Shown piece after piece: positions 1 to 64,000 of a stretch of 64,000 nt of DNA (the first letter of the stretch is position 1; the number at the start of each line of letters is the position of its first letter). Source of the stretch: an uncultured bacterium (GTDB lineage: Bacteria; Acidobacteriota; Thermoanaerobaculia; Multivoradales; JAHZIX01); the NCBI GenBank assembly GCA_965368975.1, contig CBDUPA010000002.1, positions 512,001 through 576,000 on the forward strand. Direction: 5' to 3'. A model generated the notes under the pieces. The model saw only the letters and a list, made by a program, of their open reading frames with translations, ran no database searches and was not told where the DNA came from. Made by a program: the position numbers and the translations under genes.

Positions 1-94
1 TCAGGCATGGTGCAGGTCTGGGTTGTGCCGGTCATGGCAGTTCTGCAGGAAAGGCGAATTGTAACGCAGGCACCAGGGCGGTAGGATCGGACGC

Positions 95-832
95 GTGGCC
101 TGGTACAAGGAATGGTTCGACGAGCAGTATCTCGACCTCTACGCCCACCGCGACGAACGCGAGGCGGAGCGGCAGGTCGATTTCGTCGAGTCCCAGCTCA
201 GTGATGGTCCGCGACCGCGGATGATTCTGGACCTGGCCTGCGGGGCCGGGCGCCACTCGGACATCCTGAGCAAGCGTGGCTACCGGGTGGTGGGTGTCGA
301 CCTCTCGCTGACCCTACTCGCCGTCCACCCGGGACCGCGCCGGATCTGCGGCGACATGTGCAGCCTGCCCTTCCACTGCGACAGCTTCGACTGGCTACTC
401 AACTTCTTCACCTCCTTCGGCTACTTCGAGCGCGAGCGCCAGAACTTCCAGGTGCTGGAGGAGATCACTCGCGTGCTGCGCCCTGGCGGTCGCTTCCTGC
501 TCGACTTTCTCAACCGCGACGTGGTGATCAACAACCTGCGGCCCACGGACGTCCAGGAGGACGACAAGCGACGGGTGGAGATCGAGCGCTGGTACGACCC
601 AGCGTCACAGCGCATCAACAAACGCATTCGCGTACAACCTCGCGGGGCTGCTCCCCGTACCTACCTCGAGAGCGTGCGCGCCTACTCCCAGGAAGAAGTC
701 ACCATCGGGATGCGCTGGGCGGGACTGGAAGTCGACACGCTCTTCGGTAGCTTCGACGGAGACTCCTTTCATCGTGACAGCGAACGCCTCATCATCCTCG
801 GGCACAAGCCCATCCTCGGCAGTGGCCGCTGA
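95..832 (+). CDS. Class I SAM-dependent methyltransferase, candidate bacillithiol N-methyltransferase (NmbA-like)
   Basis: LDLACGAGRH SAM-binding motif and FFTSFGYF; overlaps the start of bshC. Confidence 0.85.
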   Translation: MAWYKEWFDEQYLDLYAHRDEREAERQVDFVESQLSDGPRPRMILDLACGAGRHSDILSKRGYRVVGVDLSLTLLAVHPGPRRICGDMCSLPFHCDSFDWLLNFFTSFGYFERERQNFQVLEEITRVLRPGGRFLLDFLNRDVVINNLRPTDVQEDDKRRVEIERWYDPASQRINKRIRVQPRGAAPRTYLESVRAYSQEEVTIGMRWAGLEVDTLFGSFDGDSFHRDSERLIILGHKPILGSGR

Positions 833-2624
833 CGCCGCTGCGCGGGATCCTGACGAGTACGGCCTCGGTCCGCTCGTCGCCACGGATCTACCGCGACTCG
901 ACTTGCTGGCGGGCGAACGCCTGGCACCGCTCTCTGCGGCGCTGGTGCGGGGTGAGCAGCGCGAGTTGCTGGCGCCGCTACGCCACCTGACACCGGGCAC
1001 GCTGCCGGCAGCCATTGCGCCGGCTGGCAATGAGCCCGCACCGCTCGACCGTTCCGCGCTGGCGGAGGGCCTGGCCATCGCCAATCGTAGCTATGGCCAC
1101 CCCAAGGCCACGGAACTGGCCGCCAAGCTGGCGGATCCGGCAACGCGCGTGGTGGTGACGGGGCAGCAGCCGGGGTTGTTCGGCGGTCCGCTGTACACGC
1201 TGTCCAAGGCGCTGGCGGCGGCGCGGTGGGCTGAAGCACTAGAGGCGGCGGCCCTGGAAGAAAGGGCAATAGAGGCGGCGGCCCCGGAAGCTCGGAATGG
1301 GGACACCCCCGGACAGCCTGCGGTGGCGGTCTTCTGGGTAGCCACCGAGGATCACGACTTCCGCGAGGTGGCGACGACGACCGTACTGGGTCCAGACGGG
1401 CCGTTGACGTTGACGCTCGGCGACGATTCACAGCCGCTGTTGCCGGTCGGCATGCGCAGCCTGGGACCGGGGGTGGAAGAGATCCTGGCGACGCTGCGGG
1501 AGCAGCTACCCGGCGACCGCTACAGCGACTGGCTGGACGAGGTCGGCCGCTGGTATCGACCGGACGCGCGCTTCGGCGAGTCGTTCTGCCGTCTGCTGGT
1601 GCGCTTGCTGGGTGACCGCTGCCCGCTGATCCTCGACGCGATGTTGCCGGCGGTGAAGGTGGCGCAGCAGCCGTGGTTGCGGCAGCTGGTGGAGCAGCGG
1701 CATACGGTGGCCCGCAAGATCGCCGAGCACGAAGCGAACGTCGAGGCCGCGGGCTTCCCACTGCAGGTGGCGGCCCAGGGCCCCGCGACAGACCCGGAGC
1801 CGGAAAGCTCGATTGTCAGTCCGCTGTTTCTCTTGCACCAGGGGGAGCGTCGACGTATCGAGTGGCAGGGGGAGGACCGGTTCAGCCTGCGCGGCAGCGA
1901 CGAGCCGGCGCGGCCGGTGGCCGAACTGTTGCAGCTGCTGGACGACAATCCTCTCCTGGTGAGTCCCGGCGTGCTGGCACGGCCAGCCGTGCAGGACGCG
2001 ATTCTCGGCACCACGCTGATGGTGCTGGGCCCGGCCGAGCTCGCCTACATGACGCAGGCTTCCGCGTGCCACAAAATACTCGGCCTCGATGCACAGAACC
2101 GGCCCGCCCCCTGGGTGACACTGCGGCCACAGATCGCGGTGCTCGAACCGCGGCATCTGAATTGGCTCGAGGAGCTGGGGCTGCGCCTGCCGCAGCTGCT
2201 GGGCGATCGCGAGACTCTGAACGCCGAGCTGGCGCGGCGGCACGGCGCCGACTTCGTGGCGCCGATGCAGAAACGCATCCTGGCCCTGCTCGAAGAGCTG
2301 CGCGATGCCGCCATCGCGGTTGATCCGAATCTGCTCAGCTCGTGGAAGAAGACGCGCGGGCAGGTGGAGAAGGCGCTGGGCATGTTCCAGGGCCGCATCC
2401 ACCAGGCGGCCGCACGCGCCGACGAGACGCGCAACCAGCGACTGGACAACCTGCGGGACACCTTGTTGCCCGCCGGCAAGGGACAGGAGCGGTTGATCTC
2501 CTGCATCCACTTCCCGGGCAAGTACGGTGACGACTTCGTCGAGGCCTGCTGGCTGCAGCTGGATCTCGACCCGCGGCAGCTGCAGGTGGTGCAGTCCGTA
2601 CCGCCGCGGGGGAAGCAGCCATGA
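822..2624 (+). CDS. bshC: Bacillithiol biosynthesis cysteine-adding enzyme BshC
   Basis: VVTGQQPGLFGGPLYTLSK, FWVATEDHDF, SPGVLARP and GPAELAY motifs; start could be GTG 822 (coupled) or 774. Confidence 0.9.
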   Translation: MAADAAARDPDEYGLGPLVATDLPRLDLLAGERLAPLSAALVRGEQRELLAPLRHLTPGTLPAAIAPAGNEPAPLDRSALAEGLAIANRSYGHPKATELAAKLADPATRVVVTGQQPGLFGGPLYTLSKALAAARWAEALEAAALEERAIEAAAPEARNGDTPGQPAVAVFWVATEDHDFREVATTTVLGPDGPLTLTLGDDSQPLLPVGMRSLGPGVEEILATLREQLPGDRYSDWLDEVGRWYRPDARFGESFCRLLVRLLGDRCPLILDAMLPAVKVAQQPWLRQLVEQRHTVARKIAEHEANVEAAGFPLQVAAQGPATDPEPESSIVSPLFLLHQGERRRIEWQGEDRFSLRGSDEPARPVAELLQLLDDNPLLVSPGVLARPAVQDAILGTTLMVLGPAELAYMTQASACHKILGLDAQNRPAPWVTLRPQIAVLEPRHLNWLEELGLRLPQLLGDRETLNAELARRHGADFVAPMQKRILALLEELRDAAIAVDPNLLSSWKKTRGQVEKALGMFQGRIHQAAARADETRNQRLDNLRDTLLPAGKGQERLISCIHFPGKYGDDFVEACWLQLDLDPRQLQVVQSVPPRGKQP

Positions 2625-3385
2625 GCGAGTCGCGGCAGCCTCAGAAGCTCGACGTACTGGCGATCGGCGCGCATCCGGACGATGTCGAGCTCGGCTGCGG
2701 CGGCACGCTCGCCGTGCTGGCACAGCAGGGCAAGAAGGTCGGCATCGTGCACCTGACGCGCGGTGAGCGCGGCACGCGCGGCACACCGGAGGAGCGCGAG
2801 CAGGAAGCAGGACGCGCGGCGGAAGCGCTGGGGGCGGAGGTGCTCGAACTCCTCGACTGCGGCGATGGCAGCCTGCGCACCGGTGAGGCGGAGGAAGACG
2901 CGCTGATCGAGGTGCTGCGACGCTACCGGCCGGAGGTCGTGCTCGGTCCGACGCCGCGTGATCGCCATCCGGATCATGGTCGCGCCCACCAGCTGGTGGA
3001 AGCCGCGGCCTTCTATGCCGGGCTGCGTCGACGCGGGGACGATGGGCTGGAGCCGCACCGGCCGGCGGCGGTGTTCAGCTACATGCAGCACGACCCGTTC
3101 GACGTGCGCTTCGTGGTCGACGTGACCGCCGGCTGGCAGCGCAAGTTGCGCTCGCTGGCTGCCTACGACAGTCAGTTGCACGCCACGGCCTTCGGCTCCG
3201 AGGACGGCAAGACCACCGACGAACCCATGACCAAGGTCGCCACCCCGGAATTCGCCCTCGCCGTCGAGGGACGCGCGCGGCACTTCGGCCAGATGATCGG
3301 CGCCACCTTCGGCGAGCCGTTCACCTGCCGTCTACCTCTGGCGGTCAGCGATGTACTGACCCTAGCACCCGGAGGGGTGCGATGA
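2621..3385 (+). CDS. bshB1: N-acetylglucosaminyl-malate deacetylase BshB1 (PIG-L family)
   Basis: AHPDDVELGCGG, LTRGERGTRG and DRHPDH motifs; ATGA overlap with bshC. Confidence 0.92.
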   Translation: MSESRQPQKLDVLAIGAHPDDVELGCGGTLAVLAQQGKKVGIVHLTRGERGTRGTPEEREQEAGRAAEALGAEVLELLDCGDGSLRTGEAEEDALIEVLRRYRPEVVLGPTPRDRHPDHGRAHQLVEAAAFYAGLRRRGDDGLEPHRPAAVFSYMQHDPFDVRFVVDVTAGWQRKLRSLAAYDSQLHATAFGSEDGKTTDEPMTKVATPEFALAVEGRARHFGQMIGATFGEPFTCRLPLAVSDVLTLAPGGVR

Positions 3386-3480
3386 GCAATACCGCCCTAG
3401 CACCCGGAGGGGTGCGATGAGCAATACCGCCCTGGCACCCGGAGGGGTGCGCTAATTGGACCGTGCACCCCTCCGGGTGC
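3360..3480. repeat. 35-bp direct repeat (2 full copies plus 1 partial) carrying the palindrome GCACCC-GGAG-GGGTGC, followed by an inverted copy; REP/BIME-like
   Basis: Units start at 3360, 3395 and 3430; gcacccctccgggtgc at 3465-3480 is the exact reverse complement of the core. Confidence 0.85.
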
Positions 3481-3500
3481 AACGAGAATATGGAGCGCCC

Positions 3501-4622
3501 ATGAAAATCGGTATCAGTTGTTATCCGAGCTACGGCGGCTCCGGCGTGGTCGCCTCGGAGCTGGCCATGGCCCTCGCGGCCGGCGGCGACGAAGTGCACG
3601 TGATCAGCTATGCGTTGCCGTCGCGGTTGTTCCTCAACGACCCTCGGCTGCACTACCACGAGGTCGTGGTGCCGCACTATCCGCTGTTCGAGTATCCGCC
3701 CTACTCGCTAGCGCTCGCGACCAAGATGGTCGAGGTAGCACGGCACCAAGAGCTGGACCTCATGCACGTGCACTACGCGGTGCCCAACGCCGTCTCGGCC
3801 GTGCTAGCGCGGCAGATGTTGGAGCCGACACGCCACCTGCCGGTGGTGACGACCTTGCACGGCACCGATATCACGCTGGTCGGCAACGACCCCAACTACC
3901 TCGAGACAACTCGCTTCGGCATCCTGCAGAGCAACGGCGTCACCACTGTGTCGCAGGCGCTCAAGGACGGCACCTGTGAGCACCTGGGCATCAGCCGCGA
4001 CATCGACGTAATTCCCAATTTCATCGATCCGCAACGCTTCAGCAAGGTCAAGGCCGAGGGCTTCGGCGCACGCCGCTGGGCAGAGGGTGGCGACCGCCTG
4101 CTGGTGCACATCTCGAACTTCCGGCCGGTCAAGCGTACCGAGGACGTGGTCGAGATTTTCGCCCGCATCCGGCGCGAGGTGCCCTGCCGGCTCTTGATGG
4201 TGGGCGATGGTCCCGAGCGGGCGCGCGTCGAGAAGCTGTGCCGCGACCATAAGATCTGCCACGCCATCACCTTCATGGGCAACCTGCCACTGATCGAGGA
4301 AGTGCTGATCGGGGCGGACCTCTTCCTGCTGCCTTCGGAAAACGAGAGCTTCGGCCTGGCAGCGCTGGAGGCTCTGGCCTGCGGTGTGCCCGTGATCGCC
4401 AGTGATGTCGGTGGCTTGCCGGAAGTGGTGACCGAAGGCGAGAACGGCTTCCTGCGGCCGGTGGGTGATGTCGACGCGATGGCGGAGGCCGGCATTTCCC
4501 TGCTCCAGGACGCCGACCGGCACGCGCGCTTCTGCAGGGCGGCGCGCACCCTGGCGGTAGAGCGCTTCGACCAGGACAAGGTGGTCGACCAGTACCGCGA
4601 GGCATACCGTAAGGTGCTGTGA
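3501..4622 (+). CDS. bshA: N-acetyl-alpha-D-glucosaminyl L-malate synthase BshA (GT4)
   Basis: MKIGISCYPSYGGSGVVASEL, HVHYAVP, TTLHGTDIT, HISNFRPVKR and ESFGLAALEA motifs; ATG 3501 preceded by GGAG. Confidence 0.95.
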   Translation: MKIGISCYPSYGGSGVVASELAMALAAGGDEVHVISYALPSRLFLNDPRLHYHEVVVPHYPLFEYPPYSLALATKMVEVARHQELDLMHVHYAVPNAVSAVLARQMLEPTRHLPVVTTLHGTDITLVGNDPNYLETTRFGILQSNGVTTVSQALKDGTCEHLGISRDIDVIPNFIDPQRFSKVKAEGFGARRWAEGGDRLLVHISNFRPVKRTEDVVEIFARIRREVPCRLLMVGDGPERARVEKLCRDHKICHAITFMGNLPLIEEVLIGADLFLLPSENESFGLAALEALACGVPVIASDVGGLPEVVTEGENGFLRPVGDVDAMAEAGISLLQDADRHARFCRAARTLAVERFDQDKVVDQYREAYRKVL

Positions 4623-5314
4623 GGCCGCAAGGTACTGTGAGCTCGCAAGGCTGTGCGGACTCGGCGGCATGGCCGCCCGGCGCCTACCTGACGCCGGCAA
4701 CAAGGCTGGCGCTCGACCGGAGCATGGAACTGCGAGAGCGCAAATCTCGCTTTCTGACCTTCATCGGCGCCGTGCAGGACGAGGACGAGCTACGGGCCTC
4801 GCTGGCCGAGGTGCAGACGCACTACCCCGACGCCAACCATCACTGCTGGGCCAGCCGCCTGGAGCCGGAGCGCGACGGAGCCGAGCCGGTCGAGCGCTGC
4901 TCGGACGATGGCGAACCCGCCGGCACCGCCGGCCTGCCGATGCTACAGGTGCTGCGTGGCGCCGAGCTGTGCGGCGTGCTCGCGGTGGTGGTGCGCTGGT
5001 TCGGCGGTATCAAGCTGGGCAAGGGCGGCCTGGTGAGAGCCTACGCCGAGGCGACGCGGCTGGCCCTCGCGGAGCTACCGACGCGGCTGTGCGTACCGTC
5101 CGATCCGCTGGTCGTGGAGTTGCCCTATGAGGTGTTGGGCGCGGTGAAGCGCCTGATCCATCCACCGGAGGTCGAGCTGGTGGACGAAGTCTACGGAGCT
5201 GGCGTGCACATGACGCTGAACGTCCATCGACACCGGCGGCAGGCGGTCGAGGAGGCCCTGGCGGAACTGCGGCTGACGCCGGAGCCACCGAGTCCTGTCG
5301 AGCCGGTTCCCTGA
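4619..5314 (+). CDS. YigZ/IMPACT family protein
   Basis: KSRF, ANHHCWA, SDDGEPAGTAG and VVRWFGGIKLGKGGLVRAY motifs; true start may be downstream (ATG 4724). Confidence 0.88.
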   Translation: MRPQGTVSSQGCADSAAWPPGAYLTPATRLALDRSMELRERKSRFLTFIGAVQDEDELRASLAEVQTHYPDANHHCWASRLEPERDGAEPVERCSDDGEPAGTAGLPMLQVLRGAELCGVLAVVVRWFGGIKLGKGGLVRAYAEATRLALAELPTRLCVPSDPLVVELPYEVLGAVKRLIHPPEVELVDEVYGAGVHMTLNVHRHRRQAVEEALAELRLTPEPPSPVEPVP

Positions 5315-5432
5315 GGCACCCCTCGACACAGGAGCGAACCCCTGTACTACAATTTACAGGTTCTCATCGTATTCCCTGATGACTTGCTGTCAGCCGGCCG
5401 GTCGAGCCGCTCACCTGCACGAAGGAGCCAAC

Positions 5433-5858
5433 ATGAGCGAAAACGTCACGCCTCCCCCGCCACCGTCCGACACACCGCCACCACCCCCAGCTTCGGACTC
5501 GCCACCACCACCACCACCGAGCAGCGGCGGTCCGGCCGGCGCCCAGAGTTCGAATCGAACCCTGATGATCATCTTGGCGTATCTGCCTCCGCTATCGCTG
5601 ATCCCACTCCTGATGGAAGAGGACGAGGACGTCAAGTGGCATGCCAAGCACGGCTTGGTCCTTCTGGTGCTCTGGGTTGCCGTCAGCATAGGCTTCTTCG
5701 CGCTCAGCTGGGTGCCTTTCTTGGGTTGCCTTACCAGCATCATCTGGTTCTTCATGTTCATCCCGATCATCGGCATTCACATCGTCTGCATGATCAAGGG
5801 TGTGGACGGTGAGCGCTTCAAGCTTCCAGGTATCAGCGACCTCGCTGACAGCTTCTAG
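5433..5858 (+). CDS. DUF4870-like small membrane protein with Pro-rich N-terminus
   Basis: AAGGAG RBS before ATG 5433; ILAYL..VKWHAKHG..three hydrophobic segments..GERFKLP pattern. Confidence 0.75.
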   Translation: MSENVTPPPPPSDTPPPPPASDSPPPPPPSSGGPAGAQSSNRTLMIILAYLPPLSLIPLLMEEDEDVKWHAKHGLVLLVLWVAVSIGFFALSWVPFLGCLTSIIWFFMFIPIIGIHIVCMIKGVDGERFKLPGISDLADSF

Positions 5859-5880
5859 TGACCCCGCCGACAGCTTTCCG

Positions 5881-6243
5881 GTGAGCCAGGAAGGTGATAC
5901 GTCCCAGGCCGCGTCCCCCAAAGCCGTCGACGGCAGCCGGCGGACGCGGCGCTGGCGTATCGCGCTGGTGGTCTTCGCGCTGCTCTGGGGCATCGACCTG
6001 CTGCAACCGCCCCGCCGCCAGCTCACCACTTGGGTGCTGCTCACGACCATCGGCACCTACCAGGCAACGCTCTCACCGCTGATGCCCAGCCTGGGTGTCC
6101 ACTGTCGCTTCACCCCCACCTGCAGCCACTACGGCGAAGCGGTGATCCGCGAGTACGGCGCCGTCAAGGGCGTGGGCTTGACGCTGTGGCGCGTCGTGCG
6201 CTGCGGTCCATGGACGGAGGCGGGAACCGAGGATCCGCCGTAG
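5881..6243 (+). CDS. yidD: Membrane protein insertion efficiency factor YidD
   Basis: YQATLSP..CRFTPTCSHY..YGAVKG..RVVRCGPW..DPP; start approximate. Confidence 0.85.
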   Translation: MSQEGDTSQAASPKAVDGSRRTRRWRIALVVFALLWGIDLLQPPRRQLTTWVLLTTIGTYQATLSPLMPSLGVHCRFTPTCSHYGEAVIREYGAVKGVGLTLWRVVRCGPWTEAGTEDPP

Positions 6244-6306
6244 CCACCTCAAAGGCCCCACCAAGAGAGGACAGCTTACCCCTGAAGGTGGGATACGCTT
6301 GCCGCC

Positions 6307-6645
6307 ATGGACGCCCCCGCCCGCAACCAGCTGACCGAGATCCGCCGCCTACCCGAGGACAAGCGCCTGCGCCTGACCTGGCAAGACGGACACTGCGCTG
6401 ACTTCGACTGGGACTACCTGCGCGGCTGGTGTCCATGTGCCGGCTGCCAGGGCCATTCGGGGGCCCATATCCAGTACAAGCCCCCCACCAAGCCGGTGAA
6501 CCTGGAGCAGATCGAGGCGGTCGGCAACTACGCTGTCTCGTTCCTGTGGTCGGATGGCCACGGCACCGGTATCTACAAGTTCAGCTACCTGCGCGAGATC
6601 TGCCCATGTGACGGCTGCAAGTCGGGCCGGGAGGCGCAGGCTTGA
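6307..6645 (+). CDS. DUF971/GBBH-like N-terminal metal-binding protein
   Basis: WQDGH, LRGWCPCAGC and VGNYAVSFLWSDGHGTGIY motifs; second CPCxxC at the C-terminus. Confidence 0.85.
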   Translation: MDAPARNQLTEIRRLPEDKRLRLTWQDGHCADFDWDYLRGWCPCAGCQGHSGAHIQYKPPTKPVNLEQIEAVGNYAVSFLWSDGHGTGIYKFSYLREICPCDGCKSGREAQA

Positions 6646-7520
6646 CGGAGGCGGTCTTCGACGGGCCCGTTGGGGACTTCGACGGACCTGTCGGGAACTT
6701 CGACGGGCCTATTGGGGTCTTCGACTCGGGCGTCGGCGGCTTGACGGTGGTCGCGGCGCTGCGCCGCCGGCTGCCGCACGAGTCGATCCTCTACTTGGGC
6801 GACACCGCCCGCCTGCCCTACGGCAGCAAATCACCAGCGACAGTCACCCGTTACACGCAGCGCAACGTCGACTTCCTGATTCGCCACGGCGCCAAGGCAG
6901 TGGTGGTCGCCTGCAATACGGCGTCCGCACTGGCTCTACCCAACCTGGCACTGGCGCGCCTGCAACAGGGCGACCAGGAACACCCGGTCCCAACCTGGGG
7001 CGTGGTCGAGCCCGGTGCCGCGACGGCGGTGGCGGCGACGCGCGGCGGCGCGGTGGGGGTGATCGGCACGGAATCGACCATCCGCTCCGAGAGCTACGTG
7101 CAGGCCCTGCACCGGCGGCGGCCGGGGCTTCGCGTGCTCACGCAGGCATGCCCGCTCTTCGTGCCGCTGGTCGAAGAGGGCTGGCTCGACGATCCGATTG
7201 CCGAGCAGGTGGCACAGCGCTACCTGCAGCCTCTGCTCGACGGGGGTATCGATACGCTGGTCTTGGGGTGCACCCACTATCCGCTGCTCAAGCCGGTGCT
7301 AGAACGCGTCATGGGGCTGGATGTCGAACTGGTGGACAGCGCCGAAGCCGTGGCCGCGCTGGTGGCCGCGGAACTGGAGCGACGCGGCCTGTTGCGCCGG
7401 GCTACGGCCGCCGCGGAGCAGCACGTCTGCGTCACTGACGCCAGCGAGAGCTTCGAGCGCCTGGTGCGGCGCATTCTGGGACCGCGCCACGGCGTGCTCG
7501 AATTGGTCGATATCGGCTGA
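6642..7520 (+). CDS. murI: Glutamate racemase
   Basis: IGVFDSGVGG, PYG, VACNTAS and LGCTHYP motifs. Confidence 0.95.
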   Translation: MTEAVFDGPVGDFDGPVGNFDGPIGVFDSGVGGLTVVAALRRRLPHESILYLGDTARLPYGSKSPATVTRYTQRNVDFLIRHGAKAVVVACNTASALALPNLALARLQQGDQEHPVPTWGVVEPGAATAVAATRGGAVGVIGTESTIRSESYVQALHRRRPGLRVLTQACPLFVPLVEEGWLDDPIAEQVAQRYLQPLLDGGIDTLVLGCTHYPLLKPVLERVMGLDVELVDSAEAVAALVAAELERRGLLRRATAAAEQHVCVTDASESFERLVRRILGPRHGVLELVDIG

Positions 7521-7562
7521 CCTGGCGGAGGGACGCGAGGATTCAGATGCGGCCAGGCCGGA

Positions 7563-7652
7563 GGGTAGGCACATGGGCCTACCCCTACACGGAATATACC
7601 TACGTGATCTGAGCAGCATAATCTGGGTAGGGGCGACCCCATGTGGTCGCCC
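7563..7652. repeat. Inverted pair of GTAG-family REP palindromes
   Basis: 7563-7588 reads GTAGGGGTAGGCCCATGTGCCTACCC on the - strand; 7627-7652 reads GTAGGGGCGACCCCATGTGGTCGCCC on the + strand. Confidence 0.75.
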
Positions 7653-7661
7653 TCGGTGGCG

Positions 7662-7697
7662 CTGACGCTCATTCGGGCGGGCGTGTACAATCCGCCC
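7662..7697 (+). promoter_or_regulatory. Putative sigma70 promoter of rph, leaderless type
   Basis: CTGACG-N18-TACAAT, with TACAAT (7686-7691) 6 nt before ATG 7698 and no SD. Confidence 0.5.
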
Positions 7698-8549
7698 ATG
7701 TCGGAACCAACACCCACCTCGACCTCCTTCCGCCGAGTCCAAGATCGTGCCGCCGACAGCCTGCGGCCCGTGACGCTGGAACTCGGTGTCCAAAAATTCG
7801 CCGAAGGTTCGGCCCTCATCAAGGCCGGCGACACGCACGTGCTCGCAGCGGCCAGCATCGAGAAGCGTGTACCACCGTTCGTGCAGGAAGGCCACGGTTG
7901 GCTGACTGCCGAATACGCCATGCTGCCACGCGCCACGCAAACGCGCTCGACACGAGAGGTGTCACGCGGCAAGCAGAGCGGGCGCAGCCAGGAGATCCAG
8001 CGCCTGATCGGCCGCAGCCTGCGCCAGGCGGTCGACCTGAGCAAGCTGCCGGACATCACCCTGACCCTCGACTGCGACGTCTTGCAAGCGGACGGCGGCA
8101 CCCGTACGGCATCGATCACCGCAGCCTATGCGGCGACAGTGCAGGCCCTGGGCCAGGTCTTCCTGGCCGGCGACCTACCGACCTGGCCACTGCGGCGGCA
8201 GATCGCCGCGGTCTCGGTGGGTCTGATGGGCGAACTACCGCTGCTCGACCTCGACTACGTGGAAGACCGCGACGGCGCGGTCGACATGAACGTCGTCGGC
8301 ACACCCGAGGGCGAGCTAGTGGAAGTCCAGGGCACCGGTGAGTCGCGCGGTTTTGCCCGCAGCGAACTCGACGCCCTGCTCGATCTGGCGCAGAAAGGCA
8401 TCGGCGAGCTGGCGCACATCCAGAATCAGGCGCTGGGCGGAATCTTGGAAGACGTCGACGCGGTTCGCCAACGTGCGGGGCGCCAGAGCGGCCAGCGACG
8501 ACCGGCACCAGCACGCAGCGAGAAGGATCTCTGGGGTCCTCCCGGATAG
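7698..8549 (+). CDS. rph: Ribonuclease PH
   Basis: GWLTAEYAMLPRAT, GRSQEIQRLIGRSLR, DCDVLQADGGTRTASIT and DMNVV motifs. Confidence 0.95.
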   Translation: MSEPTPTSTSFRRVQDRAADSLRPVTLELGVQKFAEGSALIKAGDTHVLAAASIEKRVPPFVQEGHGWLTAEYAMLPRATQTRSTREVSRGKQSGRSQEIQRLIGRSLRQAVDLSKLPDITLTLDCDVLQADGGTRTASITAAYAATVQALGQVFLAGDLPTWPLRRQIAAVSVGLMGELPLLDLDYVEDRDGAVDMNVVGTPEGELVEVQGTGESRGFARSELDALLDLAQKGIGELAHIQNQALGGILEDVDAVRQRAGRQSGQRRPAPARSEKDLWGPPG

Positions 8550-8586
8550 ACCTGCCACCACGAGCACGCACAACCGAGACTGTATC

Positions 8587-10653
8587 TTGACGATCTTTGC
8601 TTTCCTTCTCCTCCTCCTCCTCACTCTTCCCGGCATGCTGATGGCGGACGAGTTCGCCTCGGCGGAGCGGTCCGCCCCGGGCGGGCTGGCCCTGTCCGAG
8701 GGTGGCCAGGATGACCCATCTCCCGAGAATCGCCAGAGCAGCGAAGCAACACCCGAACCGGCAGCAGCAGGGCCTGCAGCCTTCGGCGATACCGTGACCG
8801 AAGAGATGACGGTGACCGCTGGCCAGCCCTGGGGCACCCTCAGCGCTGCCAGCGGCGCCGCCACCGTGTTGCGCACAGAAGACCTGGCGGCACCGCCGGA
8901 CACCCTCGGGCAGTTGCTACAGCACGCACCGTCGGTGTCCGAGACCGGCCAGGGAGGGCAATTCCAGACCTTCTCGATCCGCGGCGTCTCGCGCCAGCGC
9001 GTGCTCACGCTGGTTTCCGGCATGCGCATGACCAGCGAGCGCCGCGCCGGGGTCGCCACCTCCTTCTTCGACCCCTTGCTCATCGGCCCCGTCGATCTGC
9101 TGCGCGGCCCGGCCTCCAGCTACCACGGCTCCGAGGCCTTGGGCGGCGTGGTGCAGCTGTTCCCACGCGCCTTCAACGGCTGGAACGTCGCCACCGGCTG
9201 GGAAAGTCAAGGCAACGAACGCTATGTGCGTGTCGCCTGGGGCGACCCCGAACGAGGCTGGTCGCTGGGCCTGGTACGACGCACGGCCGACAACGCTGAG
9301 ACACCCGCCGGCACCGAGCTCGATACGCACTTCACGCAGTGGTCCGCCAGCGTACACAAGACGTGGTCCACCGAGGGTGGCGTACGCGCTGGCGGCCTGG
9401 ACTACGAGATCCTACTCATTCCTGCCGTCGCTGACGATCTGGGCAAGTCGAGCACCGACTTCCCCGAGAGCCGTATCACCACGTATCCGCGCGAGCGCCA
9501 CCTGCTGGCCAAGCTCGGGATCGACGCCCCCAACTGGCGCTTCAACGTCTGGGCGCACCCCCAAGACCTCGAGACCGAAGCCCTGCGCCCCGAGCGCAGC
9601 CTGTCGACCGTGGCCAACGAAAGTCTCGATCTCGGCAGCTCCTGGCGCTATCGATTCGACCTCGACCCGAACACCAGCGCGCAGGCCGGCATCAGCTGGT
9701 TCGGGCGTCGAGGCGTCGGTGCGGAGGAGACCGAGATCGACCTGCAGTCCGGCGAAAGTACGACCCGCACAACGCTGCAGAGCGCCGAGCAGGACGAAGT
9801 CGACGCCTTCGCCTCGCTGCGCTGGCAGGGCAACAGAATCCAGCTCGAGGCCGGTACGCGCCTGAGCTGGCAGCAGCAGAGCAATGAAGGGGCGGGACGC
9901 ACGAGGGGGACGCGCGACGATGCAGCCTGGAACGGCTTCGTCGGCGCCGTCGTACCGCTGGTGCGCAGGGCCACCGGTGAGCACGCGGAACTGGTGGCCA
10001 ATGCCGGTACCGGCCTGCGCTTCCCGACGCTCAGTGAGCGCTTCTTTAGCGGCACCACTGGCCGCGGCGGTGTCCTCGGCAATCCAGACCTCGAACCCGA
10101 ACGCGCAGTCAATGTCGACCTCGGACTCCGCTGGACCGCCGGTCGCCTGTTCGTCGGTGCCTTCCTTTTCCGCAACGAGATCGACGACTACATCGAGCGG
10201 ATCGAAGTCGCCGAAGACCTGCGCACCTTCGTCAACCTCACCTCCGGCACGATCGAAGGCATCGAGATCGAGGGCTTCTACATTCTCGACGACACCTGGC
10301 GTCTCAGCTTCGGTGGTCATTCGATGGAAGGCACGGACGATGACGGTCTGCCCCTGGCCGACATCCCCGCCCGCCGCCTACAGCTCGGCTTCGGTTTCGA
10401 CCGTGACCGCTGGCGCGTGCAGGCCGACTGGCAGTACCGCTGGGACAAGGACGACCCGGGAAGCAGCGAGAAGGCGATCCCGTCCGCGCACATCCTCGGA
10501 GCGTCGGCGCAGTACTCCCTGAACAACGGCCTGGCTCTGCGCCTGACCGGCCACAACCTGCTCGACGAGGAGTACTTCAACTCCGCAGACGAGAAGGTAC
10601 CGTTGTCAGCGGGACGGTCGATCGGCGTCGGAGTAGTGTGGACCGGGGACTGA
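8587..10653 (+). CDS. TonB-dependent outer membrane receptor
   Basis: Hydrophobic signal peptide; EEMTVTA TonB box; SIRG; LRGPASSYHGSEALGGVV plug; GNPDLEPE; NLLDEEY; start uncertain. Confidence 0.88.
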   Translation: MTIFAFLLLLLLTLPGMLMADEFASAERSAPGGLALSEGGQDDPSPENRQSSEATPEPAAAGPAAFGDTVTEEMTVTAGQPWGTLSAASGAATVLRTEDLAAPPDTLGQLLQHAPSVSETGQGGQFQTFSIRGVSRQRVLTLVSGMRMTSERRAGVATSFFDPLLIGPVDLLRGPASSYHGSEALGGVVQLFPRAFNGWNVATGWESQGNERYVRVAWGDPERGWSLGLVRRTADNAETPAGTELDTHFTQWSASVHKTWSTEGGVRAGGLDYEILLIPAVADDLGKSSTDFPESRITTYPRERHLLAKLGIDAPNWRFNVWAHPQDLETEALRPERSLSTVANESLDLGSSWRYRFDLDPNTSAQAGISWFGRRGVGAEETEIDLQSGESTTRTTLQSAEQDEVDAFASLRWQGNRIQLEAGTRLSWQQQSNEGAGRTRGTRDDAAWNGFVGAVVPLVRRATGEHAELVANAGTGLRFPTLSERFFSGTTGRGGVLGNPDLEPERAVNVDLGLRWTAGRLFVGAFLFRNEIDDYIERIEVAEDLRTFVNLTSGTIEGIEIEGFYILDDTWRLSFGGHSMEGTDDDGLPLADIPARRLQLGFGFDRDRWRVQADWQYRWDKDDPGSSEKAIPSAHILGASAQYSLNNGLALRLTGHNLLDEEYFNSADEKVPLSAGRSIGVGVVWTGD

Positions 10654-10668
10654 TATGCTCCCGAGTCT

Positions 10669-11862
10669 ATGACGACCCTGCTTTCCGACGCCGAGCTTTC
10701 CGACGCCGACCTGCTCGCCCGCATGGTGAGTTTCGACACCACGAGCCGCTACTCCAATCTGCCGCTCGCTGACTTCATTTGCGACTACCTTGACCGCCCA
10801 GGCGTCGAGATCGTGCGCGCCCCTGCGCCAGAGGGGGACAAGGTCAACTTGGTGGTTTACGTTGGGCCGAGCGTTGGGAAAGAGCGCGAAGGTTTGACGC
10901 TCTCGGGCCACATGGACGTAGTACCGGCCGAGGAGCCCGGCTGGGCCAGCGACCCATTCGAACTCACCGACGCGGGCGACCGCTACGTGGCTCGTGGATC
11001 GGCGGACATGAAGGGATTCGTGGCGCTGGCGGTGAACCGGGCGGCACGGCTGGCTGCCTCGGCAGGTGACCTACAACAGCCGCTGGCCCTGGTGCTGACC
11101 TACGACGAAGAAGTCGGTACCGTTGGCGCGCGACACTTCGCGCACTCCTGGAACCGGCCGCTACCGCGACACGCGATCATCGGTGAACCGACCGAACTCA
11201 AAGTCGTGCGCATGCACAAGGGACACCTGAAGCTGCGCGTGACGCTGCGCGGACAGTCGGCGCACAGCGGCTATCCGCACCTGGGACGCAACGCGATCGA
11301 GCCCGCGGGACGGGTGATCGTAGCGTTGTCCGAACTGCGGCGACAGCTGGAGACGGAAGCCCCGCCGAACCGGCAGTTCTTCCCGGAGGTGCCGTTCGTG
11401 GCGCTCAATGTGGCAATGGTGCAGGGCGGCACGGCCGTCAACATCGTGCCGGACTTGTGCACCCTGATGGTCGGCGCCCGCGTGTTGCCGGGCATGAACT
11501 CGGCCGAGATCGCTACACGCATCCGGCAGGCGATTGATCAAGCGACGTGCGAGGAGCAGGACACTGCCGGATCCAAGATCGATGAGCCGGAGATCGAGCT
11601 GCTCAACGACAGCCCGCCGTTGCTGGTATCGGAAGAAGCACCGATATGCCGCCAGCTGTACCCGCTATCGTCGCAGACCGAAACGTTGTCCGCCTCGTAC
11701 GCCACGGACGCAGGCTGGCTGCAGAAGCTGGACATGGACTGCGCGATCTGGGGGCCGGGGTCGATCGAGGTGGCCCACAAGCCGAACGAGTACCTACCCA
11801 AAGATCAGTTCGTGCGGGCTGGAGAACTGCTGGACGGCATCATCCGAGAGCGCTGTGGCTGA
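10669..11862 (+). CDS. argE: M20A metallo-deacylase, acetylornithine deacetylase ArgE-like
   Basis: LSGHMDVVP, RGSADMKG, YDEEVG, GEPT, AHS, ATDAG and AHKPNE motifs. Confidence 0.8.
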   Translation: MTTLLSDAELSDADLLARMVSFDTTSRYSNLPLADFICDYLDRPGVEIVRAPAPEGDKVNLVVYVGPSVGKEREGLTLSGHMDVVPAEEPGWASDPFELTDAGDRYVARGSADMKGFVALAVNRAARLAASAGDLQQPLALVLTYDEEVGTVGARHFAHSWNRPLPRHAIIGEPTELKVVRMHKGHLKLRVTLRGQSAHSGYPHLGRNAIEPAGRVIVALSELRRQLETEAPPNRQFFPEVPFVALNVAMVQGGTAVNIVPDLCTLMVGARVLPGMNSAEIATRIRQAIDQATCEEQDTAGSKIDEPEIELLNDSPPLLVSEEAPICRQLYPLSSQTETLSASYATDAGWLQKLDMDCAIWGPGSIEVAHKPNEYLPKDQFVRAGELLDGIIRERCG

Positions 11863-13258
11863 GTCCTTCGCTAGCGGAGAACGCATGCTGCTGGCACCGG
11901 AACTGGCACTGATCGGCGACCACCTGCGCCCCGGCATGTGGATCGAAGTGGACGCCGACGGCCGGATCGGCCAGGTGTTCGAAGGCGACGCTTCGGCGAG
12001 CCCACCGGAGAATCTCGTACGACTGCCGCGTCGTGCCCTACTGCCGGGCATGATCAACGCGCACTCGCACGCGTTCCAGCGCGGCCTGCGCGGCCGGGGA
12101 GAGACCTTCCCGGCGGGGGCCGGTAGCTTCTGGAGCTGGCGCGCGGCGATGTACGAGCTGGTCACGCAACTGGATGAAGGCGATTTCCGGACCGTCTGCC
12201 TGCGTGCTTTCCGCGAGATGCTGGCCGCCGGCATCACGACGGTAGGCGAGTTCCACTACTTCCATCACCTGGACGAAGACCCGGCAAGCCGCCTGCGCGG
12301 GCGCTGCGATGAATTGGTGCTGGGGGCCGCCGCAGAGGCCGGAATTCGGATCGTGCTGCTGCAGGCGTACTACCGTACCGGCGGCATCGACGCCAACGGC
12401 AACTACACACCGCCGCAGCCGGCCCAGCACCGCTTCTACACCGAGTCCCCGCGGGCCTACTGGCAGCGCCTGGACGAACTCGCCGAGAAACTCGGCCGCC
12501 ACCAGACGCTGGGCGTCGTGGCCCACAGCATCCGTGCCGCTGAGCCGGCCGAGATCGCCGAGCTGTGGCAGGAGGCTCGGCGGCGCAAGCTACCGTTTCA
12601 CATGCACGTGGAAGAGCAACGGCAGGAGATCGAGGCCTGCTTGCTGGCACACGGTCAGACGCCGATGGCCACCCTGCTCGACACCCTGAAAGCTGGGCCC
12701 GGCAGCTTCGCCGATGGGGGCTTCACGGCGGTGCACTGCACGCACACGGCGAGCAAAGACATGGAACGGTTCGCCGCAGCCGGCGGCAGCGTCTGCATCT
12801 GCCCTCTGACCGAGGCCAACCTGGGCGATGGCATTGCCGACCTGCCGGGCATGCGCCGCGTCGGTGTCAACATCTGCCTGGGCACCGACTCCAACGCGCG
12901 CATCTCGATGTTCGAAGAGATGCGCTGGCTCGAGTACGTGCAACGGCTGGCGGGCGAAGCACGCGGCGTGGTGCGCGACGATGCCGGGGATGTCTCGGGG
13001 CCCCTCTGGCACACGGCCACTCTGCGCGGCGGCCGCGCGCTGAGTATCCCCGCCGGCACCATCGAGCGGGCAGCTTGTGCGGACCTGATCACCGTCGACC
13101 TCGACGCCCCGGCGCTGGCGGGCTGCGACGTCGCATCGCTGCTGCCGGCGCTGGTGCTCGGTGCTCCGGATGGCGTGATCGACCAGGTCTGCGTCGGCGG
13201 ACGCTGGCGGAGCGTGGCGGAGATCCTGCCGCCTGCCACGGCGAGCCCAGAGAACTAG
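11855..13258 (+). CDS. hutF: Formimidoylglutamate deiminase-like amidohydrolase
   Basis: PGMINAHSHAFQRGLRG, SFWSWR, GEFHYFHH, AHSIRA, CPLTEANLGDG and GTDSN motifs; GTG 11855 overlaps the argE stop. Confidence 0.82.
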   Translation: MAESFASGERMLLAPELALIGDHLRPGMWIEVDADGRIGQVFEGDASASPPENLVRLPRRALLPGMINAHSHAFQRGLRGRGETFPAGAGSFWSWRAAMYELVTQLDEGDFRTVCLRAFREMLAAGITTVGEFHYFHHLDEDPASRLRGRCDELVLGAAAEAGIRIVLLQAYYRTGGIDANGNYTPPQPAQHRFYTESPRAYWQRLDELAEKLGRHQTLGVVAHSIRAAEPAEIAELWQEARRRKLPFHMHVEEQRQEIEACLLAHGQTPMATLLDTLKAGPGSFADGGFTAVHCTHTASKDMERFAAAGGSVCICPLTEANLGDGIADLPGMRRVGVNICLGTDSNARISMFEEMRWLEYVQRLAGEARGVVRDDAGDVSGPLWHTATLRGGRALSIPAGTIERAACADLITVDLDAPALAGCDVASLLPALVLGAPDGVIDQVCVGGRWRSVAEILPPATASPEN

Positions 13259-13266
13259 GTCCGACA

Positions 13267-15522
13267 ATGGGACTCGCTGACCTGCTTCGCCGCCGCGGCC
13301 TGGTCCCCACGATCTCGGAGACCGAACGCGCCGCCCTAGAAGCGGGCACCGTGTGGTTGGACGGCGAGCTCTTCTCCGGCCGGCCCGACTGGCGGCGCAT
13401 CCTCGCCGAGCCGTATCCGCAGCTCGATGCGCGCGAGCGTGCCTTCCTCGATGGCCCCGTGGAGGAGGTGTGCCGCTTGCTCGACCCCTGGCGAGTGGAG
13501 CAGGAGCGGGCGTTGCCACCCGAGGTGTGGACCTACCTCAAGCAGGAGGGCTTCTTCGGGCTGCAGATCCCAGAGGAGTATGGCGGCCATGGCTTCTCGA
13601 CGCTCCTGCTGAGCGCCGTCTTCGCCAAGCTGGTGACGCGCAGCATGTATCTCTCGTCGGTGGTATTGATTCCGAACTCGGTGGGTCCGGGCGAGCTGCT
13701 GCTCGAGTACGGCACGGCCGAGCAGCAGCAGTACTACCTGCCACGGTTGGCGCGCGGTGAGGAGATCCCGTGCTTCGCACTCACCGAGCCGCAAGCCGGT
13801 TCCGACGCCGCGTCGCTGACTTCGCGTGGTCGCGTTTTCCGCCACACGGACGGTGATCTGCGCATTCGTCTCGACTTCGACAAGCGGTACATCACGCTGG
13901 CGCCGGTCGCCACGCTGATCGGCCTGGCGGTGCAGCTCGAAGACCCGGAGAACCTACTCGACCGCGCAGCTGGCCAACAGAGTGACTTGGGAATCACCTG
14001 CGTGCTGGTACCGGCCACGGCGCCGGGCGTCGAGATCGGACGTCATCACGATCCGATGGGCATTCCTTTCCCCAACGGACCGATCCGCGGACGCGCCGTG
14101 GAGGTCGGTATCGATGCGATCATCGGAGGCCCGCGCTACGCCGGCAAGGGCTGGCGCATGCTGATGGAGGCACTGTCCGGCGGGCGCGCGGTGTCCCTGC
14201 CCGCGCAAGCCACCGGTGGGGCCTGGTGGACGGCGCGCGTGGTAGGGGCCTACGCAGCGATACGGCATCAGTTCGGCTTGCCGATCGGTCGCTTCGAGGG
14301 CGTCGCCGAGCCGCTGGCACGCATCGCCGGCACCACGTACCTGATGGACGCTGCCCGGGTCTTCACCTGTGGCGCCCTTGACGGCAGCACGGACGGCGAA
14401 CGAGAGCGACCATCCGTGATCTCGGCTCTGATGAAGTACAACCTCACCGAGCTGGGGCGCGGCCTGATGCAGGACGGAATGGACGTGCTGGGCGGCGCAG
14501 GCATTTGCCGGGGACCTTCGAACTTGCTGGCGGACGGCTACGTCGCGGCGCCGATCGGCATCACCGTCGAAGGCGCGAACATCCTCACGCGCACGCTGAT
14601 AACCTTTGGCCAGGGTATCTTGCGGGCTCATCCCTACGCCCGCCGTGAGGTGGACTCCCTGGAGGCCGGGAATAGCAGCGCACTGCTCGAGGCCCTGCTC
14701 GGACACCTGGCCTTCTTCGCAGTCAACAGCGTGCGTGCCGTCTTCCACAGCCTGACCCTCGGGCGGTTCGCGGCAACACCACCACGGGCCGCGGTGAGCA
14801 AGGCGACGCGCCACTACTACCGCAAGCTCAGTTGGGCCGCCGCACGCTTCGCCGTCTACACCGACCTGGCGCTCTTCACCCTCGGCAGCCGGCTCAAGCG
14901 TCAGGGTAAGCTGAGCGGTCGCTTCGCGGACGTCCTCTCGTGGCTGTACCTGGGCCTGGCAACGCTGCGCCGGTTCGAGGCGGAGGGCCGGCAGGCACAG
15001 GATCTACCCTTGGTGCACTGGGCACTGCAGACCGCCCTGGCGCGCATCCAGACGAGCTTCGAAGGGATCTGCAGCAATTTCGGCGGTCCGCTCGGCTGGT
15101 GGATGCGCGGGCCGGAACGCTGGATCGTTCGCTCGACGCCCATCGGTCGGGCACCGTCGGATCACCTGGACCGCGAGCTGGCCGCGCTACTGCAGCAACC
15201 GAGCACCGCCCGCGACCGCCTGAGCGGCGAGATCTTCGCCGACGAGGATGCGGTGCCGACACTGGGTCGGCTCGAGCGCGCGCTACGCCTGAGCGGCGAG
15301 ACCGCGGAGCTGGAGCGGCGTGCCGCGAAAGACGGTGACGAGCAGCTGAGTACGGCTGATCAGGCTCGCCTGGACGAAGCCCGCGAGGCGCGCCGGCGGG
15401 CGATCGAGGTAGACAACTTCACTTTCGAAGAGTACAGCGGTAGGCTGGCGCCATGCTCCCAACCCTACAGCCCTACTGCGAGCGGCTCGAGATCAACCGC
15501 CGCCGCTTCCTCGACGAACTGA
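13267..15522 (+). CDS. fadE: Acyl-CoA dehydrogenase, FadE type
   Basis: ISETERAALEAG, PNSVGPGELL, CFALTEPQAGSDA and ITVEGANILTR motifs; real start ATG 13267, not 12565. Confidence 0.88.
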   Translation: MGLADLLRRRGLVPTISETERAALEAGTVWLDGELFSGRPDWRRILAEPYPQLDARERAFLDGPVEEVCRLLDPWRVEQERALPPEVWTYLKQEGFFGLQIPEEYGGHGFSTLLLSAVFAKLVTRSMYLSSVVLIPNSVGPGELLLEYGTAEQQQYYLPRLARGEEIPCFALTEPQAGSDAASLTSRGRVFRHTDGDLRIRLDFDKRYITLAPVATLIGLAVQLEDPENLLDRAAGQQSDLGITCVLVPATAPGVEIGRHHDPMGIPFPNGPIRGRAVEVGIDAIIGGPRYAGKGWRMLMEALSGGRAVSLPAQATGGAWWTARVVGAYAAIRHQFGLPIGRFEGVAEPLARIAGTTYLMDAARVFTCGALDGSTDGERERPSVISALMKYNLTELGRGLMQDGMDVLGGAGICRGPSNLLADGYVAAPIGITVEGANILTRTLITFGQGILRAHPYARREVDSLEAGNSSALLEALLGHLAFFAVNSVRAVFHSLTLGRFAATPPRAAVSKATRHYYRKLSWAAARFAVYTDLALFTLGSRLKRQGKLSGRFADVLSWLYLGLATLRRFEAEGRQAQDLPLVHWALQTALARIQTSFEGICSNFGGPLGWWMRGPERWIVRSTPIGRAPSDHLDRELAALLQQPSTARDRLSGEIFADEDAVPTLGRLERALRLSGETAELERRAAKDGDEQLSTADQARLDEAREARRRAIEVDNFTFEEYSGRLAPCSQPYSPTASGSRSTAAASSTN

Positions 15523-15986
15523 ATCGCCACTCGGAGGCCCAGCGCAGCTTCCGTGCGACCCCCGAAACCTGGTGCCCACTGCAAGTTGCTGAGCACGTGA
15601 TTCTCGCCGAGCGCAGCGCGACGAAGATCATGTGCGATCCGCGCCGGCACCCGGTCCAACGCCGCGGCCTCAAAGATCGCGTCCTGTGGGCCGCGGTCAA
15701 TGTGGTCTTGACGCTGCACCTCAAAGCCAAAGCACCCAAGACTTCGGAGCCCAAGGAGGGCTGGGACCTCGATACAGTCGCCAGCACCTGGGAAACGGTG
15801 CGCCTGCAGCTCCGCGAGCACCTCGAAGATCTGGACGAAGCGGCGGTGCAACGCAAAGTCTTCAAGCACCCCTACGGTGGCCCACTCGACGTCGAGATGA
15901 CACTCGACTTCATGGACAAGCACCTGGAGCACCACCTGAGGCAACTGGAACGCATCCAGAGCGCCGAAGGCTGGCCAGCTACCTGA
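15453..15986 (+). CDS. DinB/YfiT superfamily protein
   Basis: W-x-P-x-Q-V-A-E-H, HPYGG and H-x-x-H-H-x-x-Q metal triad pattern. Confidence 0.8.
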   Translation: MLPTLQPYCERLEINRRRFLDELNRHSEAQRSFRATPETWCPLQVAEHVILAERSATKIMCDPRRHPVQRRGLKDRVLWAAVNVVLTLHLKAKAPKTSEPKEGWDLDTVASTWETVRLQLREHLEDLDEAAVQRKVFKHPYGGPLDVEMTLDFMDKHLEHHLRQLERIQSAEGWPAT

Positions 15987-15991
15987 TTCCG

Positions 15992-18931
15992 CTACCCGCC
16001 CAACGGCGCTGGCCGACCGACCCAATACCCCTGCGCGAAATCGATCCCGATCTCTTCCAGGATGTGGTAAATCGCCTCGTTCTCGACGTACTCGGCGATC
16101 GTATGGATTCCCAGCACCTCGCCGATCCGGCGGATCGATTCGACCAGCGTGCGGTGCAGCTTGCTGGGGTCGTGCGTCAGCGTGCGCACGAACTCGCCGT
16201 CAATCTTGATGAAGTCGACCGGTAGATTGCGCAGGTAGGCGAAAGAGCTGACGCCGGTGCCGAAGTCGTCGAGGGCGAAACGACATCCCAGGTCGCGCAG
16301 CACGGAGAAGAACAGCGAGGCGCGCGCCAGGTTGCTGATCGCCGCCGTCTCGGTGATCTCGAAGCACACGCGCGTCGGGTCGACGCCGCTTTTCTTGAGC
16401 GCATCGGTGATGTCTTCGAGGAAGTTCTCTTCACTCAGGGACTGCCCCGAGATATTGATCGCCAGCGCCTGCTCCAGCCCTTTGCCCTCGCGGTGGTCGG
16501 CAAGCCAGCCGAGAGCCGTGTGCACGACCCAGCGATCGATGCGCGACACCAGGCGGTACTTCTCAGCGGCAGGAATGAAGGCACCTGGGGCCACGAGCTC
16601 GCCGTCCTGGTCGATCAGGCGCACGAAGACCTCGCTCAGCTGGAACGGGAACTTCCGCCCGTCGGTGCCACGGATCGGCTGGATCGGCTGTGCGTAGAGA
16701 CAGAGCCGGCCTTCCTCGATCGCCTGCGGAATGCGATGCAGCCACTGCAACTCACCGTGACGAGCCGCCAGCGCCGAGTCCTCGGGCTGATAGTTGTGCA
16801 GCCGGTCGCCGCCCCTGTCCTTGGCCACAAAGCAGGCGCTGTCGACGGCACGCAGAACCTCGGTGACGCTGCTCTGCTCACCAGCCACGGCCACCAGGCC
16901 AATGCTGGCGGTACACGTGAAGACTCTCTCTTCCCAGGTGAAGCGTAGGGAGCTGATATCGCGGCGCATGGCTTCCGCGAGAATCCGCGCCTGACCCGAA
17001 GAGCAGTCCTCCAGCAGAACACCGAATTCGTCGTCGCCGAGGCGGGCCAGGATGTCTCCCTCGCGCAGGCGCTGGCGCAGCAGGTCGGCGATCTGCTGCA
17101 GCATCTTGTCGCCCACATCGTGGCCGCCGGCGTCGTTGATCGCCTTGAACTCGTCCAGGTCCAGGTAGCAGACCACGTGGCGACGCCCCTCGTCGCGGGC
17201 GCTGGACAGGGCCAACTGCAGCCGGTCCTCGAACTGGTGCCGGTTGAGCAGGCCGGTGAGACGGTCATGGCTCGCCAGGTGGTCCATTTGGCGCTCCAGG
17301 CCGCGCAGCTCGCTGACGTCGCGCAGCACCAGGACGGCACCGGTGAGTAGACCCGCCTGATCGTGCACGGGGGCAACGGTGTCCCGCACGGCGCGCTCGC
17401 TGCCGTCCCGACGCACGATCAGTTTGCGCCCCGGGTACACGCGCAGCGGACGCTGGTGCAAGCAGTCGTAGACGGGATCGGGCAGTTCCTTGCGCGAGGT
17501 CTCGTCGAGCGGTCGGTACACCTCCGACAGCGGTTTGCCGAAAGCCTCCCGCTCGGCCCAACCCGTGAGGTCTTCCGCCGCCGCGTTGAGGAAGTCGATG
17601 CGACCGTTGATGTCGGTGCGTAGCACACCGTCGCCGATCGAGTCGAGCGTGACCTGCGCGCGCTCCTTCTCTTCAAACAGCGCCTCTTGCGCGCGCATGC
17701 TCTCCAGCTCGGCCCCCGCGCGAGCGCCAAAAATGCGCAGGATCGACTCGGCCGGGATGTCCGGCTTGAGCGGGGCATCGTCGAGAACTCCCAGGAATCC
17801 AAGGGGCTGATCGATCGAATCGAAGAGCGGTACGGCCAAGAAGGCCTCCGCGCGCATCTCGCGCAGGGTGCGGTCGTCGGGAAATAGCTCGTGGACGCCC
17901 GACTCGTGGATCAACAGACCGCCCTGGGCGTCCGCGATCGCTTCGAGCGCGGTGCCTTCGAGCCGCACGTCCTCTCCACTCTGGTAGTCCGTGCCCGTCC
18001 AGGCAGCGACGATCTCGGCCCGCTGCATTGACGCATCGGTGAACTTACCAACGAAGGCGTGGTGCAGTTCCAGCGCCTGCGCCAGGTAGCGCACCAGGCA
18101 GCGGAAGAAGTCCTCACCGGTGACCTCGGAAGTGCCATCGACGATCAGGCGCATCCGGTCGATCCGACGGCGCTGGTCGGAGACGTCGGAGGCGACACCG
18201 ATCAGCTGCCGCACGCGGCCTTCGCCGTCGCGCAGGGCCTGACCGTGCATCGACATCCAACGCACCTCGCCTTCAGCGTTGACGATCGGCAGCTCGAGTA
18301 CGAAGTCCACATCGTCTTTCAGAGTGCGCCGCACCGCTTGCTGTAGCGCTTGCTGGTTGGTGCCCGAGAACCGCGACAAGAACCGATCGGCGGCGCCAGA
18401 CAACGGTTCCCCTGAGAGCCCGAAGAGTTCCTGCGCGTAGTCGGAGATGGTCATCGTGCCTGCCGGCAGATCCCACTCCCAGGTGACACAGCGGCCGGCC
18501 TTCTGCGCCAGTTCCAGGCGTGCCTGGCTGCGGCGCAGAGCACGCTCGGAGTGATCCCGGCGCGTGATGTCGAAGGCCGAGGCCACGACGACGTTGCGGC
18601 CGTCCAGCTCGGTGGTCTTTGCCGTGTAGTCGACCAGCAGCTTTTCGCCGTCGCGGCGGATCAGGGGCAATTCGTAGTGGCTAGGTGTCTCTTCGTAGCG
18701 CAGCCTGGCGTTGATACGGTCGCGGACCTCGTCCTTGGACGCCTCTGGCACCAGGTCGACGGGCGAGAGCCCCTGCAGCTCGGTGAAGGAATAGCCGGTC
18801 AGGCGCTCCGCCGCCGGGTTGGCATAGTAGAACTGCTTCAGGTCAAAGATGAAGAAACCCGTAGTCGTCGTTTCCGCCAGTTTGCGGAACCACGATTCGT
18901 CGGCACGGGGTAGGGCTGGAGAGTCGCTCAC
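15992..18931 (-). CDS. PAS-PAS-GAF-PAS-GGDEF-EAL c-di-GMP enzyme, probably a phosphodiesterase
   Basis: PAS motifs; HDRLTGLLNR; RLGDDEF; EVFVRL; FEITET; DDFGTG; IKIDG; AQGY. Confidence 0.92.
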   Translation of the reverse strand: MSDSPALPRADESWFRKLAETTTTGFFIFDLKQFYYANPAAERLTGYSFTELQGLSPVDLVPEASKDEVRDRINARLRYEETPSHYELPLIRRDGEKLLVDYTAKTTELDGRNVVVASAFDITRRDHSERALRRSQARLELAQKAGRCVTWEWDLPAGTMTISDYAQELFGLSGEPLSGAADRFLSRFSGTNQQALQQAVRRTLKDDVDFVLELPIVNAEGEVRWMSMHGQALRDGEGRVRQLIGVASDVSDQRRRIDRMRLIVDGTSEVTGEDFFRCLVRYLAQALELHHAFVGKFTDASMQRAEIVAAWTGTDYQSGEDVRLEGTALEAIADAQGGLLIHESGVHELFPDDRTLREMRAEAFLAVPLFDSIDQPLGFLGVLDDAPLKPDIPAESILRIFGARAGAELESMRAQEALFEEKERAQVTLDSIGDGVLRTDINGRIDFLNAAAEDLTGWAEREAFGKPLSEVYRPLDETSRKELPDPVYDCLHQRPLRVYPGRKLIVRRDGSERAVRDTVAPVHDQAGLLTGAVLVLRDVSELRGLERQMDHLASHDRLTGLLNRHQFEDRLQLALSSARDEGRRHVVCYLDLDEFKAINDAGGHDVGDKMLQQIADLLRQRLREGDILARLGDDEFGVLLEDCSSGQARILAEAMRRDISSLRFTWEERVFTCTASIGLVAVAGEQSSVTEVLRAVDSACFVAKDRGGDRLHNYQPEDSALAARHGELQWLHRIPQAIEEGRLCLYAQPIQPIRGTDGRKFPFQLSEVFVRLIDQDGELVAPGAFIPAAEKYRLVSRIDRWVVHTALGWLADHREGKGLEQALAINISGQSLSEENFLEDITDALKKSGVDPTRVCFEITETAAISNLARASLFFSVLRDLGCRFALDDFGTGVSSFAYLRNLPVDFIKIDGEFVRTLTHDPSKLHRTLVESIRRIGEVLGIHTIAEYVENEAIYHILEEIGIDFAQGYWVGRPAPLGG

Positions 18932-18982
18932 GTCAAACTCGATCGGTTCCTCGGCTCAGGCTCGTCAATAGGTGAGAGCCCC

Positions 18983-20122
18983 TCATAGTATCACCCGCCG
19001 AAGCGGCAAGAGACGCGCGTGAACGCCCAGCAGGCGGGCGAAGAAGTCAGGGTGCCCAGCAAGGAAGCTCAGGACAGGACGGCGCCAGGAGGCCCGGCGG
19101 TCGAGAGCGAGCACCGCGCGAGTGATCCAATCCGGCAGCCGGCGGATGCGGCGGTGGGCGCGGCCGTATGCGCGCAGGTCACCGGCACGGATGGCCTCGA
19201 CGAGGGCGAATGCCTGGTGGAACGCGAGCGCCAGGCCCTCGCCAGTGATGGCATCCAGGTAGCCACCGGCGTCGCCAACCAGGGCCAGCCGGCCCCGGTG
19301 AACCTCGCGGACCCTCTGCAGGAGAGGGCCACAACCGAGGTCGCGATGGATCGGCGCGGCCGACTGCAATCGGTCCTGGAGCTCAGGGAAGCGGGCGAGC
19401 AGGGCATCGAAGCCGCCGCCAGCCGAGCCGCTCCACAAGATAGCAACACCGACCTCGTTGGTCGCGACGGGCGTAACGTAGGCTTCAGCAGCACCGCGCC
19501 GCGAGCCGTCCTGGGCCCAGTACACCTCGACGACGTCGGTCCACGGCGCCAGGCGGAAATGGCGTCGGACACCGAACCGCTGCCGCGCACGTACCTGCGC
19601 CCGCTCTTGTACGAGGCCAGCTTGTGCCCGCAGCGGCGAGCGCAAGCCGTCGGCCGCCACCAGCCAGCGACCTCGCAGCACCTCACCCACGGCGGTCACG
19701 ACTGCCGGTCCTTCGAGGTTGTCGGGCTCAAAGCCGGTCACCTTGACGCCCCAGACCAGGTTTGCCCCCAGCTCCAGCGCCTGCTCCACCATTGCCTGGT
19801 GCAGCCGCGTGCGCCGGAGCCCGAGGCCGGCGGCCCCCCCGGGGAAGCGACCCTCGGCCACCAAGTCGCCGTCCAGATAGCGGATACCGAAAAACGGGCG
19901 ACCCTGGCCTGCGAGCCGCACGCCAAGCTCTTCGAGACGCGCGACAGCGTCGGGCATGAGACCTTCACCGCACGGCTTGTCCAGCGGTGGATGAGCGGCA
20001 CGATCGACGACCAACACGCCGAGCCCGGCTTGTCGTGCCCGGATGGCCACAGCCAGACCGGCCGGGCCGGCGCCGATGATCAGCACGTCGGTGAGCGCGA
20101 GAGCACTAGCCCGCGGCATCAT
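18983..20122 (-). CDS. FAD-dependent oxidoreductase/monooxygenase (SrsC/FtpE/GGR-like)
   Basis: IIGAGPAG, DKPCGEGL, VAADGLRS and LVGDAGGYLDAITGEG motifs; start ATG 20122 or 20119. Confidence 0.85.
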   Translation of the reverse strand: MMPRASALALTDVLIIGAGPAGLAVAIRARQAGLGVLVVDRAAHPPLDKPCGEGLMPDAVARLEELGVRLAGQGRPFFGIRYLDGDLVAEGRFPGGAAGLGLRRTRLHQAMVEQALELGANLVWGVKVTGFEPDNLEGPAVVTAVGEVLRGRWLVAADGLRSPLRAQAGLVQERAQVRARQRFGVRRHFRLAPWTDVVEVYWAQDGSRRGAAEAYVTPVATNEVGVAILWSGSAGGGFDALLARFPELQDRLQSAAPIHRDLGCGPLLQRVREVHRGRLALVGDAGGYLDAITGEGLALAFHQAFALVEAIRAGDLRAYGRAHRRIRRLPDWITRAVLALDRRASWRRPVLSFLAGHPDFFARLLGVHARLLPLRRVIL

Positions 20123-21965
20123 CGGTATCCGGATCTCGGACTGCTTCGCCCTTGGGCGTAGCACGCGCCTTCAGGTAGCCGAACAAGGAACGGCCGAAGG
20201 CCGCGGCCAGCCGTAGGGACGTCACGGGGGACGGTGGGTCGAGCGTCCCTTCCAGCCACCGCCGCAGCGCCTCAGCGCGCCGCAGCTTACCCGAAGAGGT
20301 CCGCGGCAGGGTGCCCGGCGGCAACACGACAACGTCGTCCACCTGGACACCGACAACACTCAACACCGCGCGCTTGCAAGCTTGCGGTAGAGCTTGGAGC
20401 TGCTCCGGTGTCGCCGTCCGCGCCTGCTCTACGAGCAGAGCGAGCGCTTCACTCTCGGCCTCGCTGGGCAACCAACTCACGGCCACGCAGCAGCCGCGAC
20501 GCAAGCCTGGCAGATCGTCGACCGCCTGCTCGAAGTCCTGAGGTGCATAGTTGCGTCCCCGCAGGATTACCAGATCCTTGGCCCGACCAGTCAAGTAGAG
20601 CTCACCGGACAGCTGGAAGCCCAGGTCACCCGTATTGAGCCAGCCATCACGGAGCGCTTGGCGGGTCCGCTTCGGCTGCCCCAGGTAGCCACTCATGAGC
20701 GACGGACCGCGCACCCAGAGCTGACCAACCCGGCAATCCGGGAGCGATGTTCCGGCCTCATCCCGCAGCTGCAGCTGGAAGTCGGGCAGGGGCCGACCGA
20801 CGGAAACCAGTTCGACACTGTCCGTGTGTCTGTCGTCGTGCTCCGGAGCCGGCGGCACGGGAACCGCCTCTCCCTGGCACAGCGCCAGACGATCGAAACG
20901 GCGGCTACCGAAGGGCTCGGACAGCGCACTGAAGGTGACAGCCAGCGCCGCTTCAGCCAGGCCATAGACCGGCGTCAAGGCTTCTGGCCGCAGTCCCCAG
21001 CGGGCAAAGCGCTCCTGGAAGGCGCGCTGCACGGAAGCCGACACGGGCTCCGCCCCATTGAGCGCCACCCGCCAGTGCGACAGGTCGACCGGTGGCGTGC
21101 CGCTCGACCCATCCAGCTCCTCGTCGCGGATCTTCTGCACGCACAGCGAGTAGGCGAAGTTGGGAGCTGGCGACACCTGAGCCTTGGAGCGTGACAGCGC
21201 GCGCAGCCAAACCGCCGGGCGAGCAACGAAGACCTCGGGCGGAATCACTGTCAGGGTCGACGGTAGCTCCAGCGCCGCCATGACACAGCCGATGAGCCCC
21301 ATATCGTGGTAGAGCGGCAACCAGCTGACGCCGGTCGGCGGCTTGCCGTTGGTCCACCCGGCTGGCCAGAAGGCGTTCAGCCGTCGAGTCTGCGCCAGCA
21401 CGGCTCGGTGCGACAGCGCCACCGGCTTGGGGTCCACGGTGGTGCCAGAGGAGAACTGCACCAGTGCAACCTCCTCCGCCGTCGGCACGGCAAACTCGAC
21501 CGCGGCTCCCACCGTCGGTGCCGGCAGCTGCTCGAGACGGCGGCAGCCCAAGGTCGGCCCGGCGGCGGCGACAGTTTCGCCCAGCAGATGCTGCACCCGT
21601 CTCCCCGCCAGAATCAGGCGGGCCCCGGCCGCGCGCACCAGCGACGCGGTACCCCGGTGGTATTCGTCAAGACGACCGAGCCGGGCTGGCGGGTAGAGCG
21701 GTACCGGCACGCCGCCAGCCAGCACAACTCCGAAGAAGGCATCGAAGAAGTCGGTGGAGGTGGGGAAGATCAGCGCCACCTGCTCGCCGTGCTGGATGCC
21801 CAGGTGCAGGAGACCTCCAGCTACGCGACGGGCGCGCTCGACCACCTTGCTCCAAGGCAACCAGGTCTCGCGCTCGCGAGCATCGAGCAACCGCAGGCCT
21901 GCATCGTCGACCCGCGCGGCCGCGAGCAGCAGAGCCTGCAGGGTGGTGGGGCGACGGTCAGTCAT
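20106..21965 (-). CDS. Fatty acyl-AMP ligase (FAAL)
   Basis: LVQFSSGTT, SWLPLYHDMGLIG, PNFAY, YGLAEA, RGRNYAPQDFE and LPRTSSGK motifs. Confidence 0.9.
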   Translation of the reverse strand: MTDRRPTTLQALLLAAARVDDAGLRLLDARERETWLPWSKVVERARRVAGGLLHLGIQHGEQVALIFPTSTDFFDAFFGVVLAGGVPVPLYPPARLGRLDEYHRGTASLVRAAGARLILAGRRVQHLLGETVAAAGPTLGCRRLEQLPAPTVGAAVEFAVPTAEEVALVQFSSGTTVDPKPVALSHRAVLAQTRRLNAFWPAGWTNGKPPTGVSWLPLYHDMGLIGCVMAALELPSTLTVIPPEVFVARPAVWLRALSRSKAQVSPAPNFAYSLCVQKIRDEELDGSSGTPPVDLSHWRVALNGAEPVSASVQRAFQERFARWGLRPEALTPVYGLAEAALAVTFSALSEPFGSRRFDRLALCQGEAVPVPPAPEHDDRHTDSVELVSVGRPLPDFQLQLRDEAGTSLPDCRVGQLWVRGPSLMSGYLGQPKRTRQALRDGWLNTGDLGFQLSGELYLTGRAKDLVILRGRNYAPQDFEQAVDDLPGLRRGCCVAVSWLPSEAESEALALLVEQARTATPEQLQALPQACKRAVLSVVGVQVDDVVVLPPGTLPRTSSGKLRRAEALRRWLEGTLDPPSPVTSLRLAAAFGRSLFGYLKARATPKGEAVRDPDTDDAAG

Positions 21966-22275
21966 CGGTACCTCCAGCGGCAGCGTCGATGGCCCCCGCG
22001 ATCTCCGCGGCGAGTTTCGAGCGTACCACCTCGACGAGATCGCCGACCGTTGCCAAGCCCGCTTCGTCGTCGGCGTCGAGGCAGATCTCGAAGCGATTCT
22101 CGACCTCGGCCGCCAGAGTCAGCAGGCGTAGCGAGTCGAGTTCGAGGTCCTGCACCAGGTCCATGTCGAGACGCAACTCGCCGGCCCAGTCCAAGTGCCG
22201 ACGCGCTACGTCGGTAATCGCGTCGAGGATTTCGGCCTCGTCGCCGACACTCGATCCGTTGCCGGGTACCTCCAT
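21958..22275 (-). CDS. Acyl carrier protein
   Basis: DLELDSLRLL phosphopantetheine site; acidic 105-aa protein coupled to the FAAL. Confidence 0.88.
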   Translation of the reverse strand: MEVPGNGSSVGDEAEILDAITDVARRHLDWAGELRLDMDLVQDLELDSLRLLTLAAEVENRFEICLDADDEAGLATVGDLVEVVRSKLAAEIAGAIDAAAGGTDD

Positions 22276-22847
22276 CAGTTTCCTCCCTGGGCCGCGAAGA
22301 CCTCATCGTAGCTGCAGTAGCGTCGCAGCGCCGCTTCCTCGACCCGGATACGGTGGCGCAGCAGTAGCGCATTGGCGACGCTGAAGACCACCGCCGTCGT
22401 CCACGCGGAGTGGATCAGCGGCAACGCGAACATCTCGACTACCACCGCCAGATAGTTGGGATGGCGTAACCAGCGGAACGGTCCACCGGTCACCGGTGCA
22501 TCACCGGGCACCACGAGGACGCGCGTGTTCCAGCGTTCACCGAGCGTCGCGATGACCCAGTAGCGCAGGGCCATGGTACCAGCGAGAAGTGGCCCTGCGA
22601 TCAGCGCCAGCGCCGGGATCCACGGCCGCCCGAACCACCAAACCTCGGCCAGGCAGGCAGCGAGAAACGCCGTGTGCAACAGAACCATCACGGGGTAGTG
22701 CCCGGCTCCGGCTTCGATCCCTCCGCGTGCCCGCGCCTTGCGTTCATTGCGCTGCGCGATGCGCAGTTCGAACAAACGCTCGACGATCACCACCGCCAGC
22801 ACGGCAGTGAAGAGCCAACGACTGTCGACATCAGGCAGGAACAACAT
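22275..22847 (-). CDS. Isoprenylcysteine carboxyl methyltransferase family (SrsB/BpsB-like) membrane methyltransferase
   Basis: ERLFEL..RNE, GHYPVMV, TLGERWNTR, GPFRWLRHPNY and RIRVEEAAL motifs. Confidence 0.88.
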   Translation of the reverse strand: MLFLPDVDSRWLFTAVLAVVIVERLFELRIAQRNERKARARGGIEAGAGHYPVMVLLHTAFLAACLAEVWWFGRPWIPALALIAGPLLAGTMALRYWVIATLGERWNTRVLVVPGDAPVTGGPFRWLRHPNYLAVVVEMFALPLIHSAWTTAVVFSVANALLLRHRIRVEEAALRRYCSYDEVFAAQGGN

Positions 22848-22967
22848 GGACGCCTGAACTTATCACTGAGCTACAGCGACGACTCCGCTCTGGTGGTGAC
22901 TTACCCTGCGTTCTACCGCTCTTACCGGCAGCGTCCGGCTCTGTACCGCCGACCGGCTGAAGTCCAT

Positions 22968-23993
22968 TCAGACCATGTACGCCACCGCGAACCCAACCTG
23001 TGCCGCCATCAGCATCAGGTACATGTGGGTCCACGACGGGTGATTCTCGGACTTGGCCAGGGAATCCGGATCTCGCAACAGCAGGTAGACGGTATAGATG
23101 CCCCACAGGGTGAGCAGGACGCTCAGTCCCAGCAGCATGGAGCCATTGCCGGTGAGAATGGGGTGCGCCGAATTCTGCGGGTCCGGCAGATAGACTCCGA
23201 GAGGAATCAGCAGCCAGGGGAAGATGAAGAAGGGGGCGATCATCCAGGCAGCTTTGCGCACGCCGTAGACGATCGGTAGCGTCTTGCAGCCACCGGCCCG
23301 ATCGCCCTCGATGTCGGCGAAGTCCTTGGTGCCCGAGGCACCGACGATGAACAAGCCAAAGATGGTGCCCAGGAACCACGGCTCGACGTACCAGATGTGC
23401 GCCACCATCGCCCAGCCGGCCACCTTGAGCAGGCAGCCGCGGGGGATCGCGATGGTCAAAGCAGCTCCGACGCCGAGCGTCTTGGTGCGGCCCAGAGCCG
23501 GCGCCGAGTAGATGAAGGTGAAGAGCATGCCGACCAGGTAGATGAAGAAGGTCTCGTGCAAGGCCAGCGGGGCACCGATCTTCTGCAGCAGCGTGTTGTA
23601 GGGATAGACAACCACAGCCCAGGTGGGAATCAACGCCAGTGCGTAGAGGATCCAGGTGAACTTCCACGCCTCGGGAACGCTCAAGGCACCGGTGACCAGC
23701 GGCCGCTCCGGCTTGTTGAGGCGGTCGATATCCAGGTCGTAGATCTGGTTGATCGCGTTCGACGCCGCGTTCATGAAGCTGGCGCACAGCGAACCGAGGG
23801 TGACCGTGAGCACGACCGACAGCGTCAGGCGGAAGTCGGGGTCCGGGTTGTGCACCGAGCCGAACGCACAGACGGCACCGGAAATGATGCCGAGCAGCGG
23901 CGGCAGCAGGGTGAACGGACGCGCCAGGCGTACATAGTGTCTGAATTTGGAGGGCCTGGCCTTGGGCTCGACAGGGGACGGGGTAGTACTCAC
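22968..23993 (-). CDS. UbiA-family prenyltransferase (DGGGP synthase/chlorophyll synthase-like clade)
   Basis: NQIYDLDIDRLNKPERP, YSAP and KDFADIEGD..KTLP Asp-rich motifs; multiple TM segments; GTG 23993 likely start. Confidence 0.88.
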   Translation of the reverse strand: MSTTPSPVEPKARPSKFRHYVRLARPFTLLPPLLGIISGAVCAFGSVHNPDPDFRLTLSVVLTVTLGSLCASFMNAASNAINQIYDLDIDRLNKPERPLVTGALSVPEAWKFTWILYALALIPTWAVVVYPYNTLLQKIGAPLALHETFFIYLVGMLFTFIYSAPALGRTKTLGVGAALTIAIPRGCLLKVAGWAMVAHIWYVEPWFLGTIFGLFIVGASGTKDFADIEGDRAGGCKTLPIVYGVRKAAWMIAPFFIFPWLLIPLGVYLPDPQNSAHPILTGNGSMLLGLSVLLTLWGIYTVYLLLRDPDSLAKSENHPSWTHMYLMLMAAQVGFAVAYMV

Positions 23994-24001
23994 GGTTCGA
24001 C

Positions 24002-25384
24002 TCACTGCAGCAGGACCCACATCCCGGCAGCGATCAGCGCACCGGTGAGGGTATTGAGGAAGTTGACGCTCTCGTTGTCCAGCAGGCCGCGTTTCTCCAG
24101 CGTCGAGCCGACCAGGCTTTCCAGCACGGTGCCCAGGAAGGCCGCAACGACGACGATACCGGCCCCCAGCCAACCGAACAGGCCGACCTGCACACCCAGT
24201 GCGGCGAGCAGCGCCGACGCGGCGATTCCCGCCAGCGTTCCTTCCAGCGATACCGCACCTTCGGTCCCCCGCGGTACCGGGCGGAAGGTGGTGAGCAGGA
24301 AGGTGCGCCGACCGTAGAGCTGGCCGATCTCACTGCCAGCAGTATCCGCGACGGCCGTGGCGAAAGCACCCGCGAGACCGAGAACGAAGAGTTCGTAGTG
24401 GTTCGTGGCAACGGCGAAGACGGCGCACGCGACGGCGACACCGGTGTTGGCCAGAGCATGCCGGGCACCTCGGCGACCGCCCTGCTCCTGCGCCAGGTTG
24501 TCCTTCGCCTTGCGCTGATAGCCGAGCTTGGTGCAGGCGGTTCCCAGCACGAAGAAGGCCACGAGCATGGAAAAGCCCGCCCAGCCCAACGCTCCGTAGA
24601 GCAAGGTGCCGAGCAGAACGCCAGCGATGACACCTGAGATGTCGACCGAGCGAGCGGCGAAGGCCATGCCGGCGAGCACGAGGTTGACGACCAGGCCGAT
24701 CAGTAGACGACTCGAGAGGTCCGGATCTGCCAGCACGGCTTGCCAATGCCCCTGGGTGAGCAGCAGGCAGAACAGAAAGAGGCCGGTGAGGAGAGGCACG
24801 CCGAAGTTGTCGTCCAGGCCCTGCGGCAGCGACTCGAGCGCCGCCGACAGCAACGCCGCGCCAGCGGCGACGACGAGGGCGAAGGCCCAGCTGTACTGGA
24901 TCGTCTCGGAATCGGCTACCGTCCAGCGCAGCAGAATGGCAGCGGCGGCAGTGCCGAAGAGCCAGTGTGCCAGGCTACCGGCCCAGCTCTTGTCCGAGTT
25001 CCACGGCAACTTGGCGCGACCCAGGGTCATGCCGACCACCGATGCCATGCCGTCACCGAAGGCGAGGATGCCCCACACTGCGGCGGCAACTTCCAGCCGC
25101 TGGTGGAAGATCAAGATCAGCAGCAGCACAGCCAGCGGATAGAGCACGATGCCCATCGACCGACCACGCTCGGCCTCCTCTTGGCGCCACAACGCCTTGC
25201 CACCGACGCGCGGCAGGACGAAAGCGTTGAACACAACCGCCGTCAGCGCGCACAGCGCCGACCACAGTGGCCCAAGGAAACGCAGGCTGAAGGCGATCAG
25301 GCCCACCGACATGTGGACCACCTTGCGCGCCAGTTCACCCCTGCTCAGTGGTGCCGGGGAATCTGAAGTCAACGAGCTTGCCAT
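24002..25384 (-). CDS. Fusion of phytol/dolichol-kinase-like (CTP-transferase, COG0170) and DUF92 (COG1836) domains
   Basis: N-half: RKVVH, FGDGMASVVG, KSWAGS, LDDN; C-half: GGRRG..ALAN, ADTAGSEIG, PRGTEGAVSLEGT, ESLVG, NESVNFLNT. Confidence 0.82.
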   Translation of the reverse strand: MASSLTSDSPAPLSRGELARKVVHMSVGLIAFSLRFLGPLWSALCALTAVVFNAFVLPRVGGKALWRQEEAERGRSMGIVLYPLAVLLLILIFHQRLEVAAAVWGILAFGDGMASVVGMTLGRAKLPWNSDKSWAGSLAHWLFGTAAAAILLRWTVADSETIQYSWAFALVVAAGAALLSAALESLPQGLDDNFGVPLLTGLFLFCLLLTQGHWQAVLADPDLSSRLLIGLVVNLVLAGMAFAARSVDISGVIAGVLLGTLLYGALGWAGFSMLVAFFVLGTACTKLGYQRKAKDNLAQEQGGRRGARHALANTGVAVACAVFAVATNHYELFVLGLAGAFATAVADTAGSEIGQLYGRRTFLLTTFRPVPRGTEGAVSLEGTLAGIAASALLAALGVQVGLFGWLGAGIVVVAAFLGTVLESLVGSTLEKRGLLDNESVNFLNTLTGALIAAGMWVLLQ

Positions 25385-26292
25385 AGCTCCTCCAGCGCTT
25401 GATCGAGGTCTCGCCGCGGCTGCCAGCCGAGCGCACGCAGGCGGCTGGCGTCACCCTGTAGCAGGGGGATGTCGACCGGCCGCACGCGCTCGGGATCCAC
25501 CTCGACGCGCACCTGTTGGCCGGAACGGGCGATCAGCCGATGCAGTGCTTCTTCGATCGAGACGACCTGGCCACTGGCAAGGTTGTAGACGGTTCCCGCC
25601 TCGTCCTTCTCCGGCCCTGCATCTTCGAGAAGAGTCCGGTAGCCGGCGACAGCATCCCCGACATGCAGGAAGTCCCGGCGCGCTTCCAGGTTACCGACAC
25701 GCAGCACCGGCTCCTGCTCACCACGTTCGATCGCCGCCAGCTGGCGGGTGAACGCGGGCAAGGCGAAGTGCGGACTCTGACCGGGCCCAACGGCATTGAA
25801 GCTACGCACCACGATCGCTCCCGCGGCCAGCGCCAAGCGCTCGGCTGCGGCTTTGGTGAGGGCATAGGGACTGGCCGGCGACAGCGTATGCGTCTCGGCA
25901 ATCGGTTGCTCGTCCTCGGGAACCAGACCATAGACCTCGGCGCTGGAAGCGACGATCACCCGCCGCCCGGGAACACCCGCGGCGGCGGCGGCGGCGAGCA
26001 GATGCTCGGTGCCGAGCACGTTGGCACTGAAGCACTCGGGCAGGTGGCTCCACGACGAACCGACGTGGCTCCAGCCCGCCAGGTGCACCACGGCATCGGG
26101 CGCCGCCTCGGTGAGTGCCGCGGTCAGCGAGTCGGCCTCGGTGATGTCCACCCCCCACAGCTCGGGAACGTCGTCCACCAAGTGCGGGCCAGTGCCCAGG
26201 TAGCTGCCGCACACATCGTGACCGTGCGCGACCAGCTCGCGCGTCAGGTGCCCGCCAACGAAGCCACCGATGCCGGTGACGAATACCTTCAA
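25369..26292 (-). CDS. NDP-sugar epimerase/dehydratase, GDP-6-deoxy-4-keto-hexose reductase (Rmd-like)
   Basis: TGIGGFVG, SSAEVYG, YALTK and GNLEARRDF motifs. Confidence 0.8.
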   Translation of the reverse strand: MKVFVTGIGGFVGGHLTRELVAHGHDVCGSYLGTGPHLVDDVPELWGVDITEADSLTAALTEAAPDAVVHLAGWSHVGSSWSHLPECFSANVLGTEHLLAAAAAAGVPGRRVIVASSAEVYGLVPEDEQPIAETHTLSPASPYALTKAAAERLALAAGAIVVRSFNAVGPGQSPHFALPAFTRQLAAIERGEQEPVLRVGNLEARRDFLHVGDAVAGYRTLLEDAGPEKDEAGTVYNLASGQVVSIEEALHRLIARSGQQVRVEVDPERVRPVDIPLLQGDASRLRALGWQPRRDLDQALEELWQAR

Positions 26293-27254
26293 CTCACCCC
26301 CAGTTGCTGGCGCCAGTAGTCGAGGGTGTCGCGCAGCGTCTGGTCGAAAGGCACCTGCGGTTCCCAGCCGGTGTCGGCGCGGAACTTGGAGCTATCACCG
26401 ATCAGGATCTCGACATCGGACGGCCGCATGCGCTCTGGATCCGGCTCGACCTTGACGTCGACCTGGCTCATGGCCAGCAGGCGATCGAGCAGCTCGCGGA
26501 TAGTGATGCCGTTGCCGGTGGCGATGTTGTACACCTCACCTGGCTTGGCCTTGGTCACCGCCAGCCAGTACGCGCGCACCATGTCACGCACGTCGGTGAA
26601 GTCGCGCACAGCGTCCAGATTGCCGACGCGGATCACCGGCTCCTGGCGGCCTGCCTCGATACTGGCGATCTGCTTGGCGAAGTTGGATGTCACGAAGACA
26701 TCGCCGCGTCGCGGTCCAGTGTGGTTGAAACCGCGCGTACGGATCGCCTTGATGCCATAGCTCATGAAGTACTGGTAGCCCAGCATGTCCTGGCCCACCT
26801 TGGAGACGGCGTAGGGCGACAGCGGGCGCAACGGGTTGGTCTCCTTGATCGGCACCTCGTCCGGCAGTACCAGGCCGTACTCCTCGGAGGAACACGCGAG
26901 CTGGATCACCGGATCGATGCCGAGCGCGCGCACTGCCTCGAAGATGTTGGTCTGGCCGGTGATGTTGGTGCTCAGCGTCTCGGACGGCGCATTCCAGCTG
27001 GTAGGCACGAAACTCTGGGCCGCCAGATGGAAGATGGCTTCTGGACGGATCTCGTCGAGGAGCTTGTGCACCGAGGTGGCGTCGCGCAGGTCGCCTTCGC
27101 GCAGCTGCAGCTTGCCGTCCAGGTGCGCAATATTGTCCATGCGACTGCGCCAGCGGTAGGTGCCGAAGATTTCCACCTGCGGCTGCTCGGCGAGCAGGTA
27201 GTCGGCGAGGTGGGACCCGGCAAAGCCGGTGATACCGGTAATCAAGACTCTCAT
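26289..27254 (-). CDS. gmd: GDP-mannose 4,6-dehydratase family protein
   Basis: TGITGFAG, HLAAQSFV, SSEEYG, SPYAVSK, FNHTGPRRG and GNLDAVRD motifs; start ATG 27254. Confidence 0.8.
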   Translation of the reverse strand: MRVLITGITGFAGSHLADYLLAEQPQVEIFGTYRWRSRMDNIAHLDGKLQLREGDLRDATSVHKLLDEIRPEAIFHLAAQSFVPTSWNAPSETLSTNITGQTNIFEAVRALGIDPVIQLACSSEEYGLVLPDEVPIKETNPLRPLSPYAVSKVGQDMLGYQYFMSYGIKAIRTRGFNHTGPRRGDVFVTSNFAKQIASIEAGRQEPVIRVGNLDAVRDFTDVRDMVRAYWLAVTKAKPGEVYNIATGNGITIRELLDRLLAMSQVDVKVEPDPERMRPSDVEILIGDSSKFRADTGWEPQVPFDQTLRDTLDYWRQQLGVS

Positions 27255-28150
27255 CAAAGGTTCCTCAAGTCGTTCAAGTACGCGGCCAAGTAAGCAGCCA
27301 GCCCCGCGCTCCACGGCTCGACACGGCGGCCGAGGAGTTCCTCGCAGCGCCGCACGTCGAGTACCGAGTAGGCGGGGCGGCGGGCGGGCCGCGGGAATTC
27401 GTCGCTGGTCACCGGTTCGACGTGCACGTCCGGCTTCCAGTATTCCACGATGGCACGGGCGAAGTCGCACCAGGAAACCGCGGGGCGGTTCTGGTAGTGC
27501 AGGATACCGGTGGCGTCGGTCGTGCCCAGATCGAGCAGGGCACGGGCCAGAAACTCTGTGTACGTCGGACCCCCGACCTGGTCGTCGACGATGCGTAGGT
27601 TCTCGTGTCCTTGATCCATCAGCCGGATCATCGTGGTCACGAAGTTGGGACCGCCGGGTCCGAACAGCCAGCTGACACGCACTACCAGTGCATTGTCGTA
27701 GGCCAGGGCCAGTTCCTCGCCACGCAGCTTGCTGGCACCGTAGACGGAAACCGGGCCGGTAGGGTCGTCTTCACTGTAAGGGCGAAGCTCGTCACCGTCA
27801 CGGATTCCCTCGCCGCTGAAGACCCCATCTCCAGCAAACACATAGTCTGTCGACGGCTGCACCAGCCGTGCACCAGCCGCCCTCGCGGCCTCGACCACGT
27901 TGCCGATGGCGTCCCCGTTGATGCGCATCGCCGTGTCCTGCTCGCTCTCGCAAGCATCGACCTTGGTGAAGGCGGCGCAGTTCACGATCAGTGACGGTCG
28001 AAAGGTCTCGGCCCAGTAGCGTAGGCGCTCGGCGTCGGTAATGTCCGCCTGCTGTCGCGACAGGCCCAGCGCGGCCCAACCACGGGAACGGGCTTGCCGC
28101 ACCACGGCACCGCCGAGCATGCCCGTACCGCCGAACACCAAGACACGCAT
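27254..28150 (-). CDS. rfbD: dTDP-4-dehydrorhamnose reductase
   Basis: GGTGMLG, NCAAFTKVDACE, STDYVF, YGASK and DDQVGGPT motifs. Confidence 0.92.
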   Translation of the reverse strand: MRVLVFGGTGMLGGAVVRQARSRGWAALGLSRQQADITDAERLRYWAETFRPSLIVNCAAFTKVDACESEQDTAMRINGDAIGNVVEAARAAGARLVQPSTDYVFAGDGVFSGEGIRDGDELRPYSEDDPTGPVSVYGASKLRGEELALAYDNALVVRVSWLFGPGGPNFVTTMIRLMDQGHENLRIVDDQVGGPTYTEFLARALLDLGTTDATGILHYQNRPAVSWCDFARAIVEYWKPDVHVEPVTSDEFPRPARRPAYSVLDVRRCEELLGRRVEPWSAGLAAYLAAYLNDLRNL

Positions 28151-29235
28151 CAGGGAATCCCCACCTCGGAACTGTCGCCGAGCACGAAGCGGTAGGCCTT
28201 GGGCTTGGCACCCGTGCGTGCCAGGATCGAGTTGCGCCCCACCAGCGAGCCGTCAATGCGCAGGGGAATGTCCTCAATGCGGCACTCGGCCAGGATGATC
28301 GAGTTCTCGACCTCACAGCCACGCAGAATACAGCCCTCACCGATCGACGTGTAGGGACCGACGAACGCATTCTCCAGCCGACTGCCGGCACCGATCACCA
28401 CCGGGCCTCGCACCAGCGAGTTGACCAGCTCGACCCCCTCACCCAACTGCACGCGCCCTTCGACACGGCTCTCCTCGACACGACCGCCTTCAGGCATTGT
28501 TGTGCGGCGGTCGCCGTCCAGCGCGTCGAGCACGATGCGGTTGGCTTCCAGCATGTCCTCGGGCTTGCCGGTGTCCTTCCACCAGCCGCGCACGGTGTGC
28601 GGCTGCACGTCGAGGCCACGTTCGACCAGATCCTGGATGGCGTCGGTGATCTCCAGCTCGCCGCGTGGCGAGGGCTTGATCCGCTTGACCGACTCGAAGA
28701 TCGTGGCGTCGAACATGTAGACACCGACCAGTGCCAGATCGCTCTTCGGCTCCGCAGGCTTCTCGACCAGGCGCTGGATGCGGCCGTCCTCGGTCAGTTC
28801 AGCAACTCCGAACTGCCGCGGATCCGGTACGCGGGCCAGCAGGATCTCCGCATTGCAACCCAGCTCGCGAAACTCTTCGACCAGTGTGGTGATGCCGCCA
28901 GCGATCATGTTGTCGCCCAGGTACATGACAAAGGGCTCGCCAGCGATGAACTCCTCGGCGATCATCACCGCATGCGCCAGGCCGCGCGGGGCATCCTGGG
29001 GCAAGTAGGTCACCTGGGCGCCGAAGCGCGAGCCGTCACCGACCGCTTCGCGAATCTCGGGACCGGTTTCGCCAATGACAATACCGATGTCCGTGATGCC
29101 GGCCGCCACCACCGCCTCAATGGCGTAGAACAGCACCGGCTTGTTGGCCACCGGCACCAGCTGCTTGGCGGAAGTGTGGGTCAGCGGGCGCAGGCGGGTG
29201 CCCTTGCCTCCAGAGAGAATCAGTCCCTTCATCAT
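28150..29235 (-). CDS. rfbA: Glucose-1-phosphate thymidylyltransferase, long form
   Basis: GGKGTRLRPLT..AKQL, YLGDN, EKP, RGELEITD and WKDTG motifs; hexapeptide C-terminus. Confidence 0.9.
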   Translation of the reverse strand: MMKGLILSGGKGTRLRPLTHTSAKQLVPVANKPVLFYAIEAVVAAGITDIGIVIGETGPEIREAVGDGSRFGAQVTYLPQDAPRGLAHAVMIAEEFIAGEPFVMYLGDNMIAGGITTLVEEFRELGCNAEILLARVPDPRQFGVAELTEDGRIQRLVEKPAEPKSDLALVGVYMFDATIFESVKRIKPSPRGELEITDAIQDLVERGLDVQPHTVRGWWKDTGKPEDMLEANRIVLDALDGDRRTTMPEGGRVEESRVEGRVQLGEGVELVNSLVRGPVVIGAGSRLENAFVGPYTSIGEGCILRGCEVENSIILAECRIEDIPLRIDGSLVGRNSILARTGAKPKAYRFVLGDSSEVGIP

Positions 29236-29288
29236 TCAGCTCACTTTGGGTCGGACACCAAGCGACAAGCAACGCCCCTGCACGCGAG

Positions 29289-29339
29289 GGGGTGCGCCGC
29301 CAGATGGGCTGCGCCTCCAGATGGGGTGCGCCAAGGAGG
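29289..29339. repeat. Degenerate 17-bp tandem repeat (about 3 copies) between lptD and rfbA
   Basis: ggggtgcgccgccagat / gggctgcgcctccagat / ggggtgcgccaaggagg. Confidence 0.65.
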
Positions 29340-29368
29340 CGGTGCGGTTGGCGAAGTCCGTGGTCAGA

Positions 29369-31711
29369 TCAGTTGGTCAGTTCCAGGAAGGTGCCGACGT
29401 TCTTCAGCGTCAGCGAAAAGCGGAACTCGTCTTCCAGTTCGTTGCGGTCCAGCAGCTCACGATATTCGAGCATGAAACCGTAGCACTCGCCGGTGTAGTT
29501 CAGAATGTAGCGCTGCTGCTGACGCTCGCTCTTCTCGAGATCGTAGACCAAGTCGGTCTGCAGCTTCAGGCGGCGCGGCAGCAGGTTCAGCGAGGTACCG
29601 AAGCGCAGCTGGTCAGAGTTACGCTCGCCGGTCTCGGCATTCCAGCGCGTGCGCCAGGACAGCGACACCAGGTTGTTGCCCGGCAGCCCAACGGTACCGG
29701 ACAGCGAGGTCGAGGTGATCTGGCTGAACAGCAGGCTGTAGTCGACGTCGGCGGTCAGGCTGGTGGCGTCGCTGGGGTTGAAGCGCAGGCGCGTGCGCAA
29801 CGGTCCAGCCTGGTCTTCCAACAAGCCATCGGCGCTGCGTTCGAGGGGCCGCAGATCGTCGAAGCTGTAAGCACGTGAGAGTTCCAAGGAGAGAATCTCG
29901 CGGGCGCTCGGCTCGATCACCGGCACCGGCTCGGCACCTTCTTCCGCCTCTTCCGCCCCCTCCTCCGGCATCGCTGCCGGCTTGGGTCGAGGCTTGGCAA
30001 GCAGCCGGTTGACCAGGGCGACACGGCCGATGTTGGCCTGACCGACGTTGTCGACCTCGTCGAACAGCGGCACCAGCGCGCGGTCGTCGTACTCTTCTTG
30101 GTAGGTGTAGGTGAAGCGTGGCTCGACGACATGCTTGAACTTGCTGAAGCGACCGTCCTCGGACTCGAAGATGCGCGAGAACGACGGCCCCACCAGCTCG
30201 GCCTCACCGAAGGCATAGGAGCGCGACAGAGTGTCGCCGGAGAAGCTGGCGCCGCCCGGCTCGAGGCTGTCGCCCCACCAGGTGTAGCGGCTGCCGGCGG
30301 TCATCGACAGCGACAACCACGGTGCGAGGCGTACCGGCAGCTGCAGCTGCGGGAAGAGATCGAAGCGGCCGTACTGGGCATCCAGGTTGGCGTTGCGGTC
30401 GACATCGAGCAGGGAGAGTGAACTCTCCATCTTGACGAACAGCGGCACCTTGTCGAACAGCTGGAAGGCGCGCAGCCGATACTCCAGCTCCGGTAGGCGC
30501 TGCATCACGACGTCCTGGGCGCCGGTGATGAAGGTCTTGCGACGATCGACCAGCATGTTGAACGAGTGTGGCCCCCAGTTGCCGCTCAGGTAGCCGCGCG
30601 ACTCGGTGGAACGCGTCGTACTGTTGCCGACACCGCGTTCGAACTCGCGGAACCACTCGAAGTCCGAATACTCGCGCACCGTGACGACACCGCGCAGCCC
30701 CCAGGGCAGATCGGTGGTGGAGTGGTCGAGATTGGCCTTCCAGCGCCAGTCGTCGGACTCGGGGTCGCGGATGGTGTACGCCCGCATCTCGCCCTGCGTG
30801 CCCTCGCTCGGATTCCAGCGCAGCTCGTTGCCAAGACCGTAGTAGTTCTCGCTGTAGTAGTCGGCGTGGAAGGTGGTGTCCCAGCTGCGGCCCATGGGCA
30901 GGAAATACGCTAGCCCCAGGTAGCCACCGCGACGACTCGAGTAGCCGATGTTGGGCACCAGCAGGCCACGCGAGCGTTCCGGTTTGACCGGCCACACCAT
31001 GTAGGGCAGGTAGAACACCGGCAACTTCTTGGCCCGCATGCTGGCGCCGCGGATACGCGCGTAGCCGTCGACCTCGATGTCCGCTTCCTTGACGTGGAAG
31101 CTCCAGGCCGGCGCTTCGCCTTCGCAGGAGGTGAACATACCGTTGAGTACCCGGTAGGTGTCGTCCCCGGTCTTGGTCACCTCTTCACCCTTGAAGTAGA
31201 AGTCCGGGTCGACGTAAGCGCTGGCGCTCTGCACGGTACCGGTCTTGGTCTCCAGGTCGAAGGTCAGCGAGGTACCGGACAGGCGGCGCGGTCCCTGGTC
31301 CAGGATCACGTTGCCCACCGCCGTCACTTCCTTGGTCGCCAGGTTGACGTCCACCTGATCGGCCTGCAGCTTCAAGTCCTGGTAGCGCACCTCGACGCCG
31401 CCGCGCAACACGGCGAAGTCGGCCCCCCGATAGGAAATGCTGCCGGCGGAACCAGCCGCGGAACCGCCGCCCTGCTCGGGCGGAAAGGAGAGGTCGAAGC
31501 TGACGCGGTCGCGGTCGGGGATCTCGGTTGGCGCTTCCTCTGAGGCTTCAGACACGTCTGCGGCCGGTGCTTGCTCGGGCGGTGCCGGCTCGGGCGGTGC
31601 CGCCTCGGGAGCGGGCTCTTGGCCGAGCACGGCCGGGGCGTCGAGAAACAGGCCCAGGCAGACGCCCAAGGCGAGCAGGGACCGGGTGATCTGGAATGTC
31701 GTGCAGCGCAT
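29369..31711 (-). CDS. lptD: LPS-assembly protein LptD
   Basis: Signal peptide; OstA-like jellyroll (LQADQV, GNVIL); FTSC; PVFYLPY; R.RGLLVPNIG; FRFSLTLKNVG barrel end. Confidence 0.88.
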   Translation of the reverse strand: MRCTTFQITRSLLALGVCLGLFLDAPAVLGQEPAPEAAPPEPAPPEQAPAADVSEASEEAPTEIPDRDRVSFDLSFPPEQGGGSAAGSAGSISYRGADFAVLRGGVEVRYQDLKLQADQVDVNLATKEVTAVGNVILDQGPRRLSGTSLTFDLETKTGTVQSASAYVDPDFYFKGEEVTKTGDDTYRVLNGMFTSCEGEAPAWSFHVKEADIEVDGYARIRGASMRAKKLPVFYLPYMVWPVKPERSRGLLVPNIGYSSRRGGYLGLAYFLPMGRSWDTTFHADYYSENYYGLGNELRWNPSEGTQGEMRAYTIRDPESDDWRWKANLDHSTTDLPWGLRGVVTVREYSDFEWFREFERGVGNSTTRSTESRGYLSGNWGPHSFNMLVDRRKTFITGAQDVVMQRLPELEYRLRAFQLFDKVPLFVKMESSLSLLDVDRNANLDAQYGRFDLFPQLQLPVRLAPWLSLSMTAGSRYTWWGDSLEPGGASFSGDTLSRSYAFGEAELVGPSFSRIFESEDGRFSKFKHVVEPRFTYTYQEEYDDRALVPLFDEVDNVGQANIGRVALVNRLLAKPRPKPAAMPEEGAEEAEEGAEPVPVIEPSAREILSLELSRAYSFDDLRPLERSADGLLEDQAGPLRTRLRFNPSDATSLTADVDYSLLFSQITSTSLSGTVGLPGNNLVSLSWRTRWNAETGERNSDQLRFGTSLNLLPRRLKLQTDLVYDLEKSERQQQRYILNYTGECYGFMLEYRELLDRNELEDEFRFSLTLKNVGTFLELTN

Positions 31712-31788
31712 GCCGCTCCTCACGGTTCGCTCCCCGGCGGGGAGATCAGGGTTTTGAACTGCCGTGATGCTACCACCGGGGCGGGTGC

Positions 31789-32967
31789 TCAGGACATGCG
31801 TTCGACGATGATCGAGGTCGCTTCACCACCACCGAGGCAGATCGCGGCGAGACCGCGCTGGGCGTCGCGCTGCTGCAGCGCGTGCAACAGGGTCACCACG
31901 ATGCGCGCACCGGAAGCACCGATCGGATGCCCGAGAGCTACGGCACCGCCATTGACGTTGACGCGCTCGGCGTCCAGACCCAGTTCGCGAATGAACACCA
32001 TCGACACCGCCGCGAAGGCCTCATTGACCTCCCACAGATCGATGTCGCCGACGCTCAGGCCGGCACGGTCCAGCACGCGGCGGGCGGCGCCGATCGGTGC
32101 GGTGGTGAACCACTCAGGCTCGTGCGCGTTGGCCGAATGCGCGACGATGCGCGCCAGCGGTTTGCGGCCTAACTTCTCGGCGTGCGACGCGGTGGTCAGC
32201 ACCAGCGCGGCGGCACCATCGTTGATCGTGCTGGCGTTGGCGGCGGTTACGGTGCCGTCCTTCTGAAACGCCGGGCGCAGCGACGGCATCTTCTCGAGAT
32301 CGGCGCGGAACGGCTCTTCGTCCTGGTCGACGGTCACCGTCTTCTTGCGCTGCGGCACGTCGACCGGCGTGATCTCGGCAGCGAAGCGGCCGGCCTCGAC
32401 CGACTCGCGACTGCGGCGGTAACTCTCGCGCGCGAAGGCGTCTTGCTCCTCGCGGCTCAGCTCGTACTTGCCCGCGCACAGCTCGGCGCAGTTGCCCATG
32501 TGCTGGTCGCCGTAGGGATCCCACAGGCCATCGTGAATCATCGAATCGATCAGCTTGCCATGCCCCAGGCGCAGACCGTCGCGCACACCCGCGGCCAGGT
32601 ACGGTGCCTGGCTCATGCTCTCCATGCCGCCGGCGGCCACCAGTTGAAAATCGTCGCAGCGAAGATCGTTGGCGGCCATCATGAGAGTGCGCATGCCGGA
32701 ACCGCACACCTTGTTGAGGGTCACGGCACCCGTGCTCACCGGACAGCCGGCAGCGAGCGCGGCTTGCCGCGCGGGTGCCTGGCCCTGGCCAGCGGGCAGG
32801 ACGCAACCCATGTAGACCTGCTCCAGGTCGGCTGGCTGCACACCGGCGCGCTCGATGGCGGCGCTCAAGGCGGCGGCGCCGAGCTTCGGCGCGGGTAGGG
32901 ACGAGAGCGCGCCCTGAAAGGAACCGATCGGGGTGCGCGCGGCGCTCAGAATGACGATGTCTTCCAT
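31789..32967 (-). CDS. Acetyl-CoA C-acetyltransferase (thiolase)
   Basis: NKVCGSG, NEAFA, GHPIGASG and CLGGG motifs; start ATG 32967. Confidence 0.95.
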   Translation of the reverse strand: MEDIVILSAARTPIGSFQGALSSLPAPKLGAAALSAAIERAGVQPADLEQVYMGCVLPAGQGQAPARQAALAAGCPVSTGAVTLNKVCGSGMRTLMMAANDLRCDDFQLVAAGGMESMSQAPYLAAGVRDGLRLGHGKLIDSMIHDGLWDPYGDQHMGNCAELCAGKYELSREEQDAFARESYRRSRESVEAGRFAAEITPVDVPQRKKTVTVDQDEEPFRADLEKMPSLRPAFQKDGTVTAANASTINDGAAALVLTTASHAEKLGRKPLARIVAHSANAHEPEWFTTAPIGAARRVLDRAGLSVGDIDLWEVNEAFAAVSMVFIRELGLDAERVNVNGGAVALGHPIGASGARIVVTLLHALQQRDAQRGLAAICLGGGEATSIIVERMS

Positions 32968-33068
32968 CGCGGATCTCCGTTGCGTAGTAGTATGCCGGTC
33001 CGCGCTGGCGGCGCGTCGCGGTGGTTCATGTCGAGAATGTGAGCCGGGGCCGCAGGCAACTGCGAGGC

Positions 33069-33163
33069 GGGACACTGCTGAGTAGCATCGCTGAGCAGGA
33101 ACACCGCTGAGCTGGGATACTGCCGAGCAGAGACACACCGAGTGGAGCACCGCCGAGTGGAAT
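33069..33163. repeat. Six degenerate 14-16-bp tandem units (consensus about GGRCACYGCYGAGY) in the divergent thiolase/ruvX intergenic region
   Basis: ggacactgctgagt, agcatcgctgagca, ggaacaccgctgagct, gggatactgccgagca, gagacacaccgagt, ggagcaccgccgagt. Confidence 0.65.
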
Positions 33164-33256
33164 CTAGGCCAGAAGTGAAAGGGTCGCAGGCGCTCCGTCG
33201 GCGCGGCCAGCCGGAACCCCGCATGCTAGCAGATCAGCGCACCTCGATTCGACGCG

Positions 33257-33739
33257 ATGAAGGATCTTGCACTTACCACCCCAGAGGCCACCCCAGAGGC
33301 CACCCCAGGAGGCCCGACGCTCGGCATCGACTTCGGCGAACGCCGTATCGGTGTCGCGGTATCCGATCCGGCAGGCCGAATGGCGCTGCCCTTGACTACC
33401 ATCGAGCGCAAGAATGACCGCCAGGCTCGGCGGGCACTCGGCCGCCTGGCACGTGAACACGATGCGGCCACGCTGGTGCTGGGCGAACCGCGACGCCTGG
33501 ACGGCAGTGCCGGCGATGCTGCCGAGCGCGTGCGTGCCTTCGGCCAGCGTCTGGCCACCGACACGGGACTGCCGATCGAGCTGGTGAACGAAGCCCTGAC
33601 CTCGGTCGAGGCCGAGGAGCGACTGCGCGCTGCCGGTGTCGACCCGCGGCGGAACCGCGAACGCGTCGACGCGGTGGCCGCCCAGATCTTGCTCCAGGAG
33701 TACCTGGATCGACGCGCTCGAGAGAGGGAGACAGGATGA
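33257..33739 (+). CDS. ruvX: YqgF/RuvX pre-16S rRNA nuclease
   Basis: LGIDFGERRIGVAVSD, VLGEP, NEALTS and VDAVAAQILLQ motifs. Confidence 0.92.
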   Translation: MKDLALTTPEATPEATPGGPTLGIDFGERRIGVAVSDPAGRMALPLTTIERKNDRQARRALGRLAREHDAATLVLGEPRRLDGSAGDAAERVRAFGQRLATDTGLPIELVNEALTSVEAEERLRAAGVDPRRNRERVDAVAAQILLQEYLDRRARERETG

Positions 33740-34803
33740 AGCGATTGCTACGCTGGGCCGCGGTCTTGCTCGCGCTGGTCCTGCTGGTCGGTGGCGCCGC
33801 CGCCTGGCTCGGCTGGCGCTGGTTGCAGCAGCCCTACCAGGGGTACAGCGGCGAACAGACAGTGCAGGTCGCCAGCGGAACCGGCGCCGGGCAGATCCTC
33901 GCCCAGCTGGAGGCCGCGGGCGTCTTGGAGGACGCGCGACCGACGCGCCTGTACCTGATTCACGTGCTCGGCGATCCAGCGCTCAAGGCAGGGGAGTACC
34001 GCTTCGAACAACCGCTGACGCCGCCGCAGGTACTCGACAAGCTGATCCAAGGCGAGGTGATCACTCACCCGGTGACCCTGATCGAAGGCCGGACACTGTA
34101 TGAGGTTGCCGAGACCCTGGCGCAGGCCGGCTTCGGCGAGCTGGACACCTTCCTGGCCGAAATGCGCAACCCAACACGCATCGCCGACCTCGATCCCGAG
34201 GCCGACGACCTCGAAGGTTACCTCTTCCCCGACACCTACCGCTTCGCCCGCGGCACGTCGGAGGCGGCGATCGTCGACACGCTGGTGCGCACCTTCCGCG
34301 ACCGCTACCTGGAAGAAGTCGAGCCGCTGATGGACGAGCGAGACAGCGACCTGAACCTGAACTTGCGGCGCCTGATGACGCTGGCCAGCATCATCGAGAA
34401 AGAAGCCCAGCTCGACGAAGAGCGGCCGGTGATCAGCGGCGTCTACACCAACCGCCTGCGACGCGGCATGCTGCTGCAGGCCGACCCGACGGTGATCTAC
34501 GGCTTGGTTCGCCTCGGCACCTACGACGGCAACCTGCGACGCCCGGACCTGCGTGTCGACTCCCCCTACAACACCTATCGCTACCCCGGCCTGCCACCGG
34601 GCCCGATCGCGTCGCCGGGGCTGAGCAGCCTGCTCGCCGCCGCGCAGCCGGCGGACGTGCCCTACTACTACTTCGTCAGCCGCAACGACGGCTCCCACGT
34701 CTTTGCGCGCACCCTGCGCGAGCACAACCGCAACGTCGACGAATGGCAAAAACGCTACTGGCGCCAGCGCTGGGCCGAGGAGCGGCAACGGCGTCAACCT
34801 TGA
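33736..34803 (+). CDS. mltG: Endolytic transglycosylase MltG
   Basis: LKAGEY, LEGYLFPDTY, LASIIEKE, LQADPTV and SPYNTY..GLPPGPI motifs. Confidence 0.95.
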   Translation: MKRLLRWAAVLLALVLLVGGAAAWLGWRWLQQPYQGYSGEQTVQVASGTGAGQILAQLEAAGVLEDARPTRLYLIHVLGDPALKAGEYRFEQPLTPPQVLDKLIQGEVITHPVTLIEGRTLYEVAETLAQAGFGELDTFLAEMRNPTRIADLDPEADDLEGYLFPDTYRFARGTSEAAIVDTLVRTFRDRYLEEVEPLMDERDSDLNLNLRRLMTLASIIEKEAQLDEERPVISGVYTNRLRRGMLLQADPTVIYGLVRLGTYDGNLRRPDLRVDSPYNTYRYPGLPPGPIASPGLSSLLAAAQPADVPYYYFVSRNDGSHVFARTLREHNRNVDEWQKRYWRQRWAEERQRRQP

Positions 34804-35008
34804 CGGTCGCGACAGTCTGGCTGGCCTGGCCAGGCCGACGCCGCGCGTTGACACACCACCGCCGGTGGTATATGTCTAGTTTTCTACAGCCAAAAGTGCC
34901 CATAATGGATCGAAGATTCCGGGCTAGTAGCTGTCGATGCACAACTCCACTAAGAGCTGGCTTCCACATGCAGAGCTGGCAAGCAGCGCGTCTCGATGAG
35001 GTGAGGGA

Positions 35009-37024
35009 ATGAATACCCGCGAAGAGTTCGGCAAGTACACCCTACTGCGCAAGTTGACCGAGGACGCCCTCGGCGAAACGTTTCGCGCCGGTCGCAGCGA
35101 TGGAACAGGTGCCATCGACCAGGTGGTCCTGCTGCGTGTGTTCAACGGTCACGGCCTGGATGGCAACGCGCTCTGGCAACACACCGCCCAGCGCGCCGAG
35201 ATCCACAAGCTGCTGAACAGTCCCAACCTGGCTCAGGGTTTGGACTACGGCGAGCAGCAGAATGTTCCCTTCGCCGCTTACGACTACATCTCGGGCAAGG
35301 ACCTCGGTTCGCTGTGGGAGGAAGCCAACAAGCAGCACAATCCGATCCCCACGGACCAGGCGCTGCTGATCACCGAGCGCATCGCGCTCGGACTGACTTC
35401 GGCCTACGAGACCCGGCTGCGGGACCAACGCATCCTGCACGGCTTCGTCAACCCGAACATGGTGATGATCTCGAACGAGGGTGAGATCCGGCTGCTCGGC
35501 TTCGAATCCGCTCCCGGCCTGCGCGAGCTGGCGGCAAGCAACGCCGCACCCCGCACCTTCGCCCGCTACCTGGCACCGGAAGCCTTGGCGGGCGAAGTGC
35601 CGCACAAGAGTGACGATGTCTACTCTCTGGGCGTCATTCTCTACGAGCTGTTGACCGGCGAAGCCCTGCCGGCCGCCACCGCCGAAGGCTATGGCGGCGT
35701 CATCGACGCGGCCCGCCTGGCGGCGGACGAAGTGCCGATGCCCGCCGAACTCGCTGGCCTGCTCAAGCGCAGCCTGGTCGGCCGCGGCGAGCGCATCGCC
35801 GACGCCGTCAGCTGGCACAAAGAACTGAACCGCCTGATGATCGAGGGCCAGTACAACCCCACGACCTTCAACCTGGCGTTCTTCATGCACAGCCTGTTCC
35901 GCGAAGACATCGAGCGGGAGAATCGCGAGATCCAGGCTGAGAAGTCCGGCGAGCTGAGCGGCGAGAAGCAGCAAATGATGGTGCCCGAGACCGGCGCGGT
36001 CGAGACCATGATGATCAACACCGCCGACCTGCCAATCCCACAGCAGGCTCCGGAACCGGCCCCCAAGCGCTCGATGCTACCGCTGGTGGCGGTACTGCTG
36101 ATCGTCCTGGTCGGCGGTGCGGCCGCGGCCTACTACTTCCTCGTGCTCAACAAGCCACCGGCACAGGTCGAGGTACCGCCGCCACCACCGCCGGCTGAAC
36201 CGGTCGGCCCGAGCGAAGAAGAACAGCGCCTGGCCACCGAGCTGGAAGCACTGCGCGCCCAGATGGCAGAGCAAATGGCTCAGATGGCCGAGATGGTCGA
36301 CAGCCAGTCGCGCGAGAACCAGCGCGAGCTGCAACAGCAGCAGGAAGAGCGGATGCGCGAACTCCAGGAGCAGCTGGACGGCGCAACGGCCGCTCGCGAG
36401 CGCGAGGCGCAGCAGCGCGCGGAAGCGGAAGCTGCCGCCGAGGCCGCCGCTCAGCAGCTGGCGCAGCAAGAGGAGCCGGAAGCCACCGAACCGGGAGTAG
36501 CGGCCCAGGAAGCCAGCACGACCGAGGCTGCAGCGGGCGCAGCGGAAGCAGCTGCTACGGGCACTCCAGCACCGGCAACAACCCAGCTGGCCCAGGTGAC
36601 ACCACCACCGCCACCGCCGGAAAGGACCACGACGACACCTCCGCCGCCACAGCCCACGACGACAACGACCACCACCACCACGCGTCCACGCACGCCGCCA
36701 CCACCACCACCGGAACAGACCGTGCGGCGTGGCCAGCTAGTGACCCCAGGCGCCGGCGTCGTGCAACCGCAGATCCTCGAGAAGCCGGACCCACGCATCC
36801 CGCCGGTGGCCAAGCGAGCCCGGCGCAAGGGCGTCGTGCACCTGCAGATCCTGGTCGATGAGAACGGCAAAGTCGTGCAGGTGAAGCAGGAAGGCGAAGA
36901 GCTCGGCCTCGGCCTCGACGAAGCCTCCATCGAAGCCGCACGCCGCATCCGCGCCCGCCCCGCCACCAAAGACGGCGTGCCGGTCAAGATGTGGATCGGC
37001 ATCAACTATCAGTTCGCGCTCTAG
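35009..37024 (+). CDS. Ser/Thr pseudokinase - TM - coiled coil - Pro/Thr linker - TonB C-terminal domain fusion
   Basis: Kinase fold (FGKY, YLAPE, DVYSLGVILYELLTG) with catalytic motifs lost; TM LPLVAVLLIVLVGG; TonB_C (GVVHLQILVDENGKV, GLDEAS, PATKDGVPV). Confidence 0.82.
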   Translation: MNTREEFGKYTLLRKLTEDALGETFRAGRSDGTGAIDQVVLLRVFNGHGLDGNALWQHTAQRAEIHKLLNSPNLAQGLDYGEQQNVPFAAYDYISGKDLGSLWEEANKQHNPIPTDQALLITERIALGLTSAYETRLRDQRILHGFVNPNMVMISNEGEIRLLGFESAPGLRELAASNAAPRTFARYLAPEALAGEVPHKSDDVYSLGVILYELLTGEALPAATAEGYGGVIDAARLAADEVPMPAELAGLLKRSLVGRGERIADAVSWHKELNRLMIEGQYNPTTFNLAFFMHSLFREDIERENREIQAEKSGELSGEKQQMMVPETGAVETMMINTADLPIPQQAPEPAPKRSMLPLVAVLLIVLVGGAAAAYYFLVLNKPPAQVEVPPPPPPAEPVGPSEEEQRLATELEALRAQMAEQMAQMAEMVDSQSRENQRELQQQQEERMRELQEQLDGATAAREREAQQRAEAEAAAEAAAQQLAQQEEPEATEPGVAAQEASTTEAAAGAAEAAATGTPAPATTQLAQVTPPPPPPERTTTTPPPPQPTTTTTTTTTRPRTPPPPPPEQTVRRGQLVTPGAGVVQPQILEKPDPRIPPVAKRARRKGVVHLQILVDENGKVVQVKQEGEELGLGLDEASIEAARRIRARPATKDGVPVKMWIGINYQFAL

Positions 37025-37071
37025 GCAGTTCGCGCTCTAGCCGTTCGCGTGGCCAAACAGCTTGCCCGCCG

Positions 37072-40000
37072 TCAGCGGCGGCGGCGAACCGTGCGGAACA
37101 GCTTTGCTCGAGCCTCCTGCAGGGCCTCTTCCTGACTGGAAGCTTCCTGAGAGGCTTGCCTCGACGAACCCTCGGCTACCTCTCCAACCTTCGGGGACGG
37201 TGCCGGGGGTTCCGTGCTTTCCAGGCTGTGCGCCAGATCCTCCAGGCGCGGGAGCTCGAAGAGGCGGCGTAGCGGCACCTCGACACCGAAGATCTGCCGG
37301 ATGCGCGAGACCACCTGGGTGGCCAACAAGGAGTGACCGCCAAGACGGAAGAAGTGGTCATCAAGGCCGATCTGCTCGCGCCCCAACACCTCGCTCCAGA
37401 TCCCGGCTAGCTGCCGCTGTGTTTCGGTGCCCGGCGCACGACGCTGCGACCTCGCGCCCACATCCACGGACATGGCGAGCTCGGCGAGAGCCCGGCGGTC
37501 GACCTTGCCGTGCGCATTGACTGGCAGACGCTCCACCACCTGGAAAGCGGACGGCAGCAGTGCCGCCGGCAGGTACTGGCGCAGATAGTCAAGCAGGCTC
37601 TCGGTGTCGAGAGCCGCGCTCGACCCGTCCACCAACTCCACGAACGCGAGCAGCTGGACAGCGGCCCCATCTCGTTGTGCCGGCACTGCCCGCTGCACGT
37701 ACACCGCCGCTTGCCGCACGTGCGAGTATCCCTCGAGCAGGGTCTCGATCTCCCCTGGTTCCAGTCGAATCCCACGCACCTTGACCTGGAAATCACGCCT
37801 GCCGACAAAGGCGAGCGTACCGTCGTGGTGCCAGCGGACCAGGTCTCCCGTGCGGTAGCAGCGCTCACCCGGCACACCATCGACGCCTCCTGGAACACCC
37901 GGCACGAAGGCAACGGCAGTCAAGGCCGGACGGCGGTGGTACCCGCGCGCCAGCGATGCGCCGGAGATACTCAACTCGCCCGGTACGCCGGCGGGCACGG
38001 GCTGGCCGTGCGCGTCGAGCACGTGCAGGCGGCTGCCGGGTACCGGTCGACCGATCGGCGGCAGCTGCGGCCAGTTCTCGACGCTATCGTTCACGGCCAG
38101 AGAATGGCGACTGACCACGTGGCTCTCGGTGGGGCCGTACTGGTTTTCCAGGCGAGCCCTGCCAACACCTGGTCGACCAGCGAACAACACGCGCACCTCC
38201 GGCGTCACGCGCAGTGCTTCACCCGCCGTGTGCACCACGCGCAAGCTCGACGGCATCGCCCCACCGGCTGCCGCCGCCAACGCCAGCTGGCGCAGCAAGA
38301 CCACCGGCACGAACAAGCGCTCGACACCGTAGCGCGCGAGCCAGCTCAGCAAGGCCGGTGGGTCGATGCGAACTTCAGGAACCGGCATCACCAGAGTGCC
38401 TCCGCCCCGGTCTTCAGCTGCATCACTGCAGAGGGTGCTCAGCATTTCCTGTAGCGAGACGTCGAAGGTCGGTGCCGTGAACTGGAGGGTGCGACCGCGA
38501 TCCGTCCGGGCGCCTGCCGACTCAGACGCCGACACTGGCACCGCCGCCAGAGCCTCTCGCTGCCACTGCAGCAGACGCGCCAACGCGGCGTGGGACACAC
38601 ACACACCCTTGGGCTGACCGGTGGATCCCGAGGTGTAGAGCAGATAGGCCCCCTGCTGGGGCAGAATCTCCGTCCGCGGCAGCACCTTCGGACTGGAGGG
38701 CGCCGCACCAGGCTCCACGTCGATGGTACGCCCATCCCAGCGAAGCTGCTCGACGTCCCAGCCCTGGCGGCTCGCGACCTCGAAGAGCTGTGGAGCGTCG
38801 ACCCCGGCGAGCACCACATGCCGCACACCGGCGTCCTGGAGCAAGAAGGCCAGACGTTGCGGCGGGTCGTCCACCGACAGCGGCATGTAGATGCCGCCCG
38901 CGCGCAGCACCGCCAGCAGGGCTACCGCCAGGGCCGGCGAACCTGCCGCGGGCGTCAGCACCGCCACGACCTGCTCAGCAGCCACTCCGGCCGCCCGTAG
39001 TCGCACCGCCAGCTGCCCACTCTCGGCGTCGAGCTGGCGGTAGCTCAGGTGGACATCGGGCCGACCGGCGCTGACTTCGCTAGCTGCGCCCCTGCTCGCA
39101 TGCACCGCGATAGCGTGCGGAGCCTTGGCTGCCACGAGGGCAAATCGCTCCGGTGCGGTCAGCGGAGCTTTCTGACCTTCCAACAACGGCACCGCCCACT
39201 CGCGGAGCAGCTGATGGCGTGCCCCGGGCGCCAGCCAGGGCAGGTCGCCCAACCGCCGCCCCGGCGCCTCGACGATCGCCGCGAGCAGCACCCGGAATTG
39301 CTCGGCGAGGCGACGCATCGTCACCGCGTCGAACAGGTCCGCGGCATACTCCAGACCGCACACCAACCCATCCGACATCTCGGCGAGCGAGCAGTTGAGG
39401 TCGAACTTTGAAGTACCGCTGGAGGTCTGCAGCGGCTGCAGAGTGAGAGCCCCGAGCCTGGACGCCGCAGCTGCGGAAGCCTCGAGCTTGGGCGGGTCCA
39501 GATTCTGCAAAGCGAACAGCACCTGGAACAGCGGCGAACGCGCCAGATCACGCTCCGGCTCCAGCTCCTCAACCAGTTTCTCGAACGGCACGTCCTGGTG
39601 GGCGTAGGCGTCCAGAGCCCGGGCACGCACCCGCGCCAACAGCTCTCGGAAGGTGGGGCCACCGTGAGACGGGGTGTGAGAGTCAGCGTGCAGATCCCCG
39701 CGTAGCACCAGCGTGTTGGCGAAGAAGCCGATCAGCGGCTCCAGCTCGCGCCGACGGCGATTGGCCACGGGCGTACCGACCAGCAGATCCATGCTCCCCG
39801 CCTGCTGAGCGAGACGCGATTCGGGACTCATCCCTGTCTGCCGGCGCAGCAACACGAAGAAGGCTGCCAGCAAGGTGATGAAGAGGGTGCTACCGCTCTG
39901 ACGACCGAGCCGCACCAGGCCGTCGCGCAGATCCGGCGAATAGCGCACGACCACAGACCCGCCACGCAGGCTCTGCACCGCCGGACGAGGCCGGTCGGAA

Positions 40001-43000
40001 GGTAATTCGAGCACCTGCGGCGCCCCGTCGAGCACCTGGCGCCAGTGCGCGATCTCGGCATCCAGCACGGCGCCGCGCAGCCACCGGCGCTGCCAGGCCG
40101 CGAAGTCGCCAACCTGGACGCGCAGGATCGGCAATCTTGCCTCGGTATCGGCGTAGAAGACCGCGATTTCATGGCGCAGCAGACCCAGCGACCAGCCATC
40201 GGCGACGATGTGGTGCACCGTCAGCAAGAGGACGTGCACGTGGCACGACCGGCGCAAAAGGCGAGCTCGCAGCAGCGGCGGCCGGGACAGGTCGAAGGGA
40301 CAGCGTGCCTCACGCGCCAGCAGACGTGCTTGCTCGCTTTCCGCGGCGGCCGGCTCCAGCCTTCCGAGGTCCACGCAGGGCAGCTCGAGCGACAGCTGAT
40401 CAACGGGCTCGATCTGTTGCACCGGCTCGCCGCCGTCTACCAGCACTCGGAAGCCTGTACGCAATGCCTCCTGGCGCGTCACCACCCGGCGCAGCGCCCG
40501 CTCCAGCGCGCGCACGTCGAGAGCACCGTGCAGCTCGAAGGCGGCCGGCATGTTGTACTGCGGGCTCCCCGGGTCGAGCTGGTCGAGCAACCACAACCGC
40601 TGCTGGCCAAACGACAGCGGCGGCGGCTCGACGGGCCGACCGAGTTGCTCGACTCCTGGTACGGCCGGTTCGCGGGGCACAGGTTCCAGTGCAGGCATGG
40701 CAGCACTCAGGGGCTGCTCGCGGCGCTGCAACTGCTCGAGCTGAGCCGCCAGTGCCACGACGGTGGGCGCCTGGAAGAAGGTCGCCAGCGGCACTTCGAT
40801 ACCCAAGGCCTCGCGCAGCCGCGCAATGGCGCGCGTGGCGAGCAGCGAGTGCCCACCGAGGTCGAAGAAGTCGTCCTCCGCCCCCACCCGCAGCTCCGCG
40901 GTACGGTGCAGCACGTCGGAGAAGACATCCGCGATCACGTGCTCCAGCGGACCGCGCGGCGGCACGTACTCGGCTTCCGGCGCACCGGTCTGTGCCTGGT
41001 CAGGTGACGGCAGCTTGCCGAGCGCGATCTTGCCGCTGGCGTGCAAGGGCATCGCGTCGAGGAAGAGGAAGGCCGAGGGCACCATGTACTCTGGCAGCTT
41101 GCTTCCCAGGTGCGCGCGCAGCTCGTCGATCGTCGGCGCGGCTCCACCCGATGGCACCACGTACGCAACCAGGCGCGCATCTCCCGCAGGCTCCTTCGAC
41201 GTCCGGTGCAGCTGCACCAAGGCCCGCCCGACCCGCGCATGCTCGATGAGCGCCGCCTCGATCTCCCCCGGCTCAATGCGCAGGCCGCGCAACTTCACCT
41301 GGTGGTCCAGGCGACCGAGGATCTCCAGCTCGCCTCGGCGATTATGACGGCAGCGATCGCCCGTCCGATACAGCCGCCCACCCCCCTGCGTCAGGCGACC
41401 GTTGGCGACGAACGGGTCCGGAACGAAGCGCTCGGCGGTCAACGAGGGCCGCCCCAGGTAGCCACGACCGACCGCCTCACCGCCGATGCACAGCTCCCCC
41501 GGGATCCCGATCGGCACCCCGCGTCCCCGCGGGTCCAGTACGTGCAGATGGATGTTGGCCATCGGCCAACCCAGGGGCACCGGCGACCTCGACTCGCCCG
41601 GCGGACAGGGCAGACAGACCACCTGCATCGCCGTCTCGGTCGGTCCGCAGACATGGAAGAACTGCGTGTCCGGCAGCGTGCGCTGAAAACGTTGCACCAG
41701 CTCCGTCGGCACCGTCTCGCCGCCGCACCACACCTGGCGCAGGCTGCGACAGGCGCCGCTGTCCGGGTGGTCCAGGTACGGCCACATCATCGACGGCACG
41801 AAGTGCGTCAGCGTCACGGCTTGCTCGCGGATGAGCCTCACCAGGTACCTCGGATCACGATGCCCGCCCGGCCGCGCCAGCACCGTCGTTGCTCCGACCA
41901 TCGGGCCGAGCAGCAGCTCCCACACCGAGACGTCGAAGCTGAAAGCCCCCTTGTGCAGAATGCGGTCGTCGAAGCCGAGCCCGAGGTGCTCGATCTGCCA
42001 CAGCGTGTGGTTGACCGTTGCCCGCTGTGGGTTCATCGCTCCCTTGGGCCTGCCGGTCGAGCCGGAAGTGTAGATGACGAAGGCCAGCGGGTCCGCCTCG
42101 CAGGTCGGCGGCTGAGGCAGGGGCGGCAAGGGAACGAGCGCTCGCCGATCGATGGACTCCGTTGGCGCGCCGCTCGCGTCCAGTTCGATGACGCGCGTCG
42201 ACGTACCCGCGGCACCCGCCTGCAACAAGGACAGATCCGGCCGTGGCACGCCCAACTGGACCGCCGCCGCCGCACTCAGCGTCAGGACCACCGGCGCGTG
42301 CGTATCCTCCAGGATGAACGCCAGCCGCTCCGGCGGATCGTCGGCGTCGAGCGGCACCCAGGCGGCACCCGCCTCGAGCACCGCGCGCACCGCGATGGCC
42401 AGCGCCAAGCTGCGCGGCAACGCAATGCCGACCAGCTGGTCCGTCCCGGTGCCGCACGCTCGCAGCACCCCAGCCAGCACACGTGCCCGTGCGTCCAGTG
42501 CGCCCAGACTGAGGTGCTGACGCCCAAACACCATGGCGACGAAATCCGGCAACTCGGGCACGAAACGCCGGCCGAGATCCTGCATCGTCAGATCCAGCAG
42601 ATCACGGCCTTCCTGGTCGTGGCCTTGCTGGTCGTGGCCCTGCTCGCCGTGGCCCTGCTCGCCGTGGCCCTGCCCATCATGGAAAGCTTCCTCGAATGCC
42701 TCGTTCCACTCCACTTTCAACTGGTGACGCTCGGCAAGCGTCAGCAGGGACAAAGCCCCGAGCGGACAGTCTGGCCGCTTCAGCGCCGCCGTCAGCAGCG
42801 CACCGTAGTGGCGCAGTAGCCGGTCCATGGTCGTGGCGTCGAAGAGTTCGGCACTGTACAGCGCCACCGGCATCAGGTAGACGCCATCCCCGTCCGGCTC
42901 GGGGATCTGCTCGATCGACAGCGTCAAGTCGAAGATCGCCGTCAAGCGGCTACCGTCGAGCGCCTCCAACCGTAGGCCCGGCAAGCGCAAGCCTTCCGCT

Positions 43001-44163
43001 TGGGGTGCATTCTGCACTCCGAAGCTGACCTGGAACAGCGGATTGTGCGCCAGCGCTCGCTCCGGTCGCACCTCCTCGACGATACGGTCGAGCGGCACGT
43101 CCGCGTTTTCCCGGCCAGCCAGCGTGTCGATGCGCACCTGCTCCAGGAGCCGCGCGAAGGGCATGTCTGGTGTCAGGCGGTGGCGCATCACCATCGTGTC
43201 GACGAACAGGCCGATCAGCGCCTCCAGCTCCGGTCGCGGGCGTCCCGACACGCCATAGCCGACCACCAGGTCGCGCTGCCCACTGTGGCGGTAGAGCAGA
43301 ATTGCGTAGAGCGCCATCAGCACCATGAAGTCGGTCACACCGCCACCCAACCGTCGGCAGTGCTCCTGCAAGTCCGCTCCGAGCTGCAACGGCAATGCCA
43401 CCGCCCGTCGCCCGCCGCGGAACGTCGGCCGCACCGGCCGTGGTCGATCGCTGGGCAGGTCGAGGCCATCCGGCGCCCCGTCCAGGTGCCGCGACCAGTA
43501 TTCCAGCTGCCGTCGCCCTCGCTCGCCCTCGACCTGCTTGCGCTGCCAGCGCGCGAAGTCGGCGAACTGCAGTTTGAGTTCCGGCAGTGGCGATGGCTTG
43601 CCGTCGCAGTAGGCGGCATAGAGCACGCCAAGCTCGTGCGTCAGTACCGACATCGACCAGCGGTCGGTGACGATGTGGTGCAGCGTCGCGAACAGCACGT
43701 AGTGATCGCTGGCCATGCGCACCAGCACCACGCGCAGCAGCGGAGGCTCGTCGAGAGCGAAAGGTCGCAGGGTCTCGCGCTTCTGCAGGCGCGCACGCTC
43801 GTCGTCGCGAACCTCTGCCTGAAGACCACTGACGTCCAGTACCGGTACCGGTGGCAGAGCGGGCGGAATCGGCAGCTGCAACGGATCGCCGTCCACCTCC
43901 ACCAACGCCGTGCGCAAGACCTGGTGCCGTCGCAAGATCTCCCCGATCACCCGCTGCAGCACGTCGATGCGCAGCTTGCCGTGCAACCCGAGCACCGCAC
44001 AGCCGTTGTAGAAGTGGCTGTCGCCGTGCAGACGGTCGAGGAACCAGAGTCGCTGCTGGGCAAAGGCCAGCGGATTGCGCTTGGCGAGAAGGCGTCGCTT
44101 CTCCGGCGACAGCGCGTTCAGACGATCGGCGAGCTTCGGCGTAGCTTTGGACACGCGCGGCAT
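37072..44163 (-). CDS. Bimodular NRPS, C-A-T-C-A-T, no TE
   Basis: C1 HHIVTDRWS, A1 YTSGSTGRPKG, T1 GGHSLL, C2 HHIVADGWS, A2 YTSGSTGQPKG, T2 GGHSLL; start ATG 44163 or GTG 44154. Confidence 0.93.
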   Translation of the reverse strand: MPRVSKATPKLADRLNALSPEKRRLLAKRNPLAFAQQRLWFLDRLHGDSHFYNGCAVLGLHGKLRIDVLQRVIGEILRRHQVLRTALVEVDGDPLQLPIPPALPPVPVLDVSGLQAEVRDDERARLQKRETLRPFALDEPPLLRVVLVRMASDHYVLFATLHHIVTDRWSMSVLTHELGVLYAAYCDGKPSPLPELKLQFADFARWQRKQVEGERGRRQLEYWSRHLDGAPDGLDLPSDRPRPVRPTFRGGRRAVALPLQLGADLQEHCRRLGGGVTDFMVLMALYAILLYRHSGQRDLVVGYGVSGRPRPELEALIGLFVDTMVMRHRLTPDMPFARLLEQVRIDTLAGRENADVPLDRIVEEVRPERALAHNPLFQVSFGVQNAPQAEGLRLPGLRLEALDGSRLTAIFDLTLSIEQIPEPDGDGVYLMPVALYSAELFDATTMDRLLRHYGALLTAALKRPDCPLGALSLLTLAERHQLKVEWNEAFEEAFHDGQGHGEQGHGEQGHDQQGHDQEGRDLLDLTMQDLGRRFVPELPDFVAMVFGRQHLSLGALDARARVLAGVLRACGTGTDQLVGIALPRSLALAIAVRAVLEAGAAWVPLDADDPPERLAFILEDTHAPVVLTLSAAAAVQLGVPRPDLSLLQAGAAGTSTRVIELDASGAPTESIDRRALVPLPPLPQPPTCEADPLAFVIYTSGSTGRPKGAMNPQRATVNHTLWQIEHLGLGFDDRILHKGAFSFDVSVWELLLGPMVGATTVLARPGGHRDPRYLVRLIREQAVTLTHFVPSMMWPYLDHPDSGACRSLRQVWCGGETVPTELVQRFQRTLPDTQFFHVCGPTETAMQVVCLPCPPGESRSPVPLGWPMANIHLHVLDPRGRGVPIGIPGELCIGGEAVGRGYLGRPSLTAERFVPDPFVANGRLTQGGGRLYRTGDRCRHNRRGELEILGRLDHQVKLRGLRIEPGEIEAALIEHARVGRALVQLHRTSKEPAGDARLVAYVVPSGGAAPTIDELRAHLGSKLPEYMVPSAFLFLDAMPLHASGKIALGKLPSPDQAQTGAPEAEYVPPRGPLEHVIADVFSDVLHRTAELRVGAEDDFFDLGGHSLLATRAIARLREALGIEVPLATFFQAPTVVALAAQLEQLQRREQPLSAAMPALEPVPREPAVPGVEQLGRPVEPPPLSFGQQRLWLLDQLDPGSPQYNMPAAFELHGALDVRALERALRRVVTRQEALRTGFRVLVDGGEPVQQIEPVDQLSLELPCVDLGRLEPAAAESEQARLLAREARCPFDLSRPPLLRARLLRRSCHVHVLLLTVHHIVADGWSLGLLRHEIAVFYADTEARLPILRVQVGDFAAWQRRWLRGAVLDAEIAHWRQVLDGAPQVLELPSDRPRPAVQSLRGGSVVVRYSPDLRDGLVRLGRQSGSTLFITLLAAFFVLLRRQTGMSPESRLAQQAGSMDLLVGTPVANRRRRELEPLIGFFANTLVLRGDLHADSHTPSHGGPTFRELLARVRARALDAYAHQDVPFEKLVEELEPERDLARSPLFQVLFALQNLDPPKLEASAAAASRLGALTLQPLQTSSGTSKFDLNCSLAEMSDGLVCGLEYAADLFDAVTMRRLAEQFRVLLAAIVEAPGRRLGDLPWLAPGARHQLLREWAVPLLEGQKAPLTAPERFALVAAKAPHAIAVHASRGAASEVSAGRPDVHLSYRQLDAESGQLAVRLRAAGVAAEQVVAVLTPAAGSPALAVALLAVLRAGGIYMPLSVDDPPQRLAFLLQDAGVRHVVLAGVDAPQLFEVASRQGWDVEQLRWDGRTIDVEPGAAPSSPKVLPRTEILPQQGAYLLYTSGSTGQPKGVCVSHAALARLLQWQREALAAVPVSASESAGARTDRGRTLQFTAPTFDVSLQEMLSTLCSDAAEDRGGGTLVMPVPEVRIDPPALLSWLARYGVERLFVPVVLLRQLALAAAAGGAMPSSLRVVHTAGEALRVTPEVRVLFAGRPGVGRARLENQYGPTESHVVSRHSLAVNDSVENWPQLPPIGRPVPGSRLHVLDAHGQPVPAGVPGELSISGASLARGYHRRPALTAVAFVPGVPGGVDGVPGERCYRTGDLVRWHHDGTLAFVGRRDFQVKVRGIRLEPGEIETLLEGYSHVRQAAVYVQRAVPAQRDGAAVQLLAFVELVDGSSAALDTESLLDYLRQYLPAALLPSAFQVVERLPVNAHGKVDRRALAELAMSVDVGARSQRRAPGTETQRQLAGIWSEVLGREQIGLDDHFFRLGGHSLLATQVVSRIRQIFGVEVPLRRLFELPRLEDLAHSLESTEPPAPSPKVGEVAEGSSRQASQEASSQEEALQEARAKLFRTVRRRR

Positions 44164-44397
44164 TTTAGTCCGACTTCGCCACAGCGCCACGACGAACCGT
44201 CCAACTTCGTGTTCCCGCAGTTGCGCGGAACTTTCTTTGGCTGGCATCTTCGAGGCAAGCGCCAGTACCTTGCTAGCGGACACCAGGACCCCGCCAGAAG
44301 ACTCCAGAGCCCTGCTAGAGTCGTCCCCGCAGATCGACGTCGTCCCCGCAAGAGACTACCGTCCGGACCCGCAACCGCCGCACCAGGAGACTTCCCC

Positions 44398-45495
44398 ATG
44401 AGCCGACCCCGACGCCTGGCCGTCAACACCGGAGGCGGCGACGCCCCCGGCCTCAACGCCGTCATCCGCGCCGTCGCGCTCTCCGCTCTGCGTCGCGGCT
44501 GGGAAGTCGTCGGCATCCGTCGCGGCTACCAGGGTCTCATCGGCCCCTTGAACGAGGGCGAAGAGGGCCTGGTACCGCTGGACGAAAACGCCGTCCGAGG
44601 CATCACTCACGAAGGCGGCACCATCCTCGGCACCAGCAACCGCGGCAACCCCTTCGAGATGCCCGACGGCCAAGGCGGCACCGAGGATCGCAGCGCCGAA
44701 GTCGTCGAAGCCTTCCGCGCTCACGGCCTCGATTCCCTGATCGCCATCGGCGGCGACGGCAGCCTGTCGATCGCGCTGCAGTTCCACCAACGCTACGGCC
44801 TACCCGTGATCGGGGTACCCAAGACCATCGACAATGACCTGCAAGCCACCGAAGTCACCTTCGGCTTCGACACCGCCGTCACCACCGCCACGGACGCCAT
44901 CGACAAACTTCACTCCACGGCCGAAAGTCACGAACGCGTCATGGTCGTCGAACTCATGGGCCGCAACGCCGGCTGGATCGCCCTGCACGCCGGCATCGCG
45001 GGCACGGCGGATGTGATCCTGATCCCCGAGATCCCGTTCGACATGGAGTCCGTCTACGCCAAGATCCGGCGGCGCGAGAGCAAGGGTCGGCATTTCTGCA
45101 TCGTCGTGGTCGCGGAGGGTGCCAAGCCGCTGGGCGGGGAGCGGGTGCTACAGGAAGCCAAGGGACCGGGACATGCAGCAAGGCTGGGAGGGATTGGGGA
45201 TCACGTGGCAGAGCTGATTCGTCAGAACACCAACAAGGAGACGCGGAGCCTGACTCTGGGGCACCTGCAACGCGGCGGTACACCGACGGCGTACGATCGG
45301 TTGCTGTCGTTGCGCTTTGGGACGGCGGCGGTGCGGCTGGCGGAGAAGAGGGAGTTTGGGAAGATGGTAGCGTTGCACGCTGGAGAGATCGTGCCGGTCG
45401 ATCTGACGGAGGCAACCCAGCGGCAGAGGACGGTGCCGTTGGGTTCTGGGGTGTTGGAAACGGCACGGGACTTGGGGATTTGTTTGGGGGATTGA
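44398..45495 (+). CDS. pfkA: 6-phosphofructokinase (group III type, GGDG)
   Basis: TGGGDAPGLN, GGTILGT, IGGDGS, PKTIDND, ELMGR and LGHLQRGG motifs; AGGAG RBS. Confidence 0.93.
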   Translation: MSRPRRLAVNTGGGDAPGLNAVIRAVALSALRRGWEVVGIRRGYQGLIGPLNEGEEGLVPLDENAVRGITHEGGTILGTSNRGNPFEMPDGQGGTEDRSAEVVEAFRAHGLDSLIAIGGDGSLSIALQFHQRYGLPVIGVPKTIDNDLQATEVTFGFDTAVTTATDAIDKLHSTAESHERVMVVELMGRNAGWIALHAGIAGTADVILIPEIPFDMESVYAKIRRRESKGRHFCIVVVAEGAKPLGGERVLQEAKGPGHAARLGGIGDHVAELIRQNTNKETRSLTLGHLQRGGTPTAYDRLLSLRFGTAAVRLAEKREFGKMVALHAGEIVPVDLTEATQRQRTVPLGSGVLETARDLGICLGD

Positions 45496-45516
45496 CACTG
45501 CAAGCAGGACACTCGG

Positions 45517-45972
45517 CTAACCAGCCTGCGCCCAAGCTGCGGCCATCAGGTCGAAACCCTCCTGCCACCCCATCTCCGTCGCCGACGTCTCTCCCTCTTC
45601 CAGATCCTGTAACTCTTCGGCGATGTCCTCGCCCGCGTGCTCGAAGATGACGAGACATCCGCTTTCATCACCCTCAATGGTGACCGTGATCGTGTCCGCG
45701 TTGTCGGAGAACTGCGGCATGGCGAAGGAATAGCTCAGCCGAGACGGTCGTTCGACCTCCAAGTAGGTTCCCGTGGCAACGTAAGTCTCGCCCTCTTCTG
45801 TGCGCGTGATCGTCCACTCGCCGTCGACACGTAGGTCGATCTCGAACTCGACGTTCTCGCCCCACCAGACGCGCATCTGGTCCGGGATCGTCAGCGTGTC
45901 GAAGACCGTTTCTGGTGCAACATCGAAACGGCGTTCGATGCGAAGGACGGGTCGGTCACCTTGTTGCGTCAT
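45517..45972 (-). CDS. SRPBCC/AHSA1-like domain protein
   Basis: ERRFDVAPETVF..WWG..DLRVDGEW..GTYLEVERPSRL..GW pattern; GAGGAG RBS. Confidence 0.85.
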   Translation of the reverse strand: MTQQGDRPVLRIERRFDVAPETVFDTLTIPDQMRVWWGENVEFEIDLRVDGEWTITRTEEGETYVATGTYLEVERPSRLSYSFAMPQFSDNADTITVTIEGDESGCLVIFEHAGEDIAEELQDLEEGETSATEMGWQEGFDLMAAAWAQAG

Positions 45973-46020
45973 TGCTCTCTCCTCAGGTTGTTCACTCACG
46001 CTTACCGCCCTTGTCCTGGC

Positions 46021-46740
46021 CTACCGCTCAGGCTCCGTGTCTTCGAGAAGGCGCACGATCTCTGCCTCCACGACGGCAAGGTCGATCTTCCCCGACCACT
46101 GTCCGACGATCTGGCCTTGTGCGTCGATCAGGTATTGCGTCGGCACCACCTTCACCCGGTACGAGGACCAGGCGGACGCCTCGGTCGCGTCGAGGAAGAC
46201 GGGGTGCTTGGCTCGACGCTCTTCGACCATCGCTTCGACCTTCGCTGCGGCGTCGTCCCCCTCATCGATCGACACGCTGAGAACCACGAGGCCATCTTCC
46301 TGGTAGCGCTCGTGGAGACGCGTCAGGTCCGGCAGATCCTTGACGCAGGGCGGGCACCAGGTGGCCCAGAAGTCGAGCAGCACGACTTTGCCGCGGAAAC
46401 TCTCGAATTCGACCTCGGTGCCCTCTAGATCGAGCACGGTGAACGCTGGAGCTGGCCGTGGCAATACCGGTGGTAGGTAGCTCTCGGGGTCTTCGAGGAA
46501 GCGCTCACTACAAGCGGGGGAGCAGAACCCGTAGATCTGGCCCTGGTACTCGGCCGTCGCTCGCACGCGCTCTTGCCGCGTTTCGCCTTCATGGACACGG
46601 CAGACGTGGCAGATGGCCTTCTCACCCATCGTGACGTCGTCGCTCGGGGAGTCTTCCGCTGCGACGGCGCTCAGGGAGAACGCAGTGCCCACGAGGAGCC
46701 AGGCGAGCAAGGTGTAGCGGAGGGAGTTTGCGGCCTTCAT
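46021..46740 (-). CDS. Exported YHS/TRASH domain + TlpA-like thioredoxin (redoxin) fusion
   Basis: Signal peptide; CHVC..YQGQIYGFCSPAC..FLEDPESY; APAF..DLEG..GKVVLLDFWATWCPPC..VPT.YLID; GAGG RBS before ATG 46740. Confidence 0.87.
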   Translation of the reverse strand: MKAANSLRYTLLAWLLVGTAFSLSAVAAEDSPSDDVTMGEKAICHVCRVHEGETRQERVRATAEYQGQIYGFCSPACSERFLEDPESYLPPVLPRPAPAFTVLDLEGTEVEFESFRGKVVLLDFWATWCPPCVKDLPDLTRLHERYQEDGLVVLSVSIDEGDDAAAKVEAMVEERRAKHPVFLDATEASAWSSYRVKVVPTQYLIDAQGQIVGQWSGKIDLAVVEAEIVRLLEDTEPER

Positions 46741-46757
46741 GTCAGAACCTCGTAGTG

Positions 46758-47573
46758 TCAGAACGTCGTCGAGATGGCGACGCCGACGCGTTCGAGCCAA
46801 ACCCAGATGAGGGAGGCACCGAAGCGCTGGCCCGCGTAGTTGAGCATCAGGTGAGTGCGCTGGCCGTCGTACATGGGGCGCAGGGAGAAGCGCTCGTCGA
46901 GTTCGACTTCGACCCCGAAGGGGAAGTTGATGTCTTTGTCCCATTCCGAGTAGTTCAGGCTCACGTAGGCGGACACCGGCCAGCTGGGATGATGCTTGGC
47001 GGCCGTCAGGTAGTACGACTGCTCGCCGGCGGGAGAGCCAATACGATCGGAACTCGTACCCAAGAACAGTGCTGGCCGCCGCTCATCCTCGGTCTGGAGA
47101 AACCAGGTGAGGAGCGGGCCGATCTCGTCCGCCTCTGGGTTGACCTCGACCCCGATCTGCAACTGCGGCAGGATGCGGTAGGAAAGGGTCGAGCGCCACC
47201 TCGGTCGATCGAGGTCGGTGTCGACGAAGCGCAGAGACGCGCTGAATTTTGTGTCCAAGCCACTCCCCCGGAGCGGCGCCCCTTCACCGGGTCAACCACT
47301 TCACGTAGGGGCCGCCGACGGTCGCGATGGCGGCGCGGGCGGCGCCTCGGCGGGGTCCGTGGAAGCCTCGGTCGGCGCGGCCTCGGTATCGGTGCCGGTC
47401 TGGACACCCGTATCCGTCAAAGCTTCCGTATCGGTCTCACTCCCGGCATCCGCCTGGCTGCCCACATCGACCTGGGCCCCCCTGTCCACCTGGGCGAGAC
47501 CTGGCATCGCCAGTAACGCCAGGAGCAGACACAACAGAAAGGGCGCAGGCGCTTTGACTTGGCTCACCATCAT
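46758..47573 (-). CDS. Candidate selenoprotein (271 aa): signal peptide, acidic/Pro linker, U-S-G-U, small outer-membrane beta-barrel ending in Phe
   Basis: Track ORFs 47301..47609 and 46758..47258 are in the same frame, separated only by TGA(47303-01)-AGT-GGT-TGA(47294-92) and 11 sense codons. Confidence 0.7.
47259..47277 (-). promoter_or_regulatory. Putative bacterial SECIS hairpin
   Basis: GCCGCUCC-GGG-GGAGUGGC: 8-bp stem with one G-U pair and a G-rich apical loop, starting 14 nt after the second UGA. Confidence 0.6.
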
Positions 47574-47622
47574 GCGGACGACCTTAGGTTTGGTTCGAGT
47601 TGAAGTCAAGGCCCGGACCTAC

Positions 47623-49553
47623 CTACCGTCCTTGCCCCCCGACCACCGTCCGCACCACCAGCTTCTCCCGCTTCACCCGCACCTCGATCTTGCCCCGCTG
47701 CTCTTCGGTCAACAGCTCTTCCGTGGTGAAGCTCAACCGATACTGGCTGCGCAGCTCGCGCTCGATCCGCTTGTAGGCATCCCCGAGCAAGTGCGGCTCG
47801 GAGACCAAGAACACCCGGCCGCCAGTCTCTTCCGTCAACTCCTCTAGATCACTCACCGCTAGAGTCCGGCGGATCTGCCGCTCTTCTCCGAGCACGATCA
47901 GGTACACCGGAACACCCGCCGTGCGTGCATCGCGGATGGCGCGATTGGGACTGAAGCGGCTGCGGTAATCGTCACCGTCCGTCAGCACGACCAGTGCCTT
48001 GCGGCCGGGGTCAGCACCAAACTGGATCAGGGAGAAGACGACCGAGTCGTAGAGCGCAGTGGCGCCGCCGGGTTGTAGACGGCGGAAGCTCGAGAGCAAT
48101 TCACGCAGATCGTTGCTGGTGTCGTGCAGGAGCCGCGGCTGGGAGTCGAAGTCGACGAGGAAGGCTTGGTCTTCGGCTTCCAGGACGGTGCCGAGGAACT
48201 GCCCCGCGGCTTGCTTGGTCTCCAGCATCTGGTTTTCCATCGAGCCGGAGGAGTCGATGACCAAACCGAGCAAGAGCGAAACGTCGTCGGCGTAGCTGAA
48301 GCTCTGCACCTCGACGGGCTTGCCGTCGAGACGGACGGTGAAGTCTTCCTGCTGCAAGCCGCGCACAGGCTCGCCGCGTTGGTTGGTGGCAACGACGAAG
48401 AGTTCGACGAGGTTGACTTCGAGGCGCTCGGTGACGCCGCGAGCGCTCAGGAGAACGACGTCTTCACTGCTGGTGCCATCCGCCAAGAAGGCGGCGACGC
48501 GGAGATAGTCGGTGGGGCCGGGATCGACGGTGGGGACTTCGAGTTCCAAGCTCTGCCCCTCGGCACCATCGAGGCGACGGATCAGCGTCTCGTTGCGGTA
48601 CACCTCGACGCGTTCGAGCTGCTGCCCGGATGGCACGTTGACCGTGGCGGCTAGCTCGACGGAGCCGGTGGCGGGATCGCCGTCCAGGCGCGTGATACGG
48701 ACACGGAAGGGGATGTTGCTGCGATTGACGACCAGTTCGTCGCTGCCCAGGTCGTAGTCCAGACGGTCGTAGGCGACGGCGCGAACGGTCTGCTCGCGCG
48801 GTGGGCTGGCCAGCGGCACACGGCCGCGGAACGGGGCGCGGGTGTCTTCGTCGACTTGCTGACCGTCGAGGAGGAACACGACGCGCTCGACTTCGTCGGT
48901 GGCGACCAGGGCGTCGATAGAGGTGCTGCCGCTGACGGGTTCTCTGGCCGGCGGCACGAGGCGAACTGCGGAGCGCTTTGTCTGCGAGGCTGGGCCGGAC
49001 TGACGGCTACCCGCGGACGGAGACGATGCGGATGCGGCGGCGAAGGAACTCAGGGGGGCGCCTTCGGTGATGGCCGCGGACGCCGGCACGGCCAGCAGAT
49101 CGGATCCGACCTCGACGGGACTACCACCCCAAATCTCGCCGGCACCCCAGGTCTCGCCGTTGGTGACCACGGCGAGTAGGTCGCGCACGGAGGCTGGCAC
49201 TTCGAGGGGGATCAGGGTCACCCACACGCGCGTTCCTGCGGGCGGTGCGTCGAGGGGCTGGCGCAGCACCAGCGGCTCGGCGCGTTCGGCACTGCCGACG
49301 GCGACTTCGAGTTGAAGGCCAGCCTCCGGGGTCAGTGGGTCGCTGTCCTCCAGCCAGACGATCACCTGCAACACACAGCGTAGACGGCCCGCGGCCTGCG
49401 CTTCCGGCGGTGCCAGGACACAGGCGGCTTCGACTTCCAGGCCGCCGTTGGAGGGCCCACCGGCAAGGAGTCGCTGCAACGGAGACTCTTGCGCCGAAGA
49501 CGCTATCGGCAGAAAGAGCAGGAGGCACGCAAGCGTCCAGGCAGTGCGCATGC

Positions 49554-49557
<4 letters not shown>
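47623..49557 (-). CDS. Exported Ig-like + VWA domain protein (Acidobacterial VWFA-related type)
   Basis: Signal peptide; [20 protein letters not shown]; DSSGSM MIDAS; TALYD; LTDG; ETGG; LRSQY. Confidence 0.87.
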
Positions 49558-49976
<419 letters not shown>

Positions 49977-50015
49977 GGGAACGGTCTCCTAGAGGATCGG
50001 TGGCTCTTCAATCTC

Positions 50016-51188
50016 TCAGCGAGTCAGGGCTAGATCTTGGTACAAGCCTTCGGTCAGAGCCCGCATGCGGGCACGGTGATGGTCTTCGGCCGGCACACCG
50101 TTGAGCACCAGCGCGACGACGAGGCCGTGCTCGGGATCGGCAAACGCGGTGGACGTCAGGCGGCCGCTGTGACCGAAGGTGCGGTTGGAGGCGTGGCCGC
50201 CGTAGCCATAGGGCAGAGTCGGCTCGCCTTGCTGCTCCTCGCGGTAGTAGTGCTCGGAGTTGATGATGAAGCCGAGGCCCCAGTCCATGACGTGCTTGAA
50301 GGTGTGGTCGTAGAGACCGACGCGGTGCGGGCAGGTGAACGCCTCGACCGCCTGCGGGCTCAGGATGCGCATGCCAGCGGTTGTACCGTTACTGAGCTGG
50401 CCGCGCTGCAGCAGCATCTCGTAGAAGCGGCCCAGCTGGCGCATGGGACCGCAACCGTTGCCGGCAGGGTTGCAGCGGGTGACCATCTCTTTCTTGGTCC
50501 AGCCCAGGGCTTTGACATTCGCCTGAGATACGTTCGCTTGAGAAAGTGGCTGCCGCATGGGGGGATCAGCTCCCAGCATGGGGACGATGCGCTCCCCGTA
50601 GGCGGCATAGCGGTCGGCCGGCATGCCGATCCAGCAGTCGTCCATGCCCAGGGGCTCGAAGATCTCGTCGCGCACGTAGTGCTCGAAACGTCGACCATCA
50701 ACGCGGCGGATCACCTCGCCGAGGATGAACCAGCTCGACTCCATGTGGTACCCGGCACGCCGACCTGGCTGCCAGCGGGGTTCGCGCTTCTGGGCACAGA
50801 TGCGGGCGATGATGTCGTCCCAGGTGTGATCCGGGAAACCAACGCTGAGCATGCGGAACCCACCGGTATGGGTCAGGGCGTGGCGCAGCGTGATGGCTTC
50901 CTTGCCCTTCTGGCCGAACTCGGGCAGGTGCCGCGCGATCGGGTCGTCGAGTTCCAGCTGGCCGCGCTCCCACAGCTGCGCCAGCGCGACGGCGGCGATC
51001 GGCTTGGTGGTCGACAGCCAGACGCACAGGTCATCCTTGGTCATGGGCTGGCCGGGCAGCCTGTCGCCCAGTGCAAGGTCGAGCACGGGCTCGCCGTGCA
51101 CGGAAGCGTAAACCTGGGCGCCGAGGTGGAGGCCTTCGTCGACGCCGGCTTGGAAGGCGGCCTGGAATGCGGGGAACTCTCTCCTCAT
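50016..51188 (-). CDS. Serine hydrolase, beta-lactamase class C/EstB family
   Basis: WLSTTK (SxxK), LTHTGG, GYH and FGHSG motifs. Confidence 0.88.
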   Translation of the reverse strand: MRREFPAFQAAFQAGVDEGLHLGAQVYASVHGEPVLDLALGDRLPGQPMTKDDLCVWLSTTKPIAAVALAQLWERGQLELDDPIARHLPEFGQKGKEAITLRHALTHTGGFRMLSVGFPDHTWDDIIARICAQKREPRWQPGRRAGYHMESSWFILGEVIRRVDGRRFEHYVRDEIFEPLGMDDCWIGMPADRYAAYGERIVPMLGADPPMRQPLSQANVSQANVKALGWTKKEMVTRCNPAGNGCGPMRQLGRFYEMLLQRGQLSNGTTAGMRILSPQAVEAFTCPHRVGLYDHTFKHVMDWGLGFIINSEHYYREEQQGEPTLPYGYGGHASNRTFGHSGRLTSTAFADPEHGLVVALVLNGVPAEDHHRARMRALTEGLYQDLALTR

Positions 51189-51511
51189 GGGAGCCAGAGC
51201 CTAACACCCCAACCAGAGGCGAGAACTGCGGGGGACACCAGATTCCGGCGCTGCTCGGCAGAAGCGACGGCCCGGCAGCGTCTGTGAGGGGAAGCGAAAA
51301 ACCCGGGTGTCCGTGGTACCATCACATCTTTACTGCGCCCTGATTTCCGGGCGTGTCCGACCTGCCCTTTGAATCCTCTACGCTGAATTTCCTTACTGGC
51401 TTTCCACTTCAGATCAGATCGAGACGCTCGCCCTCGAATGCGTTCTTAGAAGGTACGCGGACCGAGGACCAGATGTAGGTCGCTCCGCGCGAATGCGGGC
51501 GATGGAGGAGG

Positions 51512-54500
51512 ATGACCGCCGTGACGGATCTCGAACAACGGATCGCCAACCTGCCGCCCAAGAAGCGGGAGCTGTTGCTGCGCCAGCTGGCCAAGCGCGG
51601 TGCCGGCAAGGCACCGGCGGTGGAACGGATTCCGGCGCAGCCGCGCGTCGACGGCCAAGAGAACCGCTTCGTGGTCTCGTTCTCGCAGCTGCGCGAGTGG
51701 ATGCTCATGCAGTTCGAGCCGGGCACGGCGGCTTACAACATGCCGGGCGCCGTCGGGCTCGACGGTCCAGTGAACCACCAGATGCTGGCCCGTACCATCA
51801 ACTTCCTGCGCCAGCGCCACGAGTCGCTGCGCACCCGATTCCACGCGGACCAGGACGAGGAGCCCGTGCAGGTCGTGGCCCCGTATCGCTGGCAGCCGGT
51901 GCCACTGGTGGACCTCAGTGGCCTAGCGAGCGACGGGAAGAGAGACGGCCAGCACGACGCGGCAGCGGACGAAGCGCGCAAGCTAGCGCAGCGCGACTCG
52001 GAGACGGGTTTCGACATCGAGACCGGGCCGCTCTTCCGCAGCGGTCTGCTGCGCATCCACGCGGAAGACCACATCCTGCTCTACACCATGCACCATTCGA
52101 TCTCGGATGGCTGGTCGATGAGCGTCTTCTTCCGCGAGCTGACGACGCTGTACAACACGTTCGTCCAGGGTCAGCAGCCAGCGCTGCCCGAGTTGCCCAT
52201 TCAGTACCCGGACTTCGCGGTGTGGCAGCGCGATCGGCTGCGCGGCGAGGTGCTGGAGAAGCAGCTGGACTACTGGCGACAGCAGCTCGGCAGTGCGCCG
52301 CCGTTCCTCGACTTGCCGCTCGACAAGCCGCGGCCGCCTGTGCGCACGAGCCATTCCGGCGAGGTCGCGTTCCAGCTGCACAACCCGGTGCCGGAGCGGA
52401 TCAAGGCGCTGGCCAAGAAGGAGGGTGGCAGCCTGTTCATGGTGCTGCTGGCCCTACTGGACGTGGTGCTCTACCGCTACAGCCGGCAGGACGACATCAG
52501 CGTCGGCTCCTACATTTCGAACCGTGGTCGCGCCGAGCTCGAGAACCTGATCGGCTTCTTCGTCAACACGCTGGTGATGCGTCTCGACCTCGGCGGCAAC
52601 CCGAGCTTCCGCCAGCTGGTGACGCGCGCCCGTGAGATGACGCTGGCCGCCTACGCGCACCAGGACGTGCCGTTCGAGAAGGTTCTGGAAGTCGCGCACC
52701 CGGAGCGCGACATCAGCCGCACACCGCTGTTCCAGGTCATGTTCATGATGCAGAACTTCCCGCAGAGCGACGTCTCCGCGGGTGACCTGAGTTTGAAGCC
52801 GGTGAACCTGGAGCGCGACAAGGCCGACTTCGACCTCACCTTCCTGGTGATGGAAGCCGACGACTTCCTGCACTGCCCGCTGGTCTACAACCGGGACCTG
52901 TTCGAGAAGGTGACCATGGAGCGCATGGCAGAGCAGCTGCAGCACCTGACGCGCGTCGCTCTCGATGCCCCCGACACACCCATCGACGCCCTGCCACTGC
53001 TACCGGCCGCGGCGCAGCAGCAGCTGGTTTCGACCTGGCAGAGTCGCGAGACGCCGCCCCTGCAGCGCGCACACGATGCGATCAGCGCACAGGCACGCGC
53101 CACGCCGGGAGTACCGGCGGTGGAGCTCGGTGACGCGCAGCTGAGCTACGGCGAGCTGCAACAGCGGGCAGAGGCCCTCGCGGCGCACCTGCGGTGCTTG
53201 GGCGTCGGCCCCGAGACGCTGGTCGGCGTGTGCATGGCACGACGGCCCGCATTGCTGGTAGCACTACTGGGCGTGCTCGAAGCGGGCGCCGGCTACCTGC
53301 CGATGGACCCTGCCTACCCGGTGACGAGGCTGCGCCTGATGGTCGAGGACGCGCGGGTGCCGGTGTTGCTGACGCAGAGCGATCAGCAGGGCATGCTGAG
53401 CGAGGTACTCAACGGCCTGAAGGACGATGGACTCGACGTGCATACCGTGTTGCTCGACGAGCAGGGCGCGGCGCAGGGTGCAGCCCCCGCGGACATCGTC
53501 CCGGAACAGGCGCACGCGACGCCGCAAAGCCCGGCCTATGTCATCTATACCTCGGGCTCGACCGGCAAGCCGAAGGGCGTGGTGGTCGAGCATCGCAGCC
53601 TGGCTCACTACTCGGACGTTGCCGGCCGTCACTATGACATCCAGCCCGGGGATCGGGTGCTGCAGTTCGCCTCGATCAGCTTCGATACCAGCGCCGAGGA
53701 GATCTACCCCTGCCTCAGCCGTGGCGCGACGCTGGTGCTGCGCCGCGAGCAGATGACACAGAGCATGGACGGCTTCCTGGCCGAACTGGAAGCACTGGAC
53801 ATCACTGTGCTCAACCTGCCGACCGCCTACTGGCACGAGTTGGTGATCGCGCTGGAGCAAGAGACGTTGACGCTGCCGCCCAAGCTACGCTTGGTCGTGA
53901 TCGGCGGCGAGAAAGCGCTGGCCGACCGCACCGCGCAGTGGCGACGCCACGCGGCAGCGCACGCCGAACGCACGGGCACCAGCGGTATCCGACTGGTCAA
54001 CACCTACGGCCCGACGGAGAGCACCATCGTCGCGACGCGCTGCGACATCTTGCCGGCCCCAGAGGGAACAGCGCAGGTTCCCGCCTGGCTGTCGCCGGAA
54101 GTGCCGATCGGCCGGCCACTGCCTGGGCTCGACGCCTACCTGCTCGACGACGCCTTGCAGCCGGTACCACCAGGGGTTCCCGGTGAGCTGTGTCTGGGCG
54201 GCGCTGGGCTGGCGCGCGGCTACCTTCGGCGCCCCGCGACCACCGCCGAGCGCTTCGTGCCGGATCCCTTCCACGCACGGCCGGGGCGGCGCCTCTACCG
54301 CACCGGCGACCTGGTACGCCAGCACCCCGATGGTCAGCTCTATTTCCTCGGCCGCGTCGACTTCCAGATCAAGCTGCGCGGCTTCCGCATCGAGCCGGGT
54401 GAGATCGAGGCTCAGCTGCGCGCCCACGAACGCCTGAGCGGCGCGGTAGTGACGGTGTGGCAGGACCCCCAAGGAGCGCGCCGCCTGGTGGCCTACGTAG

Positions 54501-55180
54501 TGGCGCACGAGGTGGTCGCGCACGGCGATGGCGCCACTGAGAGCGCCCCGACCAGCTCCGCGCTGCGCGCCTATCTGAAGGAGCGTTTGCCGGAGTACAT
54601 GGTGCCGGCGCTGGTCGTCAGCCTCGATGCCTTCCCGCTCACGCCCAGCGGCAAGATCGACCGTCGGGCCCTGCCGGCCCCAGAAGCCGACCGCCCAGAC
54701 GTCGATACCGTCTTCGTGGCACCGAGCAACGAGACGGAACGCAAGATCGCCGAAGTGTGGCGCAAGGTGCTGACGCTCGACCGGATCGGCGTCCACGACA
54801 GCTTCTTCGAGATCGGTGGCGACTCACTGCTGCTCCTGCAGGTGCACCGCCACCTCAAGCAGGCCGTGCCGGCGGCGGGCGAGATGTCGGTGATCGACCT
54901 CTTCCAGTACCCGACCATCGCCGCCCTGGCGCGCAACCTGAACCGTAGCGCCCAGGCCGACCGGCAAGCCGCCAGCGCCAAGCAGCGTGTGCGAGACCTG
55001 GTCGGACAGCAGAAAGCGGCACAGACGCGCCAGCGCCAGGCCCTGCAGCAGCGTGGCCGCATCGCCGGCCTGCGTCAGGGCCCGGGGCGACCACCGGGAC
55101 CACCGGGGCGACCCGGGCGACCCGGGGCTCCTGGTAAGCCAGGACGTCCTGGAAGACCGGGCGATCCGAAGAAGACCTGA
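51512..55180 (+). CDS. Monomodular NRPS, C-A-T, with Gln/Arg-rich and (Pro-Gly-X)n tail
   Basis: HHSISDGWS, YTSGSTGKPKG, NTYGPTE, YRTGD and GGDSL motifs; GGAGG RBS. Confidence 0.93.
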   Translation: MTAVTDLEQRIANLPPKKRELLLRQLAKRGAGKAPAVERIPAQPRVDGQENRFVVSFSQLREWMLMQFEPGTAAYNMPGAVGLDGPVNHQMLARTINFLRQRHESLRTRFHADQDEEPVQVVAPYRWQPVPLVDLSGLASDGKRDGQHDAAADEARKLAQRDSETGFDIETGPLFRSGLLRIHAEDHILLYTMHHSISDGWSMSVFFRELTTLYNTFVQGQQPALPELPIQYPDFAVWQRDRLRGEVLEKQLDYWRQQLGSAPPFLDLPLDKPRPPVRTSHSGEVAFQLHNPVPERIKALAKKEGGSLFMVLLALLDVVLYRYSRQDDISVGSYISNRGRAELENLIGFFVNTLVMRLDLGGNPSFRQLVTRAREMTLAAYAHQDVPFEKVLEVAHPERDISRTPLFQVMFMMQNFPQSDVSAGDLSLKPVNLERDKADFDLTFLVMEADDFLHCPLVYNRDLFEKVTMERMAEQLQHLTRVALDAPDTPIDALPLLPAAAQQQLVSTWQSRETPPLQRAHDAISAQARATPGVPAVELGDAQLSYGELQQRAEALAAHLRCLGVGPETLVGVCMARRPALLVALLGVLEAGAGYLPMDPAYPVTRLRLMVEDARVPVLLTQSDQQGMLSEVLNGLKDDGLDVHTVLLDEQGAAQGAAPADIVPEQAHATPQSPAYVIYTSGSTGKPKGVVVEHRSLAHYSDVAGRHYDIQPGDRVLQFASISFDTSAEEIYPCLSRGATLVLRREQMTQSMDGFLAELEALDITVLNLPTAYWHELVIALEQETLTLPPKLRLVVIGGEKALADRTAQWRRHAAAHAERTGTSGIRLVNTYGPTESTIVATRCDILPAPEGTAQVPAWLSPEVPIGRPLPGLDAYLLDDALQPVPPGVPGELCLGGAGLARGYLRRPATTAERFVPDPFHARPGRRLYRTGDLVRQHPDGQLYFLGRVDFQIKLRGFRIEPGEIEAQLRAHERLSGAVVTVWQDPQGARRLVAYVVAHEVVAHGDGATESAPTSSALRAYLKERLPEYMVPALVVSLDAFPLTPSGKIDRRALPAPEADRPDVDTVFVAPSNETERKIAEVWRKVLTLDRIGVHDSFFEIGGDSLLLLQVHRHLKQAVPAAGEMSVIDLFQYPTIAALARNLNRSAQADRQAASAKQRVRDLVGQQKAAQTRQRQALQQRGRIAGLRQGPGRPPGPPGRPGRPGAPGKPGRPGRPGDPKKT

Positions 55181-55268
55181 GTTCCATTTGCCTGACTGAT
55201 TCCTTGCCTGACCGTACCGAGTCCACCCAACGCGAGAGCTCACGCGAGCCAACCGAGAGAACCTGACC

Positions 55269-58200
55269 ATGAGTGATACCCATGAGTTGGAGCGCATCGC
55301 CGTCATCGGCATGGCGGGTCGCTTCCCCAAGTCCCCGGACCTGGATACCTTCTGGAGCAACCTGCAAGGCGGCGTCGACTGCATCACCGATCTGAGGGAG
55401 GACGACCTGCGAGCAGCAGGGATCCCCGAGGAACAGATCGCCGACCCGAGCTTGGTGCGGCGCACGCCCAAGCTGACCGAGATCGGTCACTTCGACGCCG
55501 GTTTCTTCGGTTACGCACCGCGCGAGGCCGAGATCCTGGATCCGCAGCAGCGCGTGTACATGGAGACGGCGTGGAAAGCGCTCGAGAGCGCCGGCTACGT
55601 GAGCGAGGACTATCCCGGGTGGATCGCCCACTACGCCGGCATCAGCACCTCCAACTACATGATGATGAACCTGCTGCCCAACAACAAGTTGATGGGGCAG
55701 CTCGGCTTCTTCCCCGTGCTGCTGTCCAACGACCGCGACTACTTCGCCACCCGGATCTCGTACAAGCTGAACCTGCGGGGCCCCGCGATGAACATCCAGA
55801 CCGCCTGCTCGACATCGTTGGTGGCGGTGCACCAGGCGTGCATGGCGCTGCTCGGCTACCAGTGCAACATCGCACTGGCCGGCGGTGTGCGCGTCGGTAT
55901 ACCGCAGGACCGCGGCTATACCTACATCGAGGGCAGCATCTTCTCACCCACCGGCCGCTGCCGCTCGTTCGACGCCGACGCCGATGGCTCCATCTTTGGC
56001 GATGGCTGCGGCGTGGTGGTGCTCAAGCGGCTGAGCGAGGCGATCGAAGACGGCGACAACATCCACGCCGTGATCCTGGCCAGCGCGCTCAACAACGACG
56101 GCTCCAACAAGGTCGGGTTCACGGCACCCAGCATCGAAGGACAGGCCGAGGCGATCGGCATGTGCCAGGACCTGGCCGACATCGATCCCGAGACCATCAC
56201 CTACATCGAGACACACGGCAGCGGCACGCCGCTGGGCGACCCGATCGAGGTGCGCGCCCTGACCAAGGTGTTCCAGGAGCATACCGAGCGCAAGCAGTTC
56301 TGCGCCATCGGCTCGGTGAAGTCCAACACGGGTCACCTGGAGGCGGCGTCCGGTATCGCCGGCATGATCAAGACCATTTTGTCGCTCGAGAATCAGCAAG
56401 TTCCGGCCAGCCTGCACTTCAAGACGCCGAACCCGCAGATCGACTTCGCCAACAGTCCGTTCTTCGTCAACGACCAGCTGCGCGACTGGACGACCGAGAA
56501 CGGCACCCCGCGGCGCGCCGGTATCAGCTCCTTCGGCATGGGTGGCACCAACGCGCACGTGATCCTCGAAGAGGCGCCGCCGCGCGACGCCTCAGGCGAG
56601 TCTCGGCCGTGGCAGCTACTCACCCTGGCCGCCAAGACCTCGACCGCGCTCGACACCATGAGCCAGGATCTGGCCCACTGGCTGCGCCAGAATCCCGAGG
56701 CGCCGCTCGCCGATGTCGCCTTCACGCTGCAGAGCGGTCGCCGTCATTTCGAGCGCCGCCGCGCCCTGGTGTGCCACGACCGTGATGACGCCCTGAAGGT
56801 GCTCGAGACCTTCGACGCCAGCCGCTTGCTCGACGGCACCGCCGAGGCCGCCGACCGGCCGCTGACCTTCCTGTGCTCGGGCGTCGGCGAACAGTACCCA
56901 GGCATGGCCAAGGGCCTGTACGAGCACGAGCCCACCTTCCGGGCAGCAGTCGACGAGTGCTGCGACCTGCTACAGGAGACGCTCGGCGTCGACCTGCGCG
57001 AGGTGCTGTTCCCCGAGGGCGCCGGCACCGGCGACGACGACCATGGCGGCCCTGACCTGCGCAGCCTGCTCGGTCGCGCACCCCAAAACGATCCGAACAC
57101 CGATCGCCTCAATCGCACCGCCATGGCGCAGCCCGCGGTCTTCGTGCTCGACTACGCCATGGCCCAGCTGTGGATGGAATGGGGCTTCTACCCGGAGAGC
57201 CTAGTCGGCTACAGCCTGGGCGAGTACGCCGCGGCATGCCTGGCGGGCGTGCTGCCACTGGCCGACGCACTGCGCCTGGTGGCGCGGCGCGCACAGCTGA
57301 TCGAGGAGCTGCCGGGCGGTGTCATGCTGGCGATCCCGGTTTCGGAAACCGAGGCACGCGAGCTGATCACCGGCACCGAGCTGGATCTGGCGGCGCTCAA
57401 CGGCGACACCATGAGCGTGCTCGCCGGTCCCGAGCCGGCGATTGCCGCCCTGGAAGCCCGCCTCGACGAACGCGAGATCGCCCACCGCCGCCTGGCCACC
57501 AGTCACGCCTTCCACTCGCGCATGATGGATTCGATTCGCGAAGCCTTCGCGCATTTGGTCCGCGAGAGTGACCTGCAACCACCTGAGATCCCGCTGCTGT
57601 CCAACGTCACCGGCACCTGGATGACCGACGAGGAAGCCACTGACCCCGAGTACTGGGTACGCCACCTGTGCGGCACCGTACGCTTCGCCGACAACCTGGC
57701 CGAGCTGAACGAGGAGGCCGCGCGCGTGATGATCGAACTCGGACCCGGCCGTGCGCTATCGACGCTAGCATTGCAGACGCGCGTCGATACCAGCGACGCG
57801 GATCCGTCGCTGGGCGCACCATCGCGCGTCATCGTGCCGTCCCTGCGCTCGATGCACGAACGGCAGTCGGACGTCGCCTTCCTGCTGCGTCAACTCGCCG
57901 AGCTGTGGCTCGCCGGCCTGCGCCCCGACTGGGCCAGCTTCCGAGCGCACGAGTACCGCCACCGACTGGCGCTACCCAACTATCCCTTCGAACGCCAGCA
58001 CCTGTGGGTCGACCAGGTCCAGCTGCAGCCCGCGCCGACGGCCGAGGGTGCGGATGGTCCAGCTGAACTCGACGACGGTGCCGTGCCCGAAGAAGCACGC
58101 CACGAGCGGCCGTCCAGCCTGCGCACGCCCTACGTCGCCCCGAGCACCGAGGCGGAAGTACAGATGGCCGAGATCTGGCAGGATCTGCTGGGCGTCAAGG

Positions 58201-59663
58201 AGGTCGGCATCCACGACGACTTCTTCCAACTCGGCGGACACTCCCTGCTGGCACCACAACTACTCAACCGCCTGCGCCGCGATTTCGAGGTCGACTTCCC
58301 ATTGCAAGCGCTGTTCCAGACGCCCACGGTCGCCAAGTTGCTCGACGCCGTCGAGACCATCCGCCAGGAAGGCAGCGCCGAGTCCTTGATAGGCGAAGCG
58401 GTCGACCTGCCGGCCGAGGTGGTGCTGCCGGACGACATCCAACCGCAGGGCGAGCTGAACGTCGCCCGCCTGCGGGATCCACACGCTGTCCTGCTCACCG
58501 GTGCCACGGGCTTCCTGGGCGCCTTCCTGCTCGACCAGCTGTTGCGCCAGACCCGCGCTACCGTCTACTGCGTGGTGCGTGGCGACGACGAAGCGGCCGC
58601 CGCGGCGCGCCTGCGACGCCAGCTCGAGGAGCGCAAGGTCTGGCGCGCCGAGGATGCCTCGCGCATCGTCACCGTGCTCGGCGACCTGGCCGAGCCGCGT
58701 TGGGGGCTGAGCGAGGCACGCTTCGCCGAACTCGCCGCGCAGACAGATGCCGTGTACCACTGTGGCGCCTGGGTCAACTTCACTTATCCCTACGAGATCC
58801 TCAAGCCAGGCAACGTCGGCGGTACGCTCGAAGCCATTCGCTTCGCCTGCCTCGACCACGTCAAGCCACTGCACTTCATCTCCAGCGTCGCCGTCTTCGC
58901 CATGATGTCCAAGGACCTGAGCCAAGACCGCCAGGTGATGGAAGACGATCCTCTGCGAGAGAGCGAAGGCATGTTTGCCGGCTACGGGCAAACCAAGTGG
59001 GTAGGTGAGAAGCTCGTCGACCTGGCACGAGAACGCGGCCTGCCCGCCAGCATCTACCGACCCGGAGTGGTCGGCGGCCACAGCGAGACCGGCTCCGGCA
59101 ACACCAGCGACTTCGTGTGGGCCTTCCTGAAGGGCTGCATCCAGCTCGGCGCCGCTCCAATGGATTACAACTCGATGATGGACGTCGCCCCGGTAGACTA
59201 TGTGGCAGCCAGTACGGTTGCGTTGTCGCTCAAGCCTGACTGCCTCCACCGCGCCTACCACTTCCCGAATTCCGCGCCCAGACCGTGGCGCGAGGTCTTC
59301 GACATGGCGCGCGACTTCGGCTACCCGATGCGACGCGTGTCACTGGTCGAGTGGGGCACGGAGCTTGGGAAGTTGATCGCCGGTGACACCGACAACGCCA
59401 TGGCGCCCTTCGCCCCCATGTTCGCGGTCGCACCTTCCCAGCAGCAGGCGCAGGAAGGCGGCGACGAAGAGATGCAGCAGGAAGCCCCGCCCCAATTGCC
59501 TCCGCGTTCTCGTTCGCTCTACAACGACCGGCAGACACAGGAGGGCTTGGAAGGTACAGGCATCTCCTGCCCGCCGGTCGACTCGAAGCTGATCGATACC
59601 TACATCGATTACTTCATCGACGTCGGCTATCTCGATCCACCACCGGTTGCGGGAGTGGAATGA
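55269..59663 (+). CDS. Type I PKS, KS-AT-ACP-R (thioester reductase)
   Basis: KS QTACSTS/HGSGT/GHLE; AT GYSLG and HAFHS; ACP GGHSL; R domain TGATGFLG and YGQTK. Confidence 0.93.
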   Translation: MSDTHELERIAVIGMAGRFPKSPDLDTFWSNLQGGVDCITDLREDDLRAAGIPEEQIADPSLVRRTPKLTEIGHFDAGFFGYAPREAEILDPQQRVYMETAWKALESAGYVSEDYPGWIAHYAGISTSNYMMMNLLPNNKLMGQLGFFPVLLSNDRDYFATRISYKLNLRGPAMNIQTACSTSLVAVHQACMALLGYQCNIALAGGVRVGIPQDRGYTYIEGSIFSPTGRCRSFDADADGSIFGDGCGVVVLKRLSEAIEDGDNIHAVILASALNNDGSNKVGFTAPSIEGQAEAIGMCQDLADIDPETITYIETHGSGTPLGDPIEVRALTKVFQEHTERKQFCAIGSVKSNTGHLEAASGIAGMIKTILSLENQQVPASLHFKTPNPQIDFANSPFFVNDQLRDWTTENGTPRRAGISSFGMGGTNAHVILEEAPPRDASGESRPWQLLTLAAKTSTALDTMSQDLAHWLRQNPEAPLADVAFTLQSGRRHFERRRALVCHDRDDALKVLETFDASRLLDGTAEAADRPLTFLCSGVGEQYPGMAKGLYEHEPTFRAAVDECCDLLQETLGVDLREVLFPEGAGTGDDDHGGPDLRSLLGRAPQNDPNTDRLNRTAMAQPAVFVLDYAMAQLWMEWGFYPESLVGYSLGEYAAACLAGVLPLADALRLVARRAQLIEELPGGVMLAIPVSETEARELITGTELDLAALNGDTMSVLAGPEPAIAALEARLDEREIAHRRLATSHAFHSRMMDSIREAFAHLVRESDLQPPEIPLLSNVTGTWMTDEEATDPEYWVRHLCGTVRFADNLAELNEEAARVMIELGPGRALSTLALQTRVDTSDADPSLGAPSRVIVPSLRSMHERQSDVAFLLRQLAELWLAGLRPDWASFRAHEYRHRLALPNYPFERQHLWVDQVQLQPAPTAEGADGPAELDDGAVPEEARHERPSSLRTPYVAPSTEAEVQMAEIWQDLLGVKEVGIHDDFFQLGGHSLLAPQLLNRLRRDFEVDFPLQALFQTPTVAKLLDAVETIRQEGSAESLIGEAVDLPAEVVLPDDIQPQGELNVARLRDPHAVLLTGATGFLGAFLLDQLLRQTRATVYCVVRGDDEAAAAARLRRQLEERKVWRAEDASRIVTVLGDLAEPRWGLSEARFAELAAQTDAVYHCGAWVNFTYPYEILKPGNVGGTLEAIRFACLDHVKPLHFISSVAVFAMMSKDLSQDRQVMEDDPLRESEGMFAGYGQTKWVGEKLVDLARERGLPASIYRPGVVGGHSETGSGNTSDFVWAFLKGCIQLGAAPMDYNSMMDVAPVDYVAASTVALSLKPDCLHRAYHFPNSAPRPWREVFDMARDFGYPMRRVSLVEWGTELGKLIAGDTDNAMAPFAPMFAVAPSQQQAQEGGDEEMQQEAPPQLPPRSRSLYNDRQTQEGLEGTGISCPPVDSKLIDTYIDYFIDVGYLDPPPVAGVE

Positions 59664-60249
59664 GCTCGATGGCATCACCTTGACGGAGCTCGAACGAGTG
59701 GACAGAACCTAGCGCGACTTGGAGCTGAATCGGCGATCGAGTCTGTGGATGAGTTTCGATCGCACGCGCAAGGAGAGCATTCACATCAAAGGGTGTAGAG
59801 GATGCTACGACGTTTTACGAAACCGTGGTGCTGTCGTGCCTGCCATTCGTACCAACAGCCTTGGCCCCTTCTGACTCTCGCCATGCTCGCTGACAGGTCG
59901 AGGAGCGAGAACTCGGGTGGTCTTTGCAGGATGGAGAGATGAAAGGGAGTTAAGACTGCCTGCCGTACAGCGTGGTGGGGGGCACGTCACTGCGGGCGCG
60001 GGTGCGGGAGGTGCCGCGCACAACGCCCGTGGCCGCCCTACGAGTTCGAATGAACGCCGAGTTGTTAGGAAGCACGTGTTCAGCAGTCAGCATTCGGAGC
60101 CCAGGATAGGATGAGGAAGGATAGGGGAATGAGTATGAACCGGGCAGCTTCAGTCGCGATACCTGCGATAGCAATTTCGGCTACGCTGACTGACTCTTAC
60201 TACGCCGACCTGAAGCCGAGTGAGGCATTCTCAATACCACCGTCAGTAA

Positions 60250-60804
60250 CTAGTTCGGTGCGGCTGGACTTTGACTCCCTTCCTGCCTTCTTACCATCTC
60301 AACTAGTTCTTGCCAACTTTGGCGCTCTGGCTCAATGTGGCGACTGTCAAAGTCGGCGACGATACCCTCGCAGATACTTTTTAGACTATCTGGAGCACCT
60401 GTTCTAAGCCAGTGTCCTGAAAACGAGTGCAAGTCTTTCGTCCAGGCATTGACCATAGAGCGGTTCTCCTCAGTTACGCTCTCCACAAGATAGTAGCTTT
60501 TAAACGGACGCAGAACTACAACAGAAAGGGTAACGCCTGACTTATGGCCCCCCCGCGTCTTTGTCTCAAGGGCAACAATGCTAATTACCCAGTCAGGGTA
60601 GCTGTCGGTCACAATTATGTCACCCAAACTGCGTAGCTCCCTGTTTATGTAACTCCGAACCTCTCCCTCTATGTCCTCGTCGGCGGATATATCTGCATAA
60701 ACACGAGCAGAGAATGGTTGAAGATCTTGTGCGCTGCAGATGGTTGGCGCCAAGCAAGAAAACATTAGGCAAGCGCCACTAGCTAGTTGTGTGATTCCGC
60801 TCAT
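60250..60804 (-). CDS. Hypothetical exported protein in a lower-GC patch
   Basis: GGAGG RBS; signal-like N-terminus ending CSA-Q; codon usage visibly AT-richer than the flanks. Confidence 0.65.
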   Translation of the reverse strand: MSGITQLASGACLMFSCLAPTICSAQDLQPFSARVYADISADEDIEGEVRSYINRELRSLGDIIVTDSYPDWVISIVALETKTRGGHKSGVTLSVVVLRPFKSYYLVESVTEENRSMVNAWTKDLHSFSGHWLRTGAPDSLKSICEGIVADFDSRHIEPERQSWQELVEMVRRQEGSQSPAAPN

Positions 60805-60946
60805 GTTGAGCCTCCAATTCTGACCGGTCAATGAAGCATCTACCTCTGTAGAGTCTCTGCATCTCCTCTGTCCTCACAAGAGTTCACCATAGAGTAGCCT
60901 AGAATGCTGATTAGAGAGCAGCCGCTCAATCGATTCGCTCTGGCGG

Positions 60947-61775
60947 TCATGCCAACTTCGACGTCAGCCACCTTTGGAACCCGGGCTTCCGACCGCTACT
61001 AGCCTGCACAGCCGGTGCTGCCCCACTCCGGGTACCTTCGAACTCCCTCGCTTCCCCGTCCTCAGGGATCCACACCCGATCTGTCAGACCCTCGGCTTCG
61101 AGCCGCTGCCGCAGCCTGGCGCGCGTGGTCGGGCAGCGGTCGATACCTTCTAAATGGTTGAAACGACGGAGCCGGGAGCTAGCTGCACCAGCTCGACCAG
61201 CTCGTCAACGGAAAAGAGGACGTCGCCACCGGCACCAAAGTTGGCGCTTCCAGCTGGGGCCACGACGACTTCCGGCTGCAGCCGCTCGAGAACAGCGCGC
61301 ACGCGATCCGTCAGCACGGCGTCACTGGTGAGGTAGACACTCGGTTAATCGGGATGAGCCAGGTAAAAACAGAGACCGGTCCCATCAACCAGCCGAGCAA
61401 GCCACGACCGTGGTTGGCTGGGATCACCTCGACCGTCATCCCTAGGGCACCGTCGCAGAGTTCGTGGGCATCTGGCCGCTTGGGGCGGAGGTAGGGCACG
61501 TCGATGCTGCTTGCCCACACCGGTAGCTTGCGCTCGCGAATCCAGTGCCGCGCCGCGCCGTCGAGATGCTCGTGCGTGCCGACTACGCCCGTCGCCGGCG
61601 CCAGGATCTCGTCGGCTCCCGAGGGTAACGGGACCAGGGGATTGGGCCGGCGGCCGCCGCCAAAGAACTTGAAACCCGGGAAGGCACCGGGCTCGCTGAG
61701 CATGGGCTCGCCGAGTAGGTGGTGCTCACCGAGGGCTAGCAGGTGGGGCGCATCGAGCAGGTGGTGGATCTTCAT
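60947..61775 (-). pseudogene. MBL-fold metallo-hydrolase pseudogene
   Basis: MKIHH..PMLS..NPLVPLP..THEHLD..ANHG, then a frameshift near 61368, an in-frame TAA near 61346, (Y)LTSDAV.., a second frameshift near 61160 and NHLEGID.C..IPEDGE. Confidence 0.75.
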
Positions 61776-61911
61776 AAGTTCCTCAGACACAAGCCTAGCA
61801 TTCGCCCCGGCACGGGGACGAGTCGCACAGGCAGCAACAACCCCAGCTCCGCAGTGGCGGAAGCTGGGGTTGGGATGAGTGCCAGAGACAGAGGTCGCGA
61901 CCGAGCTGGGC

Positions 61912-62358
61912 TCAGCTCTTCGCTAGCCTGGCGTCGACGGAGAGAGCCCCGGCGCCGCGCAGCACGATGGCTAGGGCCATGCCGATCACCAACAAGTGGT
62001 ACTCGAAGCCCTCGCCCTGCTGGCTGCCGTACCAGTTCATGAAGAAGCCATGCTGCGCATGGACGGTGAAGATGGCACCGAGCATGATGGGGATAAGGCC
62101 TGCGGCAGCAGGGCGCGCGAGGGCACCGATGGCGAGTCCGATAGGAGCGAGGAATTCACCGAAGATCACCAGCACAGCAATGATGGCCGGTAGGCCCATC
62201 GTTTCGGTGAAGAAGTTCAGAGTGCCGGAGAAGCCGTAGCCACCGAACCAGCCGAGCACCTTCTGGGCGCCGTGCGGGAACATCACCAGTGCCAGGGTGA
62301 GGCGTAGGATCAGAGAGGCGTAGTCGCGATCATCGGTCCGAAGTAGCTTGTTCCACAT
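61912..62358 (-). CDS. DoxX family membrane protein
   Basis: LRL..MFPHGAQK, GFFMNW, GFEYHL and GAGALSVD motifs. Confidence 0.92.
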   Translation of the reverse strand: MWNKLLRTDDRDYASLILRLTLALVMFPHGAQKVLGWFGGYGFSGTLNFFTETMGLPAIIAVLVIFGEFLAPIGLAIGALARPAAAGLIPIMLGAIFTVHAQHGFFMNWYGSQQGEGFEYHLLVIGMALAIVLRGAGALSVDARLAKS

Positions 62359-62436
62359 GGGTTTTCCTTCCTATCTGGGTAGCGACCTTCAAAGATGAGG
62401 TCGTGTCGTTTCCGAGTCGTTCGGCTCAAGTGCGGG

Positions 62437-62916
62437 TCAAGGGTCCGGGTTGCCGTGCCGGATGGCATCGAGCATCCGAATCAGAGTCTTCTGGTCTTCC
62501 TGACTGAGCATCGCCATGCACGTATCGTCGAGCGCGTCGACGGGAGGCTGGAGAGCATCGAGTCGATCGAGCCCCGCCTGCGTGATCGAGCAGAGGACTT
62601 GACGGCGATCGGCGGTGCAGCGCTCGCGCCTCACCCAGCCTTTGGCTTCCAGACGGTCCAGCATGCGTGTCACGCCCGGCGTCTTCTCCACCATGCGCTC
62701 GGCGATGGTGAGGGTCGGTACGGCTTTGCTCGCGCCCCGCAGGATGCGCAGCACGTTGTACTGCTGGAAAGTCACGCCTTCAGCCTCCATCACCTCCGCG
62801 AAGCGGCGGCGCAGCAGGTCGGCGGTGCGGAACAGGGCCAGCGTCGCTTCCTGGCTACGTGACCGGAAAGGCTTGCTCTGCTGAATCTCGCGTCGAATGG
62901 AGCCGGTGTCGTTCAT
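62437..62916 (-). CDS. MarR family transcriptional regulator
   Basis: QQYNVLRILRG, VTRMLDRLE..G.V.R and DRR..IT..G motifs. Confidence 0.92.
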   Translation of the reverse strand: MNDTGSIRREIQQSKPFRSRSQEATLALFRTADLLRRRFAEVMEAEGVTFQQYNVLRILRGASKAVPTLTIAERMVEKTPGVTRMLDRLEAKGWVRRERCTADRRQVLCSITQAGLDRLDALQPPVDALDDTCMAMLSQEDQKTLIRMLDAIRHGNPDP

Positions 62917-62924
62917 GATGGGGA

Positions 62925-62953
62925 ACTATACAGAGCAAACATTGACATGTCAA
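62925..62953 (-). promoter_or_regulatory. Near-consensus sigma70 promoter of marR overlapped by a 12-bp perfect palindrome (likely operator)
   Basis: - strand TTGACA-N17-TATAGT, 8 nt before ATG; TTGACATGTCAA at 62942-62953. Confidence 0.8.
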
Positions 62954-63172
62954 CAATTGACTGTGCCGCCTTCTTTTGGAGCTCGGACTTGTACCTCGAC
63001 GCGATGTCCGGTGGCGGAACGGGGCAGTGTTCGGACACGCGACAATCAGGCTGGTGCGGCAGGCCGCAAAACAGCCAAGTGTGCATCTTGTAGTGACTTA
63101 GATTATCTGGCACAACCTCTGCTATAGAACAGCGGGACCATCGTGATGCCAAGTTCCCGGAGGAGTAACAAC

Positions 63173-64000
63173 ATGCTGCAAGATCTTCGCTATGCCGTTC
63201 GCTCGCTCGTCAAGAGACCCGGCTTCACCGCCATCGCGGTGCTCACGCTGGCTCTCGGTATCGGTGCGACGAGTGCTATTTTCAGCGTGGTGGACGCGGC
63301 ACTGCTGCGTCCCCTGCCGTACGAGGATTCCCACGAGCTCGTGCTGCTCTGGCAGACGGACCGGCACAACGACGAGCGACGAGCCCCGGCGTCGATCCCT
63401 GATTTCGAGGACTGGCGACAGCAAGGTACGTCGTTCGAAGGGATCGCGGGCTGGACGACGGGTTCGGCCAATCTCGTCGACCGCGGGGCGGAACCGCGAC
63501 CAGAACGGCTCAGCGTCGGTGCGGTCTCGACCAGCATGTTCTCACTGCTCGGCGTGCAGCCCGCACTTGGGCGAACCTTCACCACCGAAGAAGACGAGCC
63601 TGGCAGTCAACCGGTGGCTCTGCTCAGCCACGGGCTCTGGCAGCGACGCTTCGGCGAGGATCCCGGCGTGCTCGGCCGCGACCTGGATCTCGATGGTCAG
63701 CTCTTCCAGATCATCGGCGTCATGCCGTCCAAGCCGTTGGTGCCCGAGGCGGACCTGTGGACACCGCTGTGGACACGCACGGAAGCAACTCGAAACATCC
63801 GCGGCGTGCACAATCTGCTGGTACTCGGTCGCCTGCGCGCGGGAGTCGACCTGGACAGCGCACAGCAGGAGATGAGCACCATCATGGTACGGCTGGAAGA
63901 CGCGTATCCGGAGGACAATGCCAACCGTGGTGCCTTCGTCGAGCCACTGTACGAGGGCGTGGTGCGGACGTCACGGCCAGCGCTGCTGCTGCTCAGCGGG
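63173..64000 (+). CDS. ABC transporter permease, ADOP/MacB-like, truncated by the window end (absent from the ORF track)
   Basis: GGAGGAG RBS; [72 protein letters not shown]; open to 64000. Confidence 0.9.

What the first reader, a model, noticed from the sequence alone, without database searches (positions are those of the whole stretch)
46758..47573. Hidden double-selenocysteine (U-S-G-U) outer-membrane protein split into two ORFs by the gene caller
Seen in sequence: on the - strand, a signal-peptide ORF (MMVSQVKAPAPFLLCLLLALLAMPGLAQ...) runs through an acidic/Pro linker to ...CCT ACG TGA AGT GGT TGA CCC GGT GAA GGG GCG... It continues in the same frame, with no other stop, into a domain of alternating beta-strands ending GVAISTTF. 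Both interruptions are TGA, spaced exactly like a CxxC redox or metal motif. A GCCGCUCC-GGG-GGAGUGGC hairpin begins 14 nt after the second UGA. The downstream half alone has only a TTG start and no signal peptide, although it looks like an outer-membrane barrel. Established: bacterial Sec insertion needs an in-frame UGA plus a SECIS hairpin immediately 3' with a G in the apical loop, and a C-terminal Phe is the BAM signal. Inference: this is one 271-aa exported barrel with a UxxU (diselenide-capable) motif, possibly with one SECIS serving both UGAs. I do not recognise it as a described selenoprotein family.
Basis: partly seen in the sequence, partly recalled or inferred. Interest (0 to 1): 0.92.

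Follow-up and report, generated by a model that had tools for sequence, protein, structure and literature searches.

The report
Double-selenocysteine outer-membrane barrel protein
One gene, wrongly split in two by gene callers, encodes a secreted outer-membrane barrel protein with two selenocysteines close together, and it belongs to a widespread family that seems never to have been described.

Summary
On the - strand, 47573..46761 is one 271-codon frame: signal peptide, linker, PT-U-SG-U-PGEG (TGA at 47303-47301 and 47294-47292), then a domain ending in Phe.

Homology searches that did not presuppose TGA found 7 of 7 (relatives) and 29 of 29 (phylum) homologues spanning the motif with exactly 2 in-frame TGAs. 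A TGA-specific DNA pattern then pulled 117 true members out of 120 hits, in several phyla.

A hairpin 14 nt after UGA2 meets all four constraints of the published bacterial SECIS model for both UGAs and shows strong covariation. Cys-Cys homologues align at both Sec columns and lack the hairpin. One U-x-x-C relative has it. The genome holds tRNA-Sec, SelA, SelB and SelD.

AlphaFold2 predicts a 12-stranded barrel (pLDDT >90) that resembles FapF, KdgM and NanC. A TlpA-like thioredoxin is fused in frame (72 loci) or adjacent (26) in at least 98 of 148 distinct loci. Here it is the next gene, joined to a YHS/TRASH metal-binding domain.

Pfam, NCBIfam and the 2026 selenoprotein catalogue hold no such family. 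A role in periplasmic soft-metal or redox handling at an outer-membrane channel is inferred, not shown.

The parts
46758..47573 (-). Whole selenoprotein gene: 271 codons plus a terminal TGA at 46760-46758. Gene callers split it into a 5' ORF (47573..47304) and a 3' ORF (TTG at 47258..46758).
   Evidence: Homologues read through in one frame.
47490..47573 (-). Signal peptide, residues 1-28 (MMVSQVKAPAPFLLCLLLALLAMPGLAQ). Judged by eye as Sec/SPase I type. No lipobox.
   Evidence: AlphaFold2 predicts a helix at residues 10-22. 35 of the 37 homologous loci gave a start codon followed by a hydrophobic N-terminal stretch by the rule, and the rule picked implausible starts in some. No signal-peptide predictor was available.
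47325..47489 (-). Variable acidic/Thr/Pro-rich linker, residues 29-83. In other lineages this position holds a TlpA-like thioredoxin domain, a YHS-like domain and/or a His-rich tract.
   Evidence: pLDDT below 50 for residues 28-54.
47259..47324 (-). Conserved block RPSAAPT-U-SG-U-PGEGAPLRGSG, residues 84-105. S, P, U, U, P, G, E, G and G are invariant in 29 of 29 aligned sequences.
   Evidence: (alignment A3).
47301..47303 (-). UGA1, read as Sec91.
   Evidence: TGA at this column in all 37 homology-found loci. Cys in Cys-form homologues.
47292..47294 (-). UGA2, read as Sec94.
   Evidence: As for UGA1. Cys at this column in L178, a UxxC form.
47259..47277 (-). SECIS-type hairpin: 8-bp stem GCCGCUCC/GGAGUGGC with a GGG triloop. 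It starts 14 nt after UGA2 and 23 nt after UGA1. The apical loop lies 22 and 31 nt from the two UGAs. It encodes part of APLRGSG.
   Evidence: -13.0 kcal/mol. Covariation. Model constraints quoted from PMC13188914, section 5.
46761..47246 (-). C-terminal domain, residues 110-271: predicted 12-stranded antiparallel beta-barrel ending in Phe.
   Evidence: AlphaFold2, with 10-residue-block mean pLDDT 86-95 from residue 111 on. Foldseek matches to FapF, KdgM, NanC and designed 12-stranded barrels. Last residue F in 118 of 132 loci.
46021..46740 (-). Partner gene, 17 nt downstream: signal peptide + CxxC...CxxxC YHS/TRASH-type domain + TlpA/ResA-like thioredoxin domain (WATWCPPC). Probably co-transcribed.
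   Evidence: Pfam and NCBIfam: AhpC-TSA 9e-23, YHS 6e-10, ResA 4e-29, TlpA 4e-19. Conserved adjacency or fusion.

Best explanation
The window holds one gene, 47573..46758 on the - strand, for a secreted selenoprotein with two selenocysteines in a U-x-x-U motif (Sec91, Sec94).

How it is made. Both UGAs are recoded by SelB/Sec-tRNA(Sec), directed by a single SECIS hairpin (47277-47259) that lies within reach of both codons. This step is inferred from sequence, not shown biochemically.

Where it goes. The mature protein is a flexible periplasmic N-terminal arm that carries the selenol pair. About 15 residues later comes a 12-stranded outer-membrane beta-barrel ending in the usual C-terminal Phe.

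What it works with. The arm works with a periplasmic TlpA-like thiol:disulfide reductase and a YHS/TRASH Cys4 metal-binding domain. Here these are encoded by the next gene (46740..46021). In most other lineages they are fused in frame upstream of the motif, often with a His-rich tract.

Most likely mechanism (inferred). The thioredoxin domain keeps the U-x-x-U pair reduced. The selenolate pair then acts as a high-affinity soft-metal site (copper-like), or as a redox-active site, at the periplasmic mouth of the barrel, handing its cargo to or from the channel. The direction of transport and the identity of the cargo are unknown.

The confidence given here is for the core claim: one gene, Sec decoding by the hairpin, a barrel, and the link to the reductase. 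The metal-handling role alone I put at about 0.45.
For: SHOWN BY COMPUTATION

1. Conserved TGAs. A protein search with stops read through found 7 of 60 related genomes with a homologue, all 7 with '2 TGA'. Among 400 genomes of the phylum, all 29 listed matches that span the motif have '2 TGA', at 32-44% identity. All 37 loci carry [VA]P[STNA]-U-x-x-U-PGEG.

2. One frame. In all 8 loci of the window's clade an in-frame ATG and a hydrophobic signal peptide lie upstream. In distant clades the upstream frame is a thioredoxin domain (AhpC-TSA 1e-21 to 1e-27), even in genomes of 42-48% G+C.

3. TGA is otherwise a stop. The gene's own terminator is TGA in 69 of 132 complete loci.

4. SECIS. The hairpin meets all four constraints of the published model (3-nt loop, 8 bp, G-G in the loop, 22 and 31 nt spacing, -13.0 kcal/mol). 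On 141 unselected unique sequences 78.1% of cells pair against 62.4% in shuffles (0 of 500 reach it). There are 151 double-sided changes against 58 (0 of 500). The covariation score is 0.378 against 0.161, and slid controls reach at most 0.222. The 36-sequence set gives the same picture. The paired changes alter amino acids in a coupled way (AVRGTA / AIRGIA / PLRGSG / GVRGTS).

5. Natural controls. Seven Cys-Cys loci (TGT/TGC) pair at only 3-6 of 8 positions in that register. L178, the one U-x-x-C locus of the same subfamily, pairs at 8 of 8 with a GUG loop.

6. Cys homologues align at both Sec columns.

7. Sec machinery is present in the genome. All 30 gene-bearing genomes of the phylum sample have SelA, against a background of 309 of 401.

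8. Barrel. AlphaFold2 gives block-mean pLDDT of 86-95 from residue 111 on, with about 12 strands. Foldseek finds FapF (E 3.5e-5), KdgM (TM 0.62 on the target, rmsd 4.3), NanC, designed 12-stranded barrels and PcoB.

9. Partner. A thioredoxin motif is fused in 72 and adjacent in 26 of 148 distinct loci, which is a lower bound. The partner is the top recurrent neighbour, in 30 loci. It also follows a Cys form.

10. Metal theme.
- YHS/TRASH domains appear in the partner, in L026, and two or three times in Cys forms (E to 5e-18).
- His-rich tracts precede the motif (at least 4 His in the last 45 residues in 16 of 148 loci).
- A CusA/CzcA pump and a His-rich lipoprotein lie directly upstream in L081.
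- A CDF-like neighbour occurs in 9 loci, but the match is below cut-off.
- A CYCXC (seleno)protein neighbour occurs in 5 loci.
Against: - No experiment: selenium incorporation, full-length product, localisation and cargo are all untested.
- The local fold of the window's 76 nt is no more stable than shuffles (z = 0.16).
- Rfam found nothing in the window at gathering thresholds.
- The covariation shuffle control ignores relatedness, so '0 of 500' is not a probability. The hairpin also overlaps conserved codons.
- About a third of members (51 of 141 unique sequences) do not fit hairpin variant A and use other hairpins. Structure B on the full set is weaker: 65.8% paired against 58.9%, and 3 pairs with double changes, no better than shuffles (499 of 500 reach it).
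- Two successive UGA decodings on one SECIS have no experimental precedent that I could find. No precedent turned up in the listing (titles and abstract starts only) or in sections 5 and 7 of the 2026 review.
- SelA is so common in the phylum (77%) that co-occurrence discriminates weakly.
- The metal reading rests on domain names whose roles are themselves mostly predicted. The CDF-like hit is below cut-off, and the CusA context is a single locus.
- 20 loci with full flanks, mostly Poribacteria, Planctomycetota and Verrucomicrobiales, show no thioredoxin motif nearby.
- The model gives no coordinates to me, so the position of the U-x-x-U arm relative to the barrel is unknown.
Confidence: 0.85

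Rival explanations
1. The TGAs are true stops. On this reading there are two separate genes (a small secreted peptide and a leaderless barrel ORF starting at TTG 47258), or a decayed pseudogene.
For: Under table 11 the ORF list shows exactly that split. Public protein collections hold almost only the 151-173-aa C-terminal ORFs. Long open frames arise easily in G+C-rich DNA.
Against: - The same two TGAs in the same columns are conserved across about 150 assemblies and several phyla, with strong in-frame protein conservation on both sides.
- The upstream frame is a real thioredoxin domain in 72 loci.
- The TTG position is start-like in only 5 of 148 loci.
- A barrel without a signal peptide could not reach the outer membrane (established knowledge of Sec/BAM export).
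- Never TAA or TAG at these columns.
- Cys forms are uninterrupted.
Confidence: 0.02
2. The UGAs are read through, but not as selenocysteine. This could be near-cognate suppression (Trp, Cys or Arg) or a lineage-wide reassignment of TGA.
For: Two database proteins show W at both positions (P0069, P0088) and one shows C-x-x-W (P0146). These could be real TGG codons or code-4 gene calls, and I could not see their DNA.
Against: - TGA terminates this very gene in 69 of 132 loci, so there is no reassignment.
- The hairpin that covaries and meets the SECIS model is present where there is a TGA and absent from Cys-Cys forms.
- Complete Sec machinery is present.
- Cys, not Trp, is the residue in uninterrupted homologues.
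Confidence: 0.04
3. Same selenoprotein, different job. The U-x-x-U arm is a redox relay or a redox-gated plug rather than a metal site. It would take electrons from the tethered TlpA-like domain and either pass them through the barrel to a substrate at the cell surface, or open and close the channel by diselenide formation.
For: - The most constant partner is a thiol:disulfide reductase.
- U-x-x-U is a diselenide-capable redox motif in the Prx-like/SelL family (catalogue).
- The best structural match, FapF, is a plugged 12-stranded transporter (the plug is recalled from the FapF literature, not from a call).
- The arm has moderate pLDDT (70-77) despite having no secondary structure.
Against: - No redox substrate or cofactor gene recurs in the neighbourhood.
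- YHS/TRASH, His-rich tracts, and the CusA, CDF-like and Cys-rich neighbours point to metals.
- The two readings are not exclusive, since metal sites of this kind need reduction.
Confidence: 0.25
4. Same selenoprotein, acting in chalcogen traffic. The selenol pair would carry selenium or sulfur species (selenide, persulfide, polysulfide) to or from the outer-membrane channel.
For: Selenols react readily with such species (general chemistry). A CYCXC (seleno)protein is a neighbour in 5 loci.
Against: No sulfur or selenium metabolism genes recur beside it. No rhodanese, DsrE or SelD-linked genes were seen in the loci read. This is entirely speculative.
Confidence: 0.07

Closest known systems
Prx-like thiol:disulfide oxidoreductase / SelL-type selenoproteins (UxxC, UxxU; PF00578)
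   Same: Two Sec residues in a U-x-x-U motif able to form a diselenide. A bacterial SECIS lies inside the coding sequence. The system is associated with a thioredoxin-fold domain.
   Different: There the U-x-x-U replaces the CxxC inside the thioredoxin fold. Here the thioredoxin domain keeps CxxC (WATWCxPC), and the U-x-x-U lies outside any known domain, about 15 residues before a beta-barrel. The NCBIfam SelL-related model touches only the thioredoxin part and stays far below cut-off.
TlpA with its ScoI/CoxB substrates (periplasmic reductase that keeps copper-site cysteines reduced)
   Same: A periplasmic TlpA/ResA-like reductase is genetically tied to a Cys/Sec pair that probably binds metal. 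The partner hits TlpA and ResA models.
   Different: The scores are below the equivalog cut-offs, so it is TlpA-like, not TlpA. The presumed substrate is an arm of an outer-membrane barrel, not Sco or cytochrome oxidase. The TlpA-Sco biology is recalled, not taken from a call.
PcoB/CopB outer-membrane copper proteins
   Same: A small outer-membrane barrel preceded by a disordered, metal-ligand-rich N-terminal region. PcoB (7pge) is among the Foldseek matches.
   Different: The structural match is weak (E 1.1e-2, TM 0.31-0.39). No Pfam match to any family was found at E up to 1. The ligands here are Sec and His rather than Met and His. The description of the PcoB N-terminus is recalled.
FapF, KdgM and NanC 12-stranded outer-membrane barrels
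   Same: Predicted strand number and size. Best Foldseek matches (FapF E 3.5e-5; KdgM TM 0.62 on the target, rmsd 4.3).
   Different: 9-14% identity and no sequence-family match. None of these is a selenoprotein or carries a CxxC arm.
Outer-membrane selenoproteins already catalogued: GSU2204/MtrB-PioB family (NF041027) and FCYXU-type TonB-dependent receptor (NF049945)
   Same: They show that outer-membrane barrel selenoproteins exist (catalogue table).
   Different: They have one Sec each, and are much larger barrels of other families. Neither model matched in the NCBIfam scan at E up to 1.
UxxU metal-binding selenoprotein (putative mercuric reductase type, NF041115) and MbdU (NF045648)
   Same: Two Sec residues are proposed as soft-metal ligands (catalogue table).
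   Different: No match to either model. The fold and the cellular location differ.

Membership tests
Bacterial selenoprotein (Sec-UGA plus bSECIS) | In-frame UGA conserved among homologues, with coding conservation on both sides | tested here: met
   7 of 7 and 29 of 29 motif-spanning homologues have 2 TGAs. Invariant flanking residues.
Bacterial selenoprotein (Sec-UGA plus bSECIS) | Downstream hairpin meeting the bSECIS model: 3-9 nt loop, 4-16 bp stem, G in the first two loop positions, 16-37 nt from the UGA, MFE -7.5 kcal/mol or lower | tested here: met
   Loop GGG, 8 bp, 22 nt (UGA2) and 31 nt (UGA1), -13.0 kcal/mol. Covariation. bSECISearch itself was not available.
Bacterial selenoprotein (Sec-UGA plus bSECIS) | Sec machinery in the same genome (selA, selB, selC, selD) | tested here: met
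Bacterial selenoprotein (Sec-UGA plus bSECIS) | Homologues with Cys aligned to Sec | tested here: met
   CxxC forms P0175, P0176, P0182, P0183, P0196, P0201, P0208, P0179 and P0129. DNA of 7 Cys-Cys loci and one UxxC locus.
Bacterial selenoprotein (Sec-UGA plus bSECIS) | Selenium actually incorporated (75Se label or mass spectrometry) | not testable with these tools
   No experiment was possible. No RNA run holder was listed (this is not evidence either way).
SelL / Prx-like UxxU thiol:disulfide oxidoreductase | U-x-x-U at the active-site position of a thioredoxin/peroxiredoxin fold | tested here: not met
   The thioredoxin domains of fused forms and of the partner keep WCxPC. The U-x-x-U lies 100 or more residues downstream, outside the domain.
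Known UxxU or double-Sec NCBIfam families (NF041115, TIGR02605, NF045648, NF045694) | Match to the family model at or above its cut-off | tested here: not met
   The NCBIfam scan of the read-through protein gave 0 families at E up to 1. Fused forms hit only thioredoxin-type models. TsoB reached E 4e-3 at 15 bits against a cut-off of 805.
Outer-membrane beta-barrel protein | N-terminal signal peptide | tested here: inconclusive
   A basic residue, a hydrophobic core and GLA-Q are seen by eye, and comparable N-termini occur in homologues. No signal-peptide predictor was available.
Outer-membrane beta-barrel protein | Even number of antiparallel membrane-spanning strands closing a barrel | tested here: met
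   About 12 strands, with block-mean pLDDT 86-95 from residue 111 on. The top Foldseek matches are all outer-membrane barrels. This is a prediction, not a structure.
Outer-membrane beta-barrel protein | C-terminal aromatic residue (BAM signal) | tested here: met
   Phe in the window. F in 118, W in 5 and Y in 1 of 132 loci.
KdgM/NanC porins, FapF, CopB/PcoB (sequence families) | Match to the Pfam family model | tested here: not met
   No Pfam family matched the barrel half at E up to 1. Foldseek identities are 9-14%.
TlpA/ResA thiol:disulfide reductase (partner gene 46740..46021) | Thioredoxin fold with WCxxC and a match to the TlpA/ResA models at cut-off | tested here: inconclusive
   The Pfam domains are well above cut-off (AhpC-TSA 81 bits, Redoxin 67.6). 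NCBIfam ResA at 101.8 bits and TlpA at 69.2 bits are below their cut-offs of 170 and 230. It is TlpA-like, not an equivalog.

The most novel reading that the evidence does not exclude
This would be a selenium-gated, two-products-from-one-gene outer-membrane metal channel.

One SECIS decodes two UGAs 9 nt apart. When selenium is scarce, translation ends at UGA1. In the fused forms that releases a free periplasmic TlpA/His-rich protein. When selenium is available, the same mRNA yields that module tethered through a diselenide/selenolate U-x-x-U gate to a 12-stranded outer-membrane barrel.

The selenolate pair would be the selectivity and gating site for a soft metal such as Cu(I) crossing the outer membrane. 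That would make this the first selenium-dependent outer-membrane transport system, and it would be widespread in soil and sediment Acidobacteriota and several other phyla.
Probability: 0.15. Interest if true: 0.9.

Novelty: new variant of a known kind. Interest (0 to 1): 0.8.

Why it matters
If confirmed, this adds a widespread selenoprotein family that standard annotation misses entirely. The Atlas cluster nearest the truncated barrel ORF holds 1,183 proteins of about 160 aa with no common Pfam family. The profile search found 316 representatives.

It would be a rare bacterial case of two Sec residues decoded from one SECIS. That makes it a natural system for asking how SelB reloads on a hairpin within three codons.

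It would place selenium chemistry at the outer membrane and periplasm of Acidobacteriota and other environmental phyla, linked to thiol-redox and probably metal homeostasis.

The Sec-Sec, Sec-Cys and Cys-Cys forms, with the hairpin present or absent to match, give a ready-made comparative series for experiments. Practically, the motif and hairpin can be used to correct gene models in thousands of genomes and MAGs.

Tried and rejected
- Rfam at gathering thresholds on the whole window found no match. Bacterial SECIS elements are poorly covered, so this was not weighed.
- ARAGORN on the window found no tRNA.
- Shuffle test of the local fold gave z = 0.16, so the hairpin's stability alone is no evidence.
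- Pfam 'New_glue' on the linker (E 0.004-0.04, below cut-off) was rejected as low-complexity noise.
- The search for related loci on genome contigs with alignment A3 found nothing, because the tool back-translated Cys codons where the genomes have TGA. It was replaced by the permitted second scan with a DNA pattern.
- My first neighbour script missed known partners, because stop-to-stop frames overlap the gene. It was redone by motif position. That rule still misses at least L022 and relies on a regular expression, so its counts are lower bounds.
- L176 and L177 are frameshifted and the motif was not found, so both were dropped.
- Dropped before counts:
  - L039 (unpublished genome G108) from alignments A1, A2, A3, A5 and.
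  - L023, L029, L032, L037, L047, L049, L050 from A2 and A3, for doubtful starts or ends.
  - Three chance pattern hits (L097, L153, L168).
  - Duplicates, collapsed to 148 distinct loci, 141 unique 51-mers or 145 unique 60-mers.
- The look-up of sequencing runs: no RNA holder was listed, and no run holds more than 0.12 of the sampled words.
- Not run:
  - Complex prediction, because the read-through chain is not a table-11 protein and a transient enzyme-substrate contact is a poor case for it.
  - The second structure prediction.
  - The viral fold library.
- The model's coordinates are not readable in the Python box, so the position of the arm could not be examined.
- The supplementary family tables of BSepDB and deep-Sep are closed. 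They might list a family that I could not see.
- Unpublished genomes:
  - G108 (L039) was read and is one of the 29 and of the 37.
  - G083 and G209 enter only the SelA tally.
Full report
WHAT IS IN THE SEQUENCE

On the - strand an ATG at 47573 opens a frame that runs to a TGA at 46760-46758. It is interrupted only by two TGAs, at 47303-47301 (codon 91) and 47294-47292 (codon 94). Read through, it gives 271 residues:
- a signal-peptide-like N-terminus;
- an acidic/Thr/Pro linker;
- RPSAAPT-U-SG-U-PGEGAPLRGSG;
- about 165 residues ending in ...GVAISTTF.

The hairpin GCCGCUCC-GGG-GGAGUGGC is at 47277-47259, 14 nt after UGA2. On its own this would not be convincing. The DNA is about 64% G+C, and the 76-nt stretch folds no better than its shuffles (z = 0.16).

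THE GENOME CAN MAKE SELENOPROTEINS

The assembly is 7.1 Mb in 59 contigs and 99.3% complete. It holds:
- a tRNA-Sec (73.2 bits against a cut-off of 47; ARAGORN calls it SeC, anticodon tca);
- SelA (343 bits);
- a 730-aa frame with the SelB winged-helix domain (67 bits);
- SelD (344 bits), itself with one in-frame TGA.

A neighbouring VWA protein hits the model acidobact_VWFA, and named relatives are Acidobacteriota.

THE COMPARATIVE TEST

A protein search of whole genomes, with stops read through and counted, made no assumption about TGA.
- Among 60 relatives, 7 genomes in 3 families have a homologue (67-78% identity), and all 7 have '2 TGA'.
- Among 400 genomes spread over the phylum, 31 besides the window's own have a match. 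All 29 listed matches that span the motif have '2 TGA', at 32-44% identity.
- The remaining rows are one split copy in a 73%-complete genome, whose motif-bearing half also has 2 TGAs, and two weak N-terminal-only matches.

In all 37 loci the motif reads [VA]P[STNA]-U-x-x-U-PGEG. Neither position ever holds Cys, TAA or TAG. In an alignment of 29 sequences the invariant residues are S, P, U, U, P, G, E and G around the motif, a series of R, E, N, D, K, Y and H residues, a GTSSDRIGTPxG block in the C-domain, and the terminal F.

IT IS ONE GENE

In the window's clade each of the 8 loci has an in-frame ATG and a hydrophobic leader upstream.

In the other clades the upstream frame is long and real. 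It holds a TlpA/ResA-like thioredoxin domain (AhpC-TSA E 1e-21 to 3e-27; FWATWCxPC). This is often preceded by a Cys-rich domain without a Pfam match and followed by a His-rich tract, all in frame with the motif and the C-domain. The frame stays open even in genomes of 42% and 48% G+C, where open frames of 380 codons do not arise by chance. A third architecture has a YHS-like N-domain (L026, E 4e-4 and below cut-off).

The codon aligned with the window's TTG 'start' is start-like in 5 of 148 distinct loci. That explains why public collections hold C-terminal fragments of varying length (151-173 aa). The gene's own stop is TGA in 69 of 132 complete loci. These organisms therefore read TGA as stop, and the internal TGAs need a local signal.

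THE LOCAL SIGNAL

The published consensus model of bacterial SECIS elements asks for a 3-9-nt apical loop, a 4-16-bp stem, a G (usually G-G or G-U) in the first two loop positions, 16-37 nt between UGA and loop, and an MFE of -7.5 kcal/mol or lower (PMC13188914; I read section 5 and its figure legend). The window's hairpin has a GGG loop, 8 bp, -13.0 kcal/mol, and its loop is 22 nt from UGA2 and 31 nt from UGA1. Both codons fall in the window, and 6 nt between them leave no room for a second element.

Across 145 unique 60-mers the same register holds an 8-bp stem with a G(G/U)G loop in 94, with 60 distinct stem versions. Most of the other 51 use one of two alternatives that start 10 nt after UGA2:
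- a 3+3-bp stem around a G-G mismatch with a CGUGA loop, with compensatory GCC/GGC, GUC/GAC, GCG/CGC and GAG/CUC versions;
- a 7-bp stem with a GGUCU-type loop.

Formal counts on all 141 unique 51-mers, not pre-selected, are below.

| Measure | Observed | Shuffled mean | Shuffles reaching it |
|---|---|---|---|
| Cells paired | 78.1% | 62.4% | 0 of 500 |
| Cells changed on both sides | 151 | 58 | 0 of 500 |
| Covariation score | 0.378 | 0.161 | 0 of 500 |

Six of 8 pairs show double changes, and the slid controls reach at most 0.222. The first set of 36 gave 90.3% against 75.2% and 0.398 against 0.141. RNAalifold recovered the inner 5 pairs.

Structure B on the full set is weaker: 65.8% against 58.9% paired, and its count of pairs with double changes does not exceed shuffles. 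The shuffle control ignores relatedness, so these are not probabilities. The slid controls, which keep relatedness, agree. The paired changes force coupled amino-acid changes (AVRGTA, AIRGIA, AVRGMA, PLRGSG, GVRGTS), which is what selection on the RNA rather than on the protein would produce.

NATURAL CONTROLS

A profile of the motif plus C-domain was run against 1.84 billion representatives. It found 316 proteins at E up to 1e-3, most of them truncated C-terminal ORFs. Among the few that span the motif as uninterrupted proteins:
- eight carry ...PT-C-AG-C-AGEAR... and one carries SLVPS-C-AL-C-PSP, aligned exactly at the two Sec columns;
- four of them have two or three YHS domains at the N-terminus (E 2e-12 to 5e-18 for the three scanned);
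- others lack Cys and Sec altogether (P0134, P0162) or have unrelated N-termini.

DNA for the Cys subfamily came from a metagenome scan. Seven loci have TGT or TGC at both positions and pair at only 3-6 of 8 positions in the hairpin register. One locus, L178, reads APT-U-AG-C-AGEAR (TGA then TGT) and has a perfect 8-bp hairpin with a GUG loop in exactly that register. Hairpin presence thus tracks TGA within one subfamily.

P0069 and P0088 show W-x-x-W, and P0146 shows C-x-x-W. I take these for TGA read as Trp by a gene caller, but I could not see the DNA.

SPREAD

Of these, 117 match an HMM of alignment A3 and 3 are chance.

Record titles name many Acidobacteriota (Pyrinomonadaceae, Blastocatellia, Bryobacterales, Thermoanaerobaculia, Chloracidobacterium, Polarisedimenticolia). 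They also name MAGs labelled Poribacteria, Latescibacterota, Eisenbacteria, Krumholzibacteriia, Gemmatimonadota, Planctomycetota, Verrucomicrobiales and Armatimonadota families, and a few labelled Clostridia, Heliobacteriaceae or Thiotrichales, whose labels I did not check. This pattern presupposes TGA, so it says nothing about the ratio of Sec to Cys forms.

All 30 gene-bearing genomes of the phylum sample have SelA, against 309 of 401 overall. That is consistent but weakly discriminating.

FOLD

AlphaFold2 with a 63-row alignment gives mean pLDDT 79.5 and pTM 0.70. From residue 111 on, the 10-residue-block means are 86-95, and the model shows about 12 consecutive strands. The arm around the motif scores 70-77 without secondary structure.

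Foldseek against the PDB returns only outer-membrane barrels at the top: FapF (E 3.5e-5), designed 10- and 12-stranded barrels, KdgM (TM 0.62 on the target, rmsd 4.3 over 183 columns), NanC, OmpG and PcoB. Identity is 9-14%, and neither Pfam nor NCBIfam matches. This is a fold-level resemblance, not family membership.

The last residue is F in 118 of 132 loci. The ESM Atlas places the table-11 ORF beside a 1,183-member, mostly acidobacterial cluster of about 160-aa proteins without a common Pfam family.

PARTNERS AND LIKELY FUNCTION

The next gene in the window (46740..46021, a 17-nt gap) encodes a signal peptide, a CxxC...CxxxC YHS/TRASH-type domain (YHS 6e-10) and a TlpA/ResA-like thioredoxin domain.

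The same gene follows the barrel gene in the window's clade and precedes it in the L022, L024, L026 and L027 clade. A thioredoxin domain is fused in 72 loci and adjacent in 26 of 148 distinct loci. That leaves 30 loci with cut flanks and 20 with full flanks but no such motif, mostly outside the Acidobacteriota (a regular-expression rule, so a lower bound). Unsupervised clustering of flanking ORFs ranks this partner first, in 30 loci. A TlpA-like gene also follows a Cys form (L171).

Further recurrent or striking neighbours:
- a CDF-like membrane protein abutting the gene in 9 loci (Cation_efflux E 2.5e-4, below cut-off);
- a CYCXC-family (seleno)protein in 5 loci (103 bits against a cut-off of 90);
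- small secreted Cys-rich ORFs without a family;
- in one Verrucomicrobiaceae MAG, a CusA/CzcA heavy-metal pump (756 bits against a cut-off of 701) and a His-rich lipoprotein directly upstream.

From the topology of outer-membrane barrels (N-terminus in the periplasm; established knowledge), the U-x-x-U pair should sit at the periplasmic mouth of the barrel, within reach of the tethered or co-expressed reductase.

I therefore read the system as a selenolate (or, in Cys forms, thiolate) soft-metal or redox site that serves an outer-membrane channel and is kept reduced by the TlpA-like domain. The gene structure, the recoding signal, the fold class and the partnership are supported by computation. 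The metal, the direction and the gating are inference.

COMPARISON WITH WHAT IS KNOWN

I read the catalogue table of the 2026 review of prokaryotic selenoproteins (PMC13188914, section 7, passages and part 2).
- It lists U-x-x-U only for the Prx-like/SelL type, a metal-binding 'putative mercuric reductase' type (NF041115) and an FmdB-family protein (TIGR02605).
- It lists outer-membrane barrels only for the GSU2204/MtrB-PioB family and an FCYXU TonB receptor.
- None of these matches here.

The 2022 review (PMC9312934, passages), BSepDB (PMC13326102, passages) and deep-Sep (PMC12013277, passages) do not mention such a family in their main texts, and their supplements are closed. Full-text searches found nothing else: 'selenoprotein, UxxU, bacteria'; 'selenoproteins, Acidobacteria, selenocysteine, SECIS'; 'SECIS, two UGA codons, SelB, bacterial'; 'selenocysteine, outer membrane, beta-barrel, selenoprotein family'; and 'selenoprotein, YHS domain, TlpA'.

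VERDICT

This is a real and apparently undescribed double-selenocysteine protein family, mis-annotated everywhere as a short hypothetical protein.
- Confidence in the gene model and in Sec decoding: about 0.9.
- Confidence in the outer-membrane barrel: about 0.8.
- Confidence in the functional link to the TlpA-like reductase: about 0.8.
- Confidence in a metal-handling role: about 0.45.

Noticed in passing
window 46021-46740 (-): The partner protein has a full CxxC...CxxxC TRASH-type signature (ICHVC ... FCSPAC) ahead of a TlpA-like thioredoxin domain. This YHS + thioredoxin architecture with a signal peptide recurs beside the barrel gene in two clades.
   Followed up: partly
L028, L033, L034, L036, L038, L041, L043-L045 (N-terminal ~130 residues of the fused forms): A conserved Cys-rich N-terminal domain (GQVVCxxCWxEADR...YG.A.D..CA..C) precedes the thioredoxin domain. 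It has no Pfam or NCBIfam match and may be a further metal- or redox-active module.
   Followed up: partly
L178:2528 (metagenome locus): A U-x-x-C member (TGA then TGT) of the otherwise Cys-Cys 'AGEAR' subfamily, with a perfect SECIS-type hairpin. It looks like an evolutionary intermediate between the Cys and Sec forms.
   Followed up: partly
P0069, P0088, P0146 (database proteins): These were called as uninterrupted proteins with W at the Sec positions (W-x-x-W, C-x-x-W). The likely cause is gene callers that used a TGA=Trp code on short contigs. Their DNA was not seen.
   Followed up: no
L081 oriented 476-4201 (Verrucomicrobiaceae MAG): A CusA/CzcA heavy-metal RND pump (TIGR00914, 756 bits) and a His-rich lipoprotein lie directly upstream of the U-x-x-U barrel gene, and an ion-transport protein lies downstream. 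This is a single locus.
   Followed up: partly
L069, L077, L117, L127, L160 (upstream neighbours): A CYCXC-family (seleno)protein (NF041379, PF13798 PCYCGC) lies upstream of the barrel gene in 5 Pyrinomonadaceae-type loci. It belongs to another catalogued selenoprotein family of unknown function.
   Followed up: partly
L029, L064, L077, L100, L144, L148, L161 (abutting neighbours): A CDF-like membrane protein abuts the barrel gene, mostly with gaps of 3-4 nt. The match to Cation_efflux/CDF is weak and below cut-off.
   Followed up: partly
G000:C6:48351-49277 (same genome, other contig): The genome's SelD carries one in-frame TGA, so the organism has at least one other selenoprotein.
   Followed up: no
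window 37072-44283 (-): A 2,403-aa ORF with non-ribosomal peptide synthetase motifs (condensation, adenylation and carrier domains, judged by eye) lies a few kb downstream. It is probably unrelated to the finding.
   Followed up: no
window 47623-49557 (-): The upstream neighbour is a secreted VWA + Big_7 protein that matches the acidobacterial VWFA model (TIGR03436, 162 bits). I did not check whether this neighbour is conserved in other loci.
   Followed up: no
L022, L024, L026 (TGA CCC GGC TGA CCC GGC): In one clade the motif is a perfect tandem repeat of the 9-nt unit encoding U-P-G. This suggests that the second Sec arose by duplication of the first.
   Followed up: no
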